Below, piece after piece: positions 1 through 64,000 of a stretch of 64,000 nt of DNA. The translations under genes were made by a program, and so were the position numbers. Each line of letters starts with the position of its first letter. Position 1 is the first letter of the stretch. Source of the DNA: Candidatus Margulisiibacteriota bacterium. GTDB taxonomy: Bacteria > Margulisbacteria > WOR-1 > O2-12-FULL-45-9. Below the pieces are notes generated by a model. That model saw only the letters and a list, made by a program, of their open reading frames with translations, made no database searches and was not told the DNA's origin. The stretch covers positions 83,423 through 147,422 of the forward strand of contig JBAZZP010000003.1 of assembly GCA_041658745.1 (NCBI GenBank), given 5' to 3'.

Positions 1-141
1 AAACAATCATCCCACAAAAGATAAACTGCAAATCTTGCTCAGAGAAATCAAACCTTTGGCTGGAAAAATAAAAAGAAAATACTAGTAGTCCAAGAACAAC
101 AAAAGCATTAAAAGCGGCAAATAATTTATAGGGTATTTTCA

Positions 142-921
142 TTATGGGATCCAAGGCACCTCCACGGTAATAACGGCTCCCGTACTAGCATTAATTTCGC
201 AGCGGGCAAACTCAGATTGAGCATTATAATCAAAAATAATTTGCCATATAGCATCACCGCCTAGCGTTAATGGGGAACTTAACCGAAAAACATCAAGAAA
301 CGGTTCAGTCTTTCCACTTTCCCAGCTAGCAACCAGTGGAATATTCCTAAAAATGGCAATTGCTTGCGTGCTGTCGATCGGCCAAGTTTCTAAGCTATTG
401 GAAAACGAAGGATAAAAATTAATATAAAGTTCATTTAATTTTGCAGAGTCTGTTTCGGGATATCGATAAGCGCCTCCGTCCACTCTAATTACCTCAAAAG
501 TTACTCCATCACTATAACAAAAATCCCAGTTTTCCGCAGTGGACACGACCGTTCCGCTTCCATGTTGCTCAGAAAGCCAGGCTTTTACTCCTACCAAGTG
601 ATATCCATCTGGGACAAGCCCCCAAGGTTCGCCCATTATATAACACCATCTTAGTCCGCCTACGGCAATAGTGGAAGTAGTCATCCCAGTTGTGGTGCTC
701 GTACTAGTTGTACTCGTCGAGGTCGAAGTTGTGCTCGTTGTGGTTGAAGTGGTTGTCTCGGTTGTTGTGGAAGTGCTGGAAGTGGAGGTTTCAGTTGAGG
801 TTGTAGCTGTGCTGGTTGTAGTAGTAGAAGTAGTAGCTCCGCAACCCATCCCAAACAAAACCAACAGAATAAAAAGGAACCCAAACGAACTAAAAAAAAC
901 TAAACCATTGTTTTTATACAT
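142..921 (-). CDS. Secreted lipoprotein with a long Ser/Thr-rich (mucin-like) linker and a C-terminal globular domain of unknown function
   Basis: N-terminal signal peptide with lipobox-like LVLFGMGC. About 60 aa of T/S low-complexity follows, then an ordered domain. Antisense ORFs 671..1018 and 681..884 are shadows of this repeat. Confidence 0.5.
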   Translation of the reverse strand: MYKNNGLVFFSSFGFLFILLVLFGMGCGATTSTTTTSTATTSTETSTSSTSTTTETTTSTTTSTTSTSTSTTSTSTTTGMTTSTIAVGGLRWCYIMGEPWGLVPDGYHLVGVKAWLSEQHGSGTVVSTAENWDFCYSDGVTFEVIRVDGGAYRYPETDSAKLNELYINFYPSFSNSLETWPIDSTQAIAIFRNIPLVASWESGKTEPFLDVFRLSSPLTLGGDAIWQIIFDYNAQSEFARCEINASTGAVITVEVPWIP

Positions 922-933
922 CTTTTATTTCCT

Positions 934-2115
934 TCAGCTGAATAGATTTTTTAAAAGCTGGCTTCCTCGCACAATCTTCAACTTCGCCTTCCTCGCCTCT
1001 TTCTCATTATACCCCTGAATGCCTTTCCTTGCCATTCCTTGCCCTCCCTTGCCATCATAAATTACGAAAGGCACATCGTCCGCCGTATGTGTCATGTATT
1101 TGATCGGGGTTGGATGATCAGGAAGAACGAGTATCCGGGTATCCGGGGATCCGGGGATCAGGGAATGGTTTAATATATTCCCCACAACATATTTATCAAA
1201 ATCCTCAATCGCTTTAATTTTATGTTTAATATTGCCTTCATGACCGGCTTCGTCGGGCGCTTCAACGTGAACAAAGACAACATCGTGCTTTTTTAGTGCT
1301 CTCAGAGCAGCCTTTGCTTTCCCCACATAATTAGTATCTAAATAGCCGGTTGCTCCTGGGACTTTGATGACTTCAAGTCCAATAATTTTGCCAATTCCTT
1401 TTAGCAAGCCAACAGCAGTTATAATTGCTCCGCTTTTCCCAAATTGTTTTTTAAAAGTCGGCATCGTTGGCGCAGTTCCCTGCCCCCACAACCAAATCAT
1501 GTTAGCTTTTGACTTTAAATCATGCAGAATAACTTCGCCTTCGTTCATCAAGCGCAAAATAGCTTCAGACCCCTTCCCTTTCGGTAAATAATCGTGGATG
1601 CATTGGCCGGTGATGTCATGAGGTGGGGTAGTACCAACATTTGACATTTGACATTTGTCATTTGTCATTATCGTCATGATATGGCGATAGCTAACTCCAG
1701 TGTAAAAGCAAACATCTTTGCTTCCCAACTTCGCATTGAGTTGACGAATTATTTTGTCCGCTTCCTTGGTAGAAATGTGTCCAGCCGTGAAATCTTTCAT
1801 CTTGCCGTCTTTAACGGTCACCAGGTTGCAGCGGAAGGCTAATTCATTGTTCCGCAGTTTAATTCCCAGACTAGCAGCTTCGAGTGGTCCTCTACCCGAA
1901 TAATACTTTTTGGGATCGTAACCAAAAATGCTCATAGCAGCAACGTCAGATCCGGGCGGCATTTTGGGCGGAACGTTATTGGTCCAACCAACAAGGCCAT
2001 TGCGGGCCATAAAATCCAAGTTGGGGGTTTTGGCAACTTCAAGGGGAGTTTTCCCTCCCAAAGCTTTGAGTGGCAGATCGGACATTCCATCGCCGATGAG
2101 AACTAAATACTTCAT
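934..2115 (-). CDS. apgM: 2,3-bisphosphoglycerate-independent phosphoglycerate mutase, archaeal type
   Basis: N-terminus MKYLVLIGDGMSD. Full-length similarity to the ApgM/cofactor-independent PGM family (phosphopentomutase/alkaline phosphatase superfamily). Contains several in-frame short tandem repeat insertions. Confidence 0.85.
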   Translation of the reverse strand: MKYLVLIGDGMSDLPLKALGGKTPLEVAKTPNLDFMARNGLVGWTNNVPPKMPPGSDVAAMSIFGYDPKKYYSGRGPLEAASLGIKLRNNELAFRCNLVTVKDGKMKDFTAGHISTKEADKIIRQLNAKLGSKDVCFYTGVSYRHIMTIMTNDKCQMSNVGTTPPHDITGQCIHDYLPKGKGSEAILRLMNEGEVILHDLKSKANMIWLWGQGTAPTMPTFKKQFGKSGAIITAVGLLKGIGKIIGLEVIKVPGATGYLDTNYVGKAKAALRALKKHDVVFVHVEAPDEAGHEGNIKHKIKAIEDFDKYVVGNILNHSLIPGSPDTRILVLPDHPTPIKYMTHTADDVPFVIYDGKGGQGMARKGIQGYNEKEARKAKLKIVRGSQLLKNLFS

Positions 2116-2516
2116 TTTTTGTTCAACGGCAATTGCAACTCAGGCACAGCAGGGATAGCCATTTTGGGCATCATTTTTTCCACCGCCGGAATACTGGGAA
2201 GCTCTGGGGTAGAAGTCTGAGTAGACATAATTTTATCTTTTATATATGAATTTACCTTGGGTGCTCCATTTTCAATCGTCGGGTAAATGGTTTTGATGAT
2301 GTTGTATGACAGATTAACCACAAACGAATCTTTTAAATACTGTCTCCCAGCCCCCAAGATTGGCCAATCAACGATAAAACTGGTTACAATTCCAAAAATA
2401 ATCAAAGCACAGATGATGATTACAATACTTTTTAAGGTTTTAAAGATTCCACCAAAGTTCTTGACGAGGTAAATTAAAATCAGCGCCCCAATAACAATAT
2501 CGATAATGTTTATCAT
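2112..2516 (-). CDS. Small integral membrane protein, CvpA-like (colicin V production family)
   Basis: Three or four hydrophobic helices and a CvpA-like N-terminus. Placed immediately upstream of apgM and downstream of purE, as cvpA–purF often is. Confidence 0.4.
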   Translation of the reverse strand: MINIIDIVIGALILIYLVKNFGGIFKTLKSIVIIICALIIFGIVTSFIVDWPILGAGRQYLKDSFVVNLSYNIIKTIYPTIENGAPKVNSYIKDKIMSTQTSTPELPSIPAVEKMMPKMAIPAVPELQLPLNKK

Positions 2517-2971
2517 TATCCTTTGCGCATTTCCTGTTTAAACTTTTTTAGTTTGGCTTTTAGCTCGGGGTACTTAAGGGCTAAGATTTGAGCCGCTAAT
2601 ATCGCTGCATTCTTGGCTCCATCAATCGCAACGGTTGCAACCGGAACCCCTGGCGGCATCTGCACAATCGAAAACAAAGCGTCGTGGCCTTCTAGGCCTT
2701 TGGAGTGAATTGGAATCCCAATCACCGGCAAAATAGTGTGACCGGCAATTACGCCGGGCAGCGCCGCCGCCATCCCCGCCGCAGCGATAATTAGATCATA
2801 TTTTTTTTCGGCATTGGCTGCATACCTTGCAACTTGTTGAGGGGTGCGATGGGCCGAGGCGACCGTAATATCATAAGCAACGCCAAATTCTTTTAGCATG
2901 CTTTCAGTTTTAATTAAAATCGGCAGGTCTGACCGACTACCAGTAATGATTCCTACTTTTGGTTGTTTCAT
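2516..2971 (-). CDS. purE: N5-carboxyaminoimidazole ribonucleotide mutase (AIR carboxylase catalytic subunit)
   Basis: [13 protein letters not shown]...AHRTP...[16 protein letters not shown] motifs typical of PurE. 151 aa. Confidence 0.9.
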
Positions 2972-2980
2972 TTTTTCTCC

Positions 2981-4219
2981 CTATTCAGGAGTAACGGTCA
3001 TTATCAGTTTGGCTTGGTCCGGATACTTGGCAATAAAAATCAATTCTTCTTTGGTGAGTGGCTTTTGGGTATGGACATTGGCATAGCGCACCAGTTCTAG
3101 AACTCGGGCTGCTTCTTTGTCATCTTTAAATTCTACTTCTAATTTTCCATAGACATTGGCAAAGCCTTTTATTCCGCTGTATTCACCTACAGTAATCATA
3201 CGGCCAGATTCAACTAGTTCGGGTTCCCCTCGGCCCAATTCTTCGTAATCATATAATTCGTAATTGCGGCGGTTTTTAAGGGCTCCGTCAGCATGAATCC
3301 CTGATTCGTGGGCAAAAGCATTCGAACCTACCCCTACCTGATTAACCGGCAAAGGAATGCCAAAAGCGTATGAAGCATATTTGGCAAACTGCCATATTTT
3401 ATTTAACTTGATATTTTCGGGGAAAAGATTTAAATCTTTAAAACCACTGGAATATTTCAAGGCTAAAAGAACAGAAAGCAAGTCGGCATTACCGGCTCTT
3501 TCTCCCATCCCATTAATGGTCGTATTAATATAAGCGTCTTGTCCGCCGTCAATAATTCCTTTGGCTCCCATCACCGAACAAGCCACTGCCATTCCCAGAT
3601 CATTATGGCAATGCGTCTCAAGTGCAATTTTAGCTTTTTGAGCTATCGTCTTTAGTTTTTCATAAATCGTGAAAGGATCATCGGCCCCCAAAGTATCGCA
3701 ATAGCGAACTCGTTTTGCACCAACTTCTTTGGCAGCTTGGGCAAATTCAACTAGAAAATTAATATCCGTCCTTGAAGCATCTTCAGCGTTAACCCCTATC
3801 GTTTCAGCTCCCATTTTATACCCGGCCTTAACGGCACGCTGCATATTGGTAATAATTTCCTGGCGCGAAAATTTGCCGCTAAACTTGGCTTCGAGCATAA
3901 TATCCGAGGTTGAAATCGACATATTTAAATGCTTTATTGTAGGCACTAATTTATAAGCCAATTCAACGTCTTTGGTAATCGCTCGGATCCAGCCTTCGAG
4001 TTTAATTGGGCTCAGAGCGCCTATCTCGGCGAGTTGTAAATTAGCATTCAGATAATTAACTTCGTGTTGGGTGAAAGGGAAACCAAATTCAGACTGGTAA
4101 ACCCCAATATCGTTGAGATACATATTAACAATGGTTTTTTCTAATTTGGCAAGGCCAATGCGTGAAGTTTGCACCCCATCGCGGTTTGTAACATCCAGAA
4201 TATGAATTTTTGGCATCAT
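2981..4219 (-). CDS. Homocitrate synthase / 2-isopropylmalate synthase family protein (short form, AksA/NifV/CimA-like, no LeuA C-terminal regulatory domain)
   Basis: HMGL-like TIM barrel with LDVTNRDGVQ...ETHCHNDLGMAVA...HESGIHADG signatures. 412 aa. Confidence 0.8.
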   Translation of the reverse strand: MMPKIHILDVTNRDGVQTSRIGLAKLEKTIVNMYLNDIGVYQSEFGFPFTQHEVNYLNANLQLAEIGALSPIKLEGWIRAITKDVELAYKLVPTIKHLNMSISTSDIMLEAKFSGKFSRQEIITNMQRAVKAGYKMGAETIGVNAEDASRTDINFLVEFAQAAKEVGAKRVRYCDTLGADDPFTIYEKLKTIAQKAKIALETHCHNDLGMAVACSVMGAKGIIDGGQDAYINTTINGMGERAGNADLLSVLLALKYSSGFKDLNLFPENIKLNKIWQFAKYASYAFGIPLPVNQVGVGSNAFAHESGIHADGALKNRRNYELYDYEELGRGEPELVESGRMITVGEYSGIKGFANVYGKLEVEFKDDKEAARVLELVRYANVHTQKPLTKEELIFIAKYPDQAKLIMTVTPE

Positions 4220-4289
4220 TTTCCTCCCGTAAAAGTAAATTATAGCTTATTTTTATTTGCGCTGCAACTATGCTATACTCGCCTTAAAG

Positions 4290-5141
4290 ATGCACAAAAT
4301 TACCGGATTATTGGGATTTCCGCTTGGACACACTCTTTCCCCCGCTATGCAAAACGCGGCCTTCAAAGAATTGGGCCTTGATTGGGAATATAAAAAGTTT
4401 GAAGTTGCGCCAGAAGATCTCAAGGCAGCTGTTGATGGATTCAAGGCCATGCATCTAGCCGGATTTAATGTTACCATCCCCCACAAAGAAAAAATTATTC
4501 CATTGCTAGATGACGTCACTAAGCTTGCCTCCTTGATTGGCGCGGTTAATACCGTAAAATATCAAAATGGCAGTTTAATTGGTTACAACACCGACGGAGA
4601 AGGATTTATCGCTTCCTTAAAGAACGATGCCAATGAAAGTCCGGCCGGAAAAAACATCGTAGTATTAGGGGCGGGAGGAGCTGGTCGCGCGGTTTGTGTG
4701 ATGCTAGCAGAAAACAAGGCCAGCAATTTAACAATATCGGATATTGACCAAACCAAATCCGCAGAATTAGCAAAACATATTCGATCAAATTTTAAAATAA
4801 CTTGCTCAAGCCTACTGCCCAACAGTCCAGCACTGCAAGCCGCCATTAATTCAGCTCATATTTTAGTCAACACAACTCCGATCGGCATGCTTCCTAAAAT
4901 TGATTTTTCTCCGATCGACGAAACCATTCTTCTTCCTTCACAATTATTAGTTTATGACTTAGTCTACAATCCGGCTGAAACCAAATTAATTAAACAAGCC
5001 AAAGCTGCCGGCTGTCGCACCTGCTCTGGTCTAGGCATGCTGGTCTATCAAGGAGCTTTTGCTTTTACCATCTGGACCGGTGAAGAGGCCCCGCTTGAAG
5101 TAATGCGAGCAGCGGCGAAAAAGGCGCTAGGCCTGTCGTAA
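4290..5141 (+). CDS. aroE: Shikimate dehydrogenase
   Basis: MHKITGLLGFPLGHTLSP N-terminus and GAGGAGRAV Rossmann motif. Start moved to the internal ATG at 4290 (ORF track begins at 4257). Confidence 0.85.
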   Translation: MHKITGLLGFPLGHTLSPAMQNAAFKELGLDWEYKKFEVAPEDLKAAVDGFKAMHLAGFNVTIPHKEKIIPLLDDVTKLASLIGAVNTVKYQNGSLIGYNTDGEGFIASLKNDANESPAGKNIVVLGAGGAGRAVCVMLAENKASNLTISDIDQTKSAELAKHIRSNFKITCSSLLPNSPALQAAINSAHILVNTTPIGMLPKIDFSPIDETILLPSQLLVYDLVYNPAETKLIKQAKAAGCRTCSGLGMLVYQGAFAFTIWTGEEAPLEVMRAAAKKALGLS

Positions 5142-5198
5142 TTTCGACACCATTCCTCGTAATTTACCCGCAAATAGCTTGGCAATAACATTGCTGGG

Positions 5199-6209
5199 TT
5201 GCTAAGCATGCATTCATATCGCGAAACGCCCGCTCTATTAGATGAGATTATTGCACAGGCAATTTCCCAAAATGCATCTGATATCCATTTAGAGCCGCAC
5301 GAGAATCATCTTAAAGTGCGTTATCGAGTGGACGGGCTTCTGCAAGAAGGAGCCTCTGTTCCCAAGATAAAACAAGCATCGCTTACTTCCCGCCTTAAAG
5401 TGATGGTTAACCTCGATATCGCCGAAAGCCGACAACCGCAAGACGGAAGAACCAATCTGCAAATTAACAAAACAGCCTTTGATGTTCGGGTATCCACCAT
5501 TCCAACGATACATGGCGAAAAAGTAGTTATGCGACTGCTCAACCGCCAGCATGCCGCCCTGAAAATTGACGAGTTAGGGATGGAAAAAGAGGATTTAATA
5601 AAATATGAGAGGATGTTAAAGAAAAGAAGCGGAATAATTTTGGTAACTGGCCCAACGGGATCAGGCAAAACGACCACCCTCTACGCCACACTGTCCTATC
5701 TAAATTCGAAAGAGATAAACATCACGACCATTGAAGATCCGGTAGAATACCAATTGACAGGAATCAACCAAATTCAAATTAATCCAAAGGCAGGATTAAC
5801 TTTTGCTCGCGGGTTGCGCTCTATTTTGCGCCAAGATCCTGACGTTATCATGGTTGGTGAAATTCGCGATTTGGAAACGGCCAAGATCGCCCTACAAGCA
5901 GCGCTAACTGGGCATTTAGTCTTTTCAACCCTGCATACCAATGATGCGACATCAACCATTTGTCGTCTAATCGACATAGGGATCGAAAAATATTTAATCG
6001 AGTCAACCATTGTTGGAGTAATTGCGCAAAGACTAGTGCGCAAGAGAACTAGTGAGGGATATAAGGGACGCATTGGAATCTACGAAGTAATGGAAGGCAT
6101 CCAATCAAACACTGACATGTCTTCTCTTGCACAGAACGGAGAATTAAAAGTAGCACAGGGAATAACCACTAAAGAAGAATTAGCTCGCGTGCTTTATCTC
6201 GAACATTAA
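5199..6209 (+). CDS. Compact type II secretion / type IV pilus assembly ATPase (GspE/PilB family core; lacks N1 domain and tetracysteine zinc motif)
   Basis: ASDIHLEP...RVDG, Walker A GPTGSGKTT, Asp box DPDVIMVGEIRD, His box STLHTND and GYKGRIGIYE. Only 336 aa. Confidence 0.8.
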   Translation: MLSMHSYRETPALLDEIIAQAISQNASDIHLEPHENHLKVRYRVDGLLQEGASVPKIKQASLTSRLKVMVNLDIAESRQPQDGRTNLQINKTAFDVRVSTIPTIHGEKVVMRLLNRQHAALKIDELGMEKEDLIKYERMLKKRSGIILVTGPTGSGKTTTLYATLSYLNSKEINITTIEDPVEYQLTGINQIQINPKAGLTFARGLRSILRQDPDVIMVGEIRDLETAKIALQAALTGHLVFSTLHTNDATSTICRLIDIGIEKYLIESTIVGVIAQRLVRKRTSEGYKGRIGIYEVMEGIQSNTDMSSLAQNGELKVAQGITTKEELARVLYLEH

Positions 6210-6553
6210 CCACCACCGCCACCACCACCGCCGCCTCCGCCACCGGCCCCACCTCCAGCCCCTGCTCCTCCACCAGCTCCAGCTCCACCACTAGAACCAA
6301 CTCCTGGTCCTCCTCCCATATGCGCAAGAAGCGAAATAGCCAAAGCTTTGACATGTTGAAACAGGTTTTTCATGACATTGGTTTCTTGCAAAATTTGAAC
6401 CCGTGGGCATCTTTCGCAGAATTTAAACTCGGCCTTTAGCGGATTACAGGCAGCTTCTGGATAATAAATGCACTTTTTAAACCCTTCTTTTCTACGCTTC
6501 ATTTCTTTAGGGCTAATCAGCTTATTTGCCTCATCAATCTTATTTATTTCCAT
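6206..6553 (-). CDS. Hypothetical small protein with a Cys4 (C-x8-C…C-x2-C) N-terminal region and a poly-Gly/Ala C-terminal tail
   Basis: ORF is convergent with the ATPase gene and shares its TTAA stop. The tail is encoded by a CCACCACCGCC-type repeat. Coding status is uncertain. Confidence 0.3.
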   Translation of the reverse strand: MEINKIDEANKLISPKEMKRRKEGFKKCIYYPEAACNPLKAEFKFCERCPRVQILQETNVMKNLFQHVKALAISLLAHMGGGPGVGSSGGAGAGGGAGAGGGAGGGGGGGGGGGG

Positions 6554-6576
6554 GATTTCTGATATACTAGCACCAA

Positions 6577-7281
6577 ATGCTTTCTAAAGTCATCCGCACT
6601 ATCCTATTTTATTTTGTTTTAGTGGTAACTTTCTTTATTGGTACAACCATTACTTTTTTCTTCTTACCTTTCCACAGCAACAAGCACCGCCCCTTTCAAA
6701 TCGCCGCTCGCCTTTGGGCTAGGCTGCTGGTTAAAACCTCCAGGATCCCGCTCCAAATTGTTGGGCTAGAAAATATCGATAAAAATCAAACCTACTTGAT
6801 CGCGGCCAACCATCAAGGAGCAGCCGATATTCTGATTGTTTTAGCTGGATTGCCGATTAATTTCCTTTTCGCTATCAAAAAAGAATTATTTGAAATACCC
6901 GTCTTTGGCTGGTACCTTAAAAGAGCCGGTTATATTCCTGTTGACCGTGCTTTAATTCTAAGTGCCTATAAATTGGTAGAAACTTTTGCGGGACATTTGT
7001 CAGCCGGTGAATCTATTTTAGTTTTTCCGGAAGGGACCAGGACTAAGACTGGAGAACTAGGAGAATTTAAGCGCGGCAGTCTTCTCTCTGCTCCCAAAGC
7101 CAACGTGCCGGTTTTGCCGGTAGCCATTTCCGGCAGTTTTCATCTCCTGCCCAAAGGCTCCAAAATCATTGTCCCCCACCCGGTTAAAATGTCGATTGGC
7201 AAACCAATCACTTTTAGCCCAAGCGATGATTACGAAGAAAAAGTAAAAGAAGTCCACGATACAATTGCCAAGCTGCTTTAA
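6577..7281 (+). CDS. plsC: 1-acyl-sn-glycerol-3-phosphate acyltransferase
   Basis: N-terminal TM helix, NHQGAAD acyltransferase motif I and FPEGTR motif III. Confidence 0.8.
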   Translation: MLSKVIRTILFYFVLVVTFFIGTTITFFFLPFHSNKHRPFQIAARLWARLLVKTSRIPLQIVGLENIDKNQTYLIAANHQGAADILIVLAGLPINFLFAIKKELFEIPVFGWYLKRAGYIPVDRALILSAYKLVETFAGHLSAGESILVFPEGTRTKTGELGEFKRGSLLSAPKANVPVLPVAISGSFHLLPKGSKIIVPHPVKMSIGKPITFSPSDDYEEKVKEVHDTIAKLL

Positions 7282-7303
7282 GATTTGTTATACTTAAATT
7301 AAT

Positions 7304-7807
7304 ATGCAACTAAACGGCAAAGCTCGGCGCTTTAAACAAAACGATGACATCAATACCGATTATGTAATTTCCGGTCGCTACAAATTTAAAATCCAGGATC
7401 CCCATGAATTAGCTAAACACGTGATGGAAGATTTGGATCCTAATTTCTACAATCGCATCCAACAAGGCGATTTTATCGTGGTTGGTCGCAACTTTGGCTG
7501 TGGTTCTTCGAGAGAACAAGCCCCACAATCGATTAAATATGCTGGCATTGCAGCCGTAATAGCCAAATCGTTTGCTCGTATTTTCTATCGCAATTGCTAT
7601 AATCTAGGATTATTAGCGATCGAAGCCAATACTGACGGGATTGATGATGCTGATGAATTAGAACTGGATCTTGATGCTGGAGTGCTGCGCAACAAAACCA
7701 AAAAGCAGGAAATTAAAGTTGCTCCTCTTCCCAAAACTATGCAAACTTTGCTAGCGGACGGGGGATTAATTGAACATTTCAAAAAACATGGTGGGTTTGA
7801 GGTTTAA
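7304..7807 (+). CDS. leuD: 3-isopropylmalate/homoaconitate dehydratase small subunit (aconitase swivel domain, LeuD family)
   Basis: GRNFGCGSSREQAP signature of LeuD-like small subunits. No large subunit is adjacent. Confidence 0.75.
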   Translation: MQLNGKARRFKQNDDINTDYVISGRYKFKIQDPHELAKHVMEDLDPNFYNRIQQGDFIVVGRNFGCGSSREQAPQSIKYAGIAAVIAKSFARIFYRNCYNLGLLAIEANTDGIDDADELELDLDAGVLRNKTKKQEIKVAPLPKTMQTLLADGGLIEHFKKHGGFEV

Positions 7808-7837
7808 AATCAACTTTCTTTGTAAATTTTCTGCAAA

Positions 7838-8134
7838 TTACAAATCAACAACTTCTCTTGCCATTGGAACCGTAATTGATTTTGTTGGCAACGTCCTAGC
7901 AAAACGATTCATGGCATCAAGTCTTCCATGACATATAACGTACTTTTGAGCATCTGTGTTTCTTAAAAAATGATCAAGGGGCCCGGAATAGGGATGATCA
8001 AATCCAGGAGGCATTTTAAAAGCCGCTCCTGCCTGTTCGGCGGTCATTCCTAATAGTTTAGCAATTTCAGGATCCAAACAAGTTTTGGGGGGGGAGGAGA
8101 AGCACTCCGCCATCAGCAGCAATCTCTCTAACAA
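7838..8134 (-). pseudogene. C-terminal fragment of the same MBL/beta-CASP gene in a different frame (contains a VICHGR C-terminal His-motif-like segment)
   Basis: ORF overlaps the 3' end of 8067..9203. The frames switch at the C8 tract, so a 1-nt indel would fuse them into a roughly 455-aa protein. Confidence 0.5.
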
Positions 8135-9203
8135 ATCTGGTTAACTGAAAAGTGTTTTGGGAAACCCCTGTAAAATTTCGTGTCCTCGTTAAGAATATGG
8201 CTCCTCTATAGTCTCTAGGGTTAAAATTTTTACCGGCGGGTTGCATGGAACTAAAATATTCTCTAAGTTCGGAGCTTTTTCTCCCAAATTTTGCTTTATA
8301 TTCTGGCGTAAAATAGCTGAAATATCTTAGCATTACACGCATCAATTGGTCTGTAAAAAGCTCATGACAGGTATCATTGTCAGTTCTGCCAACACGCTCA
8401 TGATCAAAACAAATAACCGGTTTGGTTGGAAAATCGCTATTTTTTGATCGCATCAAACCAATACAGTGCAAAACAAACTCAAAAGCAAGCCCCCCATAAT
8501 CAATATCAACTAGCACATTCCTCCCACCTGTCAGAGCCTGTTGTAATGATTTAGTTATCAGCCTTAATTCATTAAAATAATCTGGCTCGGGAACCCAAAG
8601 AAGGCTTGCCTCGGAGATAATAGCACGAGCACTGCGCTGTTCATCTGGCAAGTTAAAGGGAGGAAAGACTTTTCTCGCTCGATCTGACCAGTCACCAGTA
8701 AAAACGATCTTCCCGCCGGGATCATCAATCGCTATAGCCGCTGATCCCAGCATATGTCCCGCCGGGAATAAAGTAACAACTGCTGCTTCATGACGCCTTC
8801 CAACACAAGGCAGTTGCAGAATATATTCTTTTCCATAATCAAGCTCAATAATTCTATTTGATTGTAAAAGGGCTCGATCGGCAGCATTTTTACTAAAAAA
8901 TAGAGCTATTAAACGACGTGTTGCCGGAGTACATACTACCTGAGCCTCCCTGTTGGCTCGCATAGCCGAAGCCAACCCCCCCGCATGATCTGGATGGGCG
9001 TGTGAAACAAAAATCAAACGACAGTTTGAGAGAGAAGGAAATTCTTGTCTTTCTAAAGGGGTTCCGGGGTCAAGAAGATACCTATTCCCTCCACTTTCCA
9101 AAACATGCGTATTCCTTGCTGCCCCACTATGCAAACTTCCCCTGTAAGAAACAAAGGACATTGGTCTCTGTTTAACAATTGGTTTTATTCTTGGTGGTAC
9201 CAT
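8067..9203 (-). CDS. MBL-fold metallo-hydrolase, beta-CASP-like (putative RNA/DNA nuclease), N-terminal 378-aa part, truncated by a frameshift
   Basis: HAHPDHAGG (HxHxDH) plus downstream GH and TGD motifs. The reading frame ends right after a C8 homopolymer (G run at 8087..8094 on the + strand). Confidence 0.7.
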   Translation of the reverse strand: MVPPRIKPIVKQRPMSFVSYRGSLHSGAARNTHVLESGGNRYLLDPGTPLERQEFPSLSNCRLIFVSHAHPDHAGGLASAMRANREAQVVCTPATRRLIALFFSKNAADRALLQSNRIIELDYGKEYILQLPCVGRRHEAAVVTLFPAGHMLGSAAIAIDDPGGKIVFTGDWSDRARKVFPPFNLPDEQRSARAIISEASLLWVPEPDYFNELRLITKSLQQALTGGRNVLVDIDYGGLAFEFVLHCIGLMRSKNSDFPTKPVICFDHERVGRTDNDTCHELFTDQLMRVMLRYFSYFTPEYKAKFGRKSSELREYFSSMQPAGKNFNPRDYRGAIFLTRTRNFTGVSQNTFQLTRFVREIAADGGVLLLPPQNLFGS

Positions 9204-9315
9204 ATCAGTAAAGTATCATGAATAAATAGCAATAATTTCACTTTTTCAATTGCAGATTAATTGAATACAGGCTAAAATAGTCTCGGATAGAAGGGGCATT
9301 CTTTTAGGAGAAATT

Positions 9316-9762
9316 ATGTCAGACATAATGGTTGTAGCTAATTTATTAATTTCTTTTCTGCTGGGGGGAGCAATTGGCTGGCTGAGAGAAATAGAAGGCA
9401 AAACTGCTGGGCTCAGAACTCACATTTTGGTCGCGGTTGGTTCCACGCTATTTACCATTCTATCCATGGAAATGATGAATATTTCCGGCAGCTCAGATCC
9501 CGGCAGATTAACCGCGGGAATAGTTACCGGAATTGGTTTTATTGGCGCTGGCTGTATTATTCAAGCTGGGGGCGGAGTAAAAGGAATAACCACGGCTGCA
9601 TCAATCTGGGTTGTGTCTGCGATCGGCGTTGCAGCCGGAATGGGTTATTATGTCGCCGCTGTTGCCACCACCGTTATTTCACTTTTCACCATTCAAGTCC
9701 TCGGCCATGCCGAACATCGGGTAATGAAAAGCAAAGAAAGGGAAGAAGCAAAAAAAGGATAA
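9316..9762 (+). CDS. MgtC/SapB family membrane protein
   Basis: GLRTHILVAVGSTLFT and GIGFIGAG motifs of the MgtC family. 148 aa. Confidence 0.8.
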   Translation: MSDIMVVANLLISFLLGGAIGWLREIEGKTAGLRTHILVAVGSTLFTILSMEMMNISGSSDPGRLTAGIVTGIGFIGAGCIIQAGGGVKGITTAASIWVVSAIGVAAGMGYYVAAVATTVISLFTIQVLGHAEHRVMKSKEREEAKKG

Positions 9763-9765
9763 AAT

Positions 9766-10443
9766 ATGTTTTATTATGATCCAACTTTTCTATTAATCAT
9801 CCCAGCCCTCCTCTTAGCCTTGTTTGCCCAATATAGAGTTAATTCTACTTATGCCAATTATTCCAAAGTACCCGCTTCCATTGGCATAACTGGCGAAGCG
9901 CTGGCTGAAAGAATATTGGCTAATCAAAATTTACTGATAAAAGTAGAATCCGTAGCCGGCGAGCTCTCTGATCATTATGATCCAACAGCTAAGGTTTTGC
10001 GCTTATCAAAAGGAGTCTATTCTGGCAATTCGGTAGCAGCGATGGGAATTGTTGCTCACGAAATCGGCCACGCCATGCAGGATGCAAAAGCTTATATGCC
10101 CCTAAAACTGCGTAATAATTTTGTGCCAGCGGCCAATTTTGGCACCAATTTTGCCTTTCCGCTCTTTTTTGTCGGGATCATTGCCGGCTTCCCCTTTCTG
10201 ATGGATTTGGCCATTCTGCTTTTTACTTTTGCCGTTGTTTTTTCCGTTATCACCTTGCCGGTTGAATTTAATGCTAGTAAAAGAGCTATGGCATTATTGT
10301 CCGACGGACATTATTTAACCAGCCAAGAACTCCCGATGGCCAAAAGCGTCCTTTCAGCTGCGGCTTTAACCTACGTTGCTGCCACGGCTATGGCAGTGTT
10401 AAACCTCATTCGTCTCCTTATTTTGCGCCGCTCTAGAGATTAG
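9766..10443 (+). CDS. Putative neutral zinc metallopeptidase (Zn_peptidase_2 / PF04298-like membrane protein)
   Basis: HEIGHAMQD zinc-binding motif and hydrophobic C-terminal segments. 4-nt gap to the mgtC-like gene. Confidence 0.7.
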   Translation: MFYYDPTFLLIIPALLLALFAQYRVNSTYANYSKVPASIGITGEALAERILANQNLLIKVESVAGELSDHYDPTAKVLRLSKGVYSGNSVAAMGIVAHEIGHAMQDAKAYMPLKLRNNFVPAANFGTNFAFPLFFVGIIAGFPFLMDLAILLFTFAVVFSVITLPVEFNASKRAMALLSDGHYLTSQELPMAKSVLSAAALTYVAATAMAVLNLIRLLILRRSRD

Positions 10444-10515
10444 GCCACAAGCTTTCCTGCAAAAAAAAGCGAAATTTACTCTTCTATTTTTCGATATATG
10501 CTTGGGAGAAAGTTT

Positions 10516-11760
10516 ATGTCTAAAATTCGTTTAGCAAAATTTGATCAAACTTATTTACAAATTTGGCGCGGCCAAAACCGAGAAAAAGCAAGCGCAATTC
10601 GCGAAAAAGCTTTGACTAGCGCTAAAACTGGCACCTCGCTCCTACCAATAATTGCTGAACAGCATGATTTTATTGTGGGCGGGATAAATCAAGCATTAAA
10701 GGGAATAACTGAGCCATCAATTGATATTTTAGACGAGAAAGTAATGGTACTTGTTTCCGGCAGCATAGCTAGACTGAGCTGTGTCCCAGGGTCGGATATT
10801 GATCTTGATGTAACCTATCCAGATTCTGAGAGATCCCGTTTTCTCCCGCTAGAAAAGGCCCTTTTTCAGAATATTCGGTGGCTCTTTGAATTCCCCCAAG
10901 AAAGGATTGGCACCAATGTGCATTCACACATCAGCCATACGATTTTTAAAAGATTTCCGCCTAAAATGCCTATAATTGCGGGTCTCCGGAAATTTGGCTG
11001 GCGATCTGGGATTGCCCATATTATTCGGCGCAGTTTATTTCATTGCCGAGCTCTAGAAAAACGGTTACGGGGAAAAAGCGAATCATCGGCCTTTTTAGAG
11101 CGGGCTTATTTTCAGCTGTTTCAACTGGAGCGTAGACTGGCTTTTAGAGAATTTGGGACGATTTGCTCTGGCCTATTAGAACGCTACTCGGAGAAGCAGG
11201 CACTTTCCCTTTACAATTTTGACACCCCATATAATATTGAAAATATCTTTGGGCCATCAGAAAGATTTTTGGCTTACATAGAACAACGTGAGTCGGCCGT
11301 AAAAGCAATTTCACAAGGTCGATTACGCGGCATTGCCATTAACTTGCAAAGACAAGGCCATGCACATAGAAACATTGCATCATCATTACCGGCCTTAAAT
11401 GATTTATATGATTTTCATCGGCAAGTTAAACATGACATATTAATAAATTTCTATTATTTGCTCACCTTTGAAAAAATGGTTGGCATAGACCTATTAGGCG
11501 CCGACAGAGAAAAAGCTTTTGAAGCTTACCAGATGTTGTTAAGGATAAAGGCTGTAATGAATATTTTAAGCCAACCAAAGCCAACGCTTGCCCCTTGCGA
11601 TGAGAGAATGTTTCCCATTACCGACCCATTTCTGCAAAGTACTGCGGTTTTCTTCGGTTGTCATTCCAAGCTAGGGCTTTTTAATTTGATAACACAAGAA
11701 AGTGATACTCTTTTACAAATAATTGAGGCTGCCTATAATCGCTATTTGGCCATGTTATAA
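10516..11760 (+). CDS. Pol-beta-superfamily nucleotidyltransferase domain protein (GlnD/DUF294-like) with C-terminal helical domain
   Basis: GSIARLSCVPGSDIDLDV matches the hG[GS]…SDhDh NTase motif. Start chosen at the ATG at 10516, preceded by GGGAGA. Confidence 0.5.
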   Translation: MSKIRLAKFDQTYLQIWRGQNREKASAIREKALTSAKTGTSLLPIIAEQHDFIVGGINQALKGITEPSIDILDEKVMVLVSGSIARLSCVPGSDIDLDVTYPDSERSRFLPLEKALFQNIRWLFEFPQERIGTNVHSHISHTIFKRFPPKMPIIAGLRKFGWRSGIAHIIRRSLFHCRALEKRLRGKSESSAFLERAYFQLFQLERRLAFREFGTICSGLLERYSEKQALSLYNFDTPYNIENIFGPSERFLAYIEQRESAVKAISQGRLRGIAINLQRQGHAHRNIASSLPALNDLYDFHRQVKHDILINFYYLLTFEKMVGIDLLGADREKAFEAYQMLLRIKAVMNILSQPKPTLAPCDERMFPITDPFLQSTAVFFGCHSKLGLFNLITQESDTLLQIIEAAYNRYLAML

Positions 11761-11768
11761 TTTAATAA

Positions 11769-12671
11769 ATGCAAACCATTATCCTTTTAGGTCCTACTGC
11801 CGTTGGAAAATCAAAAGCGGCCGTTGAGCTCGCCCTTCAAATCAACGGCGAGATAATTTCCGCCGATTCGATGCAAGTCTATCGCGGCATGGATATTGGG
11901 ACCGCCAAACCGACCAAAGAAGAACAAAAAGGCATTCCCCACCACCTAATTGATATTCGCAACCCTGAAGAAAGCTGGACAGTCTCTGATTTTGTCGAAC
12001 AATCCAACCATCTAACCATCCAACTCTCCTCAAAAGGCAAAACGCCAATCATTGTGGGAGGCACGGGACTCTATTTATGGACCCTAATTAATGGCTATAA
12101 CTTTGCCGGAATTAAATCGGATGAAGCCATCCGGAAACGATTAGAGGAGCTTCCTCCCTCTACGCTCTATGCTCAACTTTCTACGGTCGATCCCCTTTCT
12201 GCCCAAAAAATCCATCCCCACAACAAAAAAAGAGTTATGCGGGCATTGGAAGTGTTTGAATTAACCGGGGAACCGATTTCGAAGCAGCAAGAAAAATTGG
12301 CAAACGGCAAACAGCTAACAGCAACCATTATCGGATTAACTCTGCCTCGCAACCAACTTTACGAACACATCGAACAGCGAATAGAAAATATGATAAAAGC
12401 GGGACTAATTGATGAAGTCAAAGGACTTCTAGACAAGGGATATTCGAAAGGGCTTACTTCTATGCAAGCCCTGGGATATAAAGAAGTGGTTGAATTTTTA
12501 GAGGGACGATGGGATCGAGAAAAATTGATCTATGAGCTCAAAAAACGCACTCGCCACTTTGCCCGCCGGCAAATGACCTGGTTTAGACGCTTCAGAAACG
12601 TTCAATGGATCGATGCAACCCCTGAAAATTTGAATAATCTGGCAAAGTTTGCTAGAATAGAGGAATGGTAA
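11769..12671 (+). CDS. miaA: tRNA dimethylallyltransferase
   Basis: LGPTAVGKSKAAVELA P-loop and ISADSMQVYRGMDIGTAKP. Confidence 0.9.
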   Translation: MQTIILLGPTAVGKSKAAVELALQINGEIISADSMQVYRGMDIGTAKPTKEEQKGIPHHLIDIRNPEESWTVSDFVEQSNHLTIQLSSKGKTPIIVGGTGLYLWTLINGYNFAGIKSDEAIRKRLEELPPSTLYAQLSTVDPLSAQKIHPHNKKRVMRALEVFELTGEPISKQQEKLANGKQLTATIIGLTLPRNQLYEHIEQRIENMIKAGLIDEVKGLLDKGYSKGLTSMQALGYKEVVEFLEGRWDREKLIYELKKRTRHFARRQMTWFRRFRNVQWIDATPENLNNLAKFARIEEW

Positions 12672-12749
12672 GACTTAGAAAACAAGAAATCGACCGCCGC
12701 CGCAAACGCCGCAAAGAAAGCTTACGTGCCCGTGGGCTCTGGAAAGCTA

Positions 12750-14039
12750 CTAAGAAAAGCGCACATCAATCGCACGAGCATGCGCATCCAGCCCTTCAAT
12801 CTCAGCCAGCAGCCTAATATCTTTCCAAACATTCTTTAGAGCCGGTTTAGTATAGCCAATAATGCTCTGTGTTTTAACAAAATCATACACCCCAAGTGGC
12901 GATAAAAAGCGCGCAGTTCCCCCTGTTGGCAAGACATGGCTTGGTCCGGCGATATAATCGCCGACCGGGACAGGCGAATATGGTCCCAAAAATACCGCTC
13001 CCGCATTTCTAATTTTTTCCAAGAAACGCTGAGGAGACCCAATTTGCAGTTCTAAGTGCTCTGGCGCAATCTGGTTAGTTATTTCTACAGCATCTTTGAG
13101 GTTATCAACCACAAATATTTTTATTTCGGCACTTTCAATAATTTCCTTACGGGATAATTTCACGGTTTGCTTAATAATTTCCTTGCGGGTATTTTCGGCA
13201 ACCGCCTGAGAATCAGTTAATAATACGGCAAAAGAAGAAGGATCATGTTCAACCTGCGATAATAGATCAGCTGCCATAAATTCGGGCTCAGCATCTTGGT
13301 CAGCAATAATGACCACGTTTGATGGTCCAGCTAAACTGTCAATTCCCACCATCCCAAAGACTTGTTTCTTGGCGAGTGTGACATAAATATTACCTGGCCC
13401 AACAATTTTATCCACTCTTGGAATAGTTTCGGTACCAAAAGCCAGTGCCCCAATGGCCTGGGCTCCACCGACACGATAAACCTGGGAAACCCCAGCTTCG
13501 GCTGCAGCAACCAAAACATGCGGATCAACTGGCGGCGGAGTAACCACCACAATTTCTTTTACTCCGGCAACTTTGGCAGGAATGGCCCCCATTAATACAG
13601 ATGATGGATAAATGGCCCTACCGCCCGGCACATAAACTCCCACTCTGGCTAGTGGTATTAGCCGCTGTCCCAGCACAACATCGAGCGGCAAAGTTTCAAA
13701 CCATTCATCTGGTTTTTGTTTTTGATGAAAAGCAGTAATGTTTTGAATGGCCTTTGAGAGAGCATCCGTATAATCAGAATCTACTTTTAGATAAGCATCC
13801 TTAATCTCTTCTTGAGTAACTTTTATATTTTTAGCACTAAATTGGGAGGCTGCCGGTCGGCTAGCAGAAAAATCAAATTTTTGGGTATATTCAACCAGTG
13901 CCGCATCTTTGCGCTCAATAACATCCAGCAATATTTTTCTAACACTTTCTTCCTGCTGCGATACCAGAGAAAAGCTTTGCCGTGCAACGATTTTGGCTAC
14001 TTCTTCCGCTATTTTATCTTTCTGAAATAATTCGAGCAT
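12750..14039 (-). CDS. hisD: Histidinol dehydrogenase
   Basis: Full-length HisD. 429 aa with conserved C-terminal His/Glu region. Confidence 0.9.
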   Translation of the reverse strand: MLELFQKDKIAEEVAKIVARQSFSLVSQQEESVRKILLDVIERKDAALVEYTQKFDFSASRPAASQFSAKNIKVTQEEIKDAYLKVDSDYTDALSKAIQNITAFHQKQKPDEWFETLPLDVVLGQRLIPLARVGVYVPGGRAIYPSSVLMGAIPAKVAGVKEIVVVTPPPVDPHVLVAAAEAGVSQVYRVGGAQAIGALAFGTETIPRVDKIVGPGNIYVTLAKKQVFGMVGIDSLAGPSNVVIIADQDAEPEFMAADLLSQVEHDPSSFAVLLTDSQAVAENTRKEIIKQTVKLSRKEIIESAEIKIFVVDNLKDAVEITNQIAPEHLELQIGSPQRFLEKIRNAGAVFLGPYSPVPVGDYIAGPSHVLPTGGTARFLSPLGVYDFVKTQSIIGYTKPALKNVWKDIRLLAEIEGLDAHARAIDVRFS

Positions 14040-14042
14040 TTT

Positions 14043-15107
14043 TTATATTCCAACCCGTGTTCCGCGCTTAATTAACGATCCGTCAGCTAAAACCAATCCT
14101 TCGCTTATATAAGACTCATCCTCAATAGTACACCCCTTGCCAACAATACAGTTTGAAAGGTGAACATGATTCCCAATCTTTGAACCATCCCAAACAATCG
14201 TCCTGGTTAGCAGGCAATGCTCTCCCACAGTAACGTTATTGCCAAGGACAACATAATCTTTAATTTCTGTCCCCTTTCCGATCCTTACTTTTTCTCCAAT
14301 TACCGATGGGCCGCTCAACCTAACACTTGCATCGGGATATGTATCTTTGGCAATCCAGGTTTTGTTATTCACCCGCGTTCCATCGATACGCACTGCTACT
14401 TCGCCGCGCAAGATTGCCTCATGCGCTTCTTGATATTTAGCCGGGTTGCCAATATCAATCCAATAAGCACTCGAAGAATAGCCATAGACAGCCTCACCGG
14501 AGGCAAGAAGTGACGGATATAGTTCTCTTTCAAAAGAAAAGGGAACACCGGCAGGAACACTAGCAAATATTTTGGGATCTACCACGTAGATGCCTGCATT
14601 GATATTATGGGTAGTTACTCTTTCCCAGCTGGGTTTTTCAATAAATTCAGTAACCCGCCCATCTTGATCGGTTAAAACCAGGCCAAAGGGAGTTGGATCT
14701 TCTACTTCGACCAACGTTAAGGTTACCCGCGCTTTTTTATCTTGGTGGAATTTTACTACTTTCGTAATATTAATATCGGTTAAAATATCGCCATTAAAAA
14801 TAATCATGGGTCCAGCATCAAAATATTTTTCAGCGTTTTTTACCGCCCCCGCCGTTCCCAGAGGGGATTCTTCAATTGAATAATGAACCTTAATTCCCCA
14901 TTTTCGACCATCATCAATTACCCTTTTTATATCTTGAGAAAGATAATGCAAATTTAGAATAACCTCATCTACCCCATGTCGCACCAGCTGCTCAATTTGA
15001 TGGATTACAAAGGGGATATTAACTAGCGGAACAATCGGCTTGGGGGTATTATGGGTCAGAGGTCGAAGCCTTGTCCCTAATCCACCAGCAATAATTACCG
15101 CCTTCAT
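14043..15107 (-). CDS. NDP-sugar pyrophosphorylase (mannose-1-phosphate guanylyltransferase-like) with C-terminal left-handed β-helix
   Basis: AGGLGTRLRPLT nucleotidyltransferase motif and C-terminal hexapeptide repeats. Confidence 0.8.
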   Translation of the reverse strand: MKAVIIAGGLGTRLRPLTHNTPKPIVPLVNIPFVIHQIEQLVRHGVDEVILNLHYLSQDIKRVIDDGRKWGIKVHYSIEESPLGTAGAVKNAEKYFDAGPMIIFNGDILTDINITKVVKFHQDKKARVTLTLVEVEDPTPFGLVLTDQDGRVTEFIEKPSWERVTTHNINAGIYVVDPKIFASVPAGVPFSFERELYPSLLASGEAVYGYSSSAYWIDIGNPAKYQEAHEAILRGEVAVRIDGTRVNNKTWIAKDTYPDASVRLSGPSVIGEKVRIGKGTEIKDYVVLGNNVTVGEHCLLTRTIVWDGSKIGNHVHLSNCIVGKGCTIEDESYISEGLVLADGSLIKRGTRVGI

Positions 15108-16189
15108 CTTTTCAGTTCCTTCTTAAGCCGCGTAATCGCATCAACTGGAGTAGGATCAATTTTTGAAACCAGCGGCAAATAAACACTGAGCAAATCACCA
15201 TAATAGATTAACGACAAAATTCGAGCTAATTTGCTTTGACCTTGAGAAAAGATTTCACTAAAGCCACCGAGCTGCCTCCCCAGTAGGGACTTGGTTATTT
15301 CGATGCGCTTTTTGTTTTTTTCGAGATCTTTCTCGTCCCGCAAAAATATTGCCATAAATTTATGACTATCACGTTTTAATTCATATAGGTTAACTATTTC
15401 GTTATGGTTCATTTCAGGCAAAACATAGAGAATGGCACAAGACTTACTATTCTCATTAAACTGACATTTTAGGCGCAAGCCGGCCGCCGCAGAGCTACCA
15501 GCAACTGTAAAAATTAGAGGAATTTTACCGACTAATTGCTGGGCTAGGCGCTTGGCTGGGTTATTGCGCATAGGGCGATTAATCCCTATTTCTCCGCGAA
15601 CTTTTTCAAGGACCAAGGTAGCCTCGTTAATGGCCTTATCCAGATTGCTAACTAACCCACTTTTCTGTAGCGCCTTAAGCAGGGCGATTAAAATGTAGGG
15701 AAGCGCCGCTCTGGGCTGAAAACCTGCTGGCAACATGAACGTTGGATATTTTCGCGCAGTTGCTATTTCTTTTAATTTCCCCCCGGCTGTAATACAAACA
15801 ATCCGAGCCCCTAGAGCCTCAGCCTCTTTTAGACTGGCAAGTGTTTCTTCGGTATCTCCAGAATATGAGATTGAAAAAAAGAGGGTCTCGTCGCCAACCA
15901 TCGCCGGAATACGGTAATTTCGGCAAACCTGAATGGGGACTTTTAAATCGGCAATCAATAAATCAGCAACGATATCACCGGCAATCGCTGATCCGCCCAT
16001 TCCGGAAATCACAATATTCTTTATTTTTTTTATCTTAGGAAATTTGGTGTTTTCATATAATGCTTCAGCTTTTTGCAAATGTTCGGGCATGGCAAGAGCA
16101 ATTCCCAACATGCCACTCTTATCAATTTTATTTATTTCATCTTGATTATCAATTACATCAATTTTATTCATGGTTATTCGACTTAGCAA
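15104..16189 (-). CDS. Bifunctional phosphoglucose/phosphomannose isomerase (archaeal-type PGI/PMI, SIS domains)
   Basis: SGMGGSAIAGD SIS motif and two SIS-like halves. True start may be the internal Met (MNKIDV) at 16171. Confidence 0.75.
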   Translation of the reverse strand: MLSRITMNKIDVIDNQDEINKIDKSGMLGIALAMPEHLQKAEALYENTKFPKIKKIKNIVISGMGGSAIAGDIVADLLIADLKVPIQVCRNYRIPAMVGDETLFFSISYSGDTEETLASLKEAEALGARIVCITAGGKLKEIATARKYPTFMLPAGFQPRAALPYILIALLKALQKSGLVSNLDKAINEATLVLEKVRGEIGINRPMRNNPAKRLAQQLVGKIPLIFTVAGSSAAAGLRLKCQFNENSKSCAILYVLPEMNHNEIVNLYELKRDSHKFMAIFLRDEKDLEKNKKRIEITKSLLGRQLGGFSEIFSQGQSKLARILSLIYYGDLLSVYLPLVSKIDPTPVDAITRLKKELKR

Positions 16190-17363
16190 TTAACTCTCGC
16201 AAAACTACTATCGCTTGTTGTAATTGGAGATCCTTGGTTTCGTCAAAGTTATCGCTTTCTAACCTCGCTTGAACTTCTTTGGTTGGAACCGTTACTTCGA
16301 TATTGGGAGAAATCCCCTTTTTGCTAATATATTCACCATTTGGAGTTAAATATTTGGCAATGGTAACCAAAACAGCAGAACCGTCATCCAATTGACGCAC
16401 ATTTTGCACAGAAGCTTTTCCAAATGTTTTAGTGCCTACCAAAGTAGCAATTTTATTGTCCCGCAGGGCTCCGGCTAGTATCTCCGAAGCAGAAGCTGAT
16501 CCACCATCAATTAAAACCACCACCGGCTTTGCCCACAAGACTCGCCCATTTGAACGCATTTGATCAGTTGTCCCATTCCGGTCAACTGTTTGCACAATCA
16601 CGCCATCTTCAATAAACATACTACCAATATCAATCGCTGCAGAAAGAAGCCCTCCCCCATTCCCCCGCACATCAATAATCAATCCGTTACGATTCTTCCC
16701 TTTAGAAAGAGCAGCTTGAAATTCTTCGGCCGATTTTAAGTTTTCAAAGGTGATTAGTTTAATATAGGCAATATCTTCCCCAAACTGTTTGCTTTCGCAG
16801 CTTTTTATCACTATTTTTTGACGAACAATTTCAATTATTTTGGGGTCATGCCAGCCATTTCGTTGGATTCCAAGTTTTACTGTGGTCCCTTGCTTGCCAC
16901 GAATCATACTAACAGCTTCTTCCAAGGCCATATCCTTGGTGTTTTTACCGTCAATTGTGACAATTTTATCGCCACTTTTTAATTTCTTGTAGGAAGGGGT
17001 TCCCGGAATTGGTGAAATCACAGAAAGCATATTTTCTTTTATGCCAATATAAATCCCAATGCCAGAATATGAACCTCCCATCCTAACCTTCATTTCTTTG
17101 AAGGCCGAAGGCTCCATAAAACGAGTGTAGGGATCATCTAAAGCAGCTAGTAAACCGCGGATCGATCCATAGACCAATTTTTTATTGTCTAGTTTTTTAT
17201 CGACATATTCATTTTTTACAATATCCAGCGCCTGCAGATAAGTTTCGAGGTCTCTTTCAAGCTGTTCTTCCGCCACTACTTTGCCAATGTAAAAAAAGCC
17301 CGCAGAAACAATTATAACCCCAACAATCAAATACTTAAATTTACTTAATATTTTTAGCATCAT
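16164..17363 (-). CDS. ctpA: Carboxyl-terminal processing protease (S41 family)
   Basis: N-terminal TM helix, PDZ region, GGSASASEILAGAL catalytic Ser region and TFGKASVQ Lys region. Confidence 0.85.
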   Translation of the reverse strand: MMLKILSKFKYLIVGVIIVSAGFFYIGKVVAEEQLERDLETYLQALDIVKNEYVDKKLDNKKLVYGSIRGLLAALDDPYTRFMEPSAFKEMKVRMGGSYSGIGIYIGIKENMLSVISPIPGTPSYKKLKSGDKIVTIDGKNTKDMALEEAVSMIRGKQGTTVKLGIQRNGWHDPKIIEIVRQKIVIKSCESKQFGEDIAYIKLITFENLKSAEEFQAALSKGKNRNGLIIDVRGNGGGLLSAAIDIGSMFIEDGVIVQTVDRNGTTDQMRSNGRVLWAKPVVVLIDGGSASASEILAGALRDNKIATLVGTKTFGKASVQNVRQLDDGSAVLVTIAKYLTPNGEYISKKGISPNIEVTVPTKEVQARLESDNFDETKDLQLQQAIVVLRELIAKSNNHE

Positions 17364-17400
17364 TTATCCTTTCTTCTCATCATTATACTCTCTTTTTCCC

Positions 17401-18519
17401 CTACCTCAAGTAAGGGGAGGGATTAACTGGTTTTCCATTTTTGCGGATTTCAAAATGCAAATGCGGACCGGTCGAATAGCCAGTACTGCCCTCAAGCCCA
17501 ATGGTTTGGCCCTTTTCTACCGCCAACCCCACCGTGGCATAAATTTTGGACATATGGCCATAGACAGTAGAAAAACCCTTCCCATGATCAATTACTACCG
17601 CCTTTCCATAACCATCCCACCAACCAGCAAAAATAACTTCCCCCGCGTCAGCCGCTTTAATCGGCGTCCCATACGAAGTAGCAATATCAATTCCAGTATG
17701 CATATTACGCCCACCCCAAAAAGGACTGCGCCGATAGCCAAAAACCGAAGTAATTCGGCCACGCATTGGCCAAGCAAATTGTCCACTCCCCTGTACTCCT
17801 TCGCCTTTTCGGGAAGCAACCGATTTTACAATTAATCTTTCGAGATCGGCGGAGCTCTTCTCGAGCTCTGCAATCTGAGCTTCATACTGTGCTTTTCTGT
17901 CTTCAAGTGAAGAAAATAATTTCTTTTTTTCTTCTGCCTTAATGGTATATTCTTGTTTTTGGACTTCCACCACCCTTGCCAATTGTTTAATCTCGGTAGT
18001 TTTATCTTCTAATATTTTTTTCTTCTGCTCTACAATTTGCACGTCTTCCCGCACCCCAATAACCAAACGGGCATCAGAGGCAATAATTTTTGAGAAGAAG
18101 TAGAGCCGGTTAAAAAAATCGGACATAGAACGTGAAGTGACAATTAACTCCAAATAGCTCATCCCGCTAGATTTATAGATTTCTTGTAAGCGTCTCTTGA
18201 GCTTGGTCTCTTTTGCTTTTAACACTTTTGATCTTGCAGTTATCTCCGAACCCAAAACAATGGTTTGGGTTTCATTCACCACGATCTTCTTTTGAGCCCG
18301 ATTTAAGGTTTGTTGCGTTTTTCTGATTTCTTTACGAATAACAGCTAATTTACCCAAAACATCCTGCTGCTCTGCCTTGGTTTGGTGTAATTTTCTTTTA
18401 CTCTCGATTAATTGTTTTTGGATGGCTTCAAGTTTTTGTTGGGGGGTAAGTTCGTCAGCGTATAACGCTGGCGAAAAAATAACAATTAAACAATAAAGAA
18501 TTAGCGCCGCTAATTTCAT
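17401..18519 (-). CDS. Secreted coiled-coil M23 family peptidase (EnvC/NlpD-like murein hydrolase activator)
   Basis: Signal peptide MKLAALILYCLIVIFSPALYA, long coiled coil and C-terminal M23 domain (HTGIDIA...GPHLHFE). Start moved to the internal Met. Confidence 0.8.
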   Translation of the reverse strand: MKLAALILYCLIVIFSPALYADELTPQQKLEAIQKQLIESKRKLHQTKAEQQDVLGKLAVIRKEIRKTQQTLNRAQKKIVVNETQTIVLGSEITARSKVLKAKETKLKRRLQEIYKSSGMSYLELIVTSRSMSDFFNRLYFFSKIIASDARLVIGVREDVQIVEQKKKILEDKTTEIKQLARVVEVQKQEYTIKAEEKKKLFSSLEDRKAQYEAQIAELEKSSADLERLIVKSVASRKGEGVQGSGQFAWPMRGRITSVFGYRRSPFWGGRNMHTGIDIATSYGTPIKAADAGEVIFAGWWDGYGKAVVIDHGKGFSTVYGHMSKIYATVGLAVEKGQTIGLEGSTGYSTGPHLHFEIRKNGKPVNPSPYLR

Positions 18520-18629
18520 GAGAATATCATCATAACATAACCTAAACCTGCAAAACAAGGCTAAAGAAACAAGCCTTAGCGGGGGCGTATATGACACTCT
18601 CGTGGCCAACAATGAAGAGAAGGCTGACT

Positions 18630-20552
18630 TTAGCGGAAATCGGTGTCAAATTCTATCCCGTTTGCGTGATTCTCTTTGATATAAGTATAAATATCAATTA
18701 AGTTTTGTCGCAAAGCAGCGCGATCGGGAGTTTGACTATAAATAACTCTAAAAACACGGTTTAAAGATTCGCTCCTAAACGGTTCATTTTGTAAAGATTC
18801 TTCCATAGCTGAAGGATTAAGGGCAAATAAAGCAATGATTCTTCGGTAAGTGGCTGGAAATATTGTATAAGCCATCCCCGCGGATGCAATCCCCTCATCC
18901 GGTGCATCTTTTGGATGCCCTGCCCATGGATAATAATCCAGCAATACCGAGTCATCCAACAAATCCCACGTACCTAAACTTCGTCCTGCATAATAAAGAT
19001 TTAAATACTTTTCTTTCGTCGGGGTATAAGGGTGTTCACTGTATGGGGTATAACTGTAATCATAAAATCCGTGGCTTAGTTCGTGAGCAACAACCGTAGC
19101 CAAGACAAGCTCAAATTCCTCTGGCAAGGGAGAAAGTGGCACGCGACTGTCAATGCCTATTGCCGGACCCAATCCTACGCCACTCCCACCAAAAGGAGTT
19201 GGCATACAATCATCAATTTTAAAATAAATACCATTACGTTTGAATATCACTAATCTATCGGCCAAATTAGAAATAACCGTTGAATTAGCTAAGGGAATGG
19301 CACCTCCCAAAAAGATAAAGCTCTTTCCTTTTAAGTTAATGGTTTGTGAAGATTGCCCCTCAACGACATTAATATCCTGACATTCCTTCCCAACTGGAGG
19401 TTCCAAAGACACCCCAGCCAGGGATGATCTCCAGTTGTCACCTTGCGCCAATAAATCGATAAAACGCAGTGTTAGTTCTGTTGCCTTGGCCACAGCTTCC
19501 ATGTTTGGAACCATTATGTCTGCGGCAGTATGAGCCACAAGATTGCCAGGATAAGCACTACCGGCCGGTCCTGGTCCGCCATTTTCTGAAATCATTACTG
19601 ATGGAATACCCTTAAGATAAAATTGTCCCTGATCGCTGCTCATGGCAGCTAAAGGATCATTGATTAAATCGGTAACAACTCCAGCGCTATCGTTAACCTG
19701 ATGCAATATGTCCATGAGCCGCCCAGAAATTCCCTTTCCACCCAGAACCAGGCGATCGGTCAAGGGATTCCCTCCCAACGTATCCAGATTGATAACTCCC
19801 AAAATAGAAGGATCATTTTGCTCTAGCACAGCTGTATAAGCCTTGCTGCCAAGTTGGCCATATTCTTCACCATCAAAGGCAATCAGCTCAATGTCAAAGG
19901 GGAGCTGGTAATTCCGCAAATTCATTGCGATTTCAAGCAATGCGGCAACACCCGAAGCATTGTCATCCGCTCCGGGCGCAAATTCATTGTTTATCCCCTC
20001 TCCAATAGAATCAAAGTGAGCACAAATTATTAATCTTAGGCCTAAAGCTTCCCTCCCTGGAATTCTGGCAATCACATTGTGTAATTCACCAATATTTATA
20101 CCAGGGAGATCATACTTCAGAGACAGCCTGGCAGAATCGTCAATTGGAATCGTCACAGATTCTACTGTAGCCCTACCACCTAAGGCTCGATACAAAGTAT
20201 CATAAATAAATTGTCTTGCAGCTTCATTCCCTTCCGTAAAAATACGTCTTGGCATCAATGACAAAATACGAATGCTTTCTGCAATCCTCTGCCGATCAAC
20301 CTGGCAATGGACAACACTCCCGGCAACCCTTCCTCCCCCACAACCTCGCCGTAGCAATCTCCTTCTGGAAACGCCAACATTGTTGTCTCTTGGTTTTGGG
20401 TTTGCGTGTGATTGATTCATAGGTTGATTTTGTGTGACTAATTCTTGATTTGAATTATTAGTTTCCATGGTAGAAAAAGGGCTAATTGTCTTTAGGCAAC
20501 TGAAAAAGTTGGCACTATTGCTGTTTAAACAATATTGTATTTTATCTGTCAT
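18630..20552 (-). CDS. Two-domain secreted metallopeptidase: N-terminal M28 aminopeptidase-like domain plus C-terminal HExxH domain
   Basis: CAHFDS...DDNASGVAALLE...FDGEEYGQLGS M28 motifs and a C-terminal VVAHELSHGFYD. N-terminal SRRRLLRRG may be a Tat-like signal. The true start is uncertain. Confidence 0.65.
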   Translation of the reverse strand: MTDKIQYCLNSNSANFFSCLKTISPFSTMETNNSNQELVTQNQPMNQSHANPKPRDNNVGVSRRRLLRRGCGGGRVAGSVVHCQVDRQRIAESIRILSLMPRRIFTEGNEAARQFIYDTLYRALGGRATVESVTIPIDDSARLSLKYDLPGINIGELHNVIARIPGREALGLRLIICAHFDSIGEGINNEFAPGADDNASGVAALLEIAMNLRNYQLPFDIELIAFDGEEYGQLGSKAYTAVLEQNDPSILGVINLDTLGGNPLTDRLVLGGKGISGRLMDILHQVNDSAGVVTDLINDPLAAMSSDQGQFYLKGIPSVMISENGGPGPAGSAYPGNLVAHTAADIMVPNMEAVAKATELTLRFIDLLAQGDNWRSSLAGVSLEPPVGKECQDINVVEGQSSQTINLKGKSFIFLGGAIPLANSTVISNLADRLVIFKRNGIYFKIDDCMPTPFGGSGVGLGPAIGIDSRVPLSPLPEEFELVLATVVAHELSHGFYDYSYTPYSEHPYTPTKEKYLNLYYAGRSLGTWDLLDDSVLLDYYPWAGHPKDAPDEGIASAGMAYTIFPATYRRIIALFALNPSAMEESLQNEPFRSESLNRVFRVIYSQTPDRAALRQNLIDIYTYIKENHANGIEFDTDFR

Positions 20553-20810
20553 GTTTTCCTTATTTCCTTATAAACAAGTAATTAATTATTTTACTAGCTT
20601 GCCCCCATGCGTTGAATTAATCCCTTCCCTTAAAGGTTCGTGATTTTTTCACTTCCACCAACATCCTCAACAGTAATATATCGCTACTTCCTTCAGTATA
20701 TTTCACATTATCGCATGTGACCGAGAAATGATTAGGGACATGGTTCCCCTCTGAATCTGGCAAAAATCGGGTTTTAAGACGGCAAAAGTGTGTTTAGGCT
20801 GAGTCATATT

Positions 20811-22073
20811 CTACATAAACAATCTTTGGCTGCGTTTTTGGCGATGGAAAGTAATCGCAAAACGATGGGCTTCATCACGGATCCTTTGCAGTAGCATTAG
20901 CGCAGCAGAATGTTTTTCCAAAACTAGTGAATTTCTTTTATTTGGCATAAATATTTCCTCTTCCCGCTTGGCAAGGCTAATCAACGGTAAATCTAATCTG
21001 TTTGCTACGGATAGAGCTTTTAGCGCCGCTCCAAGCTGAGGCTTTCCCCCATCAATTAAGATTAAATCAGGCCAAGGAAGCTTTTTAGTTAGAGAATTAG
21101 AGTACCGCCGTTTAACAATTTCATAAATAGCAGCGGCATCGTTTGGATCAGGTCCAACTGTTTTAAGATTAAAACGGCGATAATCCCTTTTTAAAGGAAT
21201 TCCTCCCTGAAAAACCACCATAGATCCGACCATGTTGGATCCTTGAATATTTGAAACATCAAAGGCTTCAATCCGCATAGGAATTTTTGAAAGCCCTAAT
21301 GCTTTTTGTAGATCGTTTAATACGCTTACTCGCTGGCCTCCAGCTGGCCTTTCCAAATCTTTTGCTTCTAGCAACTTTTCCAATTGTTCCACTCGATCCC
21401 TTAACATACCTGCCCGCTCATAGTTTTGCTCTTGTGCTGCCTTTTTCATTTCATCATTGAGTTTAACAATTGCTTTATCACTCTTTCCTTCCAACAGCAG
21501 AATAATGCTCTGTATTAACTGCCTGTAGGCGGCATGACTTATCTGTTGCAAACATGGAGCAGCACAACTGCCAATCCGGCCAAACAAACAAGGTTGCGTT
21601 CTTGGTTTCAATGTCACTTCTTTGCACCATCTGACCGGATAAGTTTTTTTAATTAGCCCCAAAATAGTTTTTACCATCCCGCCACGATAGGGCCCAAAAT
21701 AACGAGCACCATCACTTTCTTTTCGACGAACCATAAAAACCCGCGGCCATTCTTCCTTAATAGTTATTTTGATATAGGGATAAGTTTTATCATCTTTTAA
21801 AACAATGTTATAGCGTGGTTGATATTTTTTGATTAGCTTATTTTCTAATATCAAGGCATCCATTTCGGAGGCAGTAAGGATCCAATCCAAATCATAAAGA
21901 CGGGTTAATAAAATAGCGGTTTTTAAATCATTGCCCTTTTTAAAATAGGAGAAAACTCGTTTGCGCAAAGACTTGGCTTTGCCAACATATATAATGTCAC
22001 CATTTTGGTTTTTAAAAAGATAAACACCCGCCGTTTCCGGCAAGGATTTAATTTTATCCTTCAAGGAAAACAT
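20811..22073 (-). CDS. uvrC: Excinuclease ABC subunit C, short form lacking the C-terminal HhH domain
   Basis: GIY-YIG N-terminus (GVYLFKNQNGDIIYVGKAKSLRKR), UvrB-interacting region and RNase H-like endonuclease domain. 420 aa only. Confidence 0.85.
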   Translation of the reverse strand: MFSLKDKIKSLPETAGVYLFKNQNGDIIYVGKAKSLRKRVFSYFKKGNDLKTAILLTRLYDLDWILTASEMDALILENKLIKKYQPRYNIVLKDDKTYPYIKITIKEEWPRVFMVRRKESDGARYFGPYRGGMVKTILGLIKKTYPVRWCKEVTLKPRTQPCLFGRIGSCAAPCLQQISHAAYRQLIQSIILLLEGKSDKAIVKLNDEMKKAAQEQNYERAGMLRDRVEQLEKLLEAKDLERPAGGQRVSVLNDLQKALGLSKIPMRIEAFDVSNIQGSNMVGSMVVFQGGIPLKRDYRRFNLKTVGPDPNDAAAIYEIVKRRYSNSLTKKLPWPDLILIDGGKPQLGAALKALSVANRLDLPLISLAKREEEIFMPNKRNSLVLEKHSAALMLLQRIRDEAHRFAITFHRQKRSQRLFM

Positions 22074-22528
22074 TATTCTTTTGGAGTAGCAACCACCTTA
22101 ACACGTACTTGCGCAGAAATATCTTTGTAAATTTTAATTTTGGCGTTATAATCACCAATCATTTTGATTGGAGCACTTAGTTCAACTTTCTTCTTCTCAA
22201 CTTCTATGCCAGCAGTGGAGCTAATTGCCTCAACGATGTCTTGAGTGGTAACAGAGCCAAATAATTTGCCCTCTTCGCCAGCGTCCGCAGCAATTTCAAC
22301 GGTCACATCAGATAATTTTTTGGCCATGGCTTCAAATTCATGTCTTCTCGCTTCCAAGGCCTTTTCGCGTAGCGTTATCCGTTTGGCACCGGCAGCAACG
22401 GCACCTTTAGTTGCCCGTAAAGCAATCCCGCGAGGCAACAAATAATTGCGCGCATACCCATCAGCAACGTCCATCACACTATCAACTTCACTCAAATTAG
22501 CTAATTCTTTCTTGATAATTACTTTCAT
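22073..22528 (-). CDS. rplI: 50S ribosomal protein L9
   Basis: MKVIIKKELANL... L9 N-domain. Start moved to the internal Met. Confidence 0.85.
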   Translation of the reverse strand: MKVIIKKELANLSEVDSVMDVADGYARNYLLPRGIALRATKGAVAAGAKRITLREKALEARRHEFEAMAKKLSDVTVEIAADAGEEGKLFGSVTTQDIVEAISSTAGIEVEKKKVELSAPIKMIGDYNAKIKIYKDISAQVRVKVVATPKE

Positions 22529-22529
22529 A

Positions 22530-22787
22530 TTATTCCACCGTATATGGGACAAGCCCCATCTGCCTTGATTTTTTTACTATCGCTGACACCATCCGCTGAT
22601 GAAGAGCACAACATCCGCTCATCCGGCGAGGAGCAATTTTGCCGCGGTCAGTTACAAAGCGGCGTACAAAATTAACATCCTTATAATCTAATGTTTTTTT
22701 GTCGATACAAAACATGCACGGCTTCCTTTTCATCGGCTTCTTATACGTTTGCGGTTTACTTGGTTTTCTTCTTTCTCGATTACTCAT
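22530..22787 (-). CDS. rpsR: 30S ribosomal protein S18
   Basis: CMFCIDKKTLDYKDVNFVRRFVTDRGKI signature. Confidence 0.9.
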   Translation of the reverse strand: MSNRERRKPSKPQTYKKPMKRKPCMFCIDKKTLDYKDVNFVRRFVTDRGKIAPRRMSGCCALHQRMVSAIVKKSRQMGLVPYTVE

Positions 22788-22804
22788 CTATTTCTCCTTG
22801 ATAT

Positions 22805-23269
22805 TTAAAAAGGTATTTCGTCAATTTCTTTACTCTCGTCCCCTTCAATGGCCATTACGGGCCCTTTCTTCCCTTCCTCTCCCTCATGGGCCTTCACGGG
22901 CCCTTTGTCCCCCTCTTCTCTTTTTCCCAACATTTGGATATTATCCGCGATAACTTCGACCATGCTTCTTTTTTCGCCATCTCGTCCCACAAAATTACTG
23001 ACCTGCAGCCGGCCTTCTACCGCCACCGGTCGGCCTTTTTTAAGGTATTCGCCCACAATTTCGGCGGTTCTTCTCCATGCAACAATATTTATAAAATCCA
23101 CATCCTGGTTGGCAGATGAAGAATCATGCCCCGTAGCTTCTTGGGATTCTTCCTTGCGTTTAAACCGGTTTACCGCAACCGTAAAACGACAGACAGGAAT
23201 CCCCGAAGTGGTATAGCGAAGCTCCGGATCCCTCGTTAAATTCCCAATTATAAAAACTTTATTATACAT
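22805..23269 (-). CDS. ssb: Single-stranded DNA-binding protein (copy 1) with duplicated Gly/Lys/Glu-rich tail ending DEIPF
   Basis: OB-fold N-terminus MYNKVFIIGNLTRDPELRYT and an acidic C-terminal tip. The tail contains two copies of a KGPV(K/M)A(H/I)EG unit. Confidence 0.85.
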   Translation of the reverse strand: MYNKVFIIGNLTRDPELRYTTSGIPVCRFTVAVNRFKRKEESQEATGHDSSSANQDVDFINIVAWRRTAEIVGEYLKKGRPVAVEGRLQVSNFVGRDGEKRSMVEVIADNIQMLGKREEGDKGPVKAHEGEEGKKGPVMAIEGDESKEIDEIPF

Positions 23270-23314
23270 GCCATATACCCTTAATCGCCTTTATGGGCCC
23301 TCATGGGCCTTTTA

Positions 23315-23737
23315 CTAAAAAGGCAAATCGTTATCTAAGTCAGCGTCATCCACCACATCTTCGGCGGCAGCAACACTGGCAAGCGTCGGTTTAGCAGCGT
23401 GTTGGTGATCAGCTCCCAGCAAAAAAACATCTTTCGCTACGACTTCAGTTACCCATTTCCGTTTCCCGCCTTGGTCATCAAAAGAGCGGACCTGAATTCG
23501 TCCTTCAACTAAGACCATTTGGCCGGATTTTAATTTTGCACTGCCTTCGGCAACATTGCGCCAGGCAATAATATCAATTAAATCAGAACCAGATTGGATC
23601 GGCGTTGGTTGTCCTAAAGAAGCCCGCCTCTCAACCAGCAATTTAAATTTGGTCATGGCCAAACCGTCCATCGTAGCACGCGCCTCGGCATCTGTAGCCA
23701 GTTTACCTGACAAAATAATACGGTTTAAACTAGCCAA
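23315..23737 (-). CDS. ssb: Single-stranded DNA-binding protein paralog (copy 2), tail ending DNDLPF
   Basis: OB-fold with LSGKLATDAEAR...W...VEGRIQVRSF and a C-terminal D-D-L-P-F tip. Confidence 0.75.
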   Translation of the reverse strand: MASLNRIILSGKLATDAEARATMDGLAMTKFKLLVERRASLGQPTPIQSGSDLIDIIAWRNVAEGSAKLKSGQMVLVEGRIQVRSFDDQGGKRKWVTEVVAKDVFLLGADHQHAAKPTLASVAAAEDVVDDADLDNDLPF

Positions 23738-24092
23738 TGGCCTTTACTTCCTCTTTTGGCTGTGGGACGCCTTGAATTTCGGCAAGAGCGGCTTCTTTTT
23801 CTTCTGCACGGTAGACCGAATAGCGAAAAACGTCTTCGGTAACTTTTAAGAAATATTGCAATTCGGCTGGTAAAGTGGAAGGAGCATCAAAGAATAGCAT
23901 TACATAGTAAACATATTGCATTTTTTGGGCTTTCTTAAAAAGATTAGGCAAGCGCTTACTTCCCCACTTTTCGGTCTTTTTCATCTCGCCACCCAAACTT
24001 TTGATCTTATCTTCAATCTTTTTAATCAATAAATCAATTTTTTCTTCGCCCAGCACCGGATCAAATATCAACAACGATTCATACGCATTCAA
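23730..24092 (-). CDS. rpsF: 30S ribosomal protein S6
   Basis: MNAYESLLIFDP... S6 family. First gene of the rpsF–ssb–ssb–rpsR–rplI run. Confidence 0.85.
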   Translation of the reverse strand: MNAYESLLIFDPVLGEEKIDLLIKKIEDKIKSLGGEMKKTEKWGSKRLPNLFKKAQKMQYVYYVMLFFDAPSTLPAELQYFLKVTEDVFRYSVYRAEEKEAALAEIQGVPQPKEEVKAIG

Positions 24093-24173
24093 AGTAAAAC
24101 CCTCCTTATGGCAGATGCAGAATGGTAATTATAGCATAAAAGTGGCTATTTGGGCAAATAGGATGGTCAATCA

Positions 24174-25259
24174 CTACACATTAAACTTAACAATGATCAC
24201 ATCGCCATCTTGAATGGTATAACTCTTCCCTTCAGTGCGCAGTAAGCCTTTTTCGCGAGCCTTAGCCCAAGTAACGCAGTCAATTAAATCTTGCCAATTG
24301 ATTACTTCATCCGCAATAAAGCCTCTTTCCATATCAGAATGGATTTTGCCGGCAGCTTGGGGAGCCTTCGTCCCTTTTTGTACAGTCCAAGCCCGAGATT
24401 CTTTTTCGCCCGCCGTAAAAAAAGTGATTAAATCCAACAATTCATAGCCGGTACGGATTAATTGGTGCAAAGCCGATTCTTTTACCCCCATCTCCAACAA
24501 ATAAGCCTTGGCATCTTCATCAGACAATTCAGCAATTTCAGATTCAAGTTTGGATGAAATGCTAATCACTTTGGCATTTTCAGCTTTAGCAATTTTTTCA
24601 ACAATGGCTACTTGCTCTTTACTGCCTGACTCATCAACATTGGCTACATATAATACCGGTTTTTGGGTTAGGAGTGAAAACCCGACCAATAAAGCCCTTT
24701 CGTCTTCGGTTAAATTTGACTCACGAGCCGGCTTTCCAGCCTCTAAAACACTTTTAAGCCGATTTAAGATTTCGGTTTCTTTAGCGGTTTTCTTATCCCC
24801 GCTGCGAGCCTTGGCAGCAACGGCCGATAAACGTTTTTCTACTTGCGCTAAATCAGCCAATATCAGTTCTAGATTAATAATTTCGATATCTCTTGCGGGA
24901 TCAACATTGCCTGCCACATGAATAATTTCATCATTTTCAAAGCAACGGACAACGTGGGCAATCGCGTCTACCTCGCGGATATGGGCCAAAAATTTATTGC
25001 CTAACCCCTCCCCCTCATGCGCCCCTTTGACTAACCCCGCGATATCGTAGAACTCTATATATGTAGGGACCGTCTTCTTGGAGGCAAAGAGCTGGGACAG
25101 TTTAATCAGCCGTTCATCGGGGACTTCTACTACCCCAACATTGGGATCGATCGTGCAAAAGGGATAATTGGACGCCTCGGCCTTGGCGCGGGAGAGCGCA
25201 TTAAATAAGGTGGATTTCCCAACGTTCGGCAAACCAACAATTCCTAAAGATAAAGCCAT
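24174..25259 (-). CDS. ychF: Ribosome-binding ATPase YchF (Obg family GTPase)
   Basis: [18 protein letters not shown]1 motif, TGS-like C-terminus. 361 aa. Confidence 0.9.
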
Positions 25260-25292
25260 ATTTTTAGTATAACACAGACCAGTGTCTTTGAA

Positions 25293-26597
25293 CTATGTCT
25301 GGCGAATCCCAGCACCCCAACGTGCAAGTGTCGCCGTCAGGCAGACATCTAGATTAGTATTACGGATCTCTCCCAAGCCTCTTCCTTGTAGACGGTTGGC
25401 AACACAACCCCCTTGGCATATTTCTATGACATCACAGGGTTGGCAAATGGATGACGGGTATTGCAAATGGTCTTCGATGACCCGGTTTTTAAAAATCTGC
25501 CCAGTTTTCGGGTCCCCCAAAATTAAGCCATCGGTTTTTTCTCCCACTAAGGCTAGACAAAAAACAAACTTTTCTTCTGGCAGGAGAAGGGTGTAAGACT
25601 GCGGAGAATCAAGCATAGGACAAGGTCGGCGCGAAGTAAGATAGGCATTATCCTCAAGTCCTAATTGATAGCGCCAGATCCCTTTGGAATAATAATTTGG
25701 TCCAATGGTCCCCATACTAAGCAGGATCTGCAACTTTTCCTTTGGCCAATTTTTCCGAGCTTCAATCACGGACAACAAAAAGCGATCCATGGCGTCTTCC
25801 GTGAGAGGGGAAACGCCCCCTTTAGCGTTTCCAAGCGGCCGCGTTAAACGCAAAACCACTGTTTCAACTCCCAACTCAACAGCCTCCCGCGCAACTTCTT
25901 GAATTCCTTCTAAATAATCCAAATAAACCTGACTAAATATTCCCACCGAAAATGGTCGCGGATTATGGCTGCGCGAAAACTCAACCATTTCCCCAATATT
26001 TGAAGAGACAGCAGCATGGCTGTTTCTCCCATAAGCTATTTGGTGAAGGGCAGCCGGCAGATGACTAATGCGTAAATGGCGAACCGAAGATTGAGCCAAA
26101 GCCTGCAAATTTTGCTGGGTCAGTCTTCTTTCCCCATTGGTAATGGCATAGGGATCCCCTGCCAAAGTTTTAAGACGCAGCACCTGTTCCAACAGGCGAT
26201 CATTTACATTTAATTCTTTTGGATAGGCGGTAGTTAGAAAGCCTTCAGCTTGCGCGGCACGGATTCTTGCTGAGATTAAATCTTCATCAATAACTGGGCT
26301 CTCTGGTCCTTCGGGTGTCCAAAAACAAAACTCACAGCGGCGATTGCAGGGAGTATTAAGTAGTAGATCGGCCATTGGCTTTACTGGACGCTGCAACAAC
26401 CGCTCTCCATAGCGCTTAATATTCGGCATATTTGTCGCCGCTCGTGCCCGTTGACTGGCCGAGAGGCCAAGGTAAGGAGCAATCAAAGAATACTCCGCCG
26501 GCCCCAAGGTTTTTCCAGCCACAACAATGTTTCCCGATTTACGTGGTAGTAAATGAACAACCATATTATTTTTTCTCCCAACCATTAAACTCGTCAT
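25293..26597 (-). CDS. Radical SAM enzyme with C-terminal SPASM-type auxiliary cluster domain (anSME / peptide-maturase-like)
   Basis: CNRRCEFC (CxxxCxxC) near residue 85 and a C-terminal CQPCDVIEICQGGC SPASM-like motif. Unusual roughly 80-aa N-terminal extension, or an internal start at MPNIKRY. Confidence 0.7.
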   Translation of the reverse strand: MTSLMVGRKNNMVVHLLPRKSGNIVVAGKTLGPAEYSLIAPYLGLSASQRARAATNMPNIKRYGERLLQRPVKPMADLLLNTPCNRRCEFCFWTPEGPESPVIDEDLISARIRAAQAEGFLTTAYPKELNVNDRLLEQVLRLKTLAGDPYAITNGERRLTQQNLQALAQSSVRHLRISHLPAALHQIAYGRNSHAAVSSNIGEMVEFSRSHNPRPFSVGIFSQVYLDYLEGIQEVAREAVELGVETVVLRLTRPLGNAKGGVSPLTEDAMDRFLLSVIEARKNWPKEKLQILLSMGTIGPNYYSKGIWRYQLGLEDNAYLTSRRPCPMLDSPQSYTLLLPEEKFVFCLALVGEKTDGLILGDPKTGQIFKNRVIEDHLQYPSSICQPCDVIEICQGGCVANRLQGRGLGEIRNTNLDVCLTATLARWGAGIRQT

Positions 26598-26695
26598 CTA
26601 GTCTATCTGAGTAAATAAAAAATAATTTCACTAAATAAATTAGGCAAAAGAAAAAATATTCTGAAATTATCCTAACTTCCTCTCGAGATTAAGTT

Positions 26696-27646
26696 ATGAT
26701 TTCGCGCATATCAAAACATGCAGCAAAACCTACACATCAAAAAAATGCTGCTCCAATGCGACCAGGCTTCGCTAAGCTCGAGAAGGTCGGCACCTTTCAA
26801 GAGTGGTTCGAGGTTTACAGGCTCACGCCGGATACATATGCAATTTATGAACCGTATCAATTCCAGGAAGCGATCTGCTATCTTGCTCTGGGCACATCGA
26901 AGGCACTGCTCATAGACACCGGTAACGGCATTGGCAACATTCGAGATGTTGCCTCCACATTAACAGGTTTGCCCATCTCAGTTGTCCTAACTCACGAGCA
27001 CGCGGATCACTACGGCGGCGCGCATTTATTTGAGCACGTTGCCGTTTACAATTTTCAGGCAGCGCTTAAGGAGCTGCGACAAGGGGTTCCGAACGCATCC
27101 GCATGCTGCTCCATCACTGGGAATAACTTATGGGGACCGCTTCCTAATGGGGTTGATCCCGCGACTTGGTCTGTGCTGCCGGTCAATCCCGATTTGCTGC
27201 TCGAAGAGGGCTCAATAGTTGATTTGGGTGGCCGTCAGCTTGAAGTGATCCACACGCCAGGGCACTCGGCTTCCGAAATCTGCCTGCTGGATAACAGCCG
27301 CCGTCTATTGTTCTCGGGAGATCATTTTTACCCCGGTCCGTTGTATTTACAATCGGCAACGGCCGACATCCTCAGCATCTTCGTGGAATCGAACAATAAA
27401 TTAGTACAACGTGTTAATGAGTACGACCATGTGCTTGGCGGTCATAACGAGCCGTGGATCGACGCCGCCGTAATTCCCCGTGTTAGCCAAGCGATGGCGA
27501 TTGTTCTCTGTGGTGGTGGCGCTTTTTCTGAAGATCAGGGAATCAGACGTTATTTCTTCGACGGGTTCGATATCCTGCTTCGCGCTGCGAGCATCAAGAG
27601 TTACATGGTAAAACATCTGCCTGTTAGTGAAAAAAAGATGGATTGA
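26696..27646 (+). CDS. MBL-fold metallo-hydrolase
   Basis: THEHADHYGG (HxHxDH) and a downstream HTPGH motif. Local GC and codon usage are distinctly higher than in neighbours. Confidence 0.75.
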   Translation: MISRISKHAAKPTHQKNAAPMRPGFAKLEKVGTFQEWFEVYRLTPDTYAIYEPYQFQEAICYLALGTSKALLIDTGNGIGNIRDVASTLTGLPISVVLTHEHADHYGGAHLFEHVAVYNFQAALKELRQGVPNASACCSITGNNLWGPLPNGVDPATWSVLPVNPDLLLEEGSIVDLGGRQLEVIHTPGHSASEICLLDNSRRLLFSGDHFYPGPLYLQSATADILSIFVESNNKLVQRVNEYDHVLGGHNEPWIDAAVIPRVSQAMAIVLCGGGAFSEDQGIRRYFFDGFDILLRAASIKSYMVKHLPVSEKKMD

Positions 27647-27763
27647 TCTAGCTTAATCCTGGGAAAGAAATAAATCTGGAATTTTAAATCGCGTGAAATT
27701 TATTAGAAATATAGAAGAAAACAAAGTGAAAGATACAACGCAGAATACTTAGGAGATTAGAAC
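27647..27763 (+). promoter_or_regulatory. AT-rich intergenic leader with candidate promoter and AGGAG RBS for the downstream four- to five-gene operon
   Basis: AGGAG sits 9 nt before the ATG at 27764. AT-rich with TATAGA/TTAGAA-like elements. No alternative ORF. Confidence 0.3.
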
Positions 27764-28804
27764 ATGGTTAAAACCTCTGTTGCAGGAAATGTTGGCGGGG
27801 ACAGTTTGGTTAGAGCCCTGCTATGTTCTCAAGCTTCTATAAGAGGGGACCAAAAAAGAAGCCGAAGTTGTGGCATAAGGATATTTTCACAATACTTAGG
27901 GAGAAACTCCGCAAGACAAGAGGCATGGGTGAAAAACACCCCCCTTTCACCGGAAGTGGTTTTTGCTCGTGCTAGTTTAGATAGTGCTTGGCTAAAACAA
28001 GCTGGGCAATGGCTGGAAACCTCAACTGACCCAAAACAACGGGCGGCCATGTTAAAAAGACTTGGGGCTGAAAAGCTTGAACCAGAAAATCTTTACCCCC
28101 TTCCCGAAATTGAGTTACCCATGGTGCCCCACATTCCAACAGGGCCATTCACGATGGGCAGTCAGCAATTTGATGACGCTAAACCTTTGAGAGAAATAAT
28201 CCTTGATCCTTTTAGTATAAGTATTTTCCCAGTAACCAGAGCCCAATATTTGATAGGAATGCAGCAAGCAGGTTTAATCACACCGGAATATTGGAAGCAA
28301 ACAGACGGAGAATTGATTTGCCCTTCCCATCCGGTTACCGGTGTAACTTGGGAACAGGCCAACGCGTTTGCAGAGTGGCTTGGCCGAAGATTACCTACCG
28401 AAGCTGAATGGGAATTCTCCGCTAGAGGTTATGATGAAAAACTCTATCCATGGGGAAACATATTTGATCCTTCACGGGCGGCCTTTCACCAACGGGGAAC
28501 CAGCCCCGTTGATGCCTACCCAACCGGTGTATCTTGGAATGGGATTTTTGGACTAGCTGGTAATATTTGTGAGTGGTGCGCTGATTGGTATGCTTCATAT
28601 GACCCGTCCGCATTACACAACCCTCGCGGCCCAGAAGAAGGAAGCATGCGAGTTTTACGTGGTGGGTCACATTTCTATGATGAGCCCGAATTATTGCGTA
28701 GTGATCGTCGCAACAAGCATTATCCAAGCATCGTCGGCAATAGTTATGGTTTTCGCGTAGCGGAAGGGGGCATTGTTCCCCCAAATGGCTTAGTTAAAAA
28801 ATAG
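27764..28804 (+). CDS. FGE-sulfatase (SUMF1/EgtB/PvdO) domain protein with about 120-aa N-terminal region of unknown function
   Basis: C-terminal HPVTGVTWEQANAFAEWLGRRLPTEAEWEFSARG...YPWGN...CEW...RGGS is the FGE-sulfatase fold signature. Confidence 0.75.
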   Translation: MVKTSVAGNVGGDSLVRALLCSQASIRGDQKRSRSCGIRIFSQYLGRNSARQEAWVKNTPLSPEVVFARASLDSAWLKQAGQWLETSTDPKQRAAMLKRLGAEKLEPENLYPLPEIELPMVPHIPTGPFTMGSQQFDDAKPLREIILDPFSISIFPVTRAQYLIGMQQAGLITPEYWKQTDGELICPSHPVTGVTWEQANAFAEWLGRRLPTEAEWEFSARGYDEKLYPWGNIFDPSRAAFHQRGTSPVDAYPTGVSWNGIFGLAGNICEWCADWYASYDPSALHNPRGPEEGSMRVLRGGSHFYDEPELLRSDRRNKHYPSIVGNSYGFRVAEGGIVPPNGLVKK

Positions 28805-28840
28805 AGTGAAATTTATTAAGAGAGGGGCTGATATAAAGGC

Positions 28841-30463
28841 ATGAACAAAGTAACGACTCAAGGCACTGCCGCTCAAATCAGGCAGCTATCAGCATTAACT
28901 GCCCGGCTGGTAAAAACGGGGAGCATTAGTCCCTCTCAAGGAGAAAATAGGGTCGCTAAACTAATTGTTAGAACCATGCAACGCGGAGGATTTTCTATCG
29001 CTGATCCGCTAACAAGCGATGTCCTTCTATCCGCCAGCACCGGCTTAATTCCACTGCCCGACGGAAGGGCAAATGCCTTTGCCTTCCTGCCCGCCTTAGA
29101 AAGAACCGATAAAACATTATTACTATTTGGCCACATGGATACTGTTGGGATAGATGATTTTGGCCAGCTAAAAGGTGTGGCAAACGATCCCGTAAAATTA
29201 AGAAAGGCTCTCATAGAAGAAGGAAGCGAAGCTGAGGCCATTAAGGACTTACTAACTGGGAACTGGATGTGCGGACGTGGGTCATTGGATATGAAGAGCG
29301 GTCTCGCCATTGAAATGACAACCTTAATTAATCTTCGCAGTAATCCTTCCAATGGGAATATTCTTTTTATGGGAATGCCCGACGAAGAAAACGATTCGGC
29401 CGGTATGCTGGGCGCTGTCCCATTTTTAAAACATTTTGCCGAATTACACCAGCTCAACCTAATGGGAGCCATTAATGCCGACTATACTACCGAAAGATTT
29501 CCAGGAGATAGCAACCGCTATTTGTATTTGGGAACAGTTGGTAAACTTTTACCAACTTTTTTAGTCATTGGCAGTACAACCCACGTGGGAGAGATTTTTA
29601 ACGGGATCAACCCTTCATTAATCCTTGCCCAGCTAGCTGCTCAAATGGAAACTAATCCGGCCTTTTGCGATACAATGGAAGGAGAAACGACCCTTCCCCC
29701 CACTGCATTAAAGTTTTCCGACCTAAAAGCAGGTTATAATGTGCAAACTCCGCTCTCTGCCTGGGCATATTTTAATTTATTCACCCATTCAATGACTCCG
29801 GAAAACGCCATGCAGCATATTTTGTCTATCGCTCGGGAAGCAGCACATAGGTCCCAACAAATATTGCGGGCAAGAACCAGGGATTTTAATGTGCGGACTG
29901 GCAGCAACCATCCCGATACCCAAATTAACATTTCTGTTTTGCCTTTTGACGAATTAGCTACTGGGCTTACAATTGATTCTTCGGCTGCTGCAATAGCTAC
30001 CGATCCACGGGATAAAAGCCGACTAATTGTTGAAGATTTATGGAGAAGGTCGGGAAGATCGCTTGGTAGACATGAGGCGGTGATTATCCCATTTTTGTCT
30101 CCACCTTACTATCCACATGGACATGTTTCGAAGGAAGAATCGGCCGCTTCCTCTTTTATTTCAGCAGCAACAGCTAGTGCAAAACGGGCCGGATTAGCCG
30201 TCAGGAAATTTTATCCGTATATTTCGGATGCCAGCTTTCTGCGGGCGCCCATGACCGGAGCAGACATGACCAGTCTATTGCCTTTATGGGAAAAGGGCTA
30301 TCGTCTTCCCATCGAAGACATTCGTGCATTAAATTTACCCGTAATTAATTTAGGACCTTGGGGAAAGGGGGCGCATCAGAGAATCGAAAGAATTGAAACC
30401 AGTTATTCTTTTGGAAGGCTTCCACAAATTATGGAAGATGTTATCCGTAATACCTTTAGATAA
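28841..30463 (+). CDS. M20/M25/M40 family metallo-hydrolase (peptidase/amidohydrolase), long form
   Basis: LLFGHMDTVG, GRGSLDMKSG and PDEEN metal-binding motifs. 540 aa. Confidence 0.7.
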   Translation: MNKVTTQGTAAQIRQLSALTARLVKTGSISPSQGENRVAKLIVRTMQRGGFSIADPLTSDVLLSASTGLIPLPDGRANAFAFLPALERTDKTLLLFGHMDTVGIDDFGQLKGVANDPVKLRKALIEEGSEAEAIKDLLTGNWMCGRGSLDMKSGLAIEMTTLINLRSNPSNGNILFMGMPDEENDSAGMLGAVPFLKHFAELHQLNLMGAINADYTTERFPGDSNRYLYLGTVGKLLPTFLVIGSTTHVGEIFNGINPSLILAQLAAQMETNPAFCDTMEGETTLPPTALKFSDLKAGYNVQTPLSAWAYFNLFTHSMTPENAMQHILSIAREAAHRSQQILRARTRDFNVRTGSNHPDTQINISVLPFDELATGLTIDSSAAAIATDPRDKSRLIVEDLWRRSGRSLGRHEAVIIPFLSPPYYPHGHVSKEESAASSFISAATASAKRAGLAVRKFYPYISDASFLRAPMTGADMTSLLPLWEKGYRLPIEDIRALNLPVINLGPWGKGAHQRIERIETSYSFGRLPQIMEDVIRNTFR

Positions 30464-30484
30464 AAAAACAAGGAGGAAAAGAAA

Positions 30485-31171
30485 ATGGCAGTATTAAGTA
30501 TTGGTTCAATCCACGTGCAAAAATTATACAGAGGAATGAGGACTCCTGAAAGCACAATGAAAATTGGGGGGGAACGCTTGGCCCACATCCTAGGGGTTAG
30601 GCCGGGAACAGCTTCTTTCGGGAGAATTGCTTTCGGCAATCAAGAATTAGATCTCAGGGAAATAGTAAACTTGGCTGCTCCTGCCGACATAGCCGTAAAT
30701 GGCAGGGAAGAGATTGACGCGGCAAAAGCACAAGCAATTTTAGCTGCTAGAGTAACTGGCAACTGGGAAACGGCCAATGGATTGCTTGGAACTAATTTGC
30801 ACGCAAGCCGCACGATAAGAAGATCGCTAGCTTATACTCTTTTGGAAGAAGGAGTAGCAGCCTTTAACCGTTTAAGAGAATCCTTAAGTGAAGCAACTGT
30901 TAATCTGCGCGGCGTCGAAATGCCCGAGATTGACCTTTCTGGCGCTACCCTTTCTGGTGCAGAATTAGCGTTTGCCAATTTGTCTAGGACACGTTTCTCG
31001 AGTAAGACCAGATTAGACGGTGCAGATTTAACCGGCGCAAACCTAGCTGGGGCAGATCTATCAAATGCAGATTTGTCAACGGCGCTTGTTGCAGAGGCGA
31101 CCTATTCTAGCGCTACTCGATTTCCAGCAAATTTCGATCCTGCAAATCTTGGAATGATAAAAATAGGATAA
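30485..31171 (+). CDS. Pentapeptide-repeat protein with about 140-aa N-terminal domain of unknown function
   Basis: C-terminal tandem A(D/N)LxG pentapeptides: LSGATLSGAELAFANLSRTRF...LDGADLTGANLAGADLSNADLSTA. Confidence 0.75.
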   Translation: MAVLSIGSIHVQKLYRGMRTPESTMKIGGERLAHILGVRPGTASFGRIAFGNQELDLREIVNLAAPADIAVNGREEIDAAKAQAILAARVTGNWETANGLLGTNLHASRTIRRSLAYTLLEEGVAAFNRLRESLSEATVNLRGVEMPEIDLSGATLSGAELAFANLSRTRFSSKTRLDGADLTGANLAGADLSNADLSTALVAEATYSSATRFPANFDPANLGMIKIG

Positions 31172-31187
31172 TAAAGGAGGAAATAAT

Positions 31188-32447
31188 ATGACAACTTTAA
31201 TCGGGACAGCGCTTAGGAATTATTCTCATCTCAAAATGGACACAATTAGAGCCTCAATTCAAGAATCAGTTGGCTCATTAAGGTCAAGATTGAGAGAAAG
31301 ACATCGAGGGACATTGGTTCAACAGGCAACAGAGGTTGCCAGAAAGGGGGCAGCTCTCAGCATTTATTGCCCAATCAACGTAGCACTTGCCCACACCGCC
31401 GCACCAAGATTGGAAGCGGTCGCTAAACCGGACTCACAGTCAAGGATTTTGTCCAGAAGGCCAATGACAATTGTAACTGTTAACTCCGGTTTTTGTGCCG
31501 GAAAATCTACCGATCCCAACCTGCAAACCCCCAACATGGTTGTAAGCAGATTGCGGGAAATGCTTTTAACTTTAGGCGACCAATGGAAATCCATTGGTAA
31601 AAATTTAAAATGGGTGCATGCCCCTACCGTATTTTACCCAAGCAAACCGATTGAATTAGCAAGGGTGGATGATCGCAATCCCAATTCGTTTAAGTATATA
31701 CGAGAAGCTGTTCTAAATTACTACTTTTCTTATTCAACAACTATTAATGGGGTGCTAGAGAGAGGATTTTCTCCATTACTCGTCGGAGGAGATCATTCTT
31801 TGGCTTTTGCGAGCGTCTCTACCGTAAGCAACCACTATTTTAGAAAAACTGGAAAAACCGCCGGATTGGTTTGGGTTGATGCCCATGGAGATATAAACAC
31901 TAGAGCTACTTCGCCGTCAGGAAATTTCCATGGCGGACCAGTTGCTGCCCTGCTTGGGATATCCAACACAGTTATGGATCTTTTCATGGAAAAACCATTA
32001 AACCCCAGAAACATCGTATATATTGCCATTAGAGATTTGGATCCAGGAGAAATTGCAACTATTGCCCGTCTTGGCATAAAAGTTTTTAGCGCCAAGGACA
32101 TTGAAAAAGATGGATTGGAATCGGTAATGCAACAAGCCAGAGCCATTGCCGGCCAAGGAACCTCTGGTATTTGTGTTTCATTTGATATTGATGGAGTTGA
32201 AGGAACCCATGTCCCCGGAACAGGAACTCCGGTTAGTGTTGGAGAAAATATGGACAAGAGGGGCCTTACTCCTCAAGAAGCCAAAGATATGGCAACCATT
32301 TTCGGGAGCTGGAGGAACCTTATTTCTTTTGACATGGTAGAAGTAAATCCCGAAATTGATCAAAAACCGGGGTTTCCAACAGTCCAACTCGCCAGTGAAA
32401 TTCTTACAAACTTTATTGTCAGCCGTAACGACACTTCCATAACATAG
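31188..32447 (+). CDS. Arginase/agmatinase/formiminoglutamase-family ureohydrolase with about 110-aa N-terminal extension
   Basis: LLVGGDHSLAF, WVDAHGDINT and SFDIDGVEG...PGTGTP Mn-binding motifs. Confidence 0.75.
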   Translation: MTTLIGTALRNYSHLKMDTIRASIQESVGSLRSRLRERHRGTLVQQATEVARKGAALSIYCPINVALAHTAAPRLEAVAKPDSQSRILSRRPMTIVTVNSGFCAGKSTDPNLQTPNMVVSRLREMLLTLGDQWKSIGKNLKWVHAPTVFYPSKPIELARVDDRNPNSFKYIREAVLNYYFSYSTTINGVLERGFSPLLVGGDHSLAFASVSTVSNHYFRKTGKTAGLVWVDAHGDINTRATSPSGNFHGGPVAALLGISNTVMDLFMEKPLNPRNIVYIAIRDLDPGEIATIARLGIKVFSAKDIEKDGLESVMQQARAIAGQGTSGICVSFDIDGVEGTHVPGTGTPVSVGENMDKRGLTPQEAKDMATIFGSWRNLISFDMVEVNPEIDQKPGFPTVQLASEILTNFIVSRNDTSIT

Positions 32448-32454
32448 CAACAAT

Positions 32455-34344
32455 TTGGCGAATAGTCCAAATAAGGGGGAAAACATGGCAATCGATAGAG
32501 AAATGGGCCTGCAGAGATTAAGATTTATTCTGCCCGGAAGGCATACACAGCCGATGCTGGCAACCCATCCTGCTCCAAGGACGGAAGGAGTTCCAACCAT
32601 TGCCGGCTTAGGCAGTCCTTTGCGGATTGCTACCCGTCCCCCTCTCTTTAAACCTTTATTGCAGAGAGAGTTTTTTGCAGCTTTAGCCACAGCTTTCCCT
32701 GCCTACCAATTAACCCCTGAAGTAGAAAAACAGCTAGGAGTTACTTATCCAAAACTAGCCGATCATGGCGATTATGCTATCCCCGTTTTTGCTCTGTCCA
32801 AAGCGATAAGACAAGCTCCTGCAACTATCGCCGAAAAAATTGCCTCCGAAATGCGCGCCAATCCGGACATTAACCGTTATTTCGATATTAATGTGATTAA
32901 TGGTTATATTAATTTCCGCTTTAGTGATGCTTTTTTGATGGCCTCTGCCACTTCCCTAGATTCAACTTTTGGGAATAACGATACTTTGGCGGGACAAACC
33001 ATTCAGGTTGAATGGGTCTCGGCTAATCCAACCGGACCGTTACACATTGGCCATGCTCGCTGGGCGGTGATGGGAGATTTACTTTGCAAAATGCTCGAAG
33101 CCTGTGGCGCAACTGTGCAACGCGAATTTTATGTTAATGACGCCGGCGCCCAGATTGAGCGCTTTAGGAAATCCGTCCAAGCCGCCAAAGAAGGAAGCGC
33201 CATCCCGGAAGATGGCTATCATGGACAATATATCTATGAAATTGCCAAACAAGGGGGAGACCCTGTTTTGCTTATGATGGAATATCAACGTCTTTCACTG
33301 GAAGCCATCGGTGTCCATTTTGATCGTTGGTTTTCGGAAAAAACCCTCTACATTCCCGATGCAGAAGGCAGAACGATGGTAGATAAGGGCTTAGCCATTT
33401 TAGAAGCTGCCCACTTAACCTACCGCGCCGCCGAAGGAGAACAGGTTGACGAAGAAATAAACGCTCCCGTAAACAGAAAAGGACAAGCCCAAACCGGAGA
33501 AGCCTTATGGTTTCGTTCTACCCAATTTGGTGACACTAAGGACAGAGTACTCATCAAGGCAAATGGCGCTGCAACCTACTTTTTAGGAGACATTGCTTAT
33601 CACTTAGATAAAGTTGGGCGTGGCTTTGATTTCTTGTTCAATATTTTAGGGGCCGACCACGGCGGTTATGTCGCCCGTCTTTCAGCTGCGATCCAGGCTT
33701 TATCTGACGGAAAACAAGGCCACCACATAATCATTGGCCAATTAGTTAAATTACTAAAGGAAGACCCCGATTCACACCAACTAGTAGAGGCCCGCATGTC
33801 AAAACGCACCGGCGAAATGGTCTCTTTGGGAGATATAACCGAAGCTATTGGGGCAGATGCGGTACGCGTTTTTATGGGGAGCGCCGGATTTGATACCGCC
33901 GTAAATATCAATTTGGATGTTGCTACCAAAAAGTCTTCTGATAATCCAGTATTTTACATCCAGTACGCCCACGCCCGCATTGCCCAGTTATTAAAAAAAG
34001 CACAGGAACAAGGCATCACTCCAGCCACAACCATTCCTGCCGATTATAGACTAAATACCGAAGAGAGAGCGCTATTAGCAGCTATCTACAAAATACCGGA
34101 TGAAATATTAGAGGCTGCTGATGCTCAGGCCACCCAGAGGATCCTTCAATTTACGATGGATCTGGCAACCCGCTTCCATGCTTTTTATCATGCGCACCAT
34201 ATTGTTAACGAACATGATTTGCCTACCAGCCAAGCAAGATTGGCTCTCTGCCAGGCAACTGCGCAAGTTCTTAAAAACGTTTTTGCTCTTATGGGGATTT
34301 CTGCACCAGAAGAAATGGCAGCCAGAGAAGAAGCACCAGTTTAA
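32455..34344 (+). CDS. argS: Arginine--tRNA ligase
   Basis: Add-1 N-domain, HIGH motif (PTGPLHIGHARWAV), anticodon-binding DALR C-terminus. True start is probably internal (e.g. MLATHP at about 32554) or a non-ATG codon. Confidence 0.9.
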   Translation: MANSPNKGENMAIDREMGLQRLRFILPGRHTQPMLATHPAPRTEGVPTIAGLGSPLRIATRPPLFKPLLQREFFAALATAFPAYQLTPEVEKQLGVTYPKLADHGDYAIPVFALSKAIRQAPATIAEKIASEMRANPDINRYFDINVINGYINFRFSDAFLMASATSLDSTFGNNDTLAGQTIQVEWVSANPTGPLHIGHARWAVMGDLLCKMLEACGATVQREFYVNDAGAQIERFRKSVQAAKEGSAIPEDGYHGQYIYEIAKQGGDPVLLMMEYQRLSLEAIGVHFDRWFSEKTLYIPDAEGRTMVDKGLAILEAAHLTYRAAEGEQVDEEINAPVNRKGQAQTGEALWFRSTQFGDTKDRVLIKANGAATYFLGDIAYHLDKVGRGFDFLFNILGADHGGYVARLSAAIQALSDGKQGHHIIIGQLVKLLKEDPDSHQLVEARMSKRTGEMVSLGDITEAIGADAVRVFMGSAGFDTAVNINLDVATKKSSDNPVFYIQYAHARIAQLLKKAQEQGITPATTIPADYRLNTEERALLAAIYKIPDEILEAADAQATQRILQFTMDLATRFHAFYHAHHIVNEHDLPTSQARLALCQATAQVLKNVFALMGISAPEEMAAREEAPV

Positions 34345-34350
34345 TTATAT

Positions 34351-34962
34351 TTATCCAGCTTGAATATGCCGGACAAGCTCAATAATGCCATCGCTGATGA
34401 ACTGCACGGCGATGGCGGCAATGATAATAACCATAACCCTTGAAATGGCCTTAAAAAAAGGTCCACCAAGTTTGTTGTAGAAAACTTCTCCCCAATAGAG
34501 GGTCATGAAGCTTAAAAAGAAGTTAATTACTACCGCTATAGCTGTAGCAACAAAACCAACCGTCCCAATTAACACCATCGTAGTCGTAATTGCTCCCGGT
34601 CCAACCAGCAGCGGACAACCCATCGGCATTACACCAACATCTTGCGCCCCTTCTGGCTTGTGGTGTCCACGCACCAACAGCATAATGGCAATTGCCAAAA
34701 GTAAAATCCCACCAGCAATTTTAAAATCGCGAAGAGTAATATGAAAAATGTTGAGGATTAATGATCCAAAAAGGGCAAAGATGCTTAACAGGATAAAACC
34801 AAAGACCACCGCACTAATAAACTGCTTCAATCTTTCTTTTTCGTCCAGGTCGTCGGTAAGTCCCATAAAAATAGGCAAATTGCCCAGTGGGTCAGTGATC
34901 ACAAACAAAGCCGTGACCGCCTGCAATAAACCATACCAATTAAAATCCATCACGCCCAGCAT
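34351..34962 (-). CDS. MarC family (UPF0056) integral membrane protein
   Basis: Six TM helices with ITDPLGNLPIF and GCPLLVGPGAITT signatures. Confidence 0.75.
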   Translation of the reverse strand: MLGVMDFNWYGLLQAVTALFVITDPLGNLPIFMGLTDDLDEKERLKQFISAVVFGFILLSIFALFGSLILNIFHITLRDFKIAGGILLLAIAIMLLVRGHHKPEGAQDVGVMPMGCPLLVGPGAITTTMVLIGTVGFVATAIAVVINFFLSFMTLYWGEVFYNKLGGPFFKAISRVMVIIIAAIAVQFISDGIIELVRHIQAG

Positions 34963-35015
34963 TATAACAGATGCGGACGCTAGTATGCTAGAATATCAAA
35001 GAAAGCAGGCAAAAT

Positions 35016-35474
35016 ATGATTTTTGATTCGCTAGAAAACCTAAAGAAATACAAAGGGATCCCCAATCTAGAAGATCTCCTTGAGTTTATTCAAAACCACT
35101 ACTTAGCTTCTCTGCCAGAAGGCGACATCGCCATCAAAGGCAAGGAATTATATGTAAAAGTTTTGCATTATTTACCAAAGGAAGTAAAAGAAAAGAAATT
35201 TGAAACCCATAAACTTTATGCTGACATACAGGTGATCATAAAAGGCTCTGAAAAAATATTACTGACAAACGAGAAAAACCTACACAAAATTACCGATTAT
35301 GATTCCAAAGATGATTATCAGCTTTTTTCATCCCAAAATGATATTTCCGAACTTATCATCGGCGAAAAGGAATTTGTTGTTTTTTTCCCGGGGGAAGCAC
35401 ATATGCCTGGCTGTCTTAATACTGACTTGAGTGCGCCTGTCATAAAGTTGGTTTTTAAATCTCAGTGCGGATAA
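35016..35474 (+). CDS. YhcH/YjgK/YiaL (TabA/DUF386) family protein
   Basis: HxxYxDIQ...KGSEKI...FFPGEAHMPG pattern of the family. 152 aa. Confidence 0.65.
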   Translation: MIFDSLENLKKYKGIPNLEDLLEFIQNHYLASLPEGDIAIKGKELYVKVLHYLPKEVKEKKFETHKLYADIQVIIKGSEKILLTNEKNLHKITDYDSKDDYQLFSSQNDISELIIGEKEFVVFFPGEAHMPGCLNTDLSAPVIKLVFKSQCG

Positions 35475-35525
35475 AACAAACCTGACCGATTTACCTCTTC
35501 TTCCTTTTGGGTTAGAATTACAAAT

Positions 35526-37154
35526 ATGCAGCCAGAGCCAACCATTAAAATCCTCACCGAAGAACTAATCAACAAAATCGCTGCCGGAGAAGTGGTTGAG
35601 AGACCAGCCGCTGCGGTTAAAGAATTGGTTGAGAACTCGATTGACGCCGGCGCATCCAAAGTAAGCGTTGAAATTCAAGCAGCTGGCAGTAAACTAATCC
35701 GCGTTGCCGATAACGGCCGGGGAATGAGCCAAGAAGATTTAACTCTTGCGGTCCAACGCCATGCCACTTCCAAAATTAGCACCTTGGAAGACTTATTTAA
35801 CATTCAAACCCTGGGCTTTCGCGGAGAAGCGCTCTCCTCCATTGCCGCGGTTTCAAAATTTGATATCGAACAAAATCCTTCAGGACAAGGCGTTACCGTT
35901 ACGGCCAAAGACTTATTTTACAACACTCCCGCCCGCAAAAAGTTTTTAAAATCACCCTCGACCGAAATGGGACACATTGGCGACGTAGTTTCCAAATACG
36001 CCATGGCCTACCCAGAAATTGCCTTTGAATTAATTGTGGATGGAAAACCCCTCTTGCAATCCCCTGGATCAGGAAAACTAAAAGATGCCGTCTTGTCGGT
36101 TTACGGCTTAGAACTAGTTAAAGACTTGATTGCAATCGAAGGTAAAATTAACAACATTAAGGTCTCGGGCCTCATTAGTTTGCCCACTCTAACCCGGGTG
36201 GATAAAAATTATGAGAATTTTTTTGTCAACCGTCGTTTTGTAAAAAACTTCTTACTCAACCGGGCACTTGAAGACGCTTATCGTACTTTAATTCCCAATA
36301 ATCGTTATCCTGCAGCTATTGTCTTTATCGATGTCGATCCCAAACAAATCGATGTTAACGTCCACCCCACTAAACGCGAAATAAAGTTTGCCAATAATCA
36401 GGCCGTAATGGAAGCTGTTCGCACGGTTGTTCAGCAAGCCTTAGGCAACAAAACTCCCATACTCCATACTCCAAACTCCAATCTCCATACTCATTCCCAC
36501 TGGGATCCTCCGTGCCAGAAATGGGAACCAAGCATGGCTGACGTTCTCTTTCCGGTAGAGTGTGCGACTGGTGAAAATCTTCCTTTAAGGCCTGTTAGCA
36601 CTTACAAAGATACCTACATTATTACCACTGATGGAGAAGACCTGGTAATGATCGATCAGCACGCGGCTCACGAACGAGTGTTATACGACCGGCTCACAGC
36701 TCACAGCTCACAGCAAGCCCACGTTGAACAACAAACTTTGTTATTGCCCGAAAATATTGAGTTGGATACAAAAAGTTATTCAACAACCAAGGCAAATTTA
36801 GATTTACTGCGTGAGCTAGGCTTTGATTTGGAAGAGTTTGGCGGAAATGCCTTAATTTTACGCGCTGTTCCATCAATCTCGTCCAAGCTTAACCCTAAAC
36901 AACTCTTACTAGATATCGTGGCCGAATTAGACAATCTCGGCAAAAGCGTTCAAACCGAAACCAAACAAGAAAATATCCGCAAATTAATCGCTTGCCATAG
37001 TGCAGTCAAAGCAGGGGATAAATTATCCGCTCTCGAAATTAACCAACTGATCAAAGACCTTTATGCAACCCAAAACCCCATGACCTGCCCACACGGTCGA
37101 CCAATCATGTTTCGGATGACCGAAAACGAAATTAAAAAGAAATTTGCCCGCTAG
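35526..37154 (+). CDS. mutL: DNA mismatch repair protein MutL
   Basis: GHKL ATPase N-terminus (ELVENSIDAG...DNGRGM...GFRGEAL) and C-terminal dimerisation domain. No mutS adjacent. Carries heptamer repeat insertions. Confidence 0.9.
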   Translation: MQPEPTIKILTEELINKIAAGEVVERPAAAVKELVENSIDAGASKVSVEIQAAGSKLIRVADNGRGMSQEDLTLAVQRHATSKISTLEDLFNIQTLGFRGEALSSIAAVSKFDIEQNPSGQGVTVTAKDLFYNTPARKKFLKSPSTEMGHIGDVVSKYAMAYPEIAFELIVDGKPLLQSPGSGKLKDAVLSVYGLELVKDLIAIEGKINNIKVSGLISLPTLTRVDKNYENFFVNRRFVKNFLLNRALEDAYRTLIPNNRYPAAIVFIDVDPKQIDVNVHPTKREIKFANNQAVMEAVRTVVQQALGNKTPILHTPNSNLHTHSHWDPPCQKWEPSMADVLFPVECATGENLPLRPVSTYKDTYIITTDGEDLVMIDQHAAHERVLYDRLTAHSSQQAHVEQQTLLLPENIELDTKSYSTTKANLDLLRELGFDLEEFGGNALILRAVPSISSKLNPKQLLLDIVAELDNLGKSVQTETKQENIRKLIACHSAVKAGDKLSALEINQLIKDLYATQNPMTCPHGRPIMFRMTENEIKKKFAR

Positions 37155-37260
37155 TGTAGGGGATCTCGACACTGCTGCTGTCTAAAAATCGTCGTTTTTG
37201 TTTTACTTAGCCTTGACCAGAGCTGATTAGGCTTGGCAATACAATTGCTAGGGATTGAAT

Positions 37261-37446
37261 ATCTGGTGATCAGGAAATCTGGGAAGGGAGATCGGGGAAT
37301 CAGGATATCTGGATAGGGAAATCAAGACAGTAGAAAATTATAGATTTGAATAATTATTATGAAAATACGGTCTTAAAGGTTTATTTCCCCCTAATTTCCA
37401 GATGCCCGGATTCCCCTTTCCTGATTCCCCGATCCCCAGATACCCA
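37261..37446. repeat. Imperfect inverted-repeat element (two ~60-bp GGGGAATCAGGA/ATCTGG-rich arms around a ~60-bp AT-rich core) in the mutL–topA intergenic region
   Basis: Arm 1 at 37261..37325. The reverse complement of 37384..37446 shares GATCGGGGAATCAGGA and ATCTGG-containing blocks with it. No ORF. Confidence 0.5.
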
Positions 37447-37508
37447 ATAGCATATTTGACAGCTCAACCCATGCTCTGTTACCATCTTATCAGAAGCGCA
37501 AATAATTT

Positions 37509-39668
37509 ATGGCTAAGAAACAAACAAAATTAGTGATCGTTGAGTCTCCTTCTAAGGCCAACACCTTAAAGAAGTTCTTGGGGAGCGAATATACAGTAGA
37601 GGCCTCTGCCGGACATGTTATTGATCTTCCGCCAAAGTCGCTGGGAGTTAATGTTGAAAAAGACTTTACGCCAACCTACAAAACCATTAAAGGCAAAGAG
37701 AAAATCATCAAGCACTTGCAGGAAGCCGCCAAAAACGCCAGCGTAATTCTACTGGCTCCCGATCCGGATCGCGAAGGGGAAGCAATCGCATGGCACCTTT
37801 CAACAGCTCTGGGCAAAAACAAAAACATCAAACGAATAGAATTTCACGAAATCACCAAAGATGCCGTTCTATTTGCCGTTAAACATCCTAGAGAAATCGA
37901 TATGGATCGGGTCAATGCCCAGCAAGCCCGGCGAATACTGGATCGTTTGGTCGGTTACAAAATTAGCCCCCTCCTCTGGCGTAAAGTCCGCAAGGGTCTT
38001 TCGGCTGGCAGAGTCCAATCGGTGGCCGTCCGCTTAATTTGTGAACGCGAAGACCTAATCAATGCCTTTAAAGCTCAAGAATATTGGACTATTATTGCCA
38101 ATTTAGCAAACAATAGTAAAGTCGAGTTTTCTGCTCGTCTAATTTCCAAAGACGGGGAAGCCCTCGGTGGCCGCCCACAAGAAAAAACCAAAATTGTCGT
38201 TTCAGAGGCGGAAGCCAAACAAATTTTAAGTGAATTAGATGGGGCACAATATACTATTTCCCAAATTACCAAAAAAGAATCTCGCCGTTATCCCACCCCA
38301 CCCTTTATCACCAGTACGCTCCAGCAAGAAGCATCTCGCAAACTGGGCTTTTCAGCCAAAAGAACTATGATGCTGGCTCAGAAACTGTACGAAGGGATGG
38401 ATTTAAAAGACGAAGGCAGGCACGGCTTAATCACCTATATGCGTACCGACTCAGTCCGTATTGCCACCGAGGCCGAAACAGCCGTCCGCAAATATATTGT
38501 TGAAAATTTTGGCAAAGAATTTATTCCCGCTCAACCCCTTCACTACAAAAAAAAGAAACAGGCCCAAGATGCCCACGAAGCTATTCGCCCAACCTCTGTC
38601 CTGCGCTCTCCGGAGAAAATCAAAGAAAGCTTAGGGCCAGATGAATATAAACTATACGATTTGATTTGGAAAAGGTTTGTCGCCTGTCAGATGGAAGCCG
38701 CAATTTTTGATCAAACCGCCGCCGACATTGCGGCCAAAAACTATTTATTCCGCGCCAATGGATCAGTCATCAAATTTGAAGGATTTTTAAAAGTTTACAT
38801 GGAAAGCACCGATGAGGACACCCCACAAGAAACTGAAGGACTTTTACCCGAATTAAACGAAAAAGAATTACTAACATTATTAAAATTATTACCAGAACAA
38901 CATTTTACCGAACCGCCTGCCCGCTACAACGAAGCCTCCCTCGTCAAAGAACTGGAAAAAAGAGGGATTGGACGACCATCAACCTACGCCCCCATTATTG
39001 CTACTATCCAAGATCGCGGCTATGTTGAAAAAGAAGGGAAAGCTCTAAAGCCAACCGAAATTGGAGTAACAACCAACACCTTATTGGTGAAACATTTTCC
39101 ACAAATCCTGGACATCAAATTTACCGCCCAAATGGAAGATGAACTGGATGACGTGGCAGAAGCAAAAATTAACTGGGTTAAGGCCTTAAAAGACTTCTAT
39201 GAGCCATTTGCCGCTGCCCTTTCACTAGCTGAAGTAAAAATGGAGAAGGTAAAAAAAGAAATTGCCACTGACGAGGTTTGCCCTACCTGTGGCAAACCCC
39301 TTATTATCCGTGAAGGGCGCTATGGCAATTTTATTGCTTGCTCCGGCTACCCTAAATGCAAATATACAAAGCCCACCAAAGAGGACGAAGTAAAAGTAAC
39401 TGAGGTCTGTGAAAAATGCGGGAAACCGATGGTCATGAAGCATAGTCGTTTTGGCAGTTTTCTAGCTTGCTCTGGATATCCAAACTGCAAAAACACCAAA
39501 AATATCATAAAAAAGATAGACGCCAAATGTCCCAAGTGCGGTGGAGATATATCCGAAAGAAGGACTCGGCGCGGCAAGATCTTTTATGGCTGCAGCAACT
39601 GGCCCAAATGCGACTTTGCCACTTGGCAGCGGCCAGCTCCAGAAAAGAAAGAAGGGGAAAATGCTTAA
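37509..39668 (+). CDS. topA: DNA topoisomerase I with C-terminal C4 zinc ribbons
   Basis: Toprim N-terminus, active-site region, three CxxC…CxxC zinc ribbons near the C-terminus. 719 aa. Confidence 0.9.
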   Translation: MAKKQTKLVIVESPSKANTLKKFLGSEYTVEASAGHVIDLPPKSLGVNVEKDFTPTYKTIKGKEKIIKHLQEAAKNASVILLAPDPDREGEAIAWHLSTALGKNKNIKRIEFHEITKDAVLFAVKHPREIDMDRVNAQQARRILDRLVGYKISPLLWRKVRKGLSAGRVQSVAVRLICEREDLINAFKAQEYWTIIANLANNSKVEFSARLISKDGEALGGRPQEKTKIVVSEAEAKQILSELDGAQYTISQITKKESRRYPTPPFITSTLQQEASRKLGFSAKRTMMLAQKLYEGMDLKDEGRHGLITYMRTDSVRIATEAETAVRKYIVENFGKEFIPAQPLHYKKKKQAQDAHEAIRPTSVLRSPEKIKESLGPDEYKLYDLIWKRFVACQMEAAIFDQTAADIAAKNYLFRANGSVIKFEGFLKVYMESTDEDTPQETEGLLPELNEKELLTLLKLLPEQHFTEPPARYNEASLVKELEKRGIGRPSTYAPIIATIQDRGYVEKEGKALKPTEIGVTTNTLLVKHFPQILDIKFTAQMEDELDDVAEAKINWVKALKDFYEPFAAALSLAEVKMEKVKKEIATDEVCPTCGKPLIIREGRYGNFIACSGYPKCKYTKPTKEDEVKVTEVCEKCGKPMVMKHSRFGSFLACSGYPNCKNTKNIIKKIDAKCPKCGGDISERRTRRGKIFYGCSNWPKCDFATWQRPAPEKKEGENA

Positions 39669-39766
39669 AACTTTTTTTACCCGTAACTTAAACATAAAGT
39701 TCTTGGCCGTTTTCCTATCAATATTACTTTGGTCAATTGCCCGTTTTTGGGGAATAAGATAAATAG

Positions 39767-40615
39767 ATGCGCACAATCAAAGACCCAAAAGAAATGTTTG
39801 CTTTTTCCCAGCGAGCCAAAAACCATGGCAAGACAATTGGCTTTGTGCCAACTATGGGTTCCTTACACGAAGGGCATCTTTCCTTGGTTGCCGAAGCCAA
39901 AAAGAGAGCGGATCTTGTAGTTGTTAGCATCTTTGTTAATCCATTACAGTTTTCGCAAAATGAGGACTTCAAACAATACCCCCGCAACCAAAAACATGAT
40001 AGCAAATTACTGGACAATTTCGCCGTAGACGCCCTTTTTATTCCTGAAGCGTCCAAAATGTATGCGGACAAGTTTACCACCACCGTGGACGTTGGCGATC
40101 TCGGCAAGAAAATGTGCGGCAAATCGCGCCCCCATCACTTCAAGGGCGTAGCCACAATTGTTACCAAACTATTTAATATAGTATGCCCCAATTTTGTTTT
40201 CTTTGGTGAAAAAGACTACCAACAATTTATTATCATAAAACAATTAGTTCAAGACCTAAATCTGCCGATAGAGGTTATTGGCCTGCCAATTGTGCGTGAT
40301 TTCGATGGGCTAGCTCTTTCCTCCCGCAATAAAAATTTAAATGATAAAGAAAGAAAATCGGCAACCATAATTAGCAAGGCCCTTTCCACTGCCCGCGCTG
40401 AGATAGAGGCCGGGGAAAGAGACCCCAACAAAATCCTCTTCCGCATGCGCTCCCTGATTGGCAGTGAACCGGTAGTGCGAATCGATTATATTACGATTGC
40501 TAATCCTATTACCTTAGAAGAAACCAAAACCATAAAAGGCAAATTATTGATAGCGATTGCCGCCCATGTTGGCAACACTCGCTTGATAGACAATATTCAG
40601 CTCTATATAAAATGA
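39767..40615 (+). CDS. panC: Pantoate--beta-alanine ligase
   Basis: GFVPTMGSLHEGHLSLV HIGH-like motif. 282 aa. Confidence 0.9.
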   Translation: MRTIKDPKEMFAFSQRAKNHGKTIGFVPTMGSLHEGHLSLVAEAKKRADLVVVSIFVNPLQFSQNEDFKQYPRNQKHDSKLLDNFAVDALFIPEASKMYADKFTTTVDVGDLGKKMCGKSRPHHFKGVATIVTKLFNIVCPNFVFFGEKDYQQFIIIKQLVQDLNLPIEVIGLPIVRDFDGLALSSRNKNLNDKERKSATIISKALSTARAEIEAGERDPNKILFRMRSLIGSEPVVRIDYITIANPITLEETKTIKGKLLIAIAAHVGNTRLIDNIQLYIK

Positions 40616-40992
40616 CCTCCTCTGCGAAAAAAGGGTTCAGTTTATTAGAGTGCTTAATTGTTGTTGGAATTTTGGGGATTCTCCTTACAATTAGCCTTCC
40701 GACCTTAAAGCAATATCGCGAATCGGTTATTCTGAATGCCTCTGCAATAGCCTTAGCCAGCGACCTTCGAGCGCTGCAAAACCAGGCAATGTTAAACCAT
40801 GGAATTGCCAGGCTTTCTTTGTCAGCTTTAAAGCCCCCTGCTCCAATAAAGATTTTATCTTTCTCATCCATTGCATTTTCTCCGTCCGGACTTCCCATCG
40901 TTGGCGGCAGCGGGACAATTGTATTGGGTAGCTCAGCCAGCATAAGCAAAAAGATAATTGTTTCTTCCCTGGGGAGGATCCGCATTGAATAA
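40612..40992 (+). CDS. Prepilin-type N-terminal cleavage/methylation domain pseudopilin (GspH/FimT-like)
   Basis: KGFSLLECLIVVGILGIL class-III signal peptide with Glu+5. 4-nt overlap with panC. Confidence 0.7.
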   Translation: MTSSAKKGFSLLECLIVVGILGILLTISLPTLKQYRESVILNASAIALASDLRALQNQAMLNHGIARLSLSALKPPAPIKILSFSSIAFSPSGLPIVGGSGTIVLGSSASISKKIIVSSLGRIRIE

Positions 40993-41329
40993 CCAAAAAG
41001 GCTTTACTCTAATTGAGATGTTAACTGCTTTTGCCCTGCTTATTTGTATCAGCATGGGTCTCAACTATTTACTAAAAAGCGGCAAATGCGCCATTTCATC
41101 TGCCACGAAACAGCGTCAGGCAATATATGCCGCTCAATCAAAGATGGAAGAAATAAGAGCTGTCCCCTTTTCTAGTTTGGCAGCATTCAACAAAAATTCT
41201 TTTGCCGATGGAAAGGGGAGAATTAGCATTAATTCAGTTGCTTCAAATCTTATGCTAATAACCCTTGAAATGCAGTGGTCAGCCAATAAAAGACCCCTGC
41301 GATTAACTACCTTAAGGAGCAATTTGTGA
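40985..41329 (+). CDS. Prepilin-type pseudopilin (GspI-like), probable TTG start overlapping the upstream stop
   Basis: NNQKGFTLIEMLTAFALLICI prepilin motif. In-frame TTG at 40985 overlaps the TAA of the upstream gene. ORF track start is at 40958. Confidence 0.65.
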   Translation: MNNQKGFTLIEMLTAFALLICISMGLNYLLKSGKCAISSATKQRQAIYAAQSKMEEIRAVPFSSLAAFNKNSFADGKGRISINSVASNLMLITLEMQWSANKRPLRLTTLRSNL

Positions 41330-41754
41330 TGCGCAAAGGCTTTAGCTTGGTAGAAATGATTATCGCCCTTAGTCTTTTTGCGTGCTTATTTTGCAGTTTA
41401 TATTATTTTACTGGCCAATCTATCCGTTTTTGGCAACGAGCGGCAGATAATTGCTCCCACCAGCAGACCGAAAACTTTGTTTTGGAGCAAATCATAACAG
41501 CAGTCCGCCAATCCGATCAAATTATGCCAACTTCAAGCACCTCGACATTAATTCTTTCCAGCGAAGGGGAAAACCTGCAATATTCATTAACAAACCACAA
41601 AGTCCAACGCAAAAAAAACGGATCCATTGGTTATCTGACGGATGAAAATGAAATTAACCAATTGTCGTTTGCCTATCCTTCCGCCAAGCGAGTTCAAATT
41701 TCCCTTGAAACAGTTTCAGCAGAAGCATATATGAGAAATGGCAATGAAAACTAA
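41326..41754 (+). CDS. Prepilin-type pseudopilin (GspJ-like)
   Basis: MRKGFSLVEMIIALSLFACL prepilin motif. 4-nt overlap with the upstream gene. Confidence 0.65.
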   Translation: MMRKGFSLVEMIIALSLFACLFCSLYYFTGQSIRFWQRAADNCSHQQTENFVLEQIITAVRQSDQIMPTSSTSTLILSSEGENLQYSLTNHKVQRKKNGSIGYLTDENEINQLSFAYPSAKRVQISLETVSAEAYMRNGNEN

Positions 41755-42166
41755 ACATGCCGGGTTTGCTCTGCTGAGCGTAATATTGCTTTGTACTCTT
41801 TTGTTTATAGTAGCTGGCTTATTTGCCAAAATAGTCTATAATTATTCTTTGGGGAACAACGGGTTGCAACAAAGAGCCCAAGCTTATTATCTGGCAGAGG
41901 CAGGAATTGAAAAAGGAAAGACAGAAATTGCCGAAAATCCCGCCTGGTACACCGACCTCCCCAATCATGCCGAAGATGACACTGAGTGGCTTATCAATTC
42001 TGCCGCCGGTCAAACAAACAGCCTAGATTCTGGAAAATTTAAAATTATACGGGAACAAGGCAAAAGCATTCTATATGCGGTTGGTTTTCAGGGAGAAGGG
42101 GTTAATGTCCAAAAAATTGAATTTGCCCCCTTTCCTTTTAAGGAGAAAAAATGGGAAATTATCTAA
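41738..42166 (+). CDS. Minor pilin/pseudopilin (GspK/PilX-like; N-terminal hydrophobic helix without canonical G-1)
   Basis: HAGFALLSVILLCTLLFIVAGLF hydrophobic N-terminus. Fourth gene of the overlapping pseudopilin run. Confidence 0.5.
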   Translation: MAMKTKHAGFALLSVILLCTLLFIVAGLFAKIVYNYSLGNNGLQQRAQAYYLAEAGIEKGKTEIAENPAWYTDLPNHAEDDTEWLINSAAGQTNSLDSGKFKIIREQGKSILYAVGFQGEGVNVQKIEFAPFPFKEKKWEII

Positions 42167-42510
42167 TAGCGGCAACTTCGATTATATTAGCGATCACAGG
42201 TCAATTACTAATGAAAAAAGGGATGATGGTTTTTGGAACCTTTCAAATTTCAGATTTACTCACTAAAATTGTCCCCATGTTTCTTAACCCCTACGTCTTC
42301 CTTGGCTTTTTTTGTTTTGGGCTAAGCTCAATTTTCTGGTTAGTGGTCCTATCTCGTCTCGAAATTAGTTTGGTTTATCCCATGGTAAGTGTGGCATATG
42401 TTATCGTCGCCATTTTTTCCTGGTATGTCTTTAAAGAAAATTTATCGGTTATTCGCTGGGCGGGGATTCTGGTTATTCTTCTCGGGGTATTCTTGATTTC
42501 GCGCAGTTAA
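42151..42510 (+). CDS. Small 4-TM EamA/DMT-superfamily membrane protein (ArnE/ArnF- or SMR-like)
   Basis: Four predicted TM helices in 119 aa. Overlaps the end of the pseudopilin operon. Confidence 0.55.
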   Translation: MGNYLIAATSIILAITGQLLMKKGMMVFGTFQISDLLTKIVPMFLNPYVFLGFFCFGLSSIFWLVVLSRLEISLVYPMVSVAYVIVAIFSWYVFKENLSVIRWAGILVILLGVFLISRS

Positions 42511-42512
42511 TT

Positions 42513-43001
42513 TTAACTTTTTCCGTAAAATTTGGTAAAGTCTTCGGGTTTCATATTGTCAATAAAGTCTTTGAATTTTTTAGTTTCTTCCTCGTCCTTC
42601 TCGGCATTTACCAATTTGGCCTGAACCATTACTGTTTCAGAAACTAATATTGGAATGTGAGCACGGACGGCGATGGCAATAGCATCCGAAGGTCTTGAAT
42701 CGAGCAGAATTTTTTTTCCTTCCTTCTCAACTTCAATCGTGGCAAAGAAGGTCCCCTCTTTTATATCACTAATAATTATTCTCTGGATGCTCCCTCCCAT
42801 TTTCTCGACCGCGCTTTTTAGCAAATCATGGGTCATAGGCCGAGGGGGCTTAACGCCTTGCAGCTCCATGGCAATGGCTGCAGCTTCAAATATACCAATC
42901 CAGATAGGAAGAAAATTTATTTCGGCAGCATCACGCAACAATACCAGAGGAGACATGTTTTTGGGATCAAATCCCAATCCACCAATCTGCAGTTCGATCA
43001 T
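42513..43001 (-). CDS. Bifunctional nuclease (BFN/DUF151) domain protein
   Basis: LPIWIGIFEAAAIA and RPSDAIAIAVRA segments typical of the DUF151 family. 162 aa. Confidence 0.6.
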   Translation of the reverse strand: MIELQIGGLGFDPKNMSPLVLLRDAAEINFLPIWIGIFEAAAIAMELQGVKPPRPMTHDLLKSAVEKMGGSIQRIIISDIKEGTFFATIEVEKEGKKILLDSRPSDAIAIAVRAHIPILVSETVMVQAKLVNAEKDEEETKKFKDFIDNMKPEDFTKFYGKS

Positions 43002-43348
43002 TTTGCGCTTATTTTAGCGATCAACTTCTTCAAATCATCAGCATGATTAATGGCCATGTCGGCAAGCATTTTTCGATCAATTATAATGTTCTGTTTTTTT
43101 AGTAAATGAATAAAGGAGCTATATTTCATCCCTGCTTCTTTTAAGAAAGCATTGATTCTGATAATCCAAAGACCTCGCATGGTCCTCTTTTTAGTTTTGC
43201 GATCAACCGTGGCATGTCGTTGAGCCTTATAGACCGCTTGCTTAGAACGCCTAAACTGGACTCTTAGTGAACCACGAAAACCCTTTGCCCTGGCGCGAAC
43301 CTTCTTGCGGCGGCGACGAGCAACAAATCCACGTTTTACCCTAACCAT
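42998..43348 (-). CDS. rplT: 50S ribosomal protein L20
   Basis: MVRVKRGFVARRRRKKV... L20 signature. Confidence 0.9.
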   Translation of the reverse strand: MVRVKRGFVARRRRKKVRARAKGFRGSLRVQFRRSKQAVYKAQRHATVDRKTKKRTMRGLWIIRINAFLKEAGMKYSSFIHLLKKQNIIIDRKMLADMAINHADDLKKLIAKISAK

Positions 43349-43349
43349 T

Positions 43350-43550
43350 TTAAAAACCTCCCGGCAGCATGAGTTTTACTCGAGCCCTATCAGAATCAGA
43401 CACCATGCCTGCTTTTCCAAGGCCCCTCTTTGATTTTGATCGCTTCGTGGCTAAAAGATGTCTCATGCCCGAATGATGACGCTTTACTTTGCCGGAACTT
43501 GTAACATGAAATCGTTTTGCGGCTGCTTTTCTGGTCTTTATTTTTGGCAT
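43350..43550 (-). CDS. rpmI: 50S ribosomal protein L35
   Basis: MPKIKTRKAAAKRF... L35 signature. 66 aa. Confidence 0.9.
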   Translation of the reverse strand: MPKIKTRKAAAKRFHVTSSGKVKRHHSGMRHLLATKRSKSKRGLGKAGMVSDSDRARVKLMLPGGF

Positions 43551-43559
43551 TTTTTTACC

Positions 43560-44063
43560 TTACTTTGGGACAATAATTGCAATTAGCAACTTCCCGAACA
43601 TTTTGGGCGGTGATTCAACCTTTGCAACATCCGTCACCGCATCAATTAATCTTTCCATTATCTTTTTCCCCAATTCCGAATGCATCATTTCTCTTCCCCG
43701 GAATTGGAGAGTTGCTTTTACTTTATTCTTTTTCTCAATACACTCGCGTACCTTTTGGACGCGGACTTCAAAATCGTGTTGGGCAATTTTGGCAGAAAGC
43801 TTAACTTCTTTTAAGACGCCGGCTTTTTGAGCCTTACGAGCTTCTTTGTCGCGCTTGCTTTCTTCATATTTCAATTTTCCGATATCACTGATCCGGCAAA
43901 CTGGAGGGTTGGCATCTGGTGCAATTAAAACTAAGTCCAAACCTCTCTCGCGGGCGGCACTCAAGGCATTCGGCAGAGGCATAACCCCCAACTGCCCACC
44001 AGCTTCATCCACAACTCGAACCTCTCGAGCGCGAATCCTATCGTTTATGATGAAATACTTAAT
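43560..44063 (-). CDS. infC: Translation initiation factor IF-3, probable AUU start
   Basis: INDRIRAREVRVVDEAGGQLGV...ANPPVCRI matches IF3. The ORF extends upstream of the GTG at 44012 to an in-frame ATT at 44063, preceded by GGGGG. This follows the IF3 autoregulatory convention. Confidence 0.8.
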   Translation of the reverse strand: MKYFIINDRIRAREVRVVDEAGGQLGVMPLPNALSAARERGLDLVLIAPDANPPVCRISDIGKLKYEESKRDKEARKAQKAGVLKEVKLSAKIAQHDFEVRVQKVRECIEKKNKVKATLQFRGREMMHSELGKKIMERLIDAVTDVAKVESPPKMFGKLLIAIIVPK

Positions 44064-44099
44064 ACCTAATTAACCCCCGATGTCTCTATTATATACGAT

Positions 44100-45818
44100 T
44101 TAGCTTTTCTTGTCTATCTCTAAGCGCAGAAGGGCAACAAAATCGATAAGACTGATTGAGCCCATATCGCCAGTTGTTCGGTGTCGCAAAGACAATACGC
44201 CGGCTTGTTCTTCTTTATCGCCCAAGATTAGCATATAAGGCACTTTTTGCATTTGGGCATCACGGATCTTGGCCCCAATTTTCTCGCGCCGCGCGTCAAG
44301 CTCAACACGAAACCCATTATTTTTTAATTCATCCGCCATTTTTTGGGCATAAGCATTGTGGCGATCGGCAATCGGAAGAAGAATGGCTTGTACCGGCGCT
44401 AACCAGAGCGGGAAATTGCCCGCATAATGTTCTATCAGCGCACCAAAAAAGCGCTCAATGCTCCCCAATACCGCCCGATGAACCATTACTGGAACCTGTT
44501 TGGTTCCATCTTCGGCAGTATAAGACAGATTAAAGCGCTGCGGCAAATTAAAATCAACCTGAACAGTTGGCCCCTGCCAAAGACGACCAAGGGCGTCTTT
44601 TAATTTAACGTCAATTTTGGGCCCATAAAATACGCCAGCTCCGGGATCAATTTGAAACGGAATATTCCGATCTTGCAGCGTTTTTTCTAAAACTGAGGTT
44701 GCGTGATCCCAGTTTTCAATTGTTCCCGCATAGCTTTCGGGGCGAGTAGAAAGATTAACTTCATATTCAAACTTGAAGACTTGCATCACATAATTAATGA
44801 ACTCCAATACAGCTAAAATCTCATCTTCTAATTGTTCCGGTCGGCAAAAGATATGGGCATCGTCTTGCGTAAAACCACGAACTCGAAGCAGGCCGTGTAA
44901 GACCCCCGATTTTTCATAGCGATAAACCGTCCCTAATTCAAAAAAACGCATGGGTAAATCTCGGTAGCTGACCGGTTTGCGCTGATAAATTAAAATATGA
45001 CCCGGGCAATTCATCGGCTTGATGACATAATCCTGCTCATCGATCTGCATAAAATACATGTTTTCTTTGTAATAATTGGTATGGCCAGAGGTGTTCCACA
45101 AATCCACTTTGGCGATGTGGGGAATATTAACTAATTCATAGCCTCTTTTTAAATTTTCGTCCTTTAAAAAAGTTTCAATAATGTTGCGAATAATCGCGCC
45201 TTTGGGATGATAATAGACGAAGCCCGCCCCTGCTTCTTCGTGGATAGAAAACAAATCCAGGTCTTTGCCTAATTTACGATGATCCCGCTTTTTTGCTTCT
45301 TCCAGATTTTTTAAATACTCATCTAATTCTTTTTGTGAAAAGAAGGCAATTCCATAAATTCGTTGCATGACCGGATTAGTTTCAATCCCATGCCAATAGG
45401 CTCCGGCAATAGAGGTCAATTTAAAAGCTTTGATGTGACTAGTGGATTCCAGATGAGGGCCGCGGCACAAATCGATAAAATCTCCATTGCGGTAAATAGT
45501 TACATTGTCGCCTTCTATTTCCCGAATCAGTTCAACTTTAAATTTTTGTTGTTTTTCTTCAAATAACTTAGTCGCTTCCGCTTTTGAGAGTAATTGTTGT
45601 TCAAACTTTTGGTTGACTTTAACAATTTCTGCCATTTTATCTTCAATTTTGGGCAAATCTTCGGGGGTTAATTGCTGAGGGATTTCAAAGTCATAATAAA
45701 ACCCGTCTTCAATCGCCGGGCCAATCCCTAATTTCGCTTCAGGAAAGAGAGAAAGCACCGCTTGCGCCATGACATGGGCCGTCGAATGTCGAAGAGTTTC
45801 GAGATCAGGGTGAGACAT
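44100..45818 (-). CDS. thrS: Threonine--tRNA ligase, short form lacking the N-terminal TGS domain
   Basis: Begins at the second additional domain (HSTAHVMAQAV), followed by class II core motifs and anticodon-binding domain. 572 aa. Confidence 0.9.
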   Translation of the reverse strand: MSHPDLETLRHSTAHVMAQAVLSLFPEAKLGIGPAIEDGFYYDFEIPQQLTPEDLPKIEDKMAEIVKVNQKFEQQLLSKAEATKLFEEKQQKFKVELIREIEGDNVTIYRNGDFIDLCRGPHLESTSHIKAFKLTSIAGAYWHGIETNPVMQRIYGIAFFSQKELDEYLKNLEEAKKRDHRKLGKDLDLFSIHEEAGAGFVYYHPKGAIIRNIIETFLKDENLKRGYELVNIPHIAKVDLWNTSGHTNYYKENMYFMQIDEQDYVIKPMNCPGHILIYQRKPVSYRDLPMRFFELGTVYRYEKSGVLHGLLRVRGFTQDDAHIFCRPEQLEDEILAVLEFINYVMQVFKFEYEVNLSTRPESYAGTIENWDHATSVLEKTLQDRNIPFQIDPGAGVFYGPKIDVKLKDALGRLWQGPTVQVDFNLPQRFNLSYTAEDGTKQVPVMVHRAVLGSIERFFGALIEHYAGNFPLWLAPVQAILLPIADRHNAYAQKMADELKNNGFRVELDARREKIGAKIRDAQMQKVPYMLILGDKEEQAGVLSLRHRTTGDMGSISLIDFVALLRLEIDKKS

Positions 45819-45874
45819 ATAAAATCAGTATAGCACGGGGTGAAAAGCACTGTAAAGAAGGGAAAATGGGACAA

Positions 45875-46432
45875 TCAGCGATATATACGAAGATTGATCT
45901 CTGGTTTCCCCAGCCAATTTTCGCTGTTGAGGTTATATAAAGCGCGCGGAGAAAGCGTCCCACGCATACTAAGCATGGCCTGCGCAATACGCAAACCCAG
46001 AAAAGCGAAAACCCAACTTCTTATTTCTTCAAAATCCATACCAAGCTTATCAGCCATATGATAATGAAAGAGCTGAAAGATGCCCATCGCCATCATTGGC
46101 CATTTTTCTATTCGCTTAAAGCCATTATCTTTATTGGTTTCATAACACAAATCTAGGTCGGCTTGATCGACCGACAAAAACTGGTCAATTAAGGATAGAT
46201 AATGCCCCTGCATCGCACGGGCAGCTGCTTTTCCGTAACTTTTTTCGGAGAGATGCAGAAAAAAGGCCGTAAACTCAGCATCCCACTCTCCGAAAGTGAG
46301 CGGACCAAGCAGTAGTTTGCGGGGGATATCGGCCGCGTTTATAACTGGCGAAGAATTTTGTTCAGAATTTATAATCGCAATTACTTCTTGAGGAACAAGC
46401 TGCTTAGTCTCAATATTGTTTTCCATGTGCAT
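45875..46432 (-). CDS. Hypothetical protein
   Basis: 185-aa ORF in genic orientation between thrS and dxr. No recognisable motif. Confidence 0.4.
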   Translation of the reverse strand: MHMENNIETKQLVPQEVIAIINSEQNSSPVINAADIPRKLLLGPLTFGEWDAEFTAFFLHLSEKSYGKAAARAMQGHYLSLIDQFLSVDQADLDLCYETNKDNGFKRIEKWPMMAMGIFQLFHYHMADKLGMDFEEIRSWVFAFLGLRIAQAMLSMRGTLSPRALYNLNSENWLGKPEINLRIYR

Positions 46433-46477
46433 TTCATAAATATTATCGGAGGAAAACCAGAAAAACTTGCGTGAAAG

Positions 46478-47620
46478 CTATGCCGGGGAGTTTTCTCTTG
46501 CCCATTTGTCGGCGGCTAGAATATCTTCCAATGTTGGGTTTTCAATGTTTTGGTGCTGATCCATCGCCGCTTTAATCTTCTCTGCAATCTGGCCAAAATT
46601 AATTTTCCCTTTGAGGAACAACTTTATCGCTTCTTCGTTGGCTGCATTAACCACGGCTGGCATGGTTCCCTTTTTCTGCCCAGCTTCATAGGCAAAGCCA
46701 AGGCAAGGGAATTTAATTTTATCGGGTGGAAGAAAGCTCATTTCCATAGTTTTTGCAAAGCTTAAACGACTCCACATGTTAGGAAAGCGCGTTTCTTCTA
46801 GCAAAGCGTACTGGATCGGAATGCGCATGTCCGGCGCCCCTAGCTGGGCTTTAACCGAACCATCCGCAAACTCAACCATCGAATGAATAATGCTTTGCGG
46901 ATGGACAACAACTTCAATTTGGGAATAATCTAGACCAAATAAATAATGGGCCTCGATTACTTCAAAACCCTTATTCATTAATGTGGCTGAATCAATGGTA
47001 ATTTTGGGCCCCATTTTCCAGGTTGGGTGCTGGAGCGCTTCTTTTGCGGTCATCAAAGCCATCTTTTCAGACGGGGTTTTTAAAAATGGGCCACCTGAAG
47101 CGGTTAGAATTAACTTTTTGATGCTTTTTGGGTCCTCGCCTTTTAAGCATTGGGCAATAGCGCTGTGTTCCGAATCAATGGGAAAGATTTTTATTCCAGC
47201 TGCCTTGGCCTCGCGCATAAAAATTTCGCCGGCTGCCACCAAAACTTCTTTGGTCGCTAAAGCAATATCCTTTTTGAGTTTGACCGCCTCAAGCACCGCC
47301 GTTAAAGCTAAAGATCCGGGGATAGCTACAACCAGCATTTTGGCTTCAGGAATAGTCGCAACTTTCAAAAGGCCTTCGGCACCAAACACAATTTGAACTT
47401 TTGAAGTTCCTAGTTTTTCTTCAACTTTAGCTTTTACAGCTTCGTTTTCAACCGAAACCAACTTGGGAGCAAACTTTTTAATTTGTCCAACGATTAAATC
47501 AACTTCGTCTTTGGCAGCTAGGGCGACAACAGTTAAGCTACTGGGGAAAATTGAGACGACTTCCAAGGTTTGTTTGCCGATGGAGCCAGTGGAACCAAGA
47601 ATTGATAGCCCTTTTTTCAT
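46478..47620 (-). CDS. dxr: 1-deoxy-D-xylulose 5-phosphate reductoisomerase
   Basis: LGSTGSIGKQTLEV NADPH-binding N-terminus. 380 aa. Confidence 0.9.
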   Translation of the reverse strand: MKKGLSILGSTGSIGKQTLEVVSIFPSSLTVVALAAKDEVDLIVGQIKKFAPKLVSVENEAVKAKVEEKLGTSKVQIVFGAEGLLKVATIPEAKMLVVAIPGSLALTAVLEAVKLKKDIALATKEVLVAAGEIFMREAKAAGIKIFPIDSEHSAIAQCLKGEDPKSIKKLILTASGGPFLKTPSEKMALMTAKEALQHPTWKMGPKITIDSATLMNKGFEVIEAHYLFGLDYSQIEVVVHPQSIIHSMVEFADGSVKAQLGAPDMRIPIQYALLEETRFPNMWSRLSFAKTMEMSFLPPDKIKFPCLGFAYEAGQKKGTMPAVVNAANEEAIKLFLKGKINFGQIAEKIKAAMDQHQNIENPTLEDILAADKWARENSPA

Positions 47621-47631
47621 GATAATTGATT

Positions 47632-48486
47632 TTATACCAGCTTCAAATTTATATCCAGTGCCTTAGAGGAATGCGTTAGCTCGCCAATCGAAATAAAATC
47701 CACGCCAGTAGCGGCAATTTTCGCAACTGTTTTTAAATTTACTCCGCCAGACGCTTCGGTTTTTATCCCAGCCTCTTTGCATAATTTAACCGCTTGCCTT
47801 AGAGTTTTAATCTCCATATTATCTAAAAGTATCCTCCCAGCCCCCACTTCAATTGCTTCTTTGACTTCCCCTATTGTCTTTGCTTCAATTTCCGCCCTAA
47901 GCCCTCTCCATCTTCCCTTGCCCTTCCTTGCCTTTCCTTGCCCCTCAACTGCTTCAATCGCTTCTTTCACGCCTCCCGCCAAAGCAATGTGATTATCTTT
48001 AATTAACACAGCATCGTAAAGCCCCATCCGATGGTTAGTTCCGCCACCACACTTGACCGCGTACTTTTCCAAGGAACGTAATCCTGGGATCGTTTTTCGA
48101 GTATCTAGCACTTTGACCATCGACAATGGACCCTGGACTTTTGCAACGAATTTTGCCGTCAGCGTAGAAACCCCAGAAAGATGTTGCAGAAAATTTAACG
48201 CTACGCGCTCGCCCGTTAGTATCCCGCGAGCTGGCCCAGACAGTTCAGCTAAAATTGTCCCCGCCTTAACTAATTGGCCATCTCGGCATTTTGGAATAAA
48301 TTTAATTCTACAATCGATCTGCCGAAAAACCTCACGGGCAATGTCTATCCCCGCAATAACTCCGGCTTCTTTAGCGCGAATAACCGCTTTGGCAATTTTA
48401 TCTCTTGCCACAATCGCATTGGTCGTGATATCTCCCGTGCCAACGTCTTCTTTTAGCGCCGCTTTAATTATTTCAATATAACCCAT
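47632..48486 (-). CDS. nadC: Nicotinate-nucleotide pyrophosphorylase (quinolinate phosphoribosyltransferase)
   Basis: Conserved QPRTase N- and C-domains. Contains an inserted Gly/Lys/Arg-rich segment (GQGKARKGKGRWRG) encoded by a CCTTGCC-type tandem repeat. Confidence 0.85.
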   Translation of the reverse strand: MGYIEIIKAALKEDVGTGDITTNAIVARDKIAKAVIRAKEAGVIAGIDIAREVFRQIDCRIKFIPKCRDGQLVKAGTILAELSGPARGILTGERVALNFLQHLSGVSTLTAKFVAKVQGPLSMVKVLDTRKTIPGLRSLEKYAVKCGGGTNHRMGLYDAVLIKDNHIALAGGVKEAIEAVEGQGKARKGKGRWRGLRAEIEAKTIGEVKEAIEVGAGRILLDNMEIKTLRQAVKLCKEAGIKTEASGGVNLKTVAKIAATGVDFISIGELTHSSKALDINLKLV

Positions 48487-49274
48487 ACTAGATAATAGTA
48501 GACGATCGGTGCAGCCAAAATAAAGCTGTCCATCCGATCCAACATCCCTCCGTGTCCTGGAACTAATTGGGAAGAATCCTTAACTCCAGCATCCCGCTTA
48601 ATTAAAGACTCCACCAAATCACTGAACTGGGCCACGATGCCAATAATTGCCCCTAAGATCAAAGAATGTACCATTTCAAACCCAGCGTAATAACCAAACA
48701 CTCCTGCCGCAATAATACAAAAAACAAAACCGGCAGCGGCCCCCTCAATGCTTTTCTTAGGAGAAACCGAAGGCCAAAGCTTATGTCGGCCAAACTTTTT
48801 TCCCACAAAATAGGCAATGGTATCTAGCGCCCAAATCGTTACCATCATAAACAATAAATAACCACCACGTTCGGTTAGCGCTCGAATGTATAAAAAATAA
48901 CTAAAAAACCACCCAATATAAATCATGCCTAGCAAAGTTACCGCAATATCGACAATTGCTTCCTTGGGTCGTTGTTTTAAAAAGAGAGTGGCAATCATCG
49001 TTGCCAAAGCTGCTCCCGTAAAAATGGCCGATTGAGCAGGTTCCCAGTTTTTCTTTAGAGCAAGATATGCGAAAACAATAAAAAAGATGGTAAAAAAATT
49101 ACCCACCCAATAGGCCGGGTGAAAATCTTTATTGCGCATCATATTGTAAAATTCATTGATAGCAATAATGGCTAGAAAAAGCACCATGGCCAAAAAGGGA
49201 ATCCCGCCCCAATAGACACACAAGACCAAAAGAGGGACAGAGATTAAAGCCGTAATAATTCTAAGCCACATCAC
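48468..49274 (-). CDS. cdsA: Phosphatidate cytidylyltransferase
   Basis: Multi-TM protein with C-terminal CTP-transferase signature region. 268 aa. Confidence 0.8.
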   Translation of the reverse strand: MMWLRIITALISVPLLVLCVYWGGIPFLAMVLFLAIIAINEFYNMMRNKDFHPAYWVGNFFTIFFIVFAYLALKKNWEPAQSAIFTGAALATMIATLFLKQRPKEAIVDIAVTLLGMIYIGWFFSYFLYIRALTERGGYLLFMMVTIWALDTIAYFVGKKFGRHKLWPSVSPKKSIEGAAAGFVFCIIAAGVFGYYAGFEMVHSLILGAIIGIVAQFSDLVESLIKRDAGVKDSSQLVPGHGGMLDRMDSFILAAPIVYYYLVWVILK

Positions 49275-49980
49275 TCACCTGCTCTTTAGTTTTACCAAAT
49301 TTGCGTGTACGTTTCTGAAAATCTTCGATGGCAGCAATTAGTTGTTCCCGGCGAAAATCGGGCCAATAAGTAGGAGTCACATAAATTTCGGCATAGGCTA
49401 TTTGCCATAACAGAAAATTGGACACTCGCATCTCATTAGCAGTACGAATCAGCAGGTCAGGGTCAGGCATGTTTTTTGTGTATAGATATTGGGAAATTGT
49501 TTCCTCGTTTATTTCGTCATTTTTTAATTCGTCATTCGTCATTCGTTTACATGCATCTACTAGTTCGGCTCGCCCCCCATAATTAACCATTACATTTAAA
49601 GTGATGCGAGAATTGTTTTTGGTGGTTTCCATTGAGTTCTTCATTCTTTGTTGCAAGGCCAAAGAAAATTGTTCGAGCCGACCTAAGAAGTTAAGCTTAA
49701 CACTATTGGCCATCAAATCATCGATTTCACTATCAATGGTTTGCATAAAAAGATCCATTAAAAAATCAACTTCTTCTTGTGGTCTCCTCCAATTTTCGGT
49801 AGAAAAAGCATAGACGGTTAAATATTTTACGCCAAACTCAGCACAAGCCTTGAGGATTGCTCGAACAGATTCTGCTCCTTCTTTGTGGCCAGCAATGCGC
49901 GGCAGACCCTTTGCCTGCGCCCAACGCCCGTTCCCATCCATGATAATTGCAATGTGTTGAGGAATGTTATTGCGATCCAT
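49261..49980 (-). CDS. uppS: Undecaprenyl (isoprenyl) diphosphate synthase
   Basis: HIAIIMDGNGRWA and TVYAFSTENWRRP motifs. Contains an NDE-repeat insertion. Confidence 0.9.
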   Translation of the reverse strand: MDRNNIPQHIAIIMDGNGRWAQAKGLPRIAGHKEGAESVRAILKACAEFGVKYLTVYAFSTENWRRPQEEVDFLMDLFMQTIDSEIDDLMANSVKLNFLGRLEQFSLALQQRMKNSMETTKNNSRITLNVMVNYGGRAELVDACKRMTNDELKNDEINEETISQYLYTKNMPDPDLLIRTANEMRVSNFLLWQIAYAEIYVTPTYWPDFRREQLIAAIEDFQKRTRKFGKTKEQVSDVA

Positions 49981-49995
49981 TTGCCCATCCTAAAA

Positions 49996-50550
49996 CTAAA
50001 CCTCGAGAATTTCTTTTTCCTTAGAATGTAATATTTTGTCAATGTCGGCAGAATATTTGTCGGTTAGTTCCTGGACTTTTTTGTCCTGGGTTTTTTCTTC
50101 ATCCTCGGTGATTTGTTTTTCGTTTTTCTTTTTTTTGAGAGCTTCCACTGCTTCGCGACGAATATTACGCAACGCTACCTTGCTTTCTTCCGATTCCTTT
50201 TTAACCGTTTTTACGAGTTCTTTGCGCCGTTCCTCGGAAGGGGAAGGGAGGGAAAGGCGAATAACGTTAGCATCTCTCCGCGGATTAAGTCCCAAATCAG
50301 ACGACATCAAGGCCCTTTCAATATCGGCAGAAGCATTTTTATCGAACGGGGTGATCACCAAACTGCGTGGCTCTGGAGCGGAAACCTGGGCAATTTGTTT
50401 TAGAGGCACATCCGACCCATAATATGAAACCTTAATGTGATCAAGCAAGGAGGGATTGGCGCGACCAGTCCTAACCCCCGACAGGTTCTTCTTTAATGCT
50501 TCCAGTGCTTTTTGCATTTTAATTTCGCTTTCTTTAATTACATCTTGCAT
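49996..50550 (-). CDS. frr: Ribosome recycling factor
   Basis: 184 aa, conserved RRF family sequence, downstream of pyrH. Confidence 0.9.
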   Translation of the reverse strand: MQDVIKESEIKMQKALEALKKNLSGVRTGRANPSLLDHIKVSYYGSDVPLKQIAQVSAPEPRSLVITPFDKNASADIERALMSSDLGLNPRRDANVIRLSLPSPSEERRKELVKTVKKESEESKVALRNIRREAVEALKKKKNEKQITEDEEKTQDKKVQELTDKYSADIDKILHSKEKEILEV

Positions 50551-50559
50551 AGTTCCCTC

Positions 50560-51282
50560 CTAGTTTTCTTCGCTAACCAAAGTTCCAACGTCTTTACCAA
50601 GAATTGCTTTTTTAATATTCCCGCGCTCGGTTAAATTGAGAACTAAAATGGGGATTTTGTTTTCCATACACAGAGAAGCCGCTGTTGTATCCATAACTTT
50701 TAACCGGCGCTGAATAACTTCCATGTGACTAATATTTTTATACTTTTTGGCATCGGGATATTGCATGGGGTCTTTATCATAAACACCGCCAACTTTAGTG
50801 GCTTTTAGGATAATGTCAACGTCTAATTCGGCAGCTCGCAAGGCCGCAGCTGTGTCAGTTGAGAAATATGGGTTGCCTGTTCCTGCCGCCAGAATAATGA
50901 CGCGACCTTTTTCCATGTGGCGAATCGCCCGCCGCCGAATAAACGGTTCGGCAATTGATTGCATAGGAATCGCGCTTTGCACACGAGAAGGAACCCCAAT
51001 TCGCTCCAAAGCATCTTGCAGGGCCAATGAATTGATGACTGTAGCCAACATTCCCATATAGTCGCCGGTGGCACGATCAATCCCTTTAACAGCCCCCGCC
51101 ACCCCACGAAAAATATTACCCCCACCCACTATGATGGCAATATCTACCCCTAACTTGCGAATTGCTTTTATCTCTTCGGCTACAACGTTTAAGATTTCGA
51201 GGTCAATGCCATATTTTTGTTTGCCGCCGAAGACTTCACCTGAGAGTTTTAAGAGGATACGTTTGTATCTAACCCTAGCCAT
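50560..51282 (-). CDS. pyrH: UMP kinase
   Basis: RILLKLSGE...[10 protein letters not shown] amino-acid kinase motifs. Confidence 0.9.
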
Positions 51283-51313
51283 GTTACAGCGATTATAACA
51301 TAAGCCAAATCGC

Positions 51314-52387
51314 TTGTCACAAGCCGTTTGCTATACTATAATTCGAAGCATGATCCTTTATCCATATTTTGAGTTGGCCGCTTCGCTTTTTATTTTGCTC
51401 TTTGCCCTCGAACTCCATCTTTGGCATCACGAGAACCGCGCAGCTCGCTTCTTTGTCCGCTGCGCTGTGGTTTCTTTTTTAGCCTGTATTATGGTTTATT
51501 CGCTCCGCATTGCCTTCACTCTTGAGCTAGCCGCTTTTATCGATCGAATTGCCACCTGCTTAACAACTTTTAGTTTTGCTATGTATTTGCATTTTGCCAT
51601 AATTTTTACCCGCCGAGAAAGCTTCTTCGACAAAAAATGGGCACTGCCATTATTTTATACTCCTCCCGCAATTGTGGCTTTATTAGCGTTATGTACTAAT
51701 TTGATTTACAACCGCTATGACATCTTTGCTTATGGTATTATTGGGCAACCTTCGTCATTGTATTTTGTTTATGCCCTGCAAACCATGCTTTACACTTTTT
51801 GGGGAATCGTTTTGTTTTTTATTTACTCTCGGCAGGCAATCCAACCATCTGTTCGCAATCAATCTTTGGCCATTGCCATTGGGACATTGATTCCAGTCTC
51901 TATTGGTGTGGTGTTTGATCAAATTTTGCCAATTATTTTTGGATTTCACGTTTTTCCTCCCACGGTTATTTTTGATTACGCCCTGATGATATTTTTTATT
52001 TATCTAGCCATGCGGCGCTACAGCCTATTTGCTATTTCTCCATCTCTAGCCGCCAAACAAATCATTGAGACCATGCCTGATTCTCTTTTGGTAACTGATT
52101 TGGATGGGAGAATTATTTTTGTTAATAACGAGGCCCACAAATTTTTCCATGTTGACAAGGCCGAAATCCACGGCCGCAACATAAAAGACTTATTTACTGA
52201 GAAAGAAAATTACGAAAAACTTTACGATGAAGTGGTCAACAAAAAGCTGAAGATTGAACGTTTTGGGGCCCGTCTCTGTGATCCTCGGGGAGAATGCATC
52301 CCTTCTTTAATTAATTCTTCCCTCTTCCGCGACGACTTTGGTGCTCTGCTCGGCATCATCTTCATTTGTCGGGATGTAAGGGGATAA
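51314..52387 (+). CDS. Membrane sensor: N-terminal 7TM histidine-kinase-type receptor domain plus C-terminal PAS domain, no output domain
   Basis: About 7 hydrophobic helices, then a PAS-like segment ([29 protein letters not shown]). Ends right after PAS. Confidence 0.55.
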
Positions 52388-52427
52388 TCTTCCGTTTTTG
52401 CCATAATTCTGGTAAAATATAACTACT

Positions 52428-54254
52428 GTGCCTCTCGAAACCACCCATTATCCTAAAGAATATGATGTAATCGTCATTGGCGCTGGGCATGCAGGAATTG
52501 AAGCTGCCTTGGCGGCAGCTCGCATGGGTTGTCAGACCTTACTCTTAACTATCAACCTTGATACGATTGCTTTTATGGCCTGTAATCCCGCCGTGGGGGG
52601 GCCGGCAAAAAGCCAATTAGTACGCGAAGTTGACGCTTTAGGCGGACAAATGGGAGTATCGACCGATTTAACTTTCTTGCAGATGAAAATGCTCAACACC
52701 ACCAAAGGCCCAGCGGTTCAAGCTTTGAGAGCCCAGTCTGACCGCAATTCCTATCACGTCACTATGAAACAGGTCCTCGAAGAACAAACCAATCTTGATC
52801 TAAAACAAGGGATTGTCGAAGAACTTCTTTCCGACTCACGCCCCCATACGCCCACCGATTCACCCGACGCAACCACCACCGCTAGACGCATTACGGGAGT
52901 CCGCACAAATCTCAACATGGTTTACTCAAGCAAAACCGTTGTGGTAACAACAGGAACGTTCCTCAATGGCATCGTTCACGTTGGAATGACCCACATGGAA
53001 GCCGGCCGAGCAGGAGAATTGCCCGCTAAAGGTATGTCTGAAAGTTTGGTAGCACTGGGATTAGAACTTGGAAGATTAAAAACCGGGACTCCAGCCCGAT
53101 TAAATAAACGCTCGATCGATTTTTCTAAAATGATCCCGCAGCCTGGCGACGAACCACCAAAAATGTTTTCATTTGTCTGGGAATATCAACAATACGGGTT
53201 ATCGGGGAATCCGATGATCGGGGGATCTGGGACAAATCAAATTCCTTGTCATTTAACCTGGACTACTCCTCAAACTCACGCAATTATCCGAGCAAATCTT
53301 GATCGTTCACCGTTATTTCAGGGGAAAATTAAAGGAACGGGGCCTCGCTATTGTCCGTCGATTGAAGATAAAGTTGTTCGCTTCCCTGAAAAAGATCGAC
53401 ATCAATGTTTCATTGAACCGTGCGGGAGAGACACGCTGGAAATGTACGCCCAAGGCATGAGCACCAGCCTTCCCGCCGATGTACAACTAGAAATGCTAAG
53501 AACTATGCCAGGGCTTGAAAATGTAGAAATGCTGCGGCCGGGATACGCCGTTGAGTATGATTACGTCAAGCCCTCTCAACTCTTGCCCACCTTAGAAACC
53601 AAACAGATTACTGGGTTGTTTTGTGCTGGACAAATTAACGGGACTTCGGGCTACGAAGAAGCGGCCGCGCAAGGAATTGTAGCGGGGATAAACGCCGCAC
53701 TTAAAGTTAAAGAGAAAGAGCCGCTCGTGCTGGGGAGAGAAAACTCATATATTGGAACTTTAATTGACGACCTAATCACCAAAGATATTGACGAGCCTTA
53801 TCGCATGTTAACTTCACGCTCCGAATATCGCTTGCTTCTGCGACAAGATAATGCCGACCTGCGGTTGACAGAAAAAGGTTATCAGGTTGGTTTAATTTCT
53901 AAAGAACGTTTTTCTAGTTTTCAGAAAAAGAAAGCGGCAGTTGAATCTGAAACAGTTATTTCCCCGGAAACAGAAGAACAAATCGCCATAACCAAAAAAT
54001 ATGCAGGCTATATAATGCGCCAATTGCAACAAATCGAGCGTTTTAAAAAACTGGAACACAAAAAATTGCCCTCGGATTTTGATTACTCGGAACTACGAGG
54101 ATTATCTAATGAGGCTCGAATTAAACTGGCCAAAATTCAACCCCTTTCCATCGGACAAGCCACCAGAATTGCGGGAGTTTCTCCAGCCGACATTTCTGTT
54201 TTGCTAATTCACCTTGAAACCCGTGGACGCTCAAAAGAATCTATGCTAAAATAA
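52428..54254 (+). CDS. mnmG: tRNA uridine 5-carboxymethylaminomethyl modification enzyme MnmG (GidA)
   Basis: [19 protein letters not shown] motif and full-length GidA similarity. Carries a Pro/Thr/Ser-rich insertion. Confidence 0.9.
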
Positions 54255-54282
54255 TGCCCGATTGATTGTTTAGGAGGGAAAA

Positions 54283-54738
54283 ATGAAAAAGATAATTGGA
54301 ATTCTTCTCGGGGTTACGTTTCTAGCTACAATTGCCTCAGCCGCTTCGGTTTCTTCGATTGGTTTTATCGATGTTCAGAGAGTATTTAAAGAATACAAGG
54401 CCACCTCTAAGGCCCAGGATGAATTAAAAAAACAAGAAGAATCATTTAAAAAAGAATTTGAAGAAAGCCAGGCAAAACTAGAGAAGGCCGAGAAAGACGG
54501 AAAAAGCAAGGAAGTTTTGGAAAAAATGAAAGCTGAGCTGGAAGAAAAGCTGGCCCCTAAAAGAGAGACTTTGTTAAAGCTTAATGAACAATTAACCGGC
54601 AAACTACAACAAGATATCCTTGCCGCAGTAAAAAGTGTCGGCAAAAAAGTGGGAATCGACTTAATCCTCGACAAACAAGTGGTTATTACTGGCGGCACCG
54701 ACCTTTCGGAATTGGTAGTTAACGAACTCAATAAATGA
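54283..54738 (+). CDS. skp: OmpH/Skp family periplasmic chaperone
   Basis: Signal peptide plus Lys/Glu-rich coiled-coil body. 151 aa. Upstream of lpxD. Confidence 0.75.
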   Translation: MKKIIGILLGVTFLATIASAASVSSIGFIDVQRVFKEYKATSKAQDELKKQEESFKKEFEESQAKLEKAEKDGKSKEVLEKMKAELEEKLAPKRETLLKLNEQLTGKLQQDILAAVKSVGKKVGIDLILDKQVVITGGTDLSELVVNELNK

Positions 54739-55652
54739 AATTAAAGGCCCTTGCCAAACTTGTAGCCGGACAGCTAGTGGGTGACGGCGAAGTAGAGATT
54801 GCGCATGTTGCCCAGATCGAAAACGCCCAAAAGGGCGATCTGGTTTTTGTTCTCGAGGAAAAGCTACTTGCTAAGGCCATCAACTCCAAAGCGTCTGCTT
54901 GTATTGCTAGCAAAAAAAGTGGGAATTTAAACAAGCCAGCAATCTTGGTTGATAGTCCGCGGCTTGCCATGGTGACTCTTCTCCCTCTCTTTGCCCCCCA
55001 ACCACGCAAAAAACCAAGTATCCATAAAACTGCCCTTATTCCAAAGTCCTGTCGGATAGGCAAAAAAGTCTCGATTGGCGCCTATGCCGTCCTAGGAGAA
55101 AACGTAAAAATTGGAGATGGCTCACAAATTTATCCCAACGTAACAATTTATGACAACACCATTATTGGCAAAAGAGTAACGATCCACGCCGGAGCAAGGA
55201 TTGGAGTGGATGGCTATGGCTACGTTCAACAAGATGGAAAACACATAAAAATTCCCCAAATCGGCACAGTTGTTATTGAAAATGATGTTGAAATCTACGC
55301 CAACGTATGCGTTTCAAGAGGGACTATGGGACCAACGGTCATTGGCGCTGGGACAAAAATTGACAGCCTTACCCATGTTGCACACAATTGTAAAATTGGT
55401 CAAGACTGTGCCATTGTCAGTCTAGTGGGAGTTGCTGGCTCGGTTACTTTGGGCGACCGTGTTTTCGTGGGTGGCCAAGCGGGGTTTAATGGCCATATTT
55501 CAATTGGAGAAAACACCATTATCATGGCCCGCTCGGGAGTAACTAAAGATATCCCCGCCAATTCAATTGTTTCTGGGTTTCCCGCTATGAACCATCGCGA
55601 AGATATGGCTAATCAAGCTGCCCTGCGCCGTTTTGCTAAAAAAGCAAAATGA
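54735..55652 (+). CDS. lpxD: UDP-3-O-acylglucosamine N-acyltransferase
   Basis: N-terminal LpxD domain plus left-handed β-helix hexapeptide repeats. 305 aa. Confidence 0.8.
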   Translation: MKLKALAKLVAGQLVGDGEVEIAHVAQIENAQKGDLVFVLEEKLLAKAINSKASACIASKKSGNLNKPAILVDSPRLAMVTLLPLFAPQPRKKPSIHKTALIPKSCRIGKKVSIGAYAVLGENVKIGDGSQIYPNVTIYDNTIIGKRVTIHAGARIGVDGYGYVQQDGKHIKIPQIGTVVIENDVEIYANVCVSRGTMGPTVIGAGTKIDSLTHVAHNCKIGQDCAIVSLVGVAGSVTLGDRVFVGGQAGFNGHISIGENTIIMARSGVTKDIPANSIVSGFPAMNHREDMANQAALRRFAKKAK

Positions 55653-56818
55653 AAATTGCCTTCTTTTCTAATTGCTACCTGCCCTATCTTAGCGGAATAA
55701 CGATTTCCATTAAGACTCTGCGAGAAAGCTTAGAAGCTCTAGGACACGAAGTTTTTGTGGTTGGACCAGAATATCCTAATTTTAAAGAAACCGATCGGCA
55801 CGTTTTACGCTTGCCTTCCATCCCAGCCCCCTACCCAGGCTATCGTTTTGTTTTTCCGTTTTCGGCCAAAGTTTTTAAGCAGCTGAAAGAAGAAAAGATC
55901 GATATTATCCATGCTCATCAGCCATTTGGAATCGGTCTTTCTGCTCTATATTTATCACGCAAATTACAAATCCCTTTAGTGTATACTTTTCACACTCTTT
56001 TCCCCCGTTATGTCCACAACGTTCCGTTCGTTCCGTCGGTAATTTCTAAAGCGATCACTGTTCGTTATCTCCGTTTCTTCTGCAATCAAGTAAATGCGGT
56101 GATCGCTCCGTCGACGATGGTTAAAAGATATTTAAAGATCTTAGGTGTAAAAAAACCAATCGAGGTTGTGCCAACGGGGGTTAATGTCGGAAAGATACAA
56201 GACACAAGGGACAAGGCACAAATATTATCCAAACATCAAATTCCAAATAATTCAAAAATACTCCTCTTTAGCGGGAGGATTTCGGAAGAGAAAAACATCT
56301 TGTTTCTTATAAAAGCATTCCCTTCTATTTTAGAAAAAGCTCCCGGCACATATCTTGTCCTGTGCGGTGGGGGACCAAAAGAGGCTGAATACCGAAAATT
56401 TGCTAAACAATTTACCGATCGGATTATTTTTGCCGGCCAAATCCCGCACACAGAATTAACCGCTTATTATCAGGCAGCCGATCTATTTGTTTATTCTTCA
56501 ATCTCAGAAACCCAAGGGCTGGTTTTATGCGAAGCTAAGGCTAATGGACTCCCCATTGTTGCCCTTTTTGGCGGAGGATTAACCGATGTGGTAGAAAGCG
56601 GGATTGACGGATATCTTGTTCCGCGCAATCCAGCCATTTTTGTTGAGCATGTGGTCCGTTTATTAAACGACGATCAATTACGCGCTAAAATGGCCACAAG
56701 GGCCAAAGAAGATGCACTAGCCCGCTTTTCACCAAAAACAGTCGCCAATAAAATGATTTCTGTTTACCAGAATTTAGCCGGCATACAGATTTGCATATCA
56801 AAAGATAGTGCTTTATAA
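55649..56818 (+). CDS. Glycosyltransferase family 4 (GT-B fold)
   Basis: C-terminal E-x7-E region ETQGLVLCEAKANGLPIVA. 4-nt overlap with lpxD. Confidence 0.75.
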   Translation: MKIAFFSNCYLPYLSGITISIKTLRESLEALGHEVFVVGPEYPNFKETDRHVLRLPSIPAPYPGYRFVFPFSAKVFKQLKEEKIDIIHAHQPFGIGLSALYLSRKLQIPLVYTFHTLFPRYVHNVPFVPSVISKAITVRYLRFFCNQVNAVIAPSTMVKRYLKILGVKKPIEVVPTGVNVGKIQDTRDKAQILSKHQIPNNSKILLFSGRISEEKNILFLIKAFPSILEKAPGTYLVLCGGGPKEAEYRKFAKQFTDRIIFAGQIPHTELTAYYQAADLFVYSSISETQGLVLCEAKANGLPIVALFGGGLTDVVESGIDGYLVPRNPAIFVEHVVRLLNDDQLRAKMATRAKEDALARFSPKTVANKMISVYQNLAGIQICISKDSAL

Positions 56819-56851
56819 TGGCAAACAACTAATTGTCAGGGGGGGGTTATT

Positions 56852-57571
56852 ATGAAATCGTTTAGTTTAATTATTATTGGATTGGTATTGTGCTTCTCTC
56901 TTCTCAGCCCTGCCGGAGCCATCACAAATGTTTTTCCGTCTCCTTGTATCGGCGGTGAAACGGGTTTAGTTAGAATTCCTTCAGCCGATATTGTCCCTTA
57001 CAAAAACTTTAATATTGGTGCAAATTTCGGCACAAAAATCACCAGCGATTCTGCTTCGGTTACCAGCGCCACCTACATGATGAATATCGGGATCTTCAAC
57101 GGAATGGAGCTTGGGATTGTAGGGGGGACGGAGCTAGACACTAATCAATTGCGCGATGGAGTCTATGTTAACTCCAAGCTTTCCCTTTCTTCGGGCGATG
57201 AACCTTACCCTATGCATTTAGCCATTGGGGTTGAAAATCTGTTTTCCAGAACCCAAGCCGATGTGTATATGGTTGCTACCAAACACTTCAAGCAAGGCTT
57301 TAAATTAACTTTTGGATTCATGGGTGATTTTCCTGATTCCCGCTTTCGTCCGCTGGGAATGTTAGGCGCAGAAACCAACCTAGGCTCAACCCTTTTTGTT
57401 GCGGGAGATATGCTCCTTGGCGAAACGCTATCGCAAGTTAATGCTGGAGTAAAATTGTATTTTACCCCCGTTTTTTCCCTCAACCTTTATGGTTTAAATT
57501 TATTAAACAGTACTGTTTGCAAAGACAATCGCTCAGCCTTGCTCGGGTTTAGCTGGGCCAATCCGTTTTAG
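56852..57571 (+). CDS. Secreted protein, probable small outer-membrane β-barrel (C-terminal aromatic residue)
   Basis: Signal peptide, alternating hydrophobic β-strand-like segments, C-terminal SWANPF. Confidence 0.5.
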   Translation: MKSFSLIIIGLVLCFSLLSPAGAITNVFPSPCIGGETGLVRIPSADIVPYKNFNIGANFGTKITSDSASVTSATYMMNIGIFNGMELGIVGGTELDTNQLRDGVYVNSKLSLSSGDEPYPMHLAIGVENLFSRTQADVYMVATKHFKQGFKLTFGFMGDFPDSRFRPLGMLGAETNLGSTLFVAGDMLLGETLSQVNAGVKLYFTPVFSLNLYGLNLLNSTVCKDNRSALLGFSWANPF

Positions 57572-57576
57572 GTGAC

Positions 57577-58644
57577 ATGGAAGAATCTTTATTGCGCCCA
57601 CTGGTGAAAGAGATAAAAGACTACGTGCCTGGAAAAAACACTACCGAACCCGGCATGATCAAATTGGCGTCCAACGAAAATCCCTTTGGCCCTTCCCCTA
57701 AAGCCCTAGAGGCTATCGCCAAAGAAGCCTCGAAGTTACATGTTTATCCTGACCAAAAAGCTGTCCTGCTTCGAGACTCCCTTTCAAAAACTTTGGGAAT
57801 TGAAAGCGAAAAGATAATTGTTGGCAACGGCTCCGATGAAATCATGCAAATAGCAATTGCAACCTGCCTCAAGCCCGGCGAGGAAGTAATTATTTCTAGC
57901 AACACCTTTAGTGTTTATGAGTTTGTTACTCGCTTATTTGACGGCTTCCCGGTTTTTGTCCCACTTAATAATTACGAACAAGACTTGGACTCAATTCTCA
58001 AGGCAATTTCTCCTAAGACAAAGGCCATTTTTCTGTGCAACCCCCACAATCCGACCGGGACATATATCATCAATCAAAAACTAAACGCTTTTTTAACCAG
58101 TGTTCCAGACAATATTTTAGTGGTTGTCGACGAAGCCTATGCCGAGTTTGCAGAAGCAGCGGATTTTCCTTCTTCCCTAGAGCAAACCAAAAAGCATGGA
58201 CATGTTTTAATTTTGCGAACCTTTTCCAAATATTATGGTTTAGCCGGGTTACGAGTTGGCTACGGGGTTGCTTGTCCAGAATTGATTCACTATATGTTCC
58301 GTACCAAGTTGCCCTTTAATGTTGGCCGACTAGCTCAAGTTGGAGCCACTGCTGCCTTAGAGGATAAAGAATTCTTGGCTAAAACATTTCAAAACAATAG
58401 CTTAGGAAAAAAATATTTGTACGCCGAGCTAGATAAATTGGGATTGGACTACAAAAAAACTGAATCTAATTTTATTTTTATAAACATCAAAAAGTCGGCC
58501 GACGAAATGTTTATGGAATTAATGCGGGCGGGAATAATCATTCGCCCCCTTACTTCTTTTGGTTTGCCAGAAGCCATTCGGGTTTCAATTGGAACCCCGG
58601 AACAGAACGAAAAGCTAGTTTTTGCTTTCTCGCAAGCCTTTTGA
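57577..58644 (+). CDS. hisC: Histidinol-phosphate aminotransferase
   Basis: LASNENPFGPSP and PLP-Lys region FSKYYGLAGLRVGY. 355 aa. Confidence 0.85.
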   Translation: MEESLLRPLVKEIKDYVPGKNTTEPGMIKLASNENPFGPSPKALEAIAKEASKLHVYPDQKAVLLRDSLSKTLGIESEKIIVGNGSDEIMQIAIATCLKPGEEVIISSNTFSVYEFVTRLFDGFPVFVPLNNYEQDLDSILKAISPKTKAIFLCNPHNPTGTYIINQKLNAFLTSVPDNILVVVDEAYAEFAEAADFPSSLEQTKKHGHVLILRTFSKYYGLAGLRVGYGVACPELIHYMFRTKLPFNVGRLAQVGATAALEDKEFLAKTFQNNSLGKKYLYAELDKLGLDYKKTESNFIFINIKKSADEMFMELMRAGIIIRPLTSFGLPEAIRVSIGTPEQNEKLVFAFSQAF

Positions 58645-59298
58645 TGGCATTGGACTAGAAGGAGCTCCCGTACTTGCGGTTTCTTTTTTTTTGTTTTCTT
58701 TTGTTTTCATTGTTTCATATTTTGCCTTAACTGCTAATATTTCAGTCCGCGACTCAAAGGGCTTTTGGACTAATTTGTCTAAAGCAGGATATATTATTCT
58801 GTTCTCAACACTTTCACAACCAGGCGAAGCAGGCAATTTTTTGGCAGTTGTCGCCAAGGCTATTAATAGATTCCCCGCTTCCGCTAAAAAGCTTGGGGAA
58901 AAAGAGTTGTCCATGGCCACAATCAAATAACTAGCTACCTCCTCAACTGCGGACAGGATCAAATAGCTCTCATCTGCGGCCCCTTCTTTATAAGCAGCAT
59001 TGGCACATTCTGTCGCAATCTCCGACGCCAACAGAAGCAACGCCCTCTCTTGGCTCCTCTGCCGCACTGGGTTTGCATAAAAAGGAAAGTTGTTTTTCCC
59101 TTTTAATGCTGCTGAAGCGTAAAGTTCTAGCCGTTGATTTTCGCTTAGGTTCGTTGCTTTGTGGACATCATGCACAACTTCCAATAATTCCGTGGGGGAT
59201 TGTTTATGGCATATTCTACGGGCAAAAGAGTATTCGTTTTGTTGGCACCCAGAAAACGCCATCATTCCCAACATTACCGGCAAAAACCTAATTCTCAT
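58615..59298 (-). CDS. Hypothetical lipoprotein
   Basis: Lipobox-like MAFSGC after a hydrophobic N-terminus. No recognised domain. Translationally coupled to the upstream ORF (4-nt overlap). Confidence 0.45.
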   Translation of the reverse strand: MRIRFLPVMLGMMAFSGCQQNEYSFARRICHKQSPTELLEVVHDVHKATNLSENQRLELYASAALKGKNNFPFYANPVRQRSQERALLLLASEIATECANAAYKEGAADESYLILSAVEEVASYLIVAMDNSFSPSFLAEAGNLLIALATTAKKLPASPGCESVENRIIYPALDKLVQKPFESRTEILAVKAKYETMKTKENKKKETASTGAPSSPMPSKGLRESKN

Positions 59299-59963
59299 TG
59301 TGTCTTCCTTTCAGTAGAAAAAAGGGCCGCATACTGAATTGTTGTTTCTCTTCTGGTGTTTTCTAAGAACTGCATATCACTAGCAAGCAAACGGCCCAAG
59401 CTCGTTCTTACAATGACCTCTTTAGCAAACAATTCATCGTCGACACAATATACGACATTGCTTTTCCAGCTAGCGAACTTTGCCCTTGCCCCTTCCATCT
59501 TTGTCCCTGCACAGGGATGATCCTCGTTGTTGAGCGGATCTACCGCCAAGTACACTGTAATGTTTGGGTTCTGTATTCTTACAAAACCGAAGAAGATCCG
59601 ATTGATTTCGTCATCTGAGAATCGGCCCACCGTTTTGTTTTCCATAAATTCAGCTTTGGCCGAAAAAGCAAGTCTATTCACAATAAGCTTAGCTAATTCC
59701 TGTGGTGTTTGCTTTTCCTCCGGCAAATTAAAAAATGCGCTCAGCAATTCTATCGGCAGCTCATACTCGAGTTTTGGCAAAAGAGCCCTTTTGGCTTCCA
59801 CTATCTGCTTGCCTTCAGCTCCCATTTTTTCAGCAGTTATTTGTCCAATCAGGGCATCAAGCTCGGCAGCAATCTCGGCATCGGTTTGCCCAGCCCTTGG
59901 TTGAGCGGCTCCCCTGCCTTCCGCTTGAAAATATTTCAATGGACTAACGAATTGAATGGCCAT
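59295..59963 (-). CDS. Hypothetical protein
   Basis: 222-aa ORF, codirectional with and overlapping the lipoprotein gene. Confidence 0.45.
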   Translation of the reverse strand: MAIQFVSPLKYFQAEGRGAAQPRAGQTDAEIAAELDALIGQITAEKMGAEGKQIVEAKRALLPKLEYELPIELLSAFFNLPEEKQTPQELAKLIVNRLAFSAKAEFMENKTVGRFSDDEINRIFFGFVRIQNPNITVYLAVDPLNNEDHPCAGTKMEGARAKFASWKSNVVYCVDDELFAKEVIVRTSLGRLLASDMQFLENTRRETTIQYAALFSTERKTQ

Positions 59964-60046
59964 TTGTTCTCCTTCCTATAATGAAACACGAAATCGGACA
60001 TAATATTATCTGCATAAAAATAAAATAATTTCAGTTTGGTGGGATT

Positions 60047-61144
60047 TTATTTTTCCGAATCTTCTCCCCGAGAAAGCCATAAAGCAAAAAGATGGGAGAC
60101 AGGATCATTTTGAGGAACCGCAAGAAAAGGGGTGGCAATCCCAAAGGCTTGCCCCAAGGCACTCAAAGCAAACTCTTTTCTTCTCCCCTTAGAGATTACG
60201 GCTCCACAAAGAGAAAAGAAGACCTCGCCTAAAAGACTTCTTTCGGTTAATATAAAGTCCCGACCTTGCGACGGGCCTGTCAAAGAAAGCAGCTTTATTG
60301 GCCTATATGCCGACTGTATGCCTGCCTTGAAAGAACCTGGCCTCCCCCCTTCGGCAGGATGATGCCAAAAACGTGAAAGAGGCATAAAAACTAATTGCCA
60401 CTCTTTTGCCACTCGATTAGCAAATTCAGAATCCTCCGCTTTAGTATACCCGGGGAAATTTACTTCATCATAATGCTCTTTCTCAAAAACTTCCTTTCTA
60501 AAAGCGGCCACTCCCCCAAACACATTTGTCCTTGTTGGATGGTTGGTCCAATTAACTTTTGCTAAATAACCATTGGGCAACAATAGCCCATCATATTCTT
60601 CCCCAAATGGTTGGAATAGGTGAAATATTGTAGCTTTTACGCCTCCTCTCCTCGGCTTGTTCACCCAAAAGCCATCAACTCCCCCTATTTTTTTCTCTTT
60701 ATCTGCTACAAATATCCTTAAGGTTTGTTCTAGGTACTCTTTATCAAAAAAAATGTCATCATCTGCAAAAAAGACAATTTCGCCAAGAGCTCTTCTTTCT
60801 CCTCTGTTCCTGGAGGCCGAAATCCCACTTATTACTTCATTTGAAACAATCGAACAGGTTATCCCAGCGGATTCGATTTTTTGTTTAAGCCCGTTATGCA
60901 AAAAGTGTCCGTCGTCAACAATGATAATTTCAAATGGTTTTATGGTCTGGGCAATTAACGAATCAACACAGGCATCAAGAACCTTGCGGCGATTACGCGT
61001 CGGGATAACAACTGAAACCCTTGGGAGATTAATCCCCGCCAAAGAACTTGGCAGGACAGACGTATATCTCCGCTCTTCTGCCGTTTTGAGTCGAGAAGAA
61101 TAGTTTTTGACAAACATTCTCTTTATTGCCGCTCCAACTTTCAT
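60047..61144 (-). CDS. Glycosyltransferase family 2
   Basis: VSVVIPTRNR...IIVDDG...DDD GT-A motifs. Confidence 0.75.
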   Translation of the reverse strand: MKVGAAIKRMFVKNYSSRLKTAEERRYTSVLPSSLAGINLPRVSVVIPTRNRRKVLDACVDSLIAQTIKPFEIIIVDDGHFLHNGLKQKIESAGITCSIVSNEVISGISASRNRGERRALGEIVFFADDDIFFDKEYLEQTLRIFVADKEKKIGGVDGFWVNKPRRGGVKATIFHLFQPFGEEYDGLLLPNGYLAKVNWTNHPTRTNVFGGVAAFRKEVFEKEHYDEVNFPGYTKAEDSEFANRVAKEWQLVFMPLSRFWHHPAEGGRPGSFKAGIQSAYRPIKLLSLTGPSQGRDFILTERSLLGEVFFSLCGAVISKGRRKEFALSALGQAFGIATPFLAVPQNDPVSHLFALWLSRGEDSEK

Positions 61145-61209
61145 ATTTAATAATCGTTCTGTCTCATAGTAAATTTCACAATTTAGCCAAAAAGTTATAT
61201 AATATTTTT

Positions 61210-62286
61210 ATGTCCAAACAAACTCCCCTTTATTCCCAACATATAAAGCTTGGTGCCAAAATGGTTCCCTTTGGCGGCTGGGATATGCCGGTTTCGTATA
61301 AGGGCATCATTGAAGAGCACAATGCTACCCGCAAGGCGGCGGGACTGTTTGATATTGGCCATATGGGACTGATTAAAATTGAAGGCAAAGACGATCTGAC
61401 TTTTATCCAAAGTGTTGCTACCAATGATGCTTCCCTTTTGGCACTAAACGAATGCCAATATTCTATTCTTTGTACTCCTAGCGGTGGAGCAATTGACGAT
61501 ATTTTGGTTTACCGTTTACCGATGTTTTATATGATTATTTGCAATGCCTCTAATTTTGATAAAGTCATGGCATGGCTAACCGAAAAAGCAAAAGATTATT
61601 CTTCTTTAATTGTCGCGCCCTATGAAAATTATTGCGCTATCGCCCTGCAGGGCCCAAAAGCAATTTCGCTGACCGAAAAAACCCTAAAGGTTCCGCTTTC
61701 TTCTCTCAAACGCAACCATACGCTTTGGTGGCGCGATATTATTATCTCCCGCACCGGCTATACCGGCGAGGACGGGGTTGAAATGGTTATCGCCAAAAAT
61801 GAAGTGGCAAAGATTTGGGAAATGTTTATCGCAGCGGGAGCACAACCCTGCGGCCTGGGCGCACGCGACACCCTGCGGCTTGAAGCGGGGCTTCCACTTT
61901 ACGGACATGAATATAATGATCAGACCTCTCCGCTTGAAGTTGGTTATAGTTGGGCGGTAAAGTTGAACAAGGGAGAATTTGTTGGGCGAGAAGCATTGCT
62001 TAAACAAAAAGAGCAAGGATTAACAAAAAAGCTGGTTGGATTGGAAGTTGAGGGAAGGGCAATTGCAAGACAAGGGGGCGAAGTGTATGGTCAAGAGAAA
62101 GTAGAAAATGGAAAATTGAAAATAGGAACTGTATCGAGTGGAACGTTCTCCCCAACCCTGCAAAAACCAATTGCTTTGGCCTTCTTGGATCCAACACATG
62201 CCAAGATTGGAAACCTGGTCCAAGTTAAAATCCGCGAAAATTTCGCAAACGCTAAGATTGTTGCTAAATCGTTCTATAAGCGATAA
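61210..62286 (+). CDS. gcvT: Glycine cleavage system T protein (aminomethyltransferase)
   Basis: MSKQTPLYSQHIKLGAKMVPFGGWDMPVSY N-terminus. Start moved to the ATG at 61210. Confidence 0.9.
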   Translation: MSKQTPLYSQHIKLGAKMVPFGGWDMPVSYKGIIEEHNATRKAAGLFDIGHMGLIKIEGKDDLTFIQSVATNDASLLALNECQYSILCTPSGGAIDDILVYRLPMFYMIICNASNFDKVMAWLTEKAKDYSSLIVAPYENYCAIALQGPKAISLTEKTLKVPLSSLKRNHTLWWRDIIISRTGYTGEDGVEMVIAKNEVAKIWEMFIAAGAQPCGLGARDTLRLEAGLPLYGHEYNDQTSPLEVGYSWAVKLNKGEFVGREALLKQKEQGLTKKLVGLEVEGRAIARQGGEVYGQEKVENGKLKIGTVSSGTFSPTLQKPIALAFLDPTHAKIGNLVQVKIRENFANAKIVAKSFYKR

Positions 62287-62294
62287 AATAGGAA

Positions 62295-62624
62295 TTGGAA
62301 ATGAACCTCGACGTAAAAAAATTTTATTATTACGCTCTGTGCGGAATGGCCTTTTTTGCCTTAATGTGGGGGGCGATTGATTTCGCCAGCTCCTCTCTCG
62401 GGTTAGCCTTGGCAGGGCCTTCAGAACCCAGCAACTCGCAACCTGTCCTGCCTGAAGAGATTAATCCTCAAGCCGAAAAAAACGGAGAACAAACCTTGGA
62501 TGTTTACTATCAAAAGAAAATGCTGGGCGACCGACTTTGGGATAGCTTTGCACGGGTAGTTGTTTCCGGCGCAATTTTTGCCTACTGTCGCGTCCAAGCC
62601 AAGAAAACGGAGGGAAAAGCATGA
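62295..62624 (+). CDS. Hypothetical small membrane protein inserted between gcvT and gcvH
   Basis: One or two hydrophobic segments, 4-nt overlap with gcvH. No homology recognisable. Confidence 0.4.
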   Translation: MEMNLDVKKFYYYALCGMAFFALMWGAIDFASSSLGLALAGPSEPSNSQPVLPEEINPQAEKNGEQTLDVYYQKKMLGDRLWDSFARVVVSGAIFAYCRVQAKKTEGKA

Positions 62625-63001
62625 GCAATTATCCAGAAGATTTGAAATATAGCAAAGAGCACGAGTGGGTTAAGGCGGAAGGCAAAATCGCCACAATTGG
62701 CATTAGCTATCATGCTCAAGACGCTTTGGGAGACGTAGTTTACGTTGAGCTCCCTTCGGTTGGAAAAGAATTGAAAGCGATGGAAGAGTTTGGGGTAGTT
62801 GAATCAGTTAAATCCGTTTCTTCTCTGTTCTGTCCCATCAGTGGCAAAGTTGTCGAAGTTAATTCCGCGTTAAATGATGCTCCTCAGGCAGTCAACGAAG
62901 ATCCTTATGGCAAGGGATGGATAATTAAAGTAGAAATGGCCAATCCAGCCGAAATCAACACACTTTTGTCTTCGGCAGATTATCAGAAAACTTTTGCTTA
63001 G
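62621..63001 (+). CDS. gcvH: Glycine cleavage system H protein
   Basis: Lipoyl-lysine region EELKAMEEFGVVESVKSVSSL...V. 126 aa. Confidence 0.9.
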   Translation: MSNYPEDLKYSKEHEWVKAEGKIATIGISYHAQDALGDVVYVELPSVGKELKAMEEFGVVESVKSVSSLFCPISGKVVEVNSALNDAPQAVNEDPYGKGWIIKVEMANPAEINTLLSSADYQKTFA

Positions 63002-64000
63002 ATGGGAAATTATATCCCCAATACCGCCAAGGATCAAAAAGAGCTCCTAAAAACGGTCGGACAAGCTTCTCTTGAAAATCTTTTGGCTGACATTCCAGCA
63101 AAAGCACGCTTTAAGGGTGAATTAAGCCTTCCCTCCCCCCTTTCCGAGCCAGAATTATTAGATGAATTAACCGCCTTAAGCAAACAAAATAAGCCCTCTT
63201 CTTCGTTTTTGGGAGGCGGAAGTTACAACCATTTTATTCCAAGCGTGGTGAAGCATTTAGTTAGCCGTTCAGAATTTTATACAGCCTACACCCCCTATCA
63301 AGCTGAGATGAGCCAGGGAATGTTGCAAGCCATCTATGAGTATCAAAGTTTAATTTGTGCCTTAACGGGCATGGAAGCCGCCAATGCGTCGATGTATGAC
63401 GGGGCAACTGCCCTAGCAGAAGCTGCGTTTCTTGCGTGCCATGCCAAAGGCAAAAACGAAATTGTTATTTCAAATAGCGTGCATCCCGAATATCGCAAAG
63501 TACTTAAGACCTATGCCAAGGCGGCCGGTTTAATAATAAAAGAAGCCCCCTATCGTCCCTTGCTTCTACAAGCCATGGACAATAAGACTGCTTGTGTGAT
63601 TATTCAACAACCAAACTTTTTTGGTTGCATTGAAGAGGTTGCTGGTTTAGCCGAAAAAATCCATGCCGCTGGCGCATTGTTTATTGTAAGCGTTGACCCC
63701 ATTTCGCTTGGTATCTTAAAATCCCCCGGAGAATACGGAGCCGATATTGTAACCGGCGAAGGCCAATCTCTGGGGAATCCTCGCTCATTTGGCGGGCCGG
63801 GTCTTGGAATTATGGCCGTAAAAAAAGAATTGATTCGTCACTTGCCCGGCAGAGTGGTTGGGCAAACAGTTGATCACGATGGCAAAAGAGGTTTCTGTTT
63901 AACCCTACAGACCCGGGAACAACATATCCGCCGCGAAAAAGCATCCTCAAATATTTGCAGCAACGAAGCTCTTGCCGCACTTGCCGCCTGCATATATCTT
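63002..64000 (+). CDS. gcvPA: Glycine dehydrogenase (decarboxylating) subunit 1 (partial, continues past window end)
   Basis: MGNYIPNTAKDQKELLKTVG... GcvPA N-terminus, open to the end of the window. Confidence 0.85.
   Translation, partial: MGNYIPNTAKDQKELLKTVGQASLENLLADIPAKARFKGELSLPSPLSEPELLDELTALSKQNKPSSSFLGGGSYNHFIPSVVKHLVSRSEFYTAYTPYQAEMSQGMLQAIYEYQSLICALTGMEAANASMYDGATALAEAAFLACHAKGKNEIVISNSVHPEYRKVLKTYAKAAGLIIKEAPYRPLLLQAMDNKTACVIIQQPNFFGCIEEVAGLAEKIHAAGALFIVSVDPISLGILKSPGEYGADIVTGEGQSLGNPRSFGGPGLGIMAVKKELIRHLPGRVVGQTVDHDGKRGFCLTLQTREQHIRREKASSNICSNEALAALAACIYL

Follow-up and report, generated by a model that had tools for sequence, protein, structure and literature searches.

Several conserved enzymes encoded in a 64 kb stretch of a Candidatus Margulisiibacteriota genome (the whole 64,000 nucleotides are referred to here as the window) carry short tandem repeats, mostly of 7, 8 or 10 nucleotides, within their coding sequence, which raises the question of what these arrays are and how they came to lie there. 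The origin of prokaryotic heptanucleotide repeats is unexplained. In a gene-dense lineage (94% of the host genome is coding) such arrays are forced into open reading frames (ORFs), where the frame can serve as a ruler. An initial annotation described the tracts as in-frame microsatellite insertions; they do exist and are in frame in ORFs, but several of the units and copy rules given, and the word insertion itself, proved to be wrong.

Array excess and period spectrum

Using TRF (period of 5 or more excluding multiples of 3, copy number of 2.8 or more) 12 strong arrays were found in the window, scattered along the entire 64 kb, with a copy range of 2.8-5.1 and 82-100% matches. All 12 are coding. 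Within-gene codon shuffles (n=30) gave a mean of 0.23 arrays with a maximum of 1, and dinucleotide shuffles (n=30) a mean of 0.6 with a maximum of 3, so that the excess is 20- to 50-fold; the same criteria returned no array from 50 kb of E. coli K-12. The short tandem tracts are real and far above chance, although weak TRF matches (score 30-36, 2-3 copies) fall in the range of the shuffles.

The repeat excess in conserved enzymes, which had been suggested to be genome-wide, is in fact lineage-wide. In 318 kb of Margulis/Saganbacteria loci, arrays of at least 2.8 copies had periods of 7 (32 arrays), 8 (11), 10 (8), 14 (3), 9 (3) and 6 (2), heptanucleotides being the commonest unit class with 32 of 59, whereas in 478 kb from other taxa periods that are multiples of 3 predominate. 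Heptamer arrays have a modal size of 4.1-4.9 units. Five further Margulis/Saganbacteria contigs have a comparable array density, whereas most other taxa have a low one, and the related contigs share the same signature, with period 7 exceeding 8 and 8 exceeding 10 at about four units per array. In their excess, heptamer majority and many loci the tracts conform to the definition of heptanucleotide-dominated long SSRs (5-11-nt units), and the in-frame coding arrays are a new lineage and coding-region variant of this class of repeat. A literature search pairing tandem repeats with Margulisbacteria found no relevant paper.

The three tracts of apgM

The gene that drew attention to the arrays contains three of them:

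934..2115, minus strand: apgM, cofactor-independent phosphoglycerate mutase, 393 aa (NCBIfam NF003242, 549.8 bits)
1020..1055, minus strand: tract R3, 10-nt unit GGCAAGGRAN (TRF period 10, TTCCTTGCCN x3.6)
1133..1163, minus strand: tract R2, 8-nt unit ATCCCCGG x3.9 (TRF, ATCCGGGG x3.9)
1637..1669, minus strand: tract R1, heptamer (ATGACAA)2(ATGTCAA)2 followed by native ATGTTGG (TRF period 7 x4.7, 96% matches, ACATTTG)

The protein shows 100% identity to a Candidatus Margulisiibacteriota MAG protein and its catalytic columns are invariant (alignment A1). In an alignment of 29 orthologs the three regions of variable length are those that hold the tracts and, in an AlphaFold2 model, the tracts occupy inter-element loops or low-confidence coil, in agreement with the surface-loop location that had been proposed. 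Relative to PDB 2ZKT the tracts add 2, 3 and 4 aa. Orthologues outside the clade lack the tract peptides, contrary to the initial annotation's condition for refutation, that the same segments occur in unrelated phyla as ancestral sequence. A palindrome found in some apgM orthologs (CCTGCCGGCAGG, peptide PAGRQ) is absent from the window.

R3 had been read as a threefold nonamer at 1017-1056, and the 10-nt unit found by TRF matters because nonamers stay in frame whatever their copy number, unlike decamers. Three good units are followed by a native-like fourth (GGCATTCAGG), the encoded peptide is DGKGGQGMARKGI, and the tract sits in low-confidence coil (aa 337-369). In the closest relative (L001) the same site holds a different 10-mer array that is 30 nt longer, which is exactly three 10-mers. 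R3 arrays terminate in native RAAGGC followed by ATT.

R2, for which the initial annotation had correctly given about four copies, covers the end of a helix and the loop ahead of strand E326-332. It encodes SLIPGSPDTRI, with the G-rich strand as antisense, and belongs to a GGG(N)ATC-type family of units found also at 37286-37445 and 53196. At this site relatives have different 7-, 8- or 14-nt arrays; each lineage has its own, and the last unit is native sequence encoding (R/K)I(L/V)V. The loop (DFD..PDH) is 30 aa long with 8-mers (6/6 loci), 29 aa with 7-mers (2/3) and 36 aa with the 14-mer, so that 9 of the 11 loci underlying the rule have a loop of 22 aa plus one residue per base of the unit, consistent with a native unit joined by three added copies. 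A loop in the base state was not seen among 120 orthologs, which do include a class of 38-40 aa, candidate double-array loops. A link at the protein level between 7-/8-aa periodicity and the length of the loop (p = 4e-17) was set aside because conserved motifs anchor both ends of the loop, which makes the test circular in part.

R1 forms the loop following strand E145-150 and encodes MTNDKCQMSNV; the five occurrences of (A/T)CATTTG previously noted correspond to this array of 4.7 copies. In the third unit, the sole one read in that frame, an A-to-T change (TGA to TGT) abolishes an in-frame TGA. R1 arrays terminate in native AATGT. Compared with L001 the tract shows no change in length.

Tracts elsewhere in the window

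The remaining tracts in coding genes are as follows:

11998..12024, plus strand: miaA tract 1, 8-nt unit AACCATCC x3.4 (TRF)
12300..12324, plus strand: miaA tract 2, heptamer GCAAACA x3.6 (TRF)
22850..22915, minus strand: ssb linker cassette, two GGCCCRTGAR units, two degenerate units and two more units
36451..36492, plus strand: mutL tract 1, heptamer CCATACT (ACTCCAT-type) x5-6 (TRF x5.1, 86% matches)
36692..36714, plus strand: mutL tract 2, GCTCACA x3.3 (TRF, 100% matches)
47912..47943, minus strand: nadC tract, 10-nt unit GGCAAGGRAN x3 (TRF)
49508..49546, minus strand: uppS tract, heptamer GACGAAT x2.9 with an overlapping 15-nt repeat (TRF)
50115..50134, minus strand: frr tract, GAAAAAC x2.9, weak (TRF score 33)
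52833..52890, plus strand: mnmG 15-aa insert with weak ACGCCC periodicity (gap versus PDB 2ZXH; sequence)
53196..53240, plus strand: mnmG degenerate GGG(N)ATC-type (GGGNATC) stretch, about +6 aa
56192..56221, plus strand: family-4 glycosyltransferase tract, heptamer AAGACAC x4.3 (TRF)
62104..62128, plus strand: gcvT tract, GAAAATG x3.4 (TRF)

Two further features lie between genes:

23275..23312, minus strand: intergenic copy of the ssb-type 10-mer (GGCCCATGAG GGCCCATAAA GGC), between two ssb genes (sequence)
37255..37450, no strand assigned: mutL-topA intergenic region with two inverted 8-mer arrays (ATCNGGRN) (sequence)

All tracts in genes are in frame within intact conserved genes, the main host ORFs being named by NCBIfam. 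Both mutL tracts (gene at 35526..37154, plus strand) had been recognised by the initial annotation and TRF confirms them. The first lies in the interdomain linker, where orthologs vary freely in length. The second immediately follows the DQHAAHE endonuclease motif and makes the window protein 3 aa longer; where the window has GCTCACA x3 the mutL orthologs have a single-copy GCTCAAT, which looks like a native seed. The nadC tract (gene at 47632..48486, minus strand), also among those first noted, is in frame and on alignment is a true insertion, with +33 nt compared to the closest relative (L226) and +8 aa compared to PDB 1X1O, in a loop of 27 to 40 aa among 120 orthologs.

The term insertion thus holds for nadC and for the +2, +3 and +4 aa of apgM but not for uppS, miaA and gcvT, since the tracts of uppS and gcvT and both of miaA take the place of native sequence, at a length equal to or below that of solved homologues. 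The alignment of miaA tract 1 to PDB 2QGN and to a Saganbacteria ortholog is gap-free, and at the site of tract 2 the Saganbacteria ortholog (L006) has a different 8-mer array (x4.5). At the uppS tract the window protein is 4 aa shorter than PDB homologues. What had been taken there for a threefold nonamer is actually a heptamer (ATTCGTC x2.9 at 49527-49546) overlapping a 15-nt repeat (x1.9 at 49508-49536); the tract is 94% conserved over 36 nt in the L226 ortholog and is 95% identical over 20 nt to apgM R1 of L170/L171. The gcvT tract encodes in part the conserved ENGK (alignment to PDB 1YX2) and that of the family-4 glycosyltransferase an in-frame peptide, KIQDTRDKAQ. For mnmG (52428..54254), listed originally as a further host, TRF found no array at a score of at least 30 and the gene has only degenerate repeats. 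Nor do heptamers come in multiples of three copies, as had been supposed; the frame is held because the net added length is divisible by 3.

The Pfam SSB domain of the ssb gene (22805..23269) comprises aa 3-114 and the tract lies downstream of the domain in a disordered tail or linker. In the GGCCCGTGAA arrays the third and fourth units are degenerate. The ssb tract shares a 14-nt exact match with the intergenic array at 23275..23312. In the mutL-topA region the arrays at 37255-37325 and 37385-37450 flank an AT-rich core and have a 16-nt exact inverted match. A scan of the window for GGG(N)ATC-type units gave 10 hits compared to 0.21 in shuffles; tandem units of this type, degenerate and 7-9 nt in length, occur at 1137-1163, 37286-37301, 37401-37445 and 53196-53240, two of the four loci being inside ORFs. 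No arrays were seen in HMGL-like, shikimate dehydrogenase, T2SSE and topA genes across 5-13 genomes, and the arrays show no position bias toward gene starts or ends.

Turnover and sharing of arrays

The sequence in which donors of the tracts could be sought comprised 64 kb of this genome and 2.3 kb from its closest relative, and most tracts had no donor there. The window and L001 are 88-98% identical per 100 nt across the initial 800 nt of apgM, yet all three tracts are unrelated, having been replaced with sharp borders at similar length. The L168/L169 pair shows the same pattern, with tracts that are divergent despite similar flanks, and in both comparisons the tracts have changed far more rapidly than the flanking sequence. 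The differences are changes of unit sequence and not of copy number, R3 of the window and L001 showing one 3-unit difference. A pair considered for the recovery of single events (P0004/P0006) was set aside; the two contigs match completely over 945 nt and fall to about 75% identity thereafter, and represent a recombinant or chimeric mosaic and not change in situ.

Other arrays are conserved or recur. The 32-nt R1 array is identical in apgM of the window and of L002, which share 66% aa identity and have flanks about 68% identical, and the same 32-34 nt are present in aroA of L007. The ssb cassette is collinear with the R3 cassette of L001 over about 72 nt, degenerate spacer included (22 nt exact, E ~1e-6), and R3 of the window is 92% identical to the nadC tract across 25 nt. 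Some cassettes thus appear to be the same array at unrelated loci (ssb and apgM R3, apgM R1 and aroA, apgM R3 and nadC), and an ssb linker and a metabolic enzyme can have a translated cassette in common. Most arrays have no copy at an unrelated locus within the compared sequence. In the window 4 of 22 arrays had a non-self match compared to 8 of 300 control 40-mers, exact sharing between arrays was 14-16 nt at most, and exact dispersed repeats of at least 13 nt were mostly ordinary background, with four involving arrays. A set of 52 arrays contained many unrelated units, with no fixed-length consensus and with variable ends blending into native sequence. Of eight tracts folded as DNA one had z < -2 and the mutL tract was unstructured, on which a hairpin or REP-like structure was rejected; there was no Rfam match in the window.

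Origin of the arrays

The arrays probably arise by replication template switching that is filtered by the reading frame and by the tolerance of loops. Acting in cis, the process would copy repeatedly (slippage or stuttering) a native word of 7, 8 or 10 nt situated at the edge of a loop that tolerates change, and within an ORF the surviving events would be those that add a multiple of three units. Given such a filter an array would typically combine one native unit with three copies, for a total of about four units (30 nt), and the gain in residues would equal the number of bases in the unit; units that would create an in-frame stop would bear a point change. In trans, an array or composite cassette would occasionally be copied into another locus sharing microhomology, from which the same cassette in unrelated genes, and sharp-bordered replacement with little change in length, would follow. 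Purifying selection would purge arrays outside loops, linkers and disordered tails, and expansion, contraction and replacement would renew them faster than point substitution changes the flanks. An origin in situ is supported by the blending of arrays into native flank at apgM R1, R2 and R3 and by the single-copy GCTCAAT of the mutL orthologs, and frame quantisation by the R2 loop lengths, the 30-nt R3 difference and the 33-nt nadC insert. The enzymatic mechanism, the figure of three units per event and the direction of copying are what we infer from these observations.

Several points tell against this reading. To our knowledge no enzymology has been demonstrated by which one event would turn a single unit into four, and intermediate or polymorphic array states were not seen in the compared assemblies. 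Simple expansion predicts a gain in length, and both miaA tracts, uppS, gcvT and apgM R1 relative to L001 are length-neutral. An identical 32-nt array at 66% aa identity is hard to square with fast neutral turnover. Furthermore, intergenic heptamer repeats likewise prefer four units (PMC4692102), and there the reading frame cannot be responsible.

A different explanation, which we consider unlikely, is that each array is a tiny cassette, mobile or enzymatically 'written', and that some dedicated activity (transposase-like, recombinase or polymerase/primase) draws on a pool of repeat families to insert or overwrite patches of about 30-70 nt, the likeness to the flanks reflecting microhomology at the insertion site. 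The shared R1 array, with its pattern of variants, in two apgM genes and aroA, the composite common to the ssb linker and L001, the occurrence of GGCAAGGRAN in both apgM and nadC and of GGG(N)ATC-type units at four loci, and the sharp-bordered replacements between close relatives would all be accommodated, and multi-copy four-heptamer elements are known within and between genes of Geobacter metallireducens (PMC2700814). The arrays, however, have no shared consensus, fixed ends, terminal inverted repeats or target-site duplications, hairpins are inconsistent and most DNA-fold z-scores insignificant, and the units are highly diverse, arbitrary heptamers being equally common as arrays. Window arrays share only the short exact matches given above, and no transposase-like gene was noticed in the window among about 20 ORFs scanned against family libraries. 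We can suggest only tentatively that an unreported and frame-quantised patch-copying process moves or rewrites such cassettes between unrelated genes in essential enzymes; a transfer out of the ssb linker into a loop of apgM would be one example, and a transfer from apgM into aroA another. Were this true it could underlie the 'four heptamer' elements of Geobacter, Xanthomonas and Nostoc, and the tracts would be footprints of a specific enzymatic activity and not of generic slippage.

It is more doubtful still that the arrays are functional nucleic-acid elements that nucleotide-level selection maintains at whatever sites the protein can accommodate, for example as protein-binding sites with a 7-nt register, G-quadruplexes, or mRNA-regulating or translation-pausing elements. 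The perfect R1 array between diverged orthologs, the conserved uppS tract and the paired inverted arrays upstream of topA would suit such a role, as would the size of about four units, which is that of intergenic G4-forming GGGNATC repeats (PMC4692102) whose family is present here; regulatory roles have also been proposed for the Geobacter elements (PMC2700814). On the other hand, there are at least 10 unrelated units in 64 kb and different units at one site in close relatives, so that one binding specificity cannot account for the arrays. Most units are not G-rich and G4 formation therefore cannot be a general rationale. The lack of an Rfam match, of consistent structure and of any bias toward gene starts or ends also weighs against this explanation.

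The initial annotation had raised a possible contingency-locus-like hypervariability, that is, high-frequency slippage that switches or varies proteins as in the phase variation of Haemophilus or Neisseria. These are coding tandem repeats that diverge faster than their flanks between relatives, but the explanation is very improbable; arrays of 3-5 mostly imperfect units lie in housekeeping genes (apgM, mutL, nadC, uppS, miaA, gcvT, ssb) and not in surface or restriction-modification genes, the frame is intact in every case, relatives differ in unit sequence and not in copy number, and both R1 and the uppS tract are conserved between orthologs. In addition, two independent assemblies (JGI and ENA; L002 and L003) of one relative, the P0048 organism, are identical over 21,194 nt, which leaves this pair uninformative on strain polymorphism. 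The arrays are not an on/off switch.

Chance periodicity, ordinary low-complexity loops or assembly artefacts are scarcely credible and for the strong tracts already refuted, since beyond a few hits of score 30-36 and mnmG, which has no clean array, there remain the excess over shuffles, the same signature in independent JGI, ENA and NCBI assemblies of related organisms, and intact frames in conserved genes.

If template switching filtered by frame is correct, it is a mutational process and not selection that repeatedly rewrites surface loops and linkers in the essential enzymes of an uncultivated phylum. With a loop length of base plus unit, and one pair of relatives exactly three units apart, the size of a mutational event becomes measurable, and the frame ruler separates slippage from cassette copying in a testable manner. 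In practice the tracts should be masked in phylogenomic alignments, as they can mislead estimates of ortholog identity; they may serve as strain markers and are not to be 'corrected' as assembly errors.

Comparison with known repeats

Margulisbacteria are a sister lineage of Cyanobacteria, in which heptamer repeats occur in Calothrix PCC 7601; these we take to be the STRR. A passage of PMC4692102 cites the Calothrix repeats. According to the passages on them in PMC4679880 and PMC4692102, the long SSRs of 5-11-nt units (Mrazek, Guo & Shah 2007) have heptanucleotides as the commonest unit and an excess in particular non-pathogen lineages at many scattered loci, polymerase slippage with a 7-nt register has been proposed as their origin, and in coding DNA multiples of three are favoured. 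The window arrays are alike in their tandem words of 5-11 nt, their heptamer lead and their many loci, but non-multiples of three dominate in ORFs, appear frame-quantised and are confined to loops.

G-quadruplex-forming heptamer repeats of GGGNATC type were described in Xanthomonas and Nostoc (Rehm et al. 2015, PMC4692102), where they are mainly intergenic, at most 50 bp from ORF ends, and under-represented in coding DNA (PMC4692102). Degenerate units of this type are found in apgM R2, mnmG and the mutL-topA spacer, with about four units and on both strands, but the window arrays are mostly coding. The four-tandem-heptanucleotide elements (GGACCGG) of Geobacter metallireducens, with octanucleotide or paired sites (Aklujkar et al. 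2009, PMC2700814), resemble the window in having four tandem 7- or 8-nt units within and between genes, and their paired opposite-strand intergenic arrays resemble the mutL-topA spacer. There, however, few high-copy families (49 copies of one consensus) are read as regulatory (PMC2700814), whereas the unit types of the window are many, occur once or in few copies, and grade into the native sequence. The TAACTGA direct repeats of Beggiatoaceae, Cyanobacteria and Bacteroidetes (MacGregor 2015, PMC4679880) are likewise heptamers, in 2-6 copies and with a patchy phylogeny, and in coding DNA are tolerated solely in stop-free orientations (PMC4679880); they differ in that one particular heptamer is involved, most copies of which lie a short way upstream of a start codon. 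Contingency loci such as those of Haemophilus (PMC2651432) are also coding tandem repeats prone to slippage, but they are long perfect runs of 1-5-nt units that break the frame in surface or restriction-modification genes, whereas the window arrays are short, imperfect and frame-keeping, and lie in housekeeping genes.

In-frame selfish insertions in conserved genes include the Rickettsia palindromic elements and the small dispersed repeats of Nostoc, which appear, once translated, at the surface of conserved proteins and turn up again in unrelated genes. Such elements have a fixed length (about 100-150 nt, or 21-27 nt), a hairpin fold and a consensus for the family, whereas the window tracts are tandem arrays without common consensus or structure. 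More generally the fixed-end consensus and the hairpin or terminal inverted repeat of miniature mobile elements (REP/REPIN, SDR, RPE, MITE) are lacking in the window arrays.

One unit was considered as a special widespread family, (CAAATGW)n, and was rejected, since (CAAATGW)4 gave 20 hits in viral contigs compared to 10 and 24 for shuffled-unit controls. A metagenome scan for (CAAATGW)n returned at least 120 hits, with a GC content of 0.28-0.66 among the matches listed.

Repeat tracts in apgM and other genes

The apgM protein of the window is 100% identical to that of a Candidatus Margulisiibacteriota MAG. The initial annotation had described three in-frame repeat tracts in this gene, here termed R1, R2 and R3, and all were recovered in frame by Tandem Repeats Finder (TRF), although the supposed nonamer proved to be a decamer. 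The tracts of mutL and nadC also matched their earlier description. The uppS tract had likewise been called a nonamer and is a heptamer overlapping a 15-mer, while the tract claimed for mnmG yielded no TRF-detectable array and amounts to a weakly periodic insert with a degenerate stretch. All window tracts inside genes keep the reading frame.

Repeat tracts and host genes in the window
934..2115, minus strand: apgM, cofactor-independent phosphoglycerate mutase, 393 aa (NCBIfam NF003242, 549.8 bits)
1020-1055: apgM R3, period 10, 3.6 copies (TRF)
1133-1163: apgM R2, period 8, 3.9 copies (TRF)
1637-1669: apgM R1, period 7, 4.7 copies, 96% matches (TRF)
36451-36492 and 36692-36714: mutL tracts
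47912-47943: nadC tract
uppS: heptamer x2.9 overlapping 15-mer x1.9
mnmG: weakly periodic 15-aa insert; degenerate stretch resembling GGGNATC
Other hosts: miaA (two tracts), gcvT, frr, family-4 glycosyltransferase gene, M23 peptidase gene, ssb linker

Aligned apgM orthologs (29 sequences, 63-85% identity) vary in length at three regions, which coincide with R1, R2 and R3, and show no variation in the catalytic columns. In line with the loop location proposed for the tracts, an AlphaFold2 model of apgM (mean pLDDT 76.6) has R1 (aa 149-160) in the loop following strand 145-150, R2 (aa 318-328) running from the end of helix 296-319 into the loop preceding strand 326-332, and R3 (aa 354-366) within a low-confidence coil (337-369). 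The first mutL tract is in an interdomain linker and the ssb tract in the disordered tail C-terminal to the OB fold. Among well-conserved neighbours, the HMGL-like, shikimate dehydrogenase, T2SSE and topA genes contained no arrays across 5-13 genomes. That the tracts are insertions holds only in part: the nadC tract adds 33 nt relative to the closest relative and 8 aa relative to PDB 1X1O, R1-R3 gain just 2-4 aa over PDB 2ZKT, and the uppS, gcvT and both miaA tracts occupy native positions with zero net gain.

Probable local origin and reading frame

The account best supported, and one we consider moderately probable, traces the arrays to template switching as DNA is synthesised. A native word of 7-10 nt would be turned into an array in cis by slippage or stuttering; within ORFs only three-unit additions would survive, and only at tolerant loops. 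In trans, there would be occasional copying between loci with common microhomology, and such copying is proposed to give rise to shared cassettes and to sharp-bordered replacements of similar length. We infer the enzymology, the gain of three units in one step and the direction of copying.

The ends of the arrays blend into conserved native sequence. The final R2 unit encodes (R/K)I(L/V)V in every lineage, R3 arrays finish with RAAGGC before ATT, and R1 arrays with AATGT; in mutL, GCTCACA is present three times in the window against a single-copy GCTCAAT in orthologs. In 9 of 11 loci the R2 loop (DFD..PDH) has 22 aa more than its unit has bases (30 aa for 8-mers, 6/6 loci; 29 aa for 7-mers, 2/3; 36 aa for a 14-mer, 1/1), as expected from one native and three added units. 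The exceptions, both with 28-aa loops, are a 7-mer array (L170) and a mixed 8/7-mer array (L169). Across 110 orthologs, with anchors spanning two more residues, the loop peaks at 31 and 32 aa, and minor classes of 38-40 and 47 aa may represent double arrays. The loop-length periodicity test is partly circular and is therefore given little weight. Units that would create an in-frame stop carry changes: an R1 heptamer unit read as TGA has TGT instead. Units three and four of the GGCCCGTGAA arrays are degenerate. Four-unit arrays in viral contigs gave 20 matches for the R1 heptamer and 10 and 24 for control heptamers; arbitrary heptamers being about as frequent, no special sequence family is needed.

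Template switching leaves unexplained the length-neutral tracts, one array perfectly conserved over deep divergence, and the four-unit preference also reported for heptamer repeats between genes, in which frame plays no part (PMC4692102).

Turnover and sharing of arrays

The closest relative available (L001, a 2.3-kb JGI contig) is 88-98% identical to the window apgM per 100 nt over the first 800 nt, yet R1, R2 and R3 are all unrelated, with sharp borders. Its R1 is a different heptamer of equal length, its R2 an array of 7/14-nt period, aligned with a 3-nt gap to the window 8-mer array, and its R3 a different 10-mer array longer by 30 nt. Similar turnover is seen between L168 and L169 (87% identical) at apgM R2, radA and one intergenic region. 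At all three apgM sites each lineage examined carries an array of its own, roughly four units long, and the aroA and miaA sites likewise carry lineage-specific arrays. In the ENA contig L168, ClpB (991-3135) is split into several short ORFs and is intact in L169; this is probably due to assembly indel errors, and single-base differences in L168 are therefore untrustworthy. The apgM loci L170 and L171 (metagenome contigs of P0004 and P0006) are identical over approximately the first 945 nt of the alignment and then abruptly fall to ~75%, reflecting either inter-lineage homologous recombination inside apgM or chimeric assembly.

Arrays are also shared between loci. R1 recurs as an exact 32-34-nt copy in the apgM of L002, whose protein is 66% identical and whose flanks have diverged to an ordinary degree, and, in frame, in aroA of L007, at a site where a Saganbacteria aroA carries the R1 heptamer. 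The L001 R3 cassette aligns with the window ssb linker over ~72 nt (22 nt exact, E ~1e-6), the degenerate middle units being collinear. Window R3 and the nadC tract share 92% identity over 25 nt, R2 resembles intergenic arrays at 37420-37445, and the uppS tract resembles R1 of another lineage's apgM. A non-self match inside the window was found for 4 of 22 tracts compared with 8 of 300 random 40-mers. That the arrays are dedicated mobile or "written" cassettes nevertheless seems unlikely: a common consensus, defined ends and a consistent hairpin were looked for and not found. Nor did the arrays match any Rfam family. Slightly less likely still is that they are embedded functional nucleic-acid elements. 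The contingency-locus-like hypervariability first suggested is very improbable because the arrays are short, imperfect and frame-keeping and lie in housekeeping genes.

At the hairpin site of aroA in L006 (Saganbacteria) a CAAATGT heptamer array is interrupted by a 24-nt insert (TCCCTCGACTTCGCTCGGGACGAG), a nested insertion within the array. The ssb gene is present as a tandem pair (22805..23269 and 23315..23737, minus strand), both members ending in an acidic ...(I/L)PF tip; 10-mer arrays (GGCCCRTGAR) make up the linker of the downstream one, and further copies of this 10-mer lie in the 45-nt spacer separating the genes. Peptides such as PAGRQ, CRQAG or VRQAG occur in the same apgM variable loops of some relatives (P0009, P0021, P0031, P0054, P0084, P0182), and in L005 they correspond to a 12-nt palindrome, CCTGCCGGCAGG, which lies at 16176-16187 and adjoins a heptamer array; this second type of small in-frame insert was not found in the window.

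Lineage distribution and known repeats

Arrays with a period of at least 5, not divisible by 3, and at least 2.8 copies number 12 in the window (64 kb), against a mean of 0.6 (maximum 3) in 30 dinucleotide shuffles, 0.23 (maximum 1) in 30 within-gene codon shuffles and none in 50 kb of E. coli K-12. Among contigs of related genomes retrieved via apgM, Margulisbacteria L002, L005 and L041 carry 12, 24 and 21 per 64 kb and Saganbacteria L006 carries 15; archaeal, Aquificota and Omnitrophota contigs mostly have 0-8. The excess is above chance and a property of the lineage, and artefact or chance can be given almost no credence as the source of the arrays. At 2.8 copies or more, the periods in 318 kb of Margulis/Saganbacteria are 7 (32 arrays), 8 (11), 10 (8), 14 (3), 9 (3) and 6 (2), whereas periods divisible by three predominate in 478 kb of other taxa. 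Heptamer arrays most commonly have 4.1-4.9 units (~30 nt). Coding sequence makes up 94% of the window, and each of the 12 strong arrays lies in an ORF. L044 (Nealsonbacteria, CPR) has heptamer arrays exceeding 7 units (AAATCCA at 1565-1616, CTCAAAA at 2090-2139), which extend the phenomenon beyond the Margulis/Saganbacteria clade. No locus is denser in arrays than L022 (Omnitrophota), at 57 per 64 kb; here a composite block of three different heptamer arrays (AAGACCC, CGAGTTT, AACTTTA; 3931-11278) occurs in several copies ~2.3-2.9 kb apart and has the appearance of one larger repeat, not of independent arrays.

Long SSRs in which heptanucleotides dominate are described across prokaryotes (Mrazek et al., 2007, as cited in PMC4679880 and PMC4692102), and heptamer repeats are reported in Calothrix. 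GGGNATC repeats preferring four units are known from Xanthomonas and Nostoc (PMC4692102), with degenerate units of this type also present in the window, TAACTGA repeats from Beggiatoaceae and cyanobacteria (PMC4679880), and four-tandem-heptanucleotide elements, both intragenic and intergenic, from Geobacter metallireducens (PMC2700814). The window arrays have the unit sizes, excess over chance, heptamer prevalence and lineage-wide spread that define this class, to which they add a new lineage, mostly in-frame coding sites, rapid cassette replacement, apparent reading-frame quantisation and some cassettes common to unrelated genes. Searching the literature for Margulisbacteria with "tandem repeat" brought up no relevant report.

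Other repeat-rich regions of the window

The mutL-topA spacer (37155-37508) is unusually long (354 nt) and contains two inverted 8-mer arrays (ATCNGGRN; ~37255-37325 and 37385-37450) flanking an AT-rich core, with a promoter-like TTGACA...17 nt...TTACCAT directly downstream; the layout is reminiscent of the paired repeat sites on opposite strands described for Geobacter metallireducens. A 259-aa ORF (142-921, minus strand) has a Thr/Ser-rich low-complexity N-terminal third encoded by 21-/24-nt repeats (706-775) together with a run of GTA triplets (818-836); Pfam gave no match for the ORF, and in NCBIfam it only weakly resembles a family of thioredoxin-like lipoproteins. A putative 115-aa ORF (6206-6553, minus strand), without a Pfam match, adjoins the stop codon of the opposite-strand T2SSE ATPase gene, and its C-terminal ~28 Gly/Ala residues correspond to ACC/GCC triplet repeats (6209-6291).
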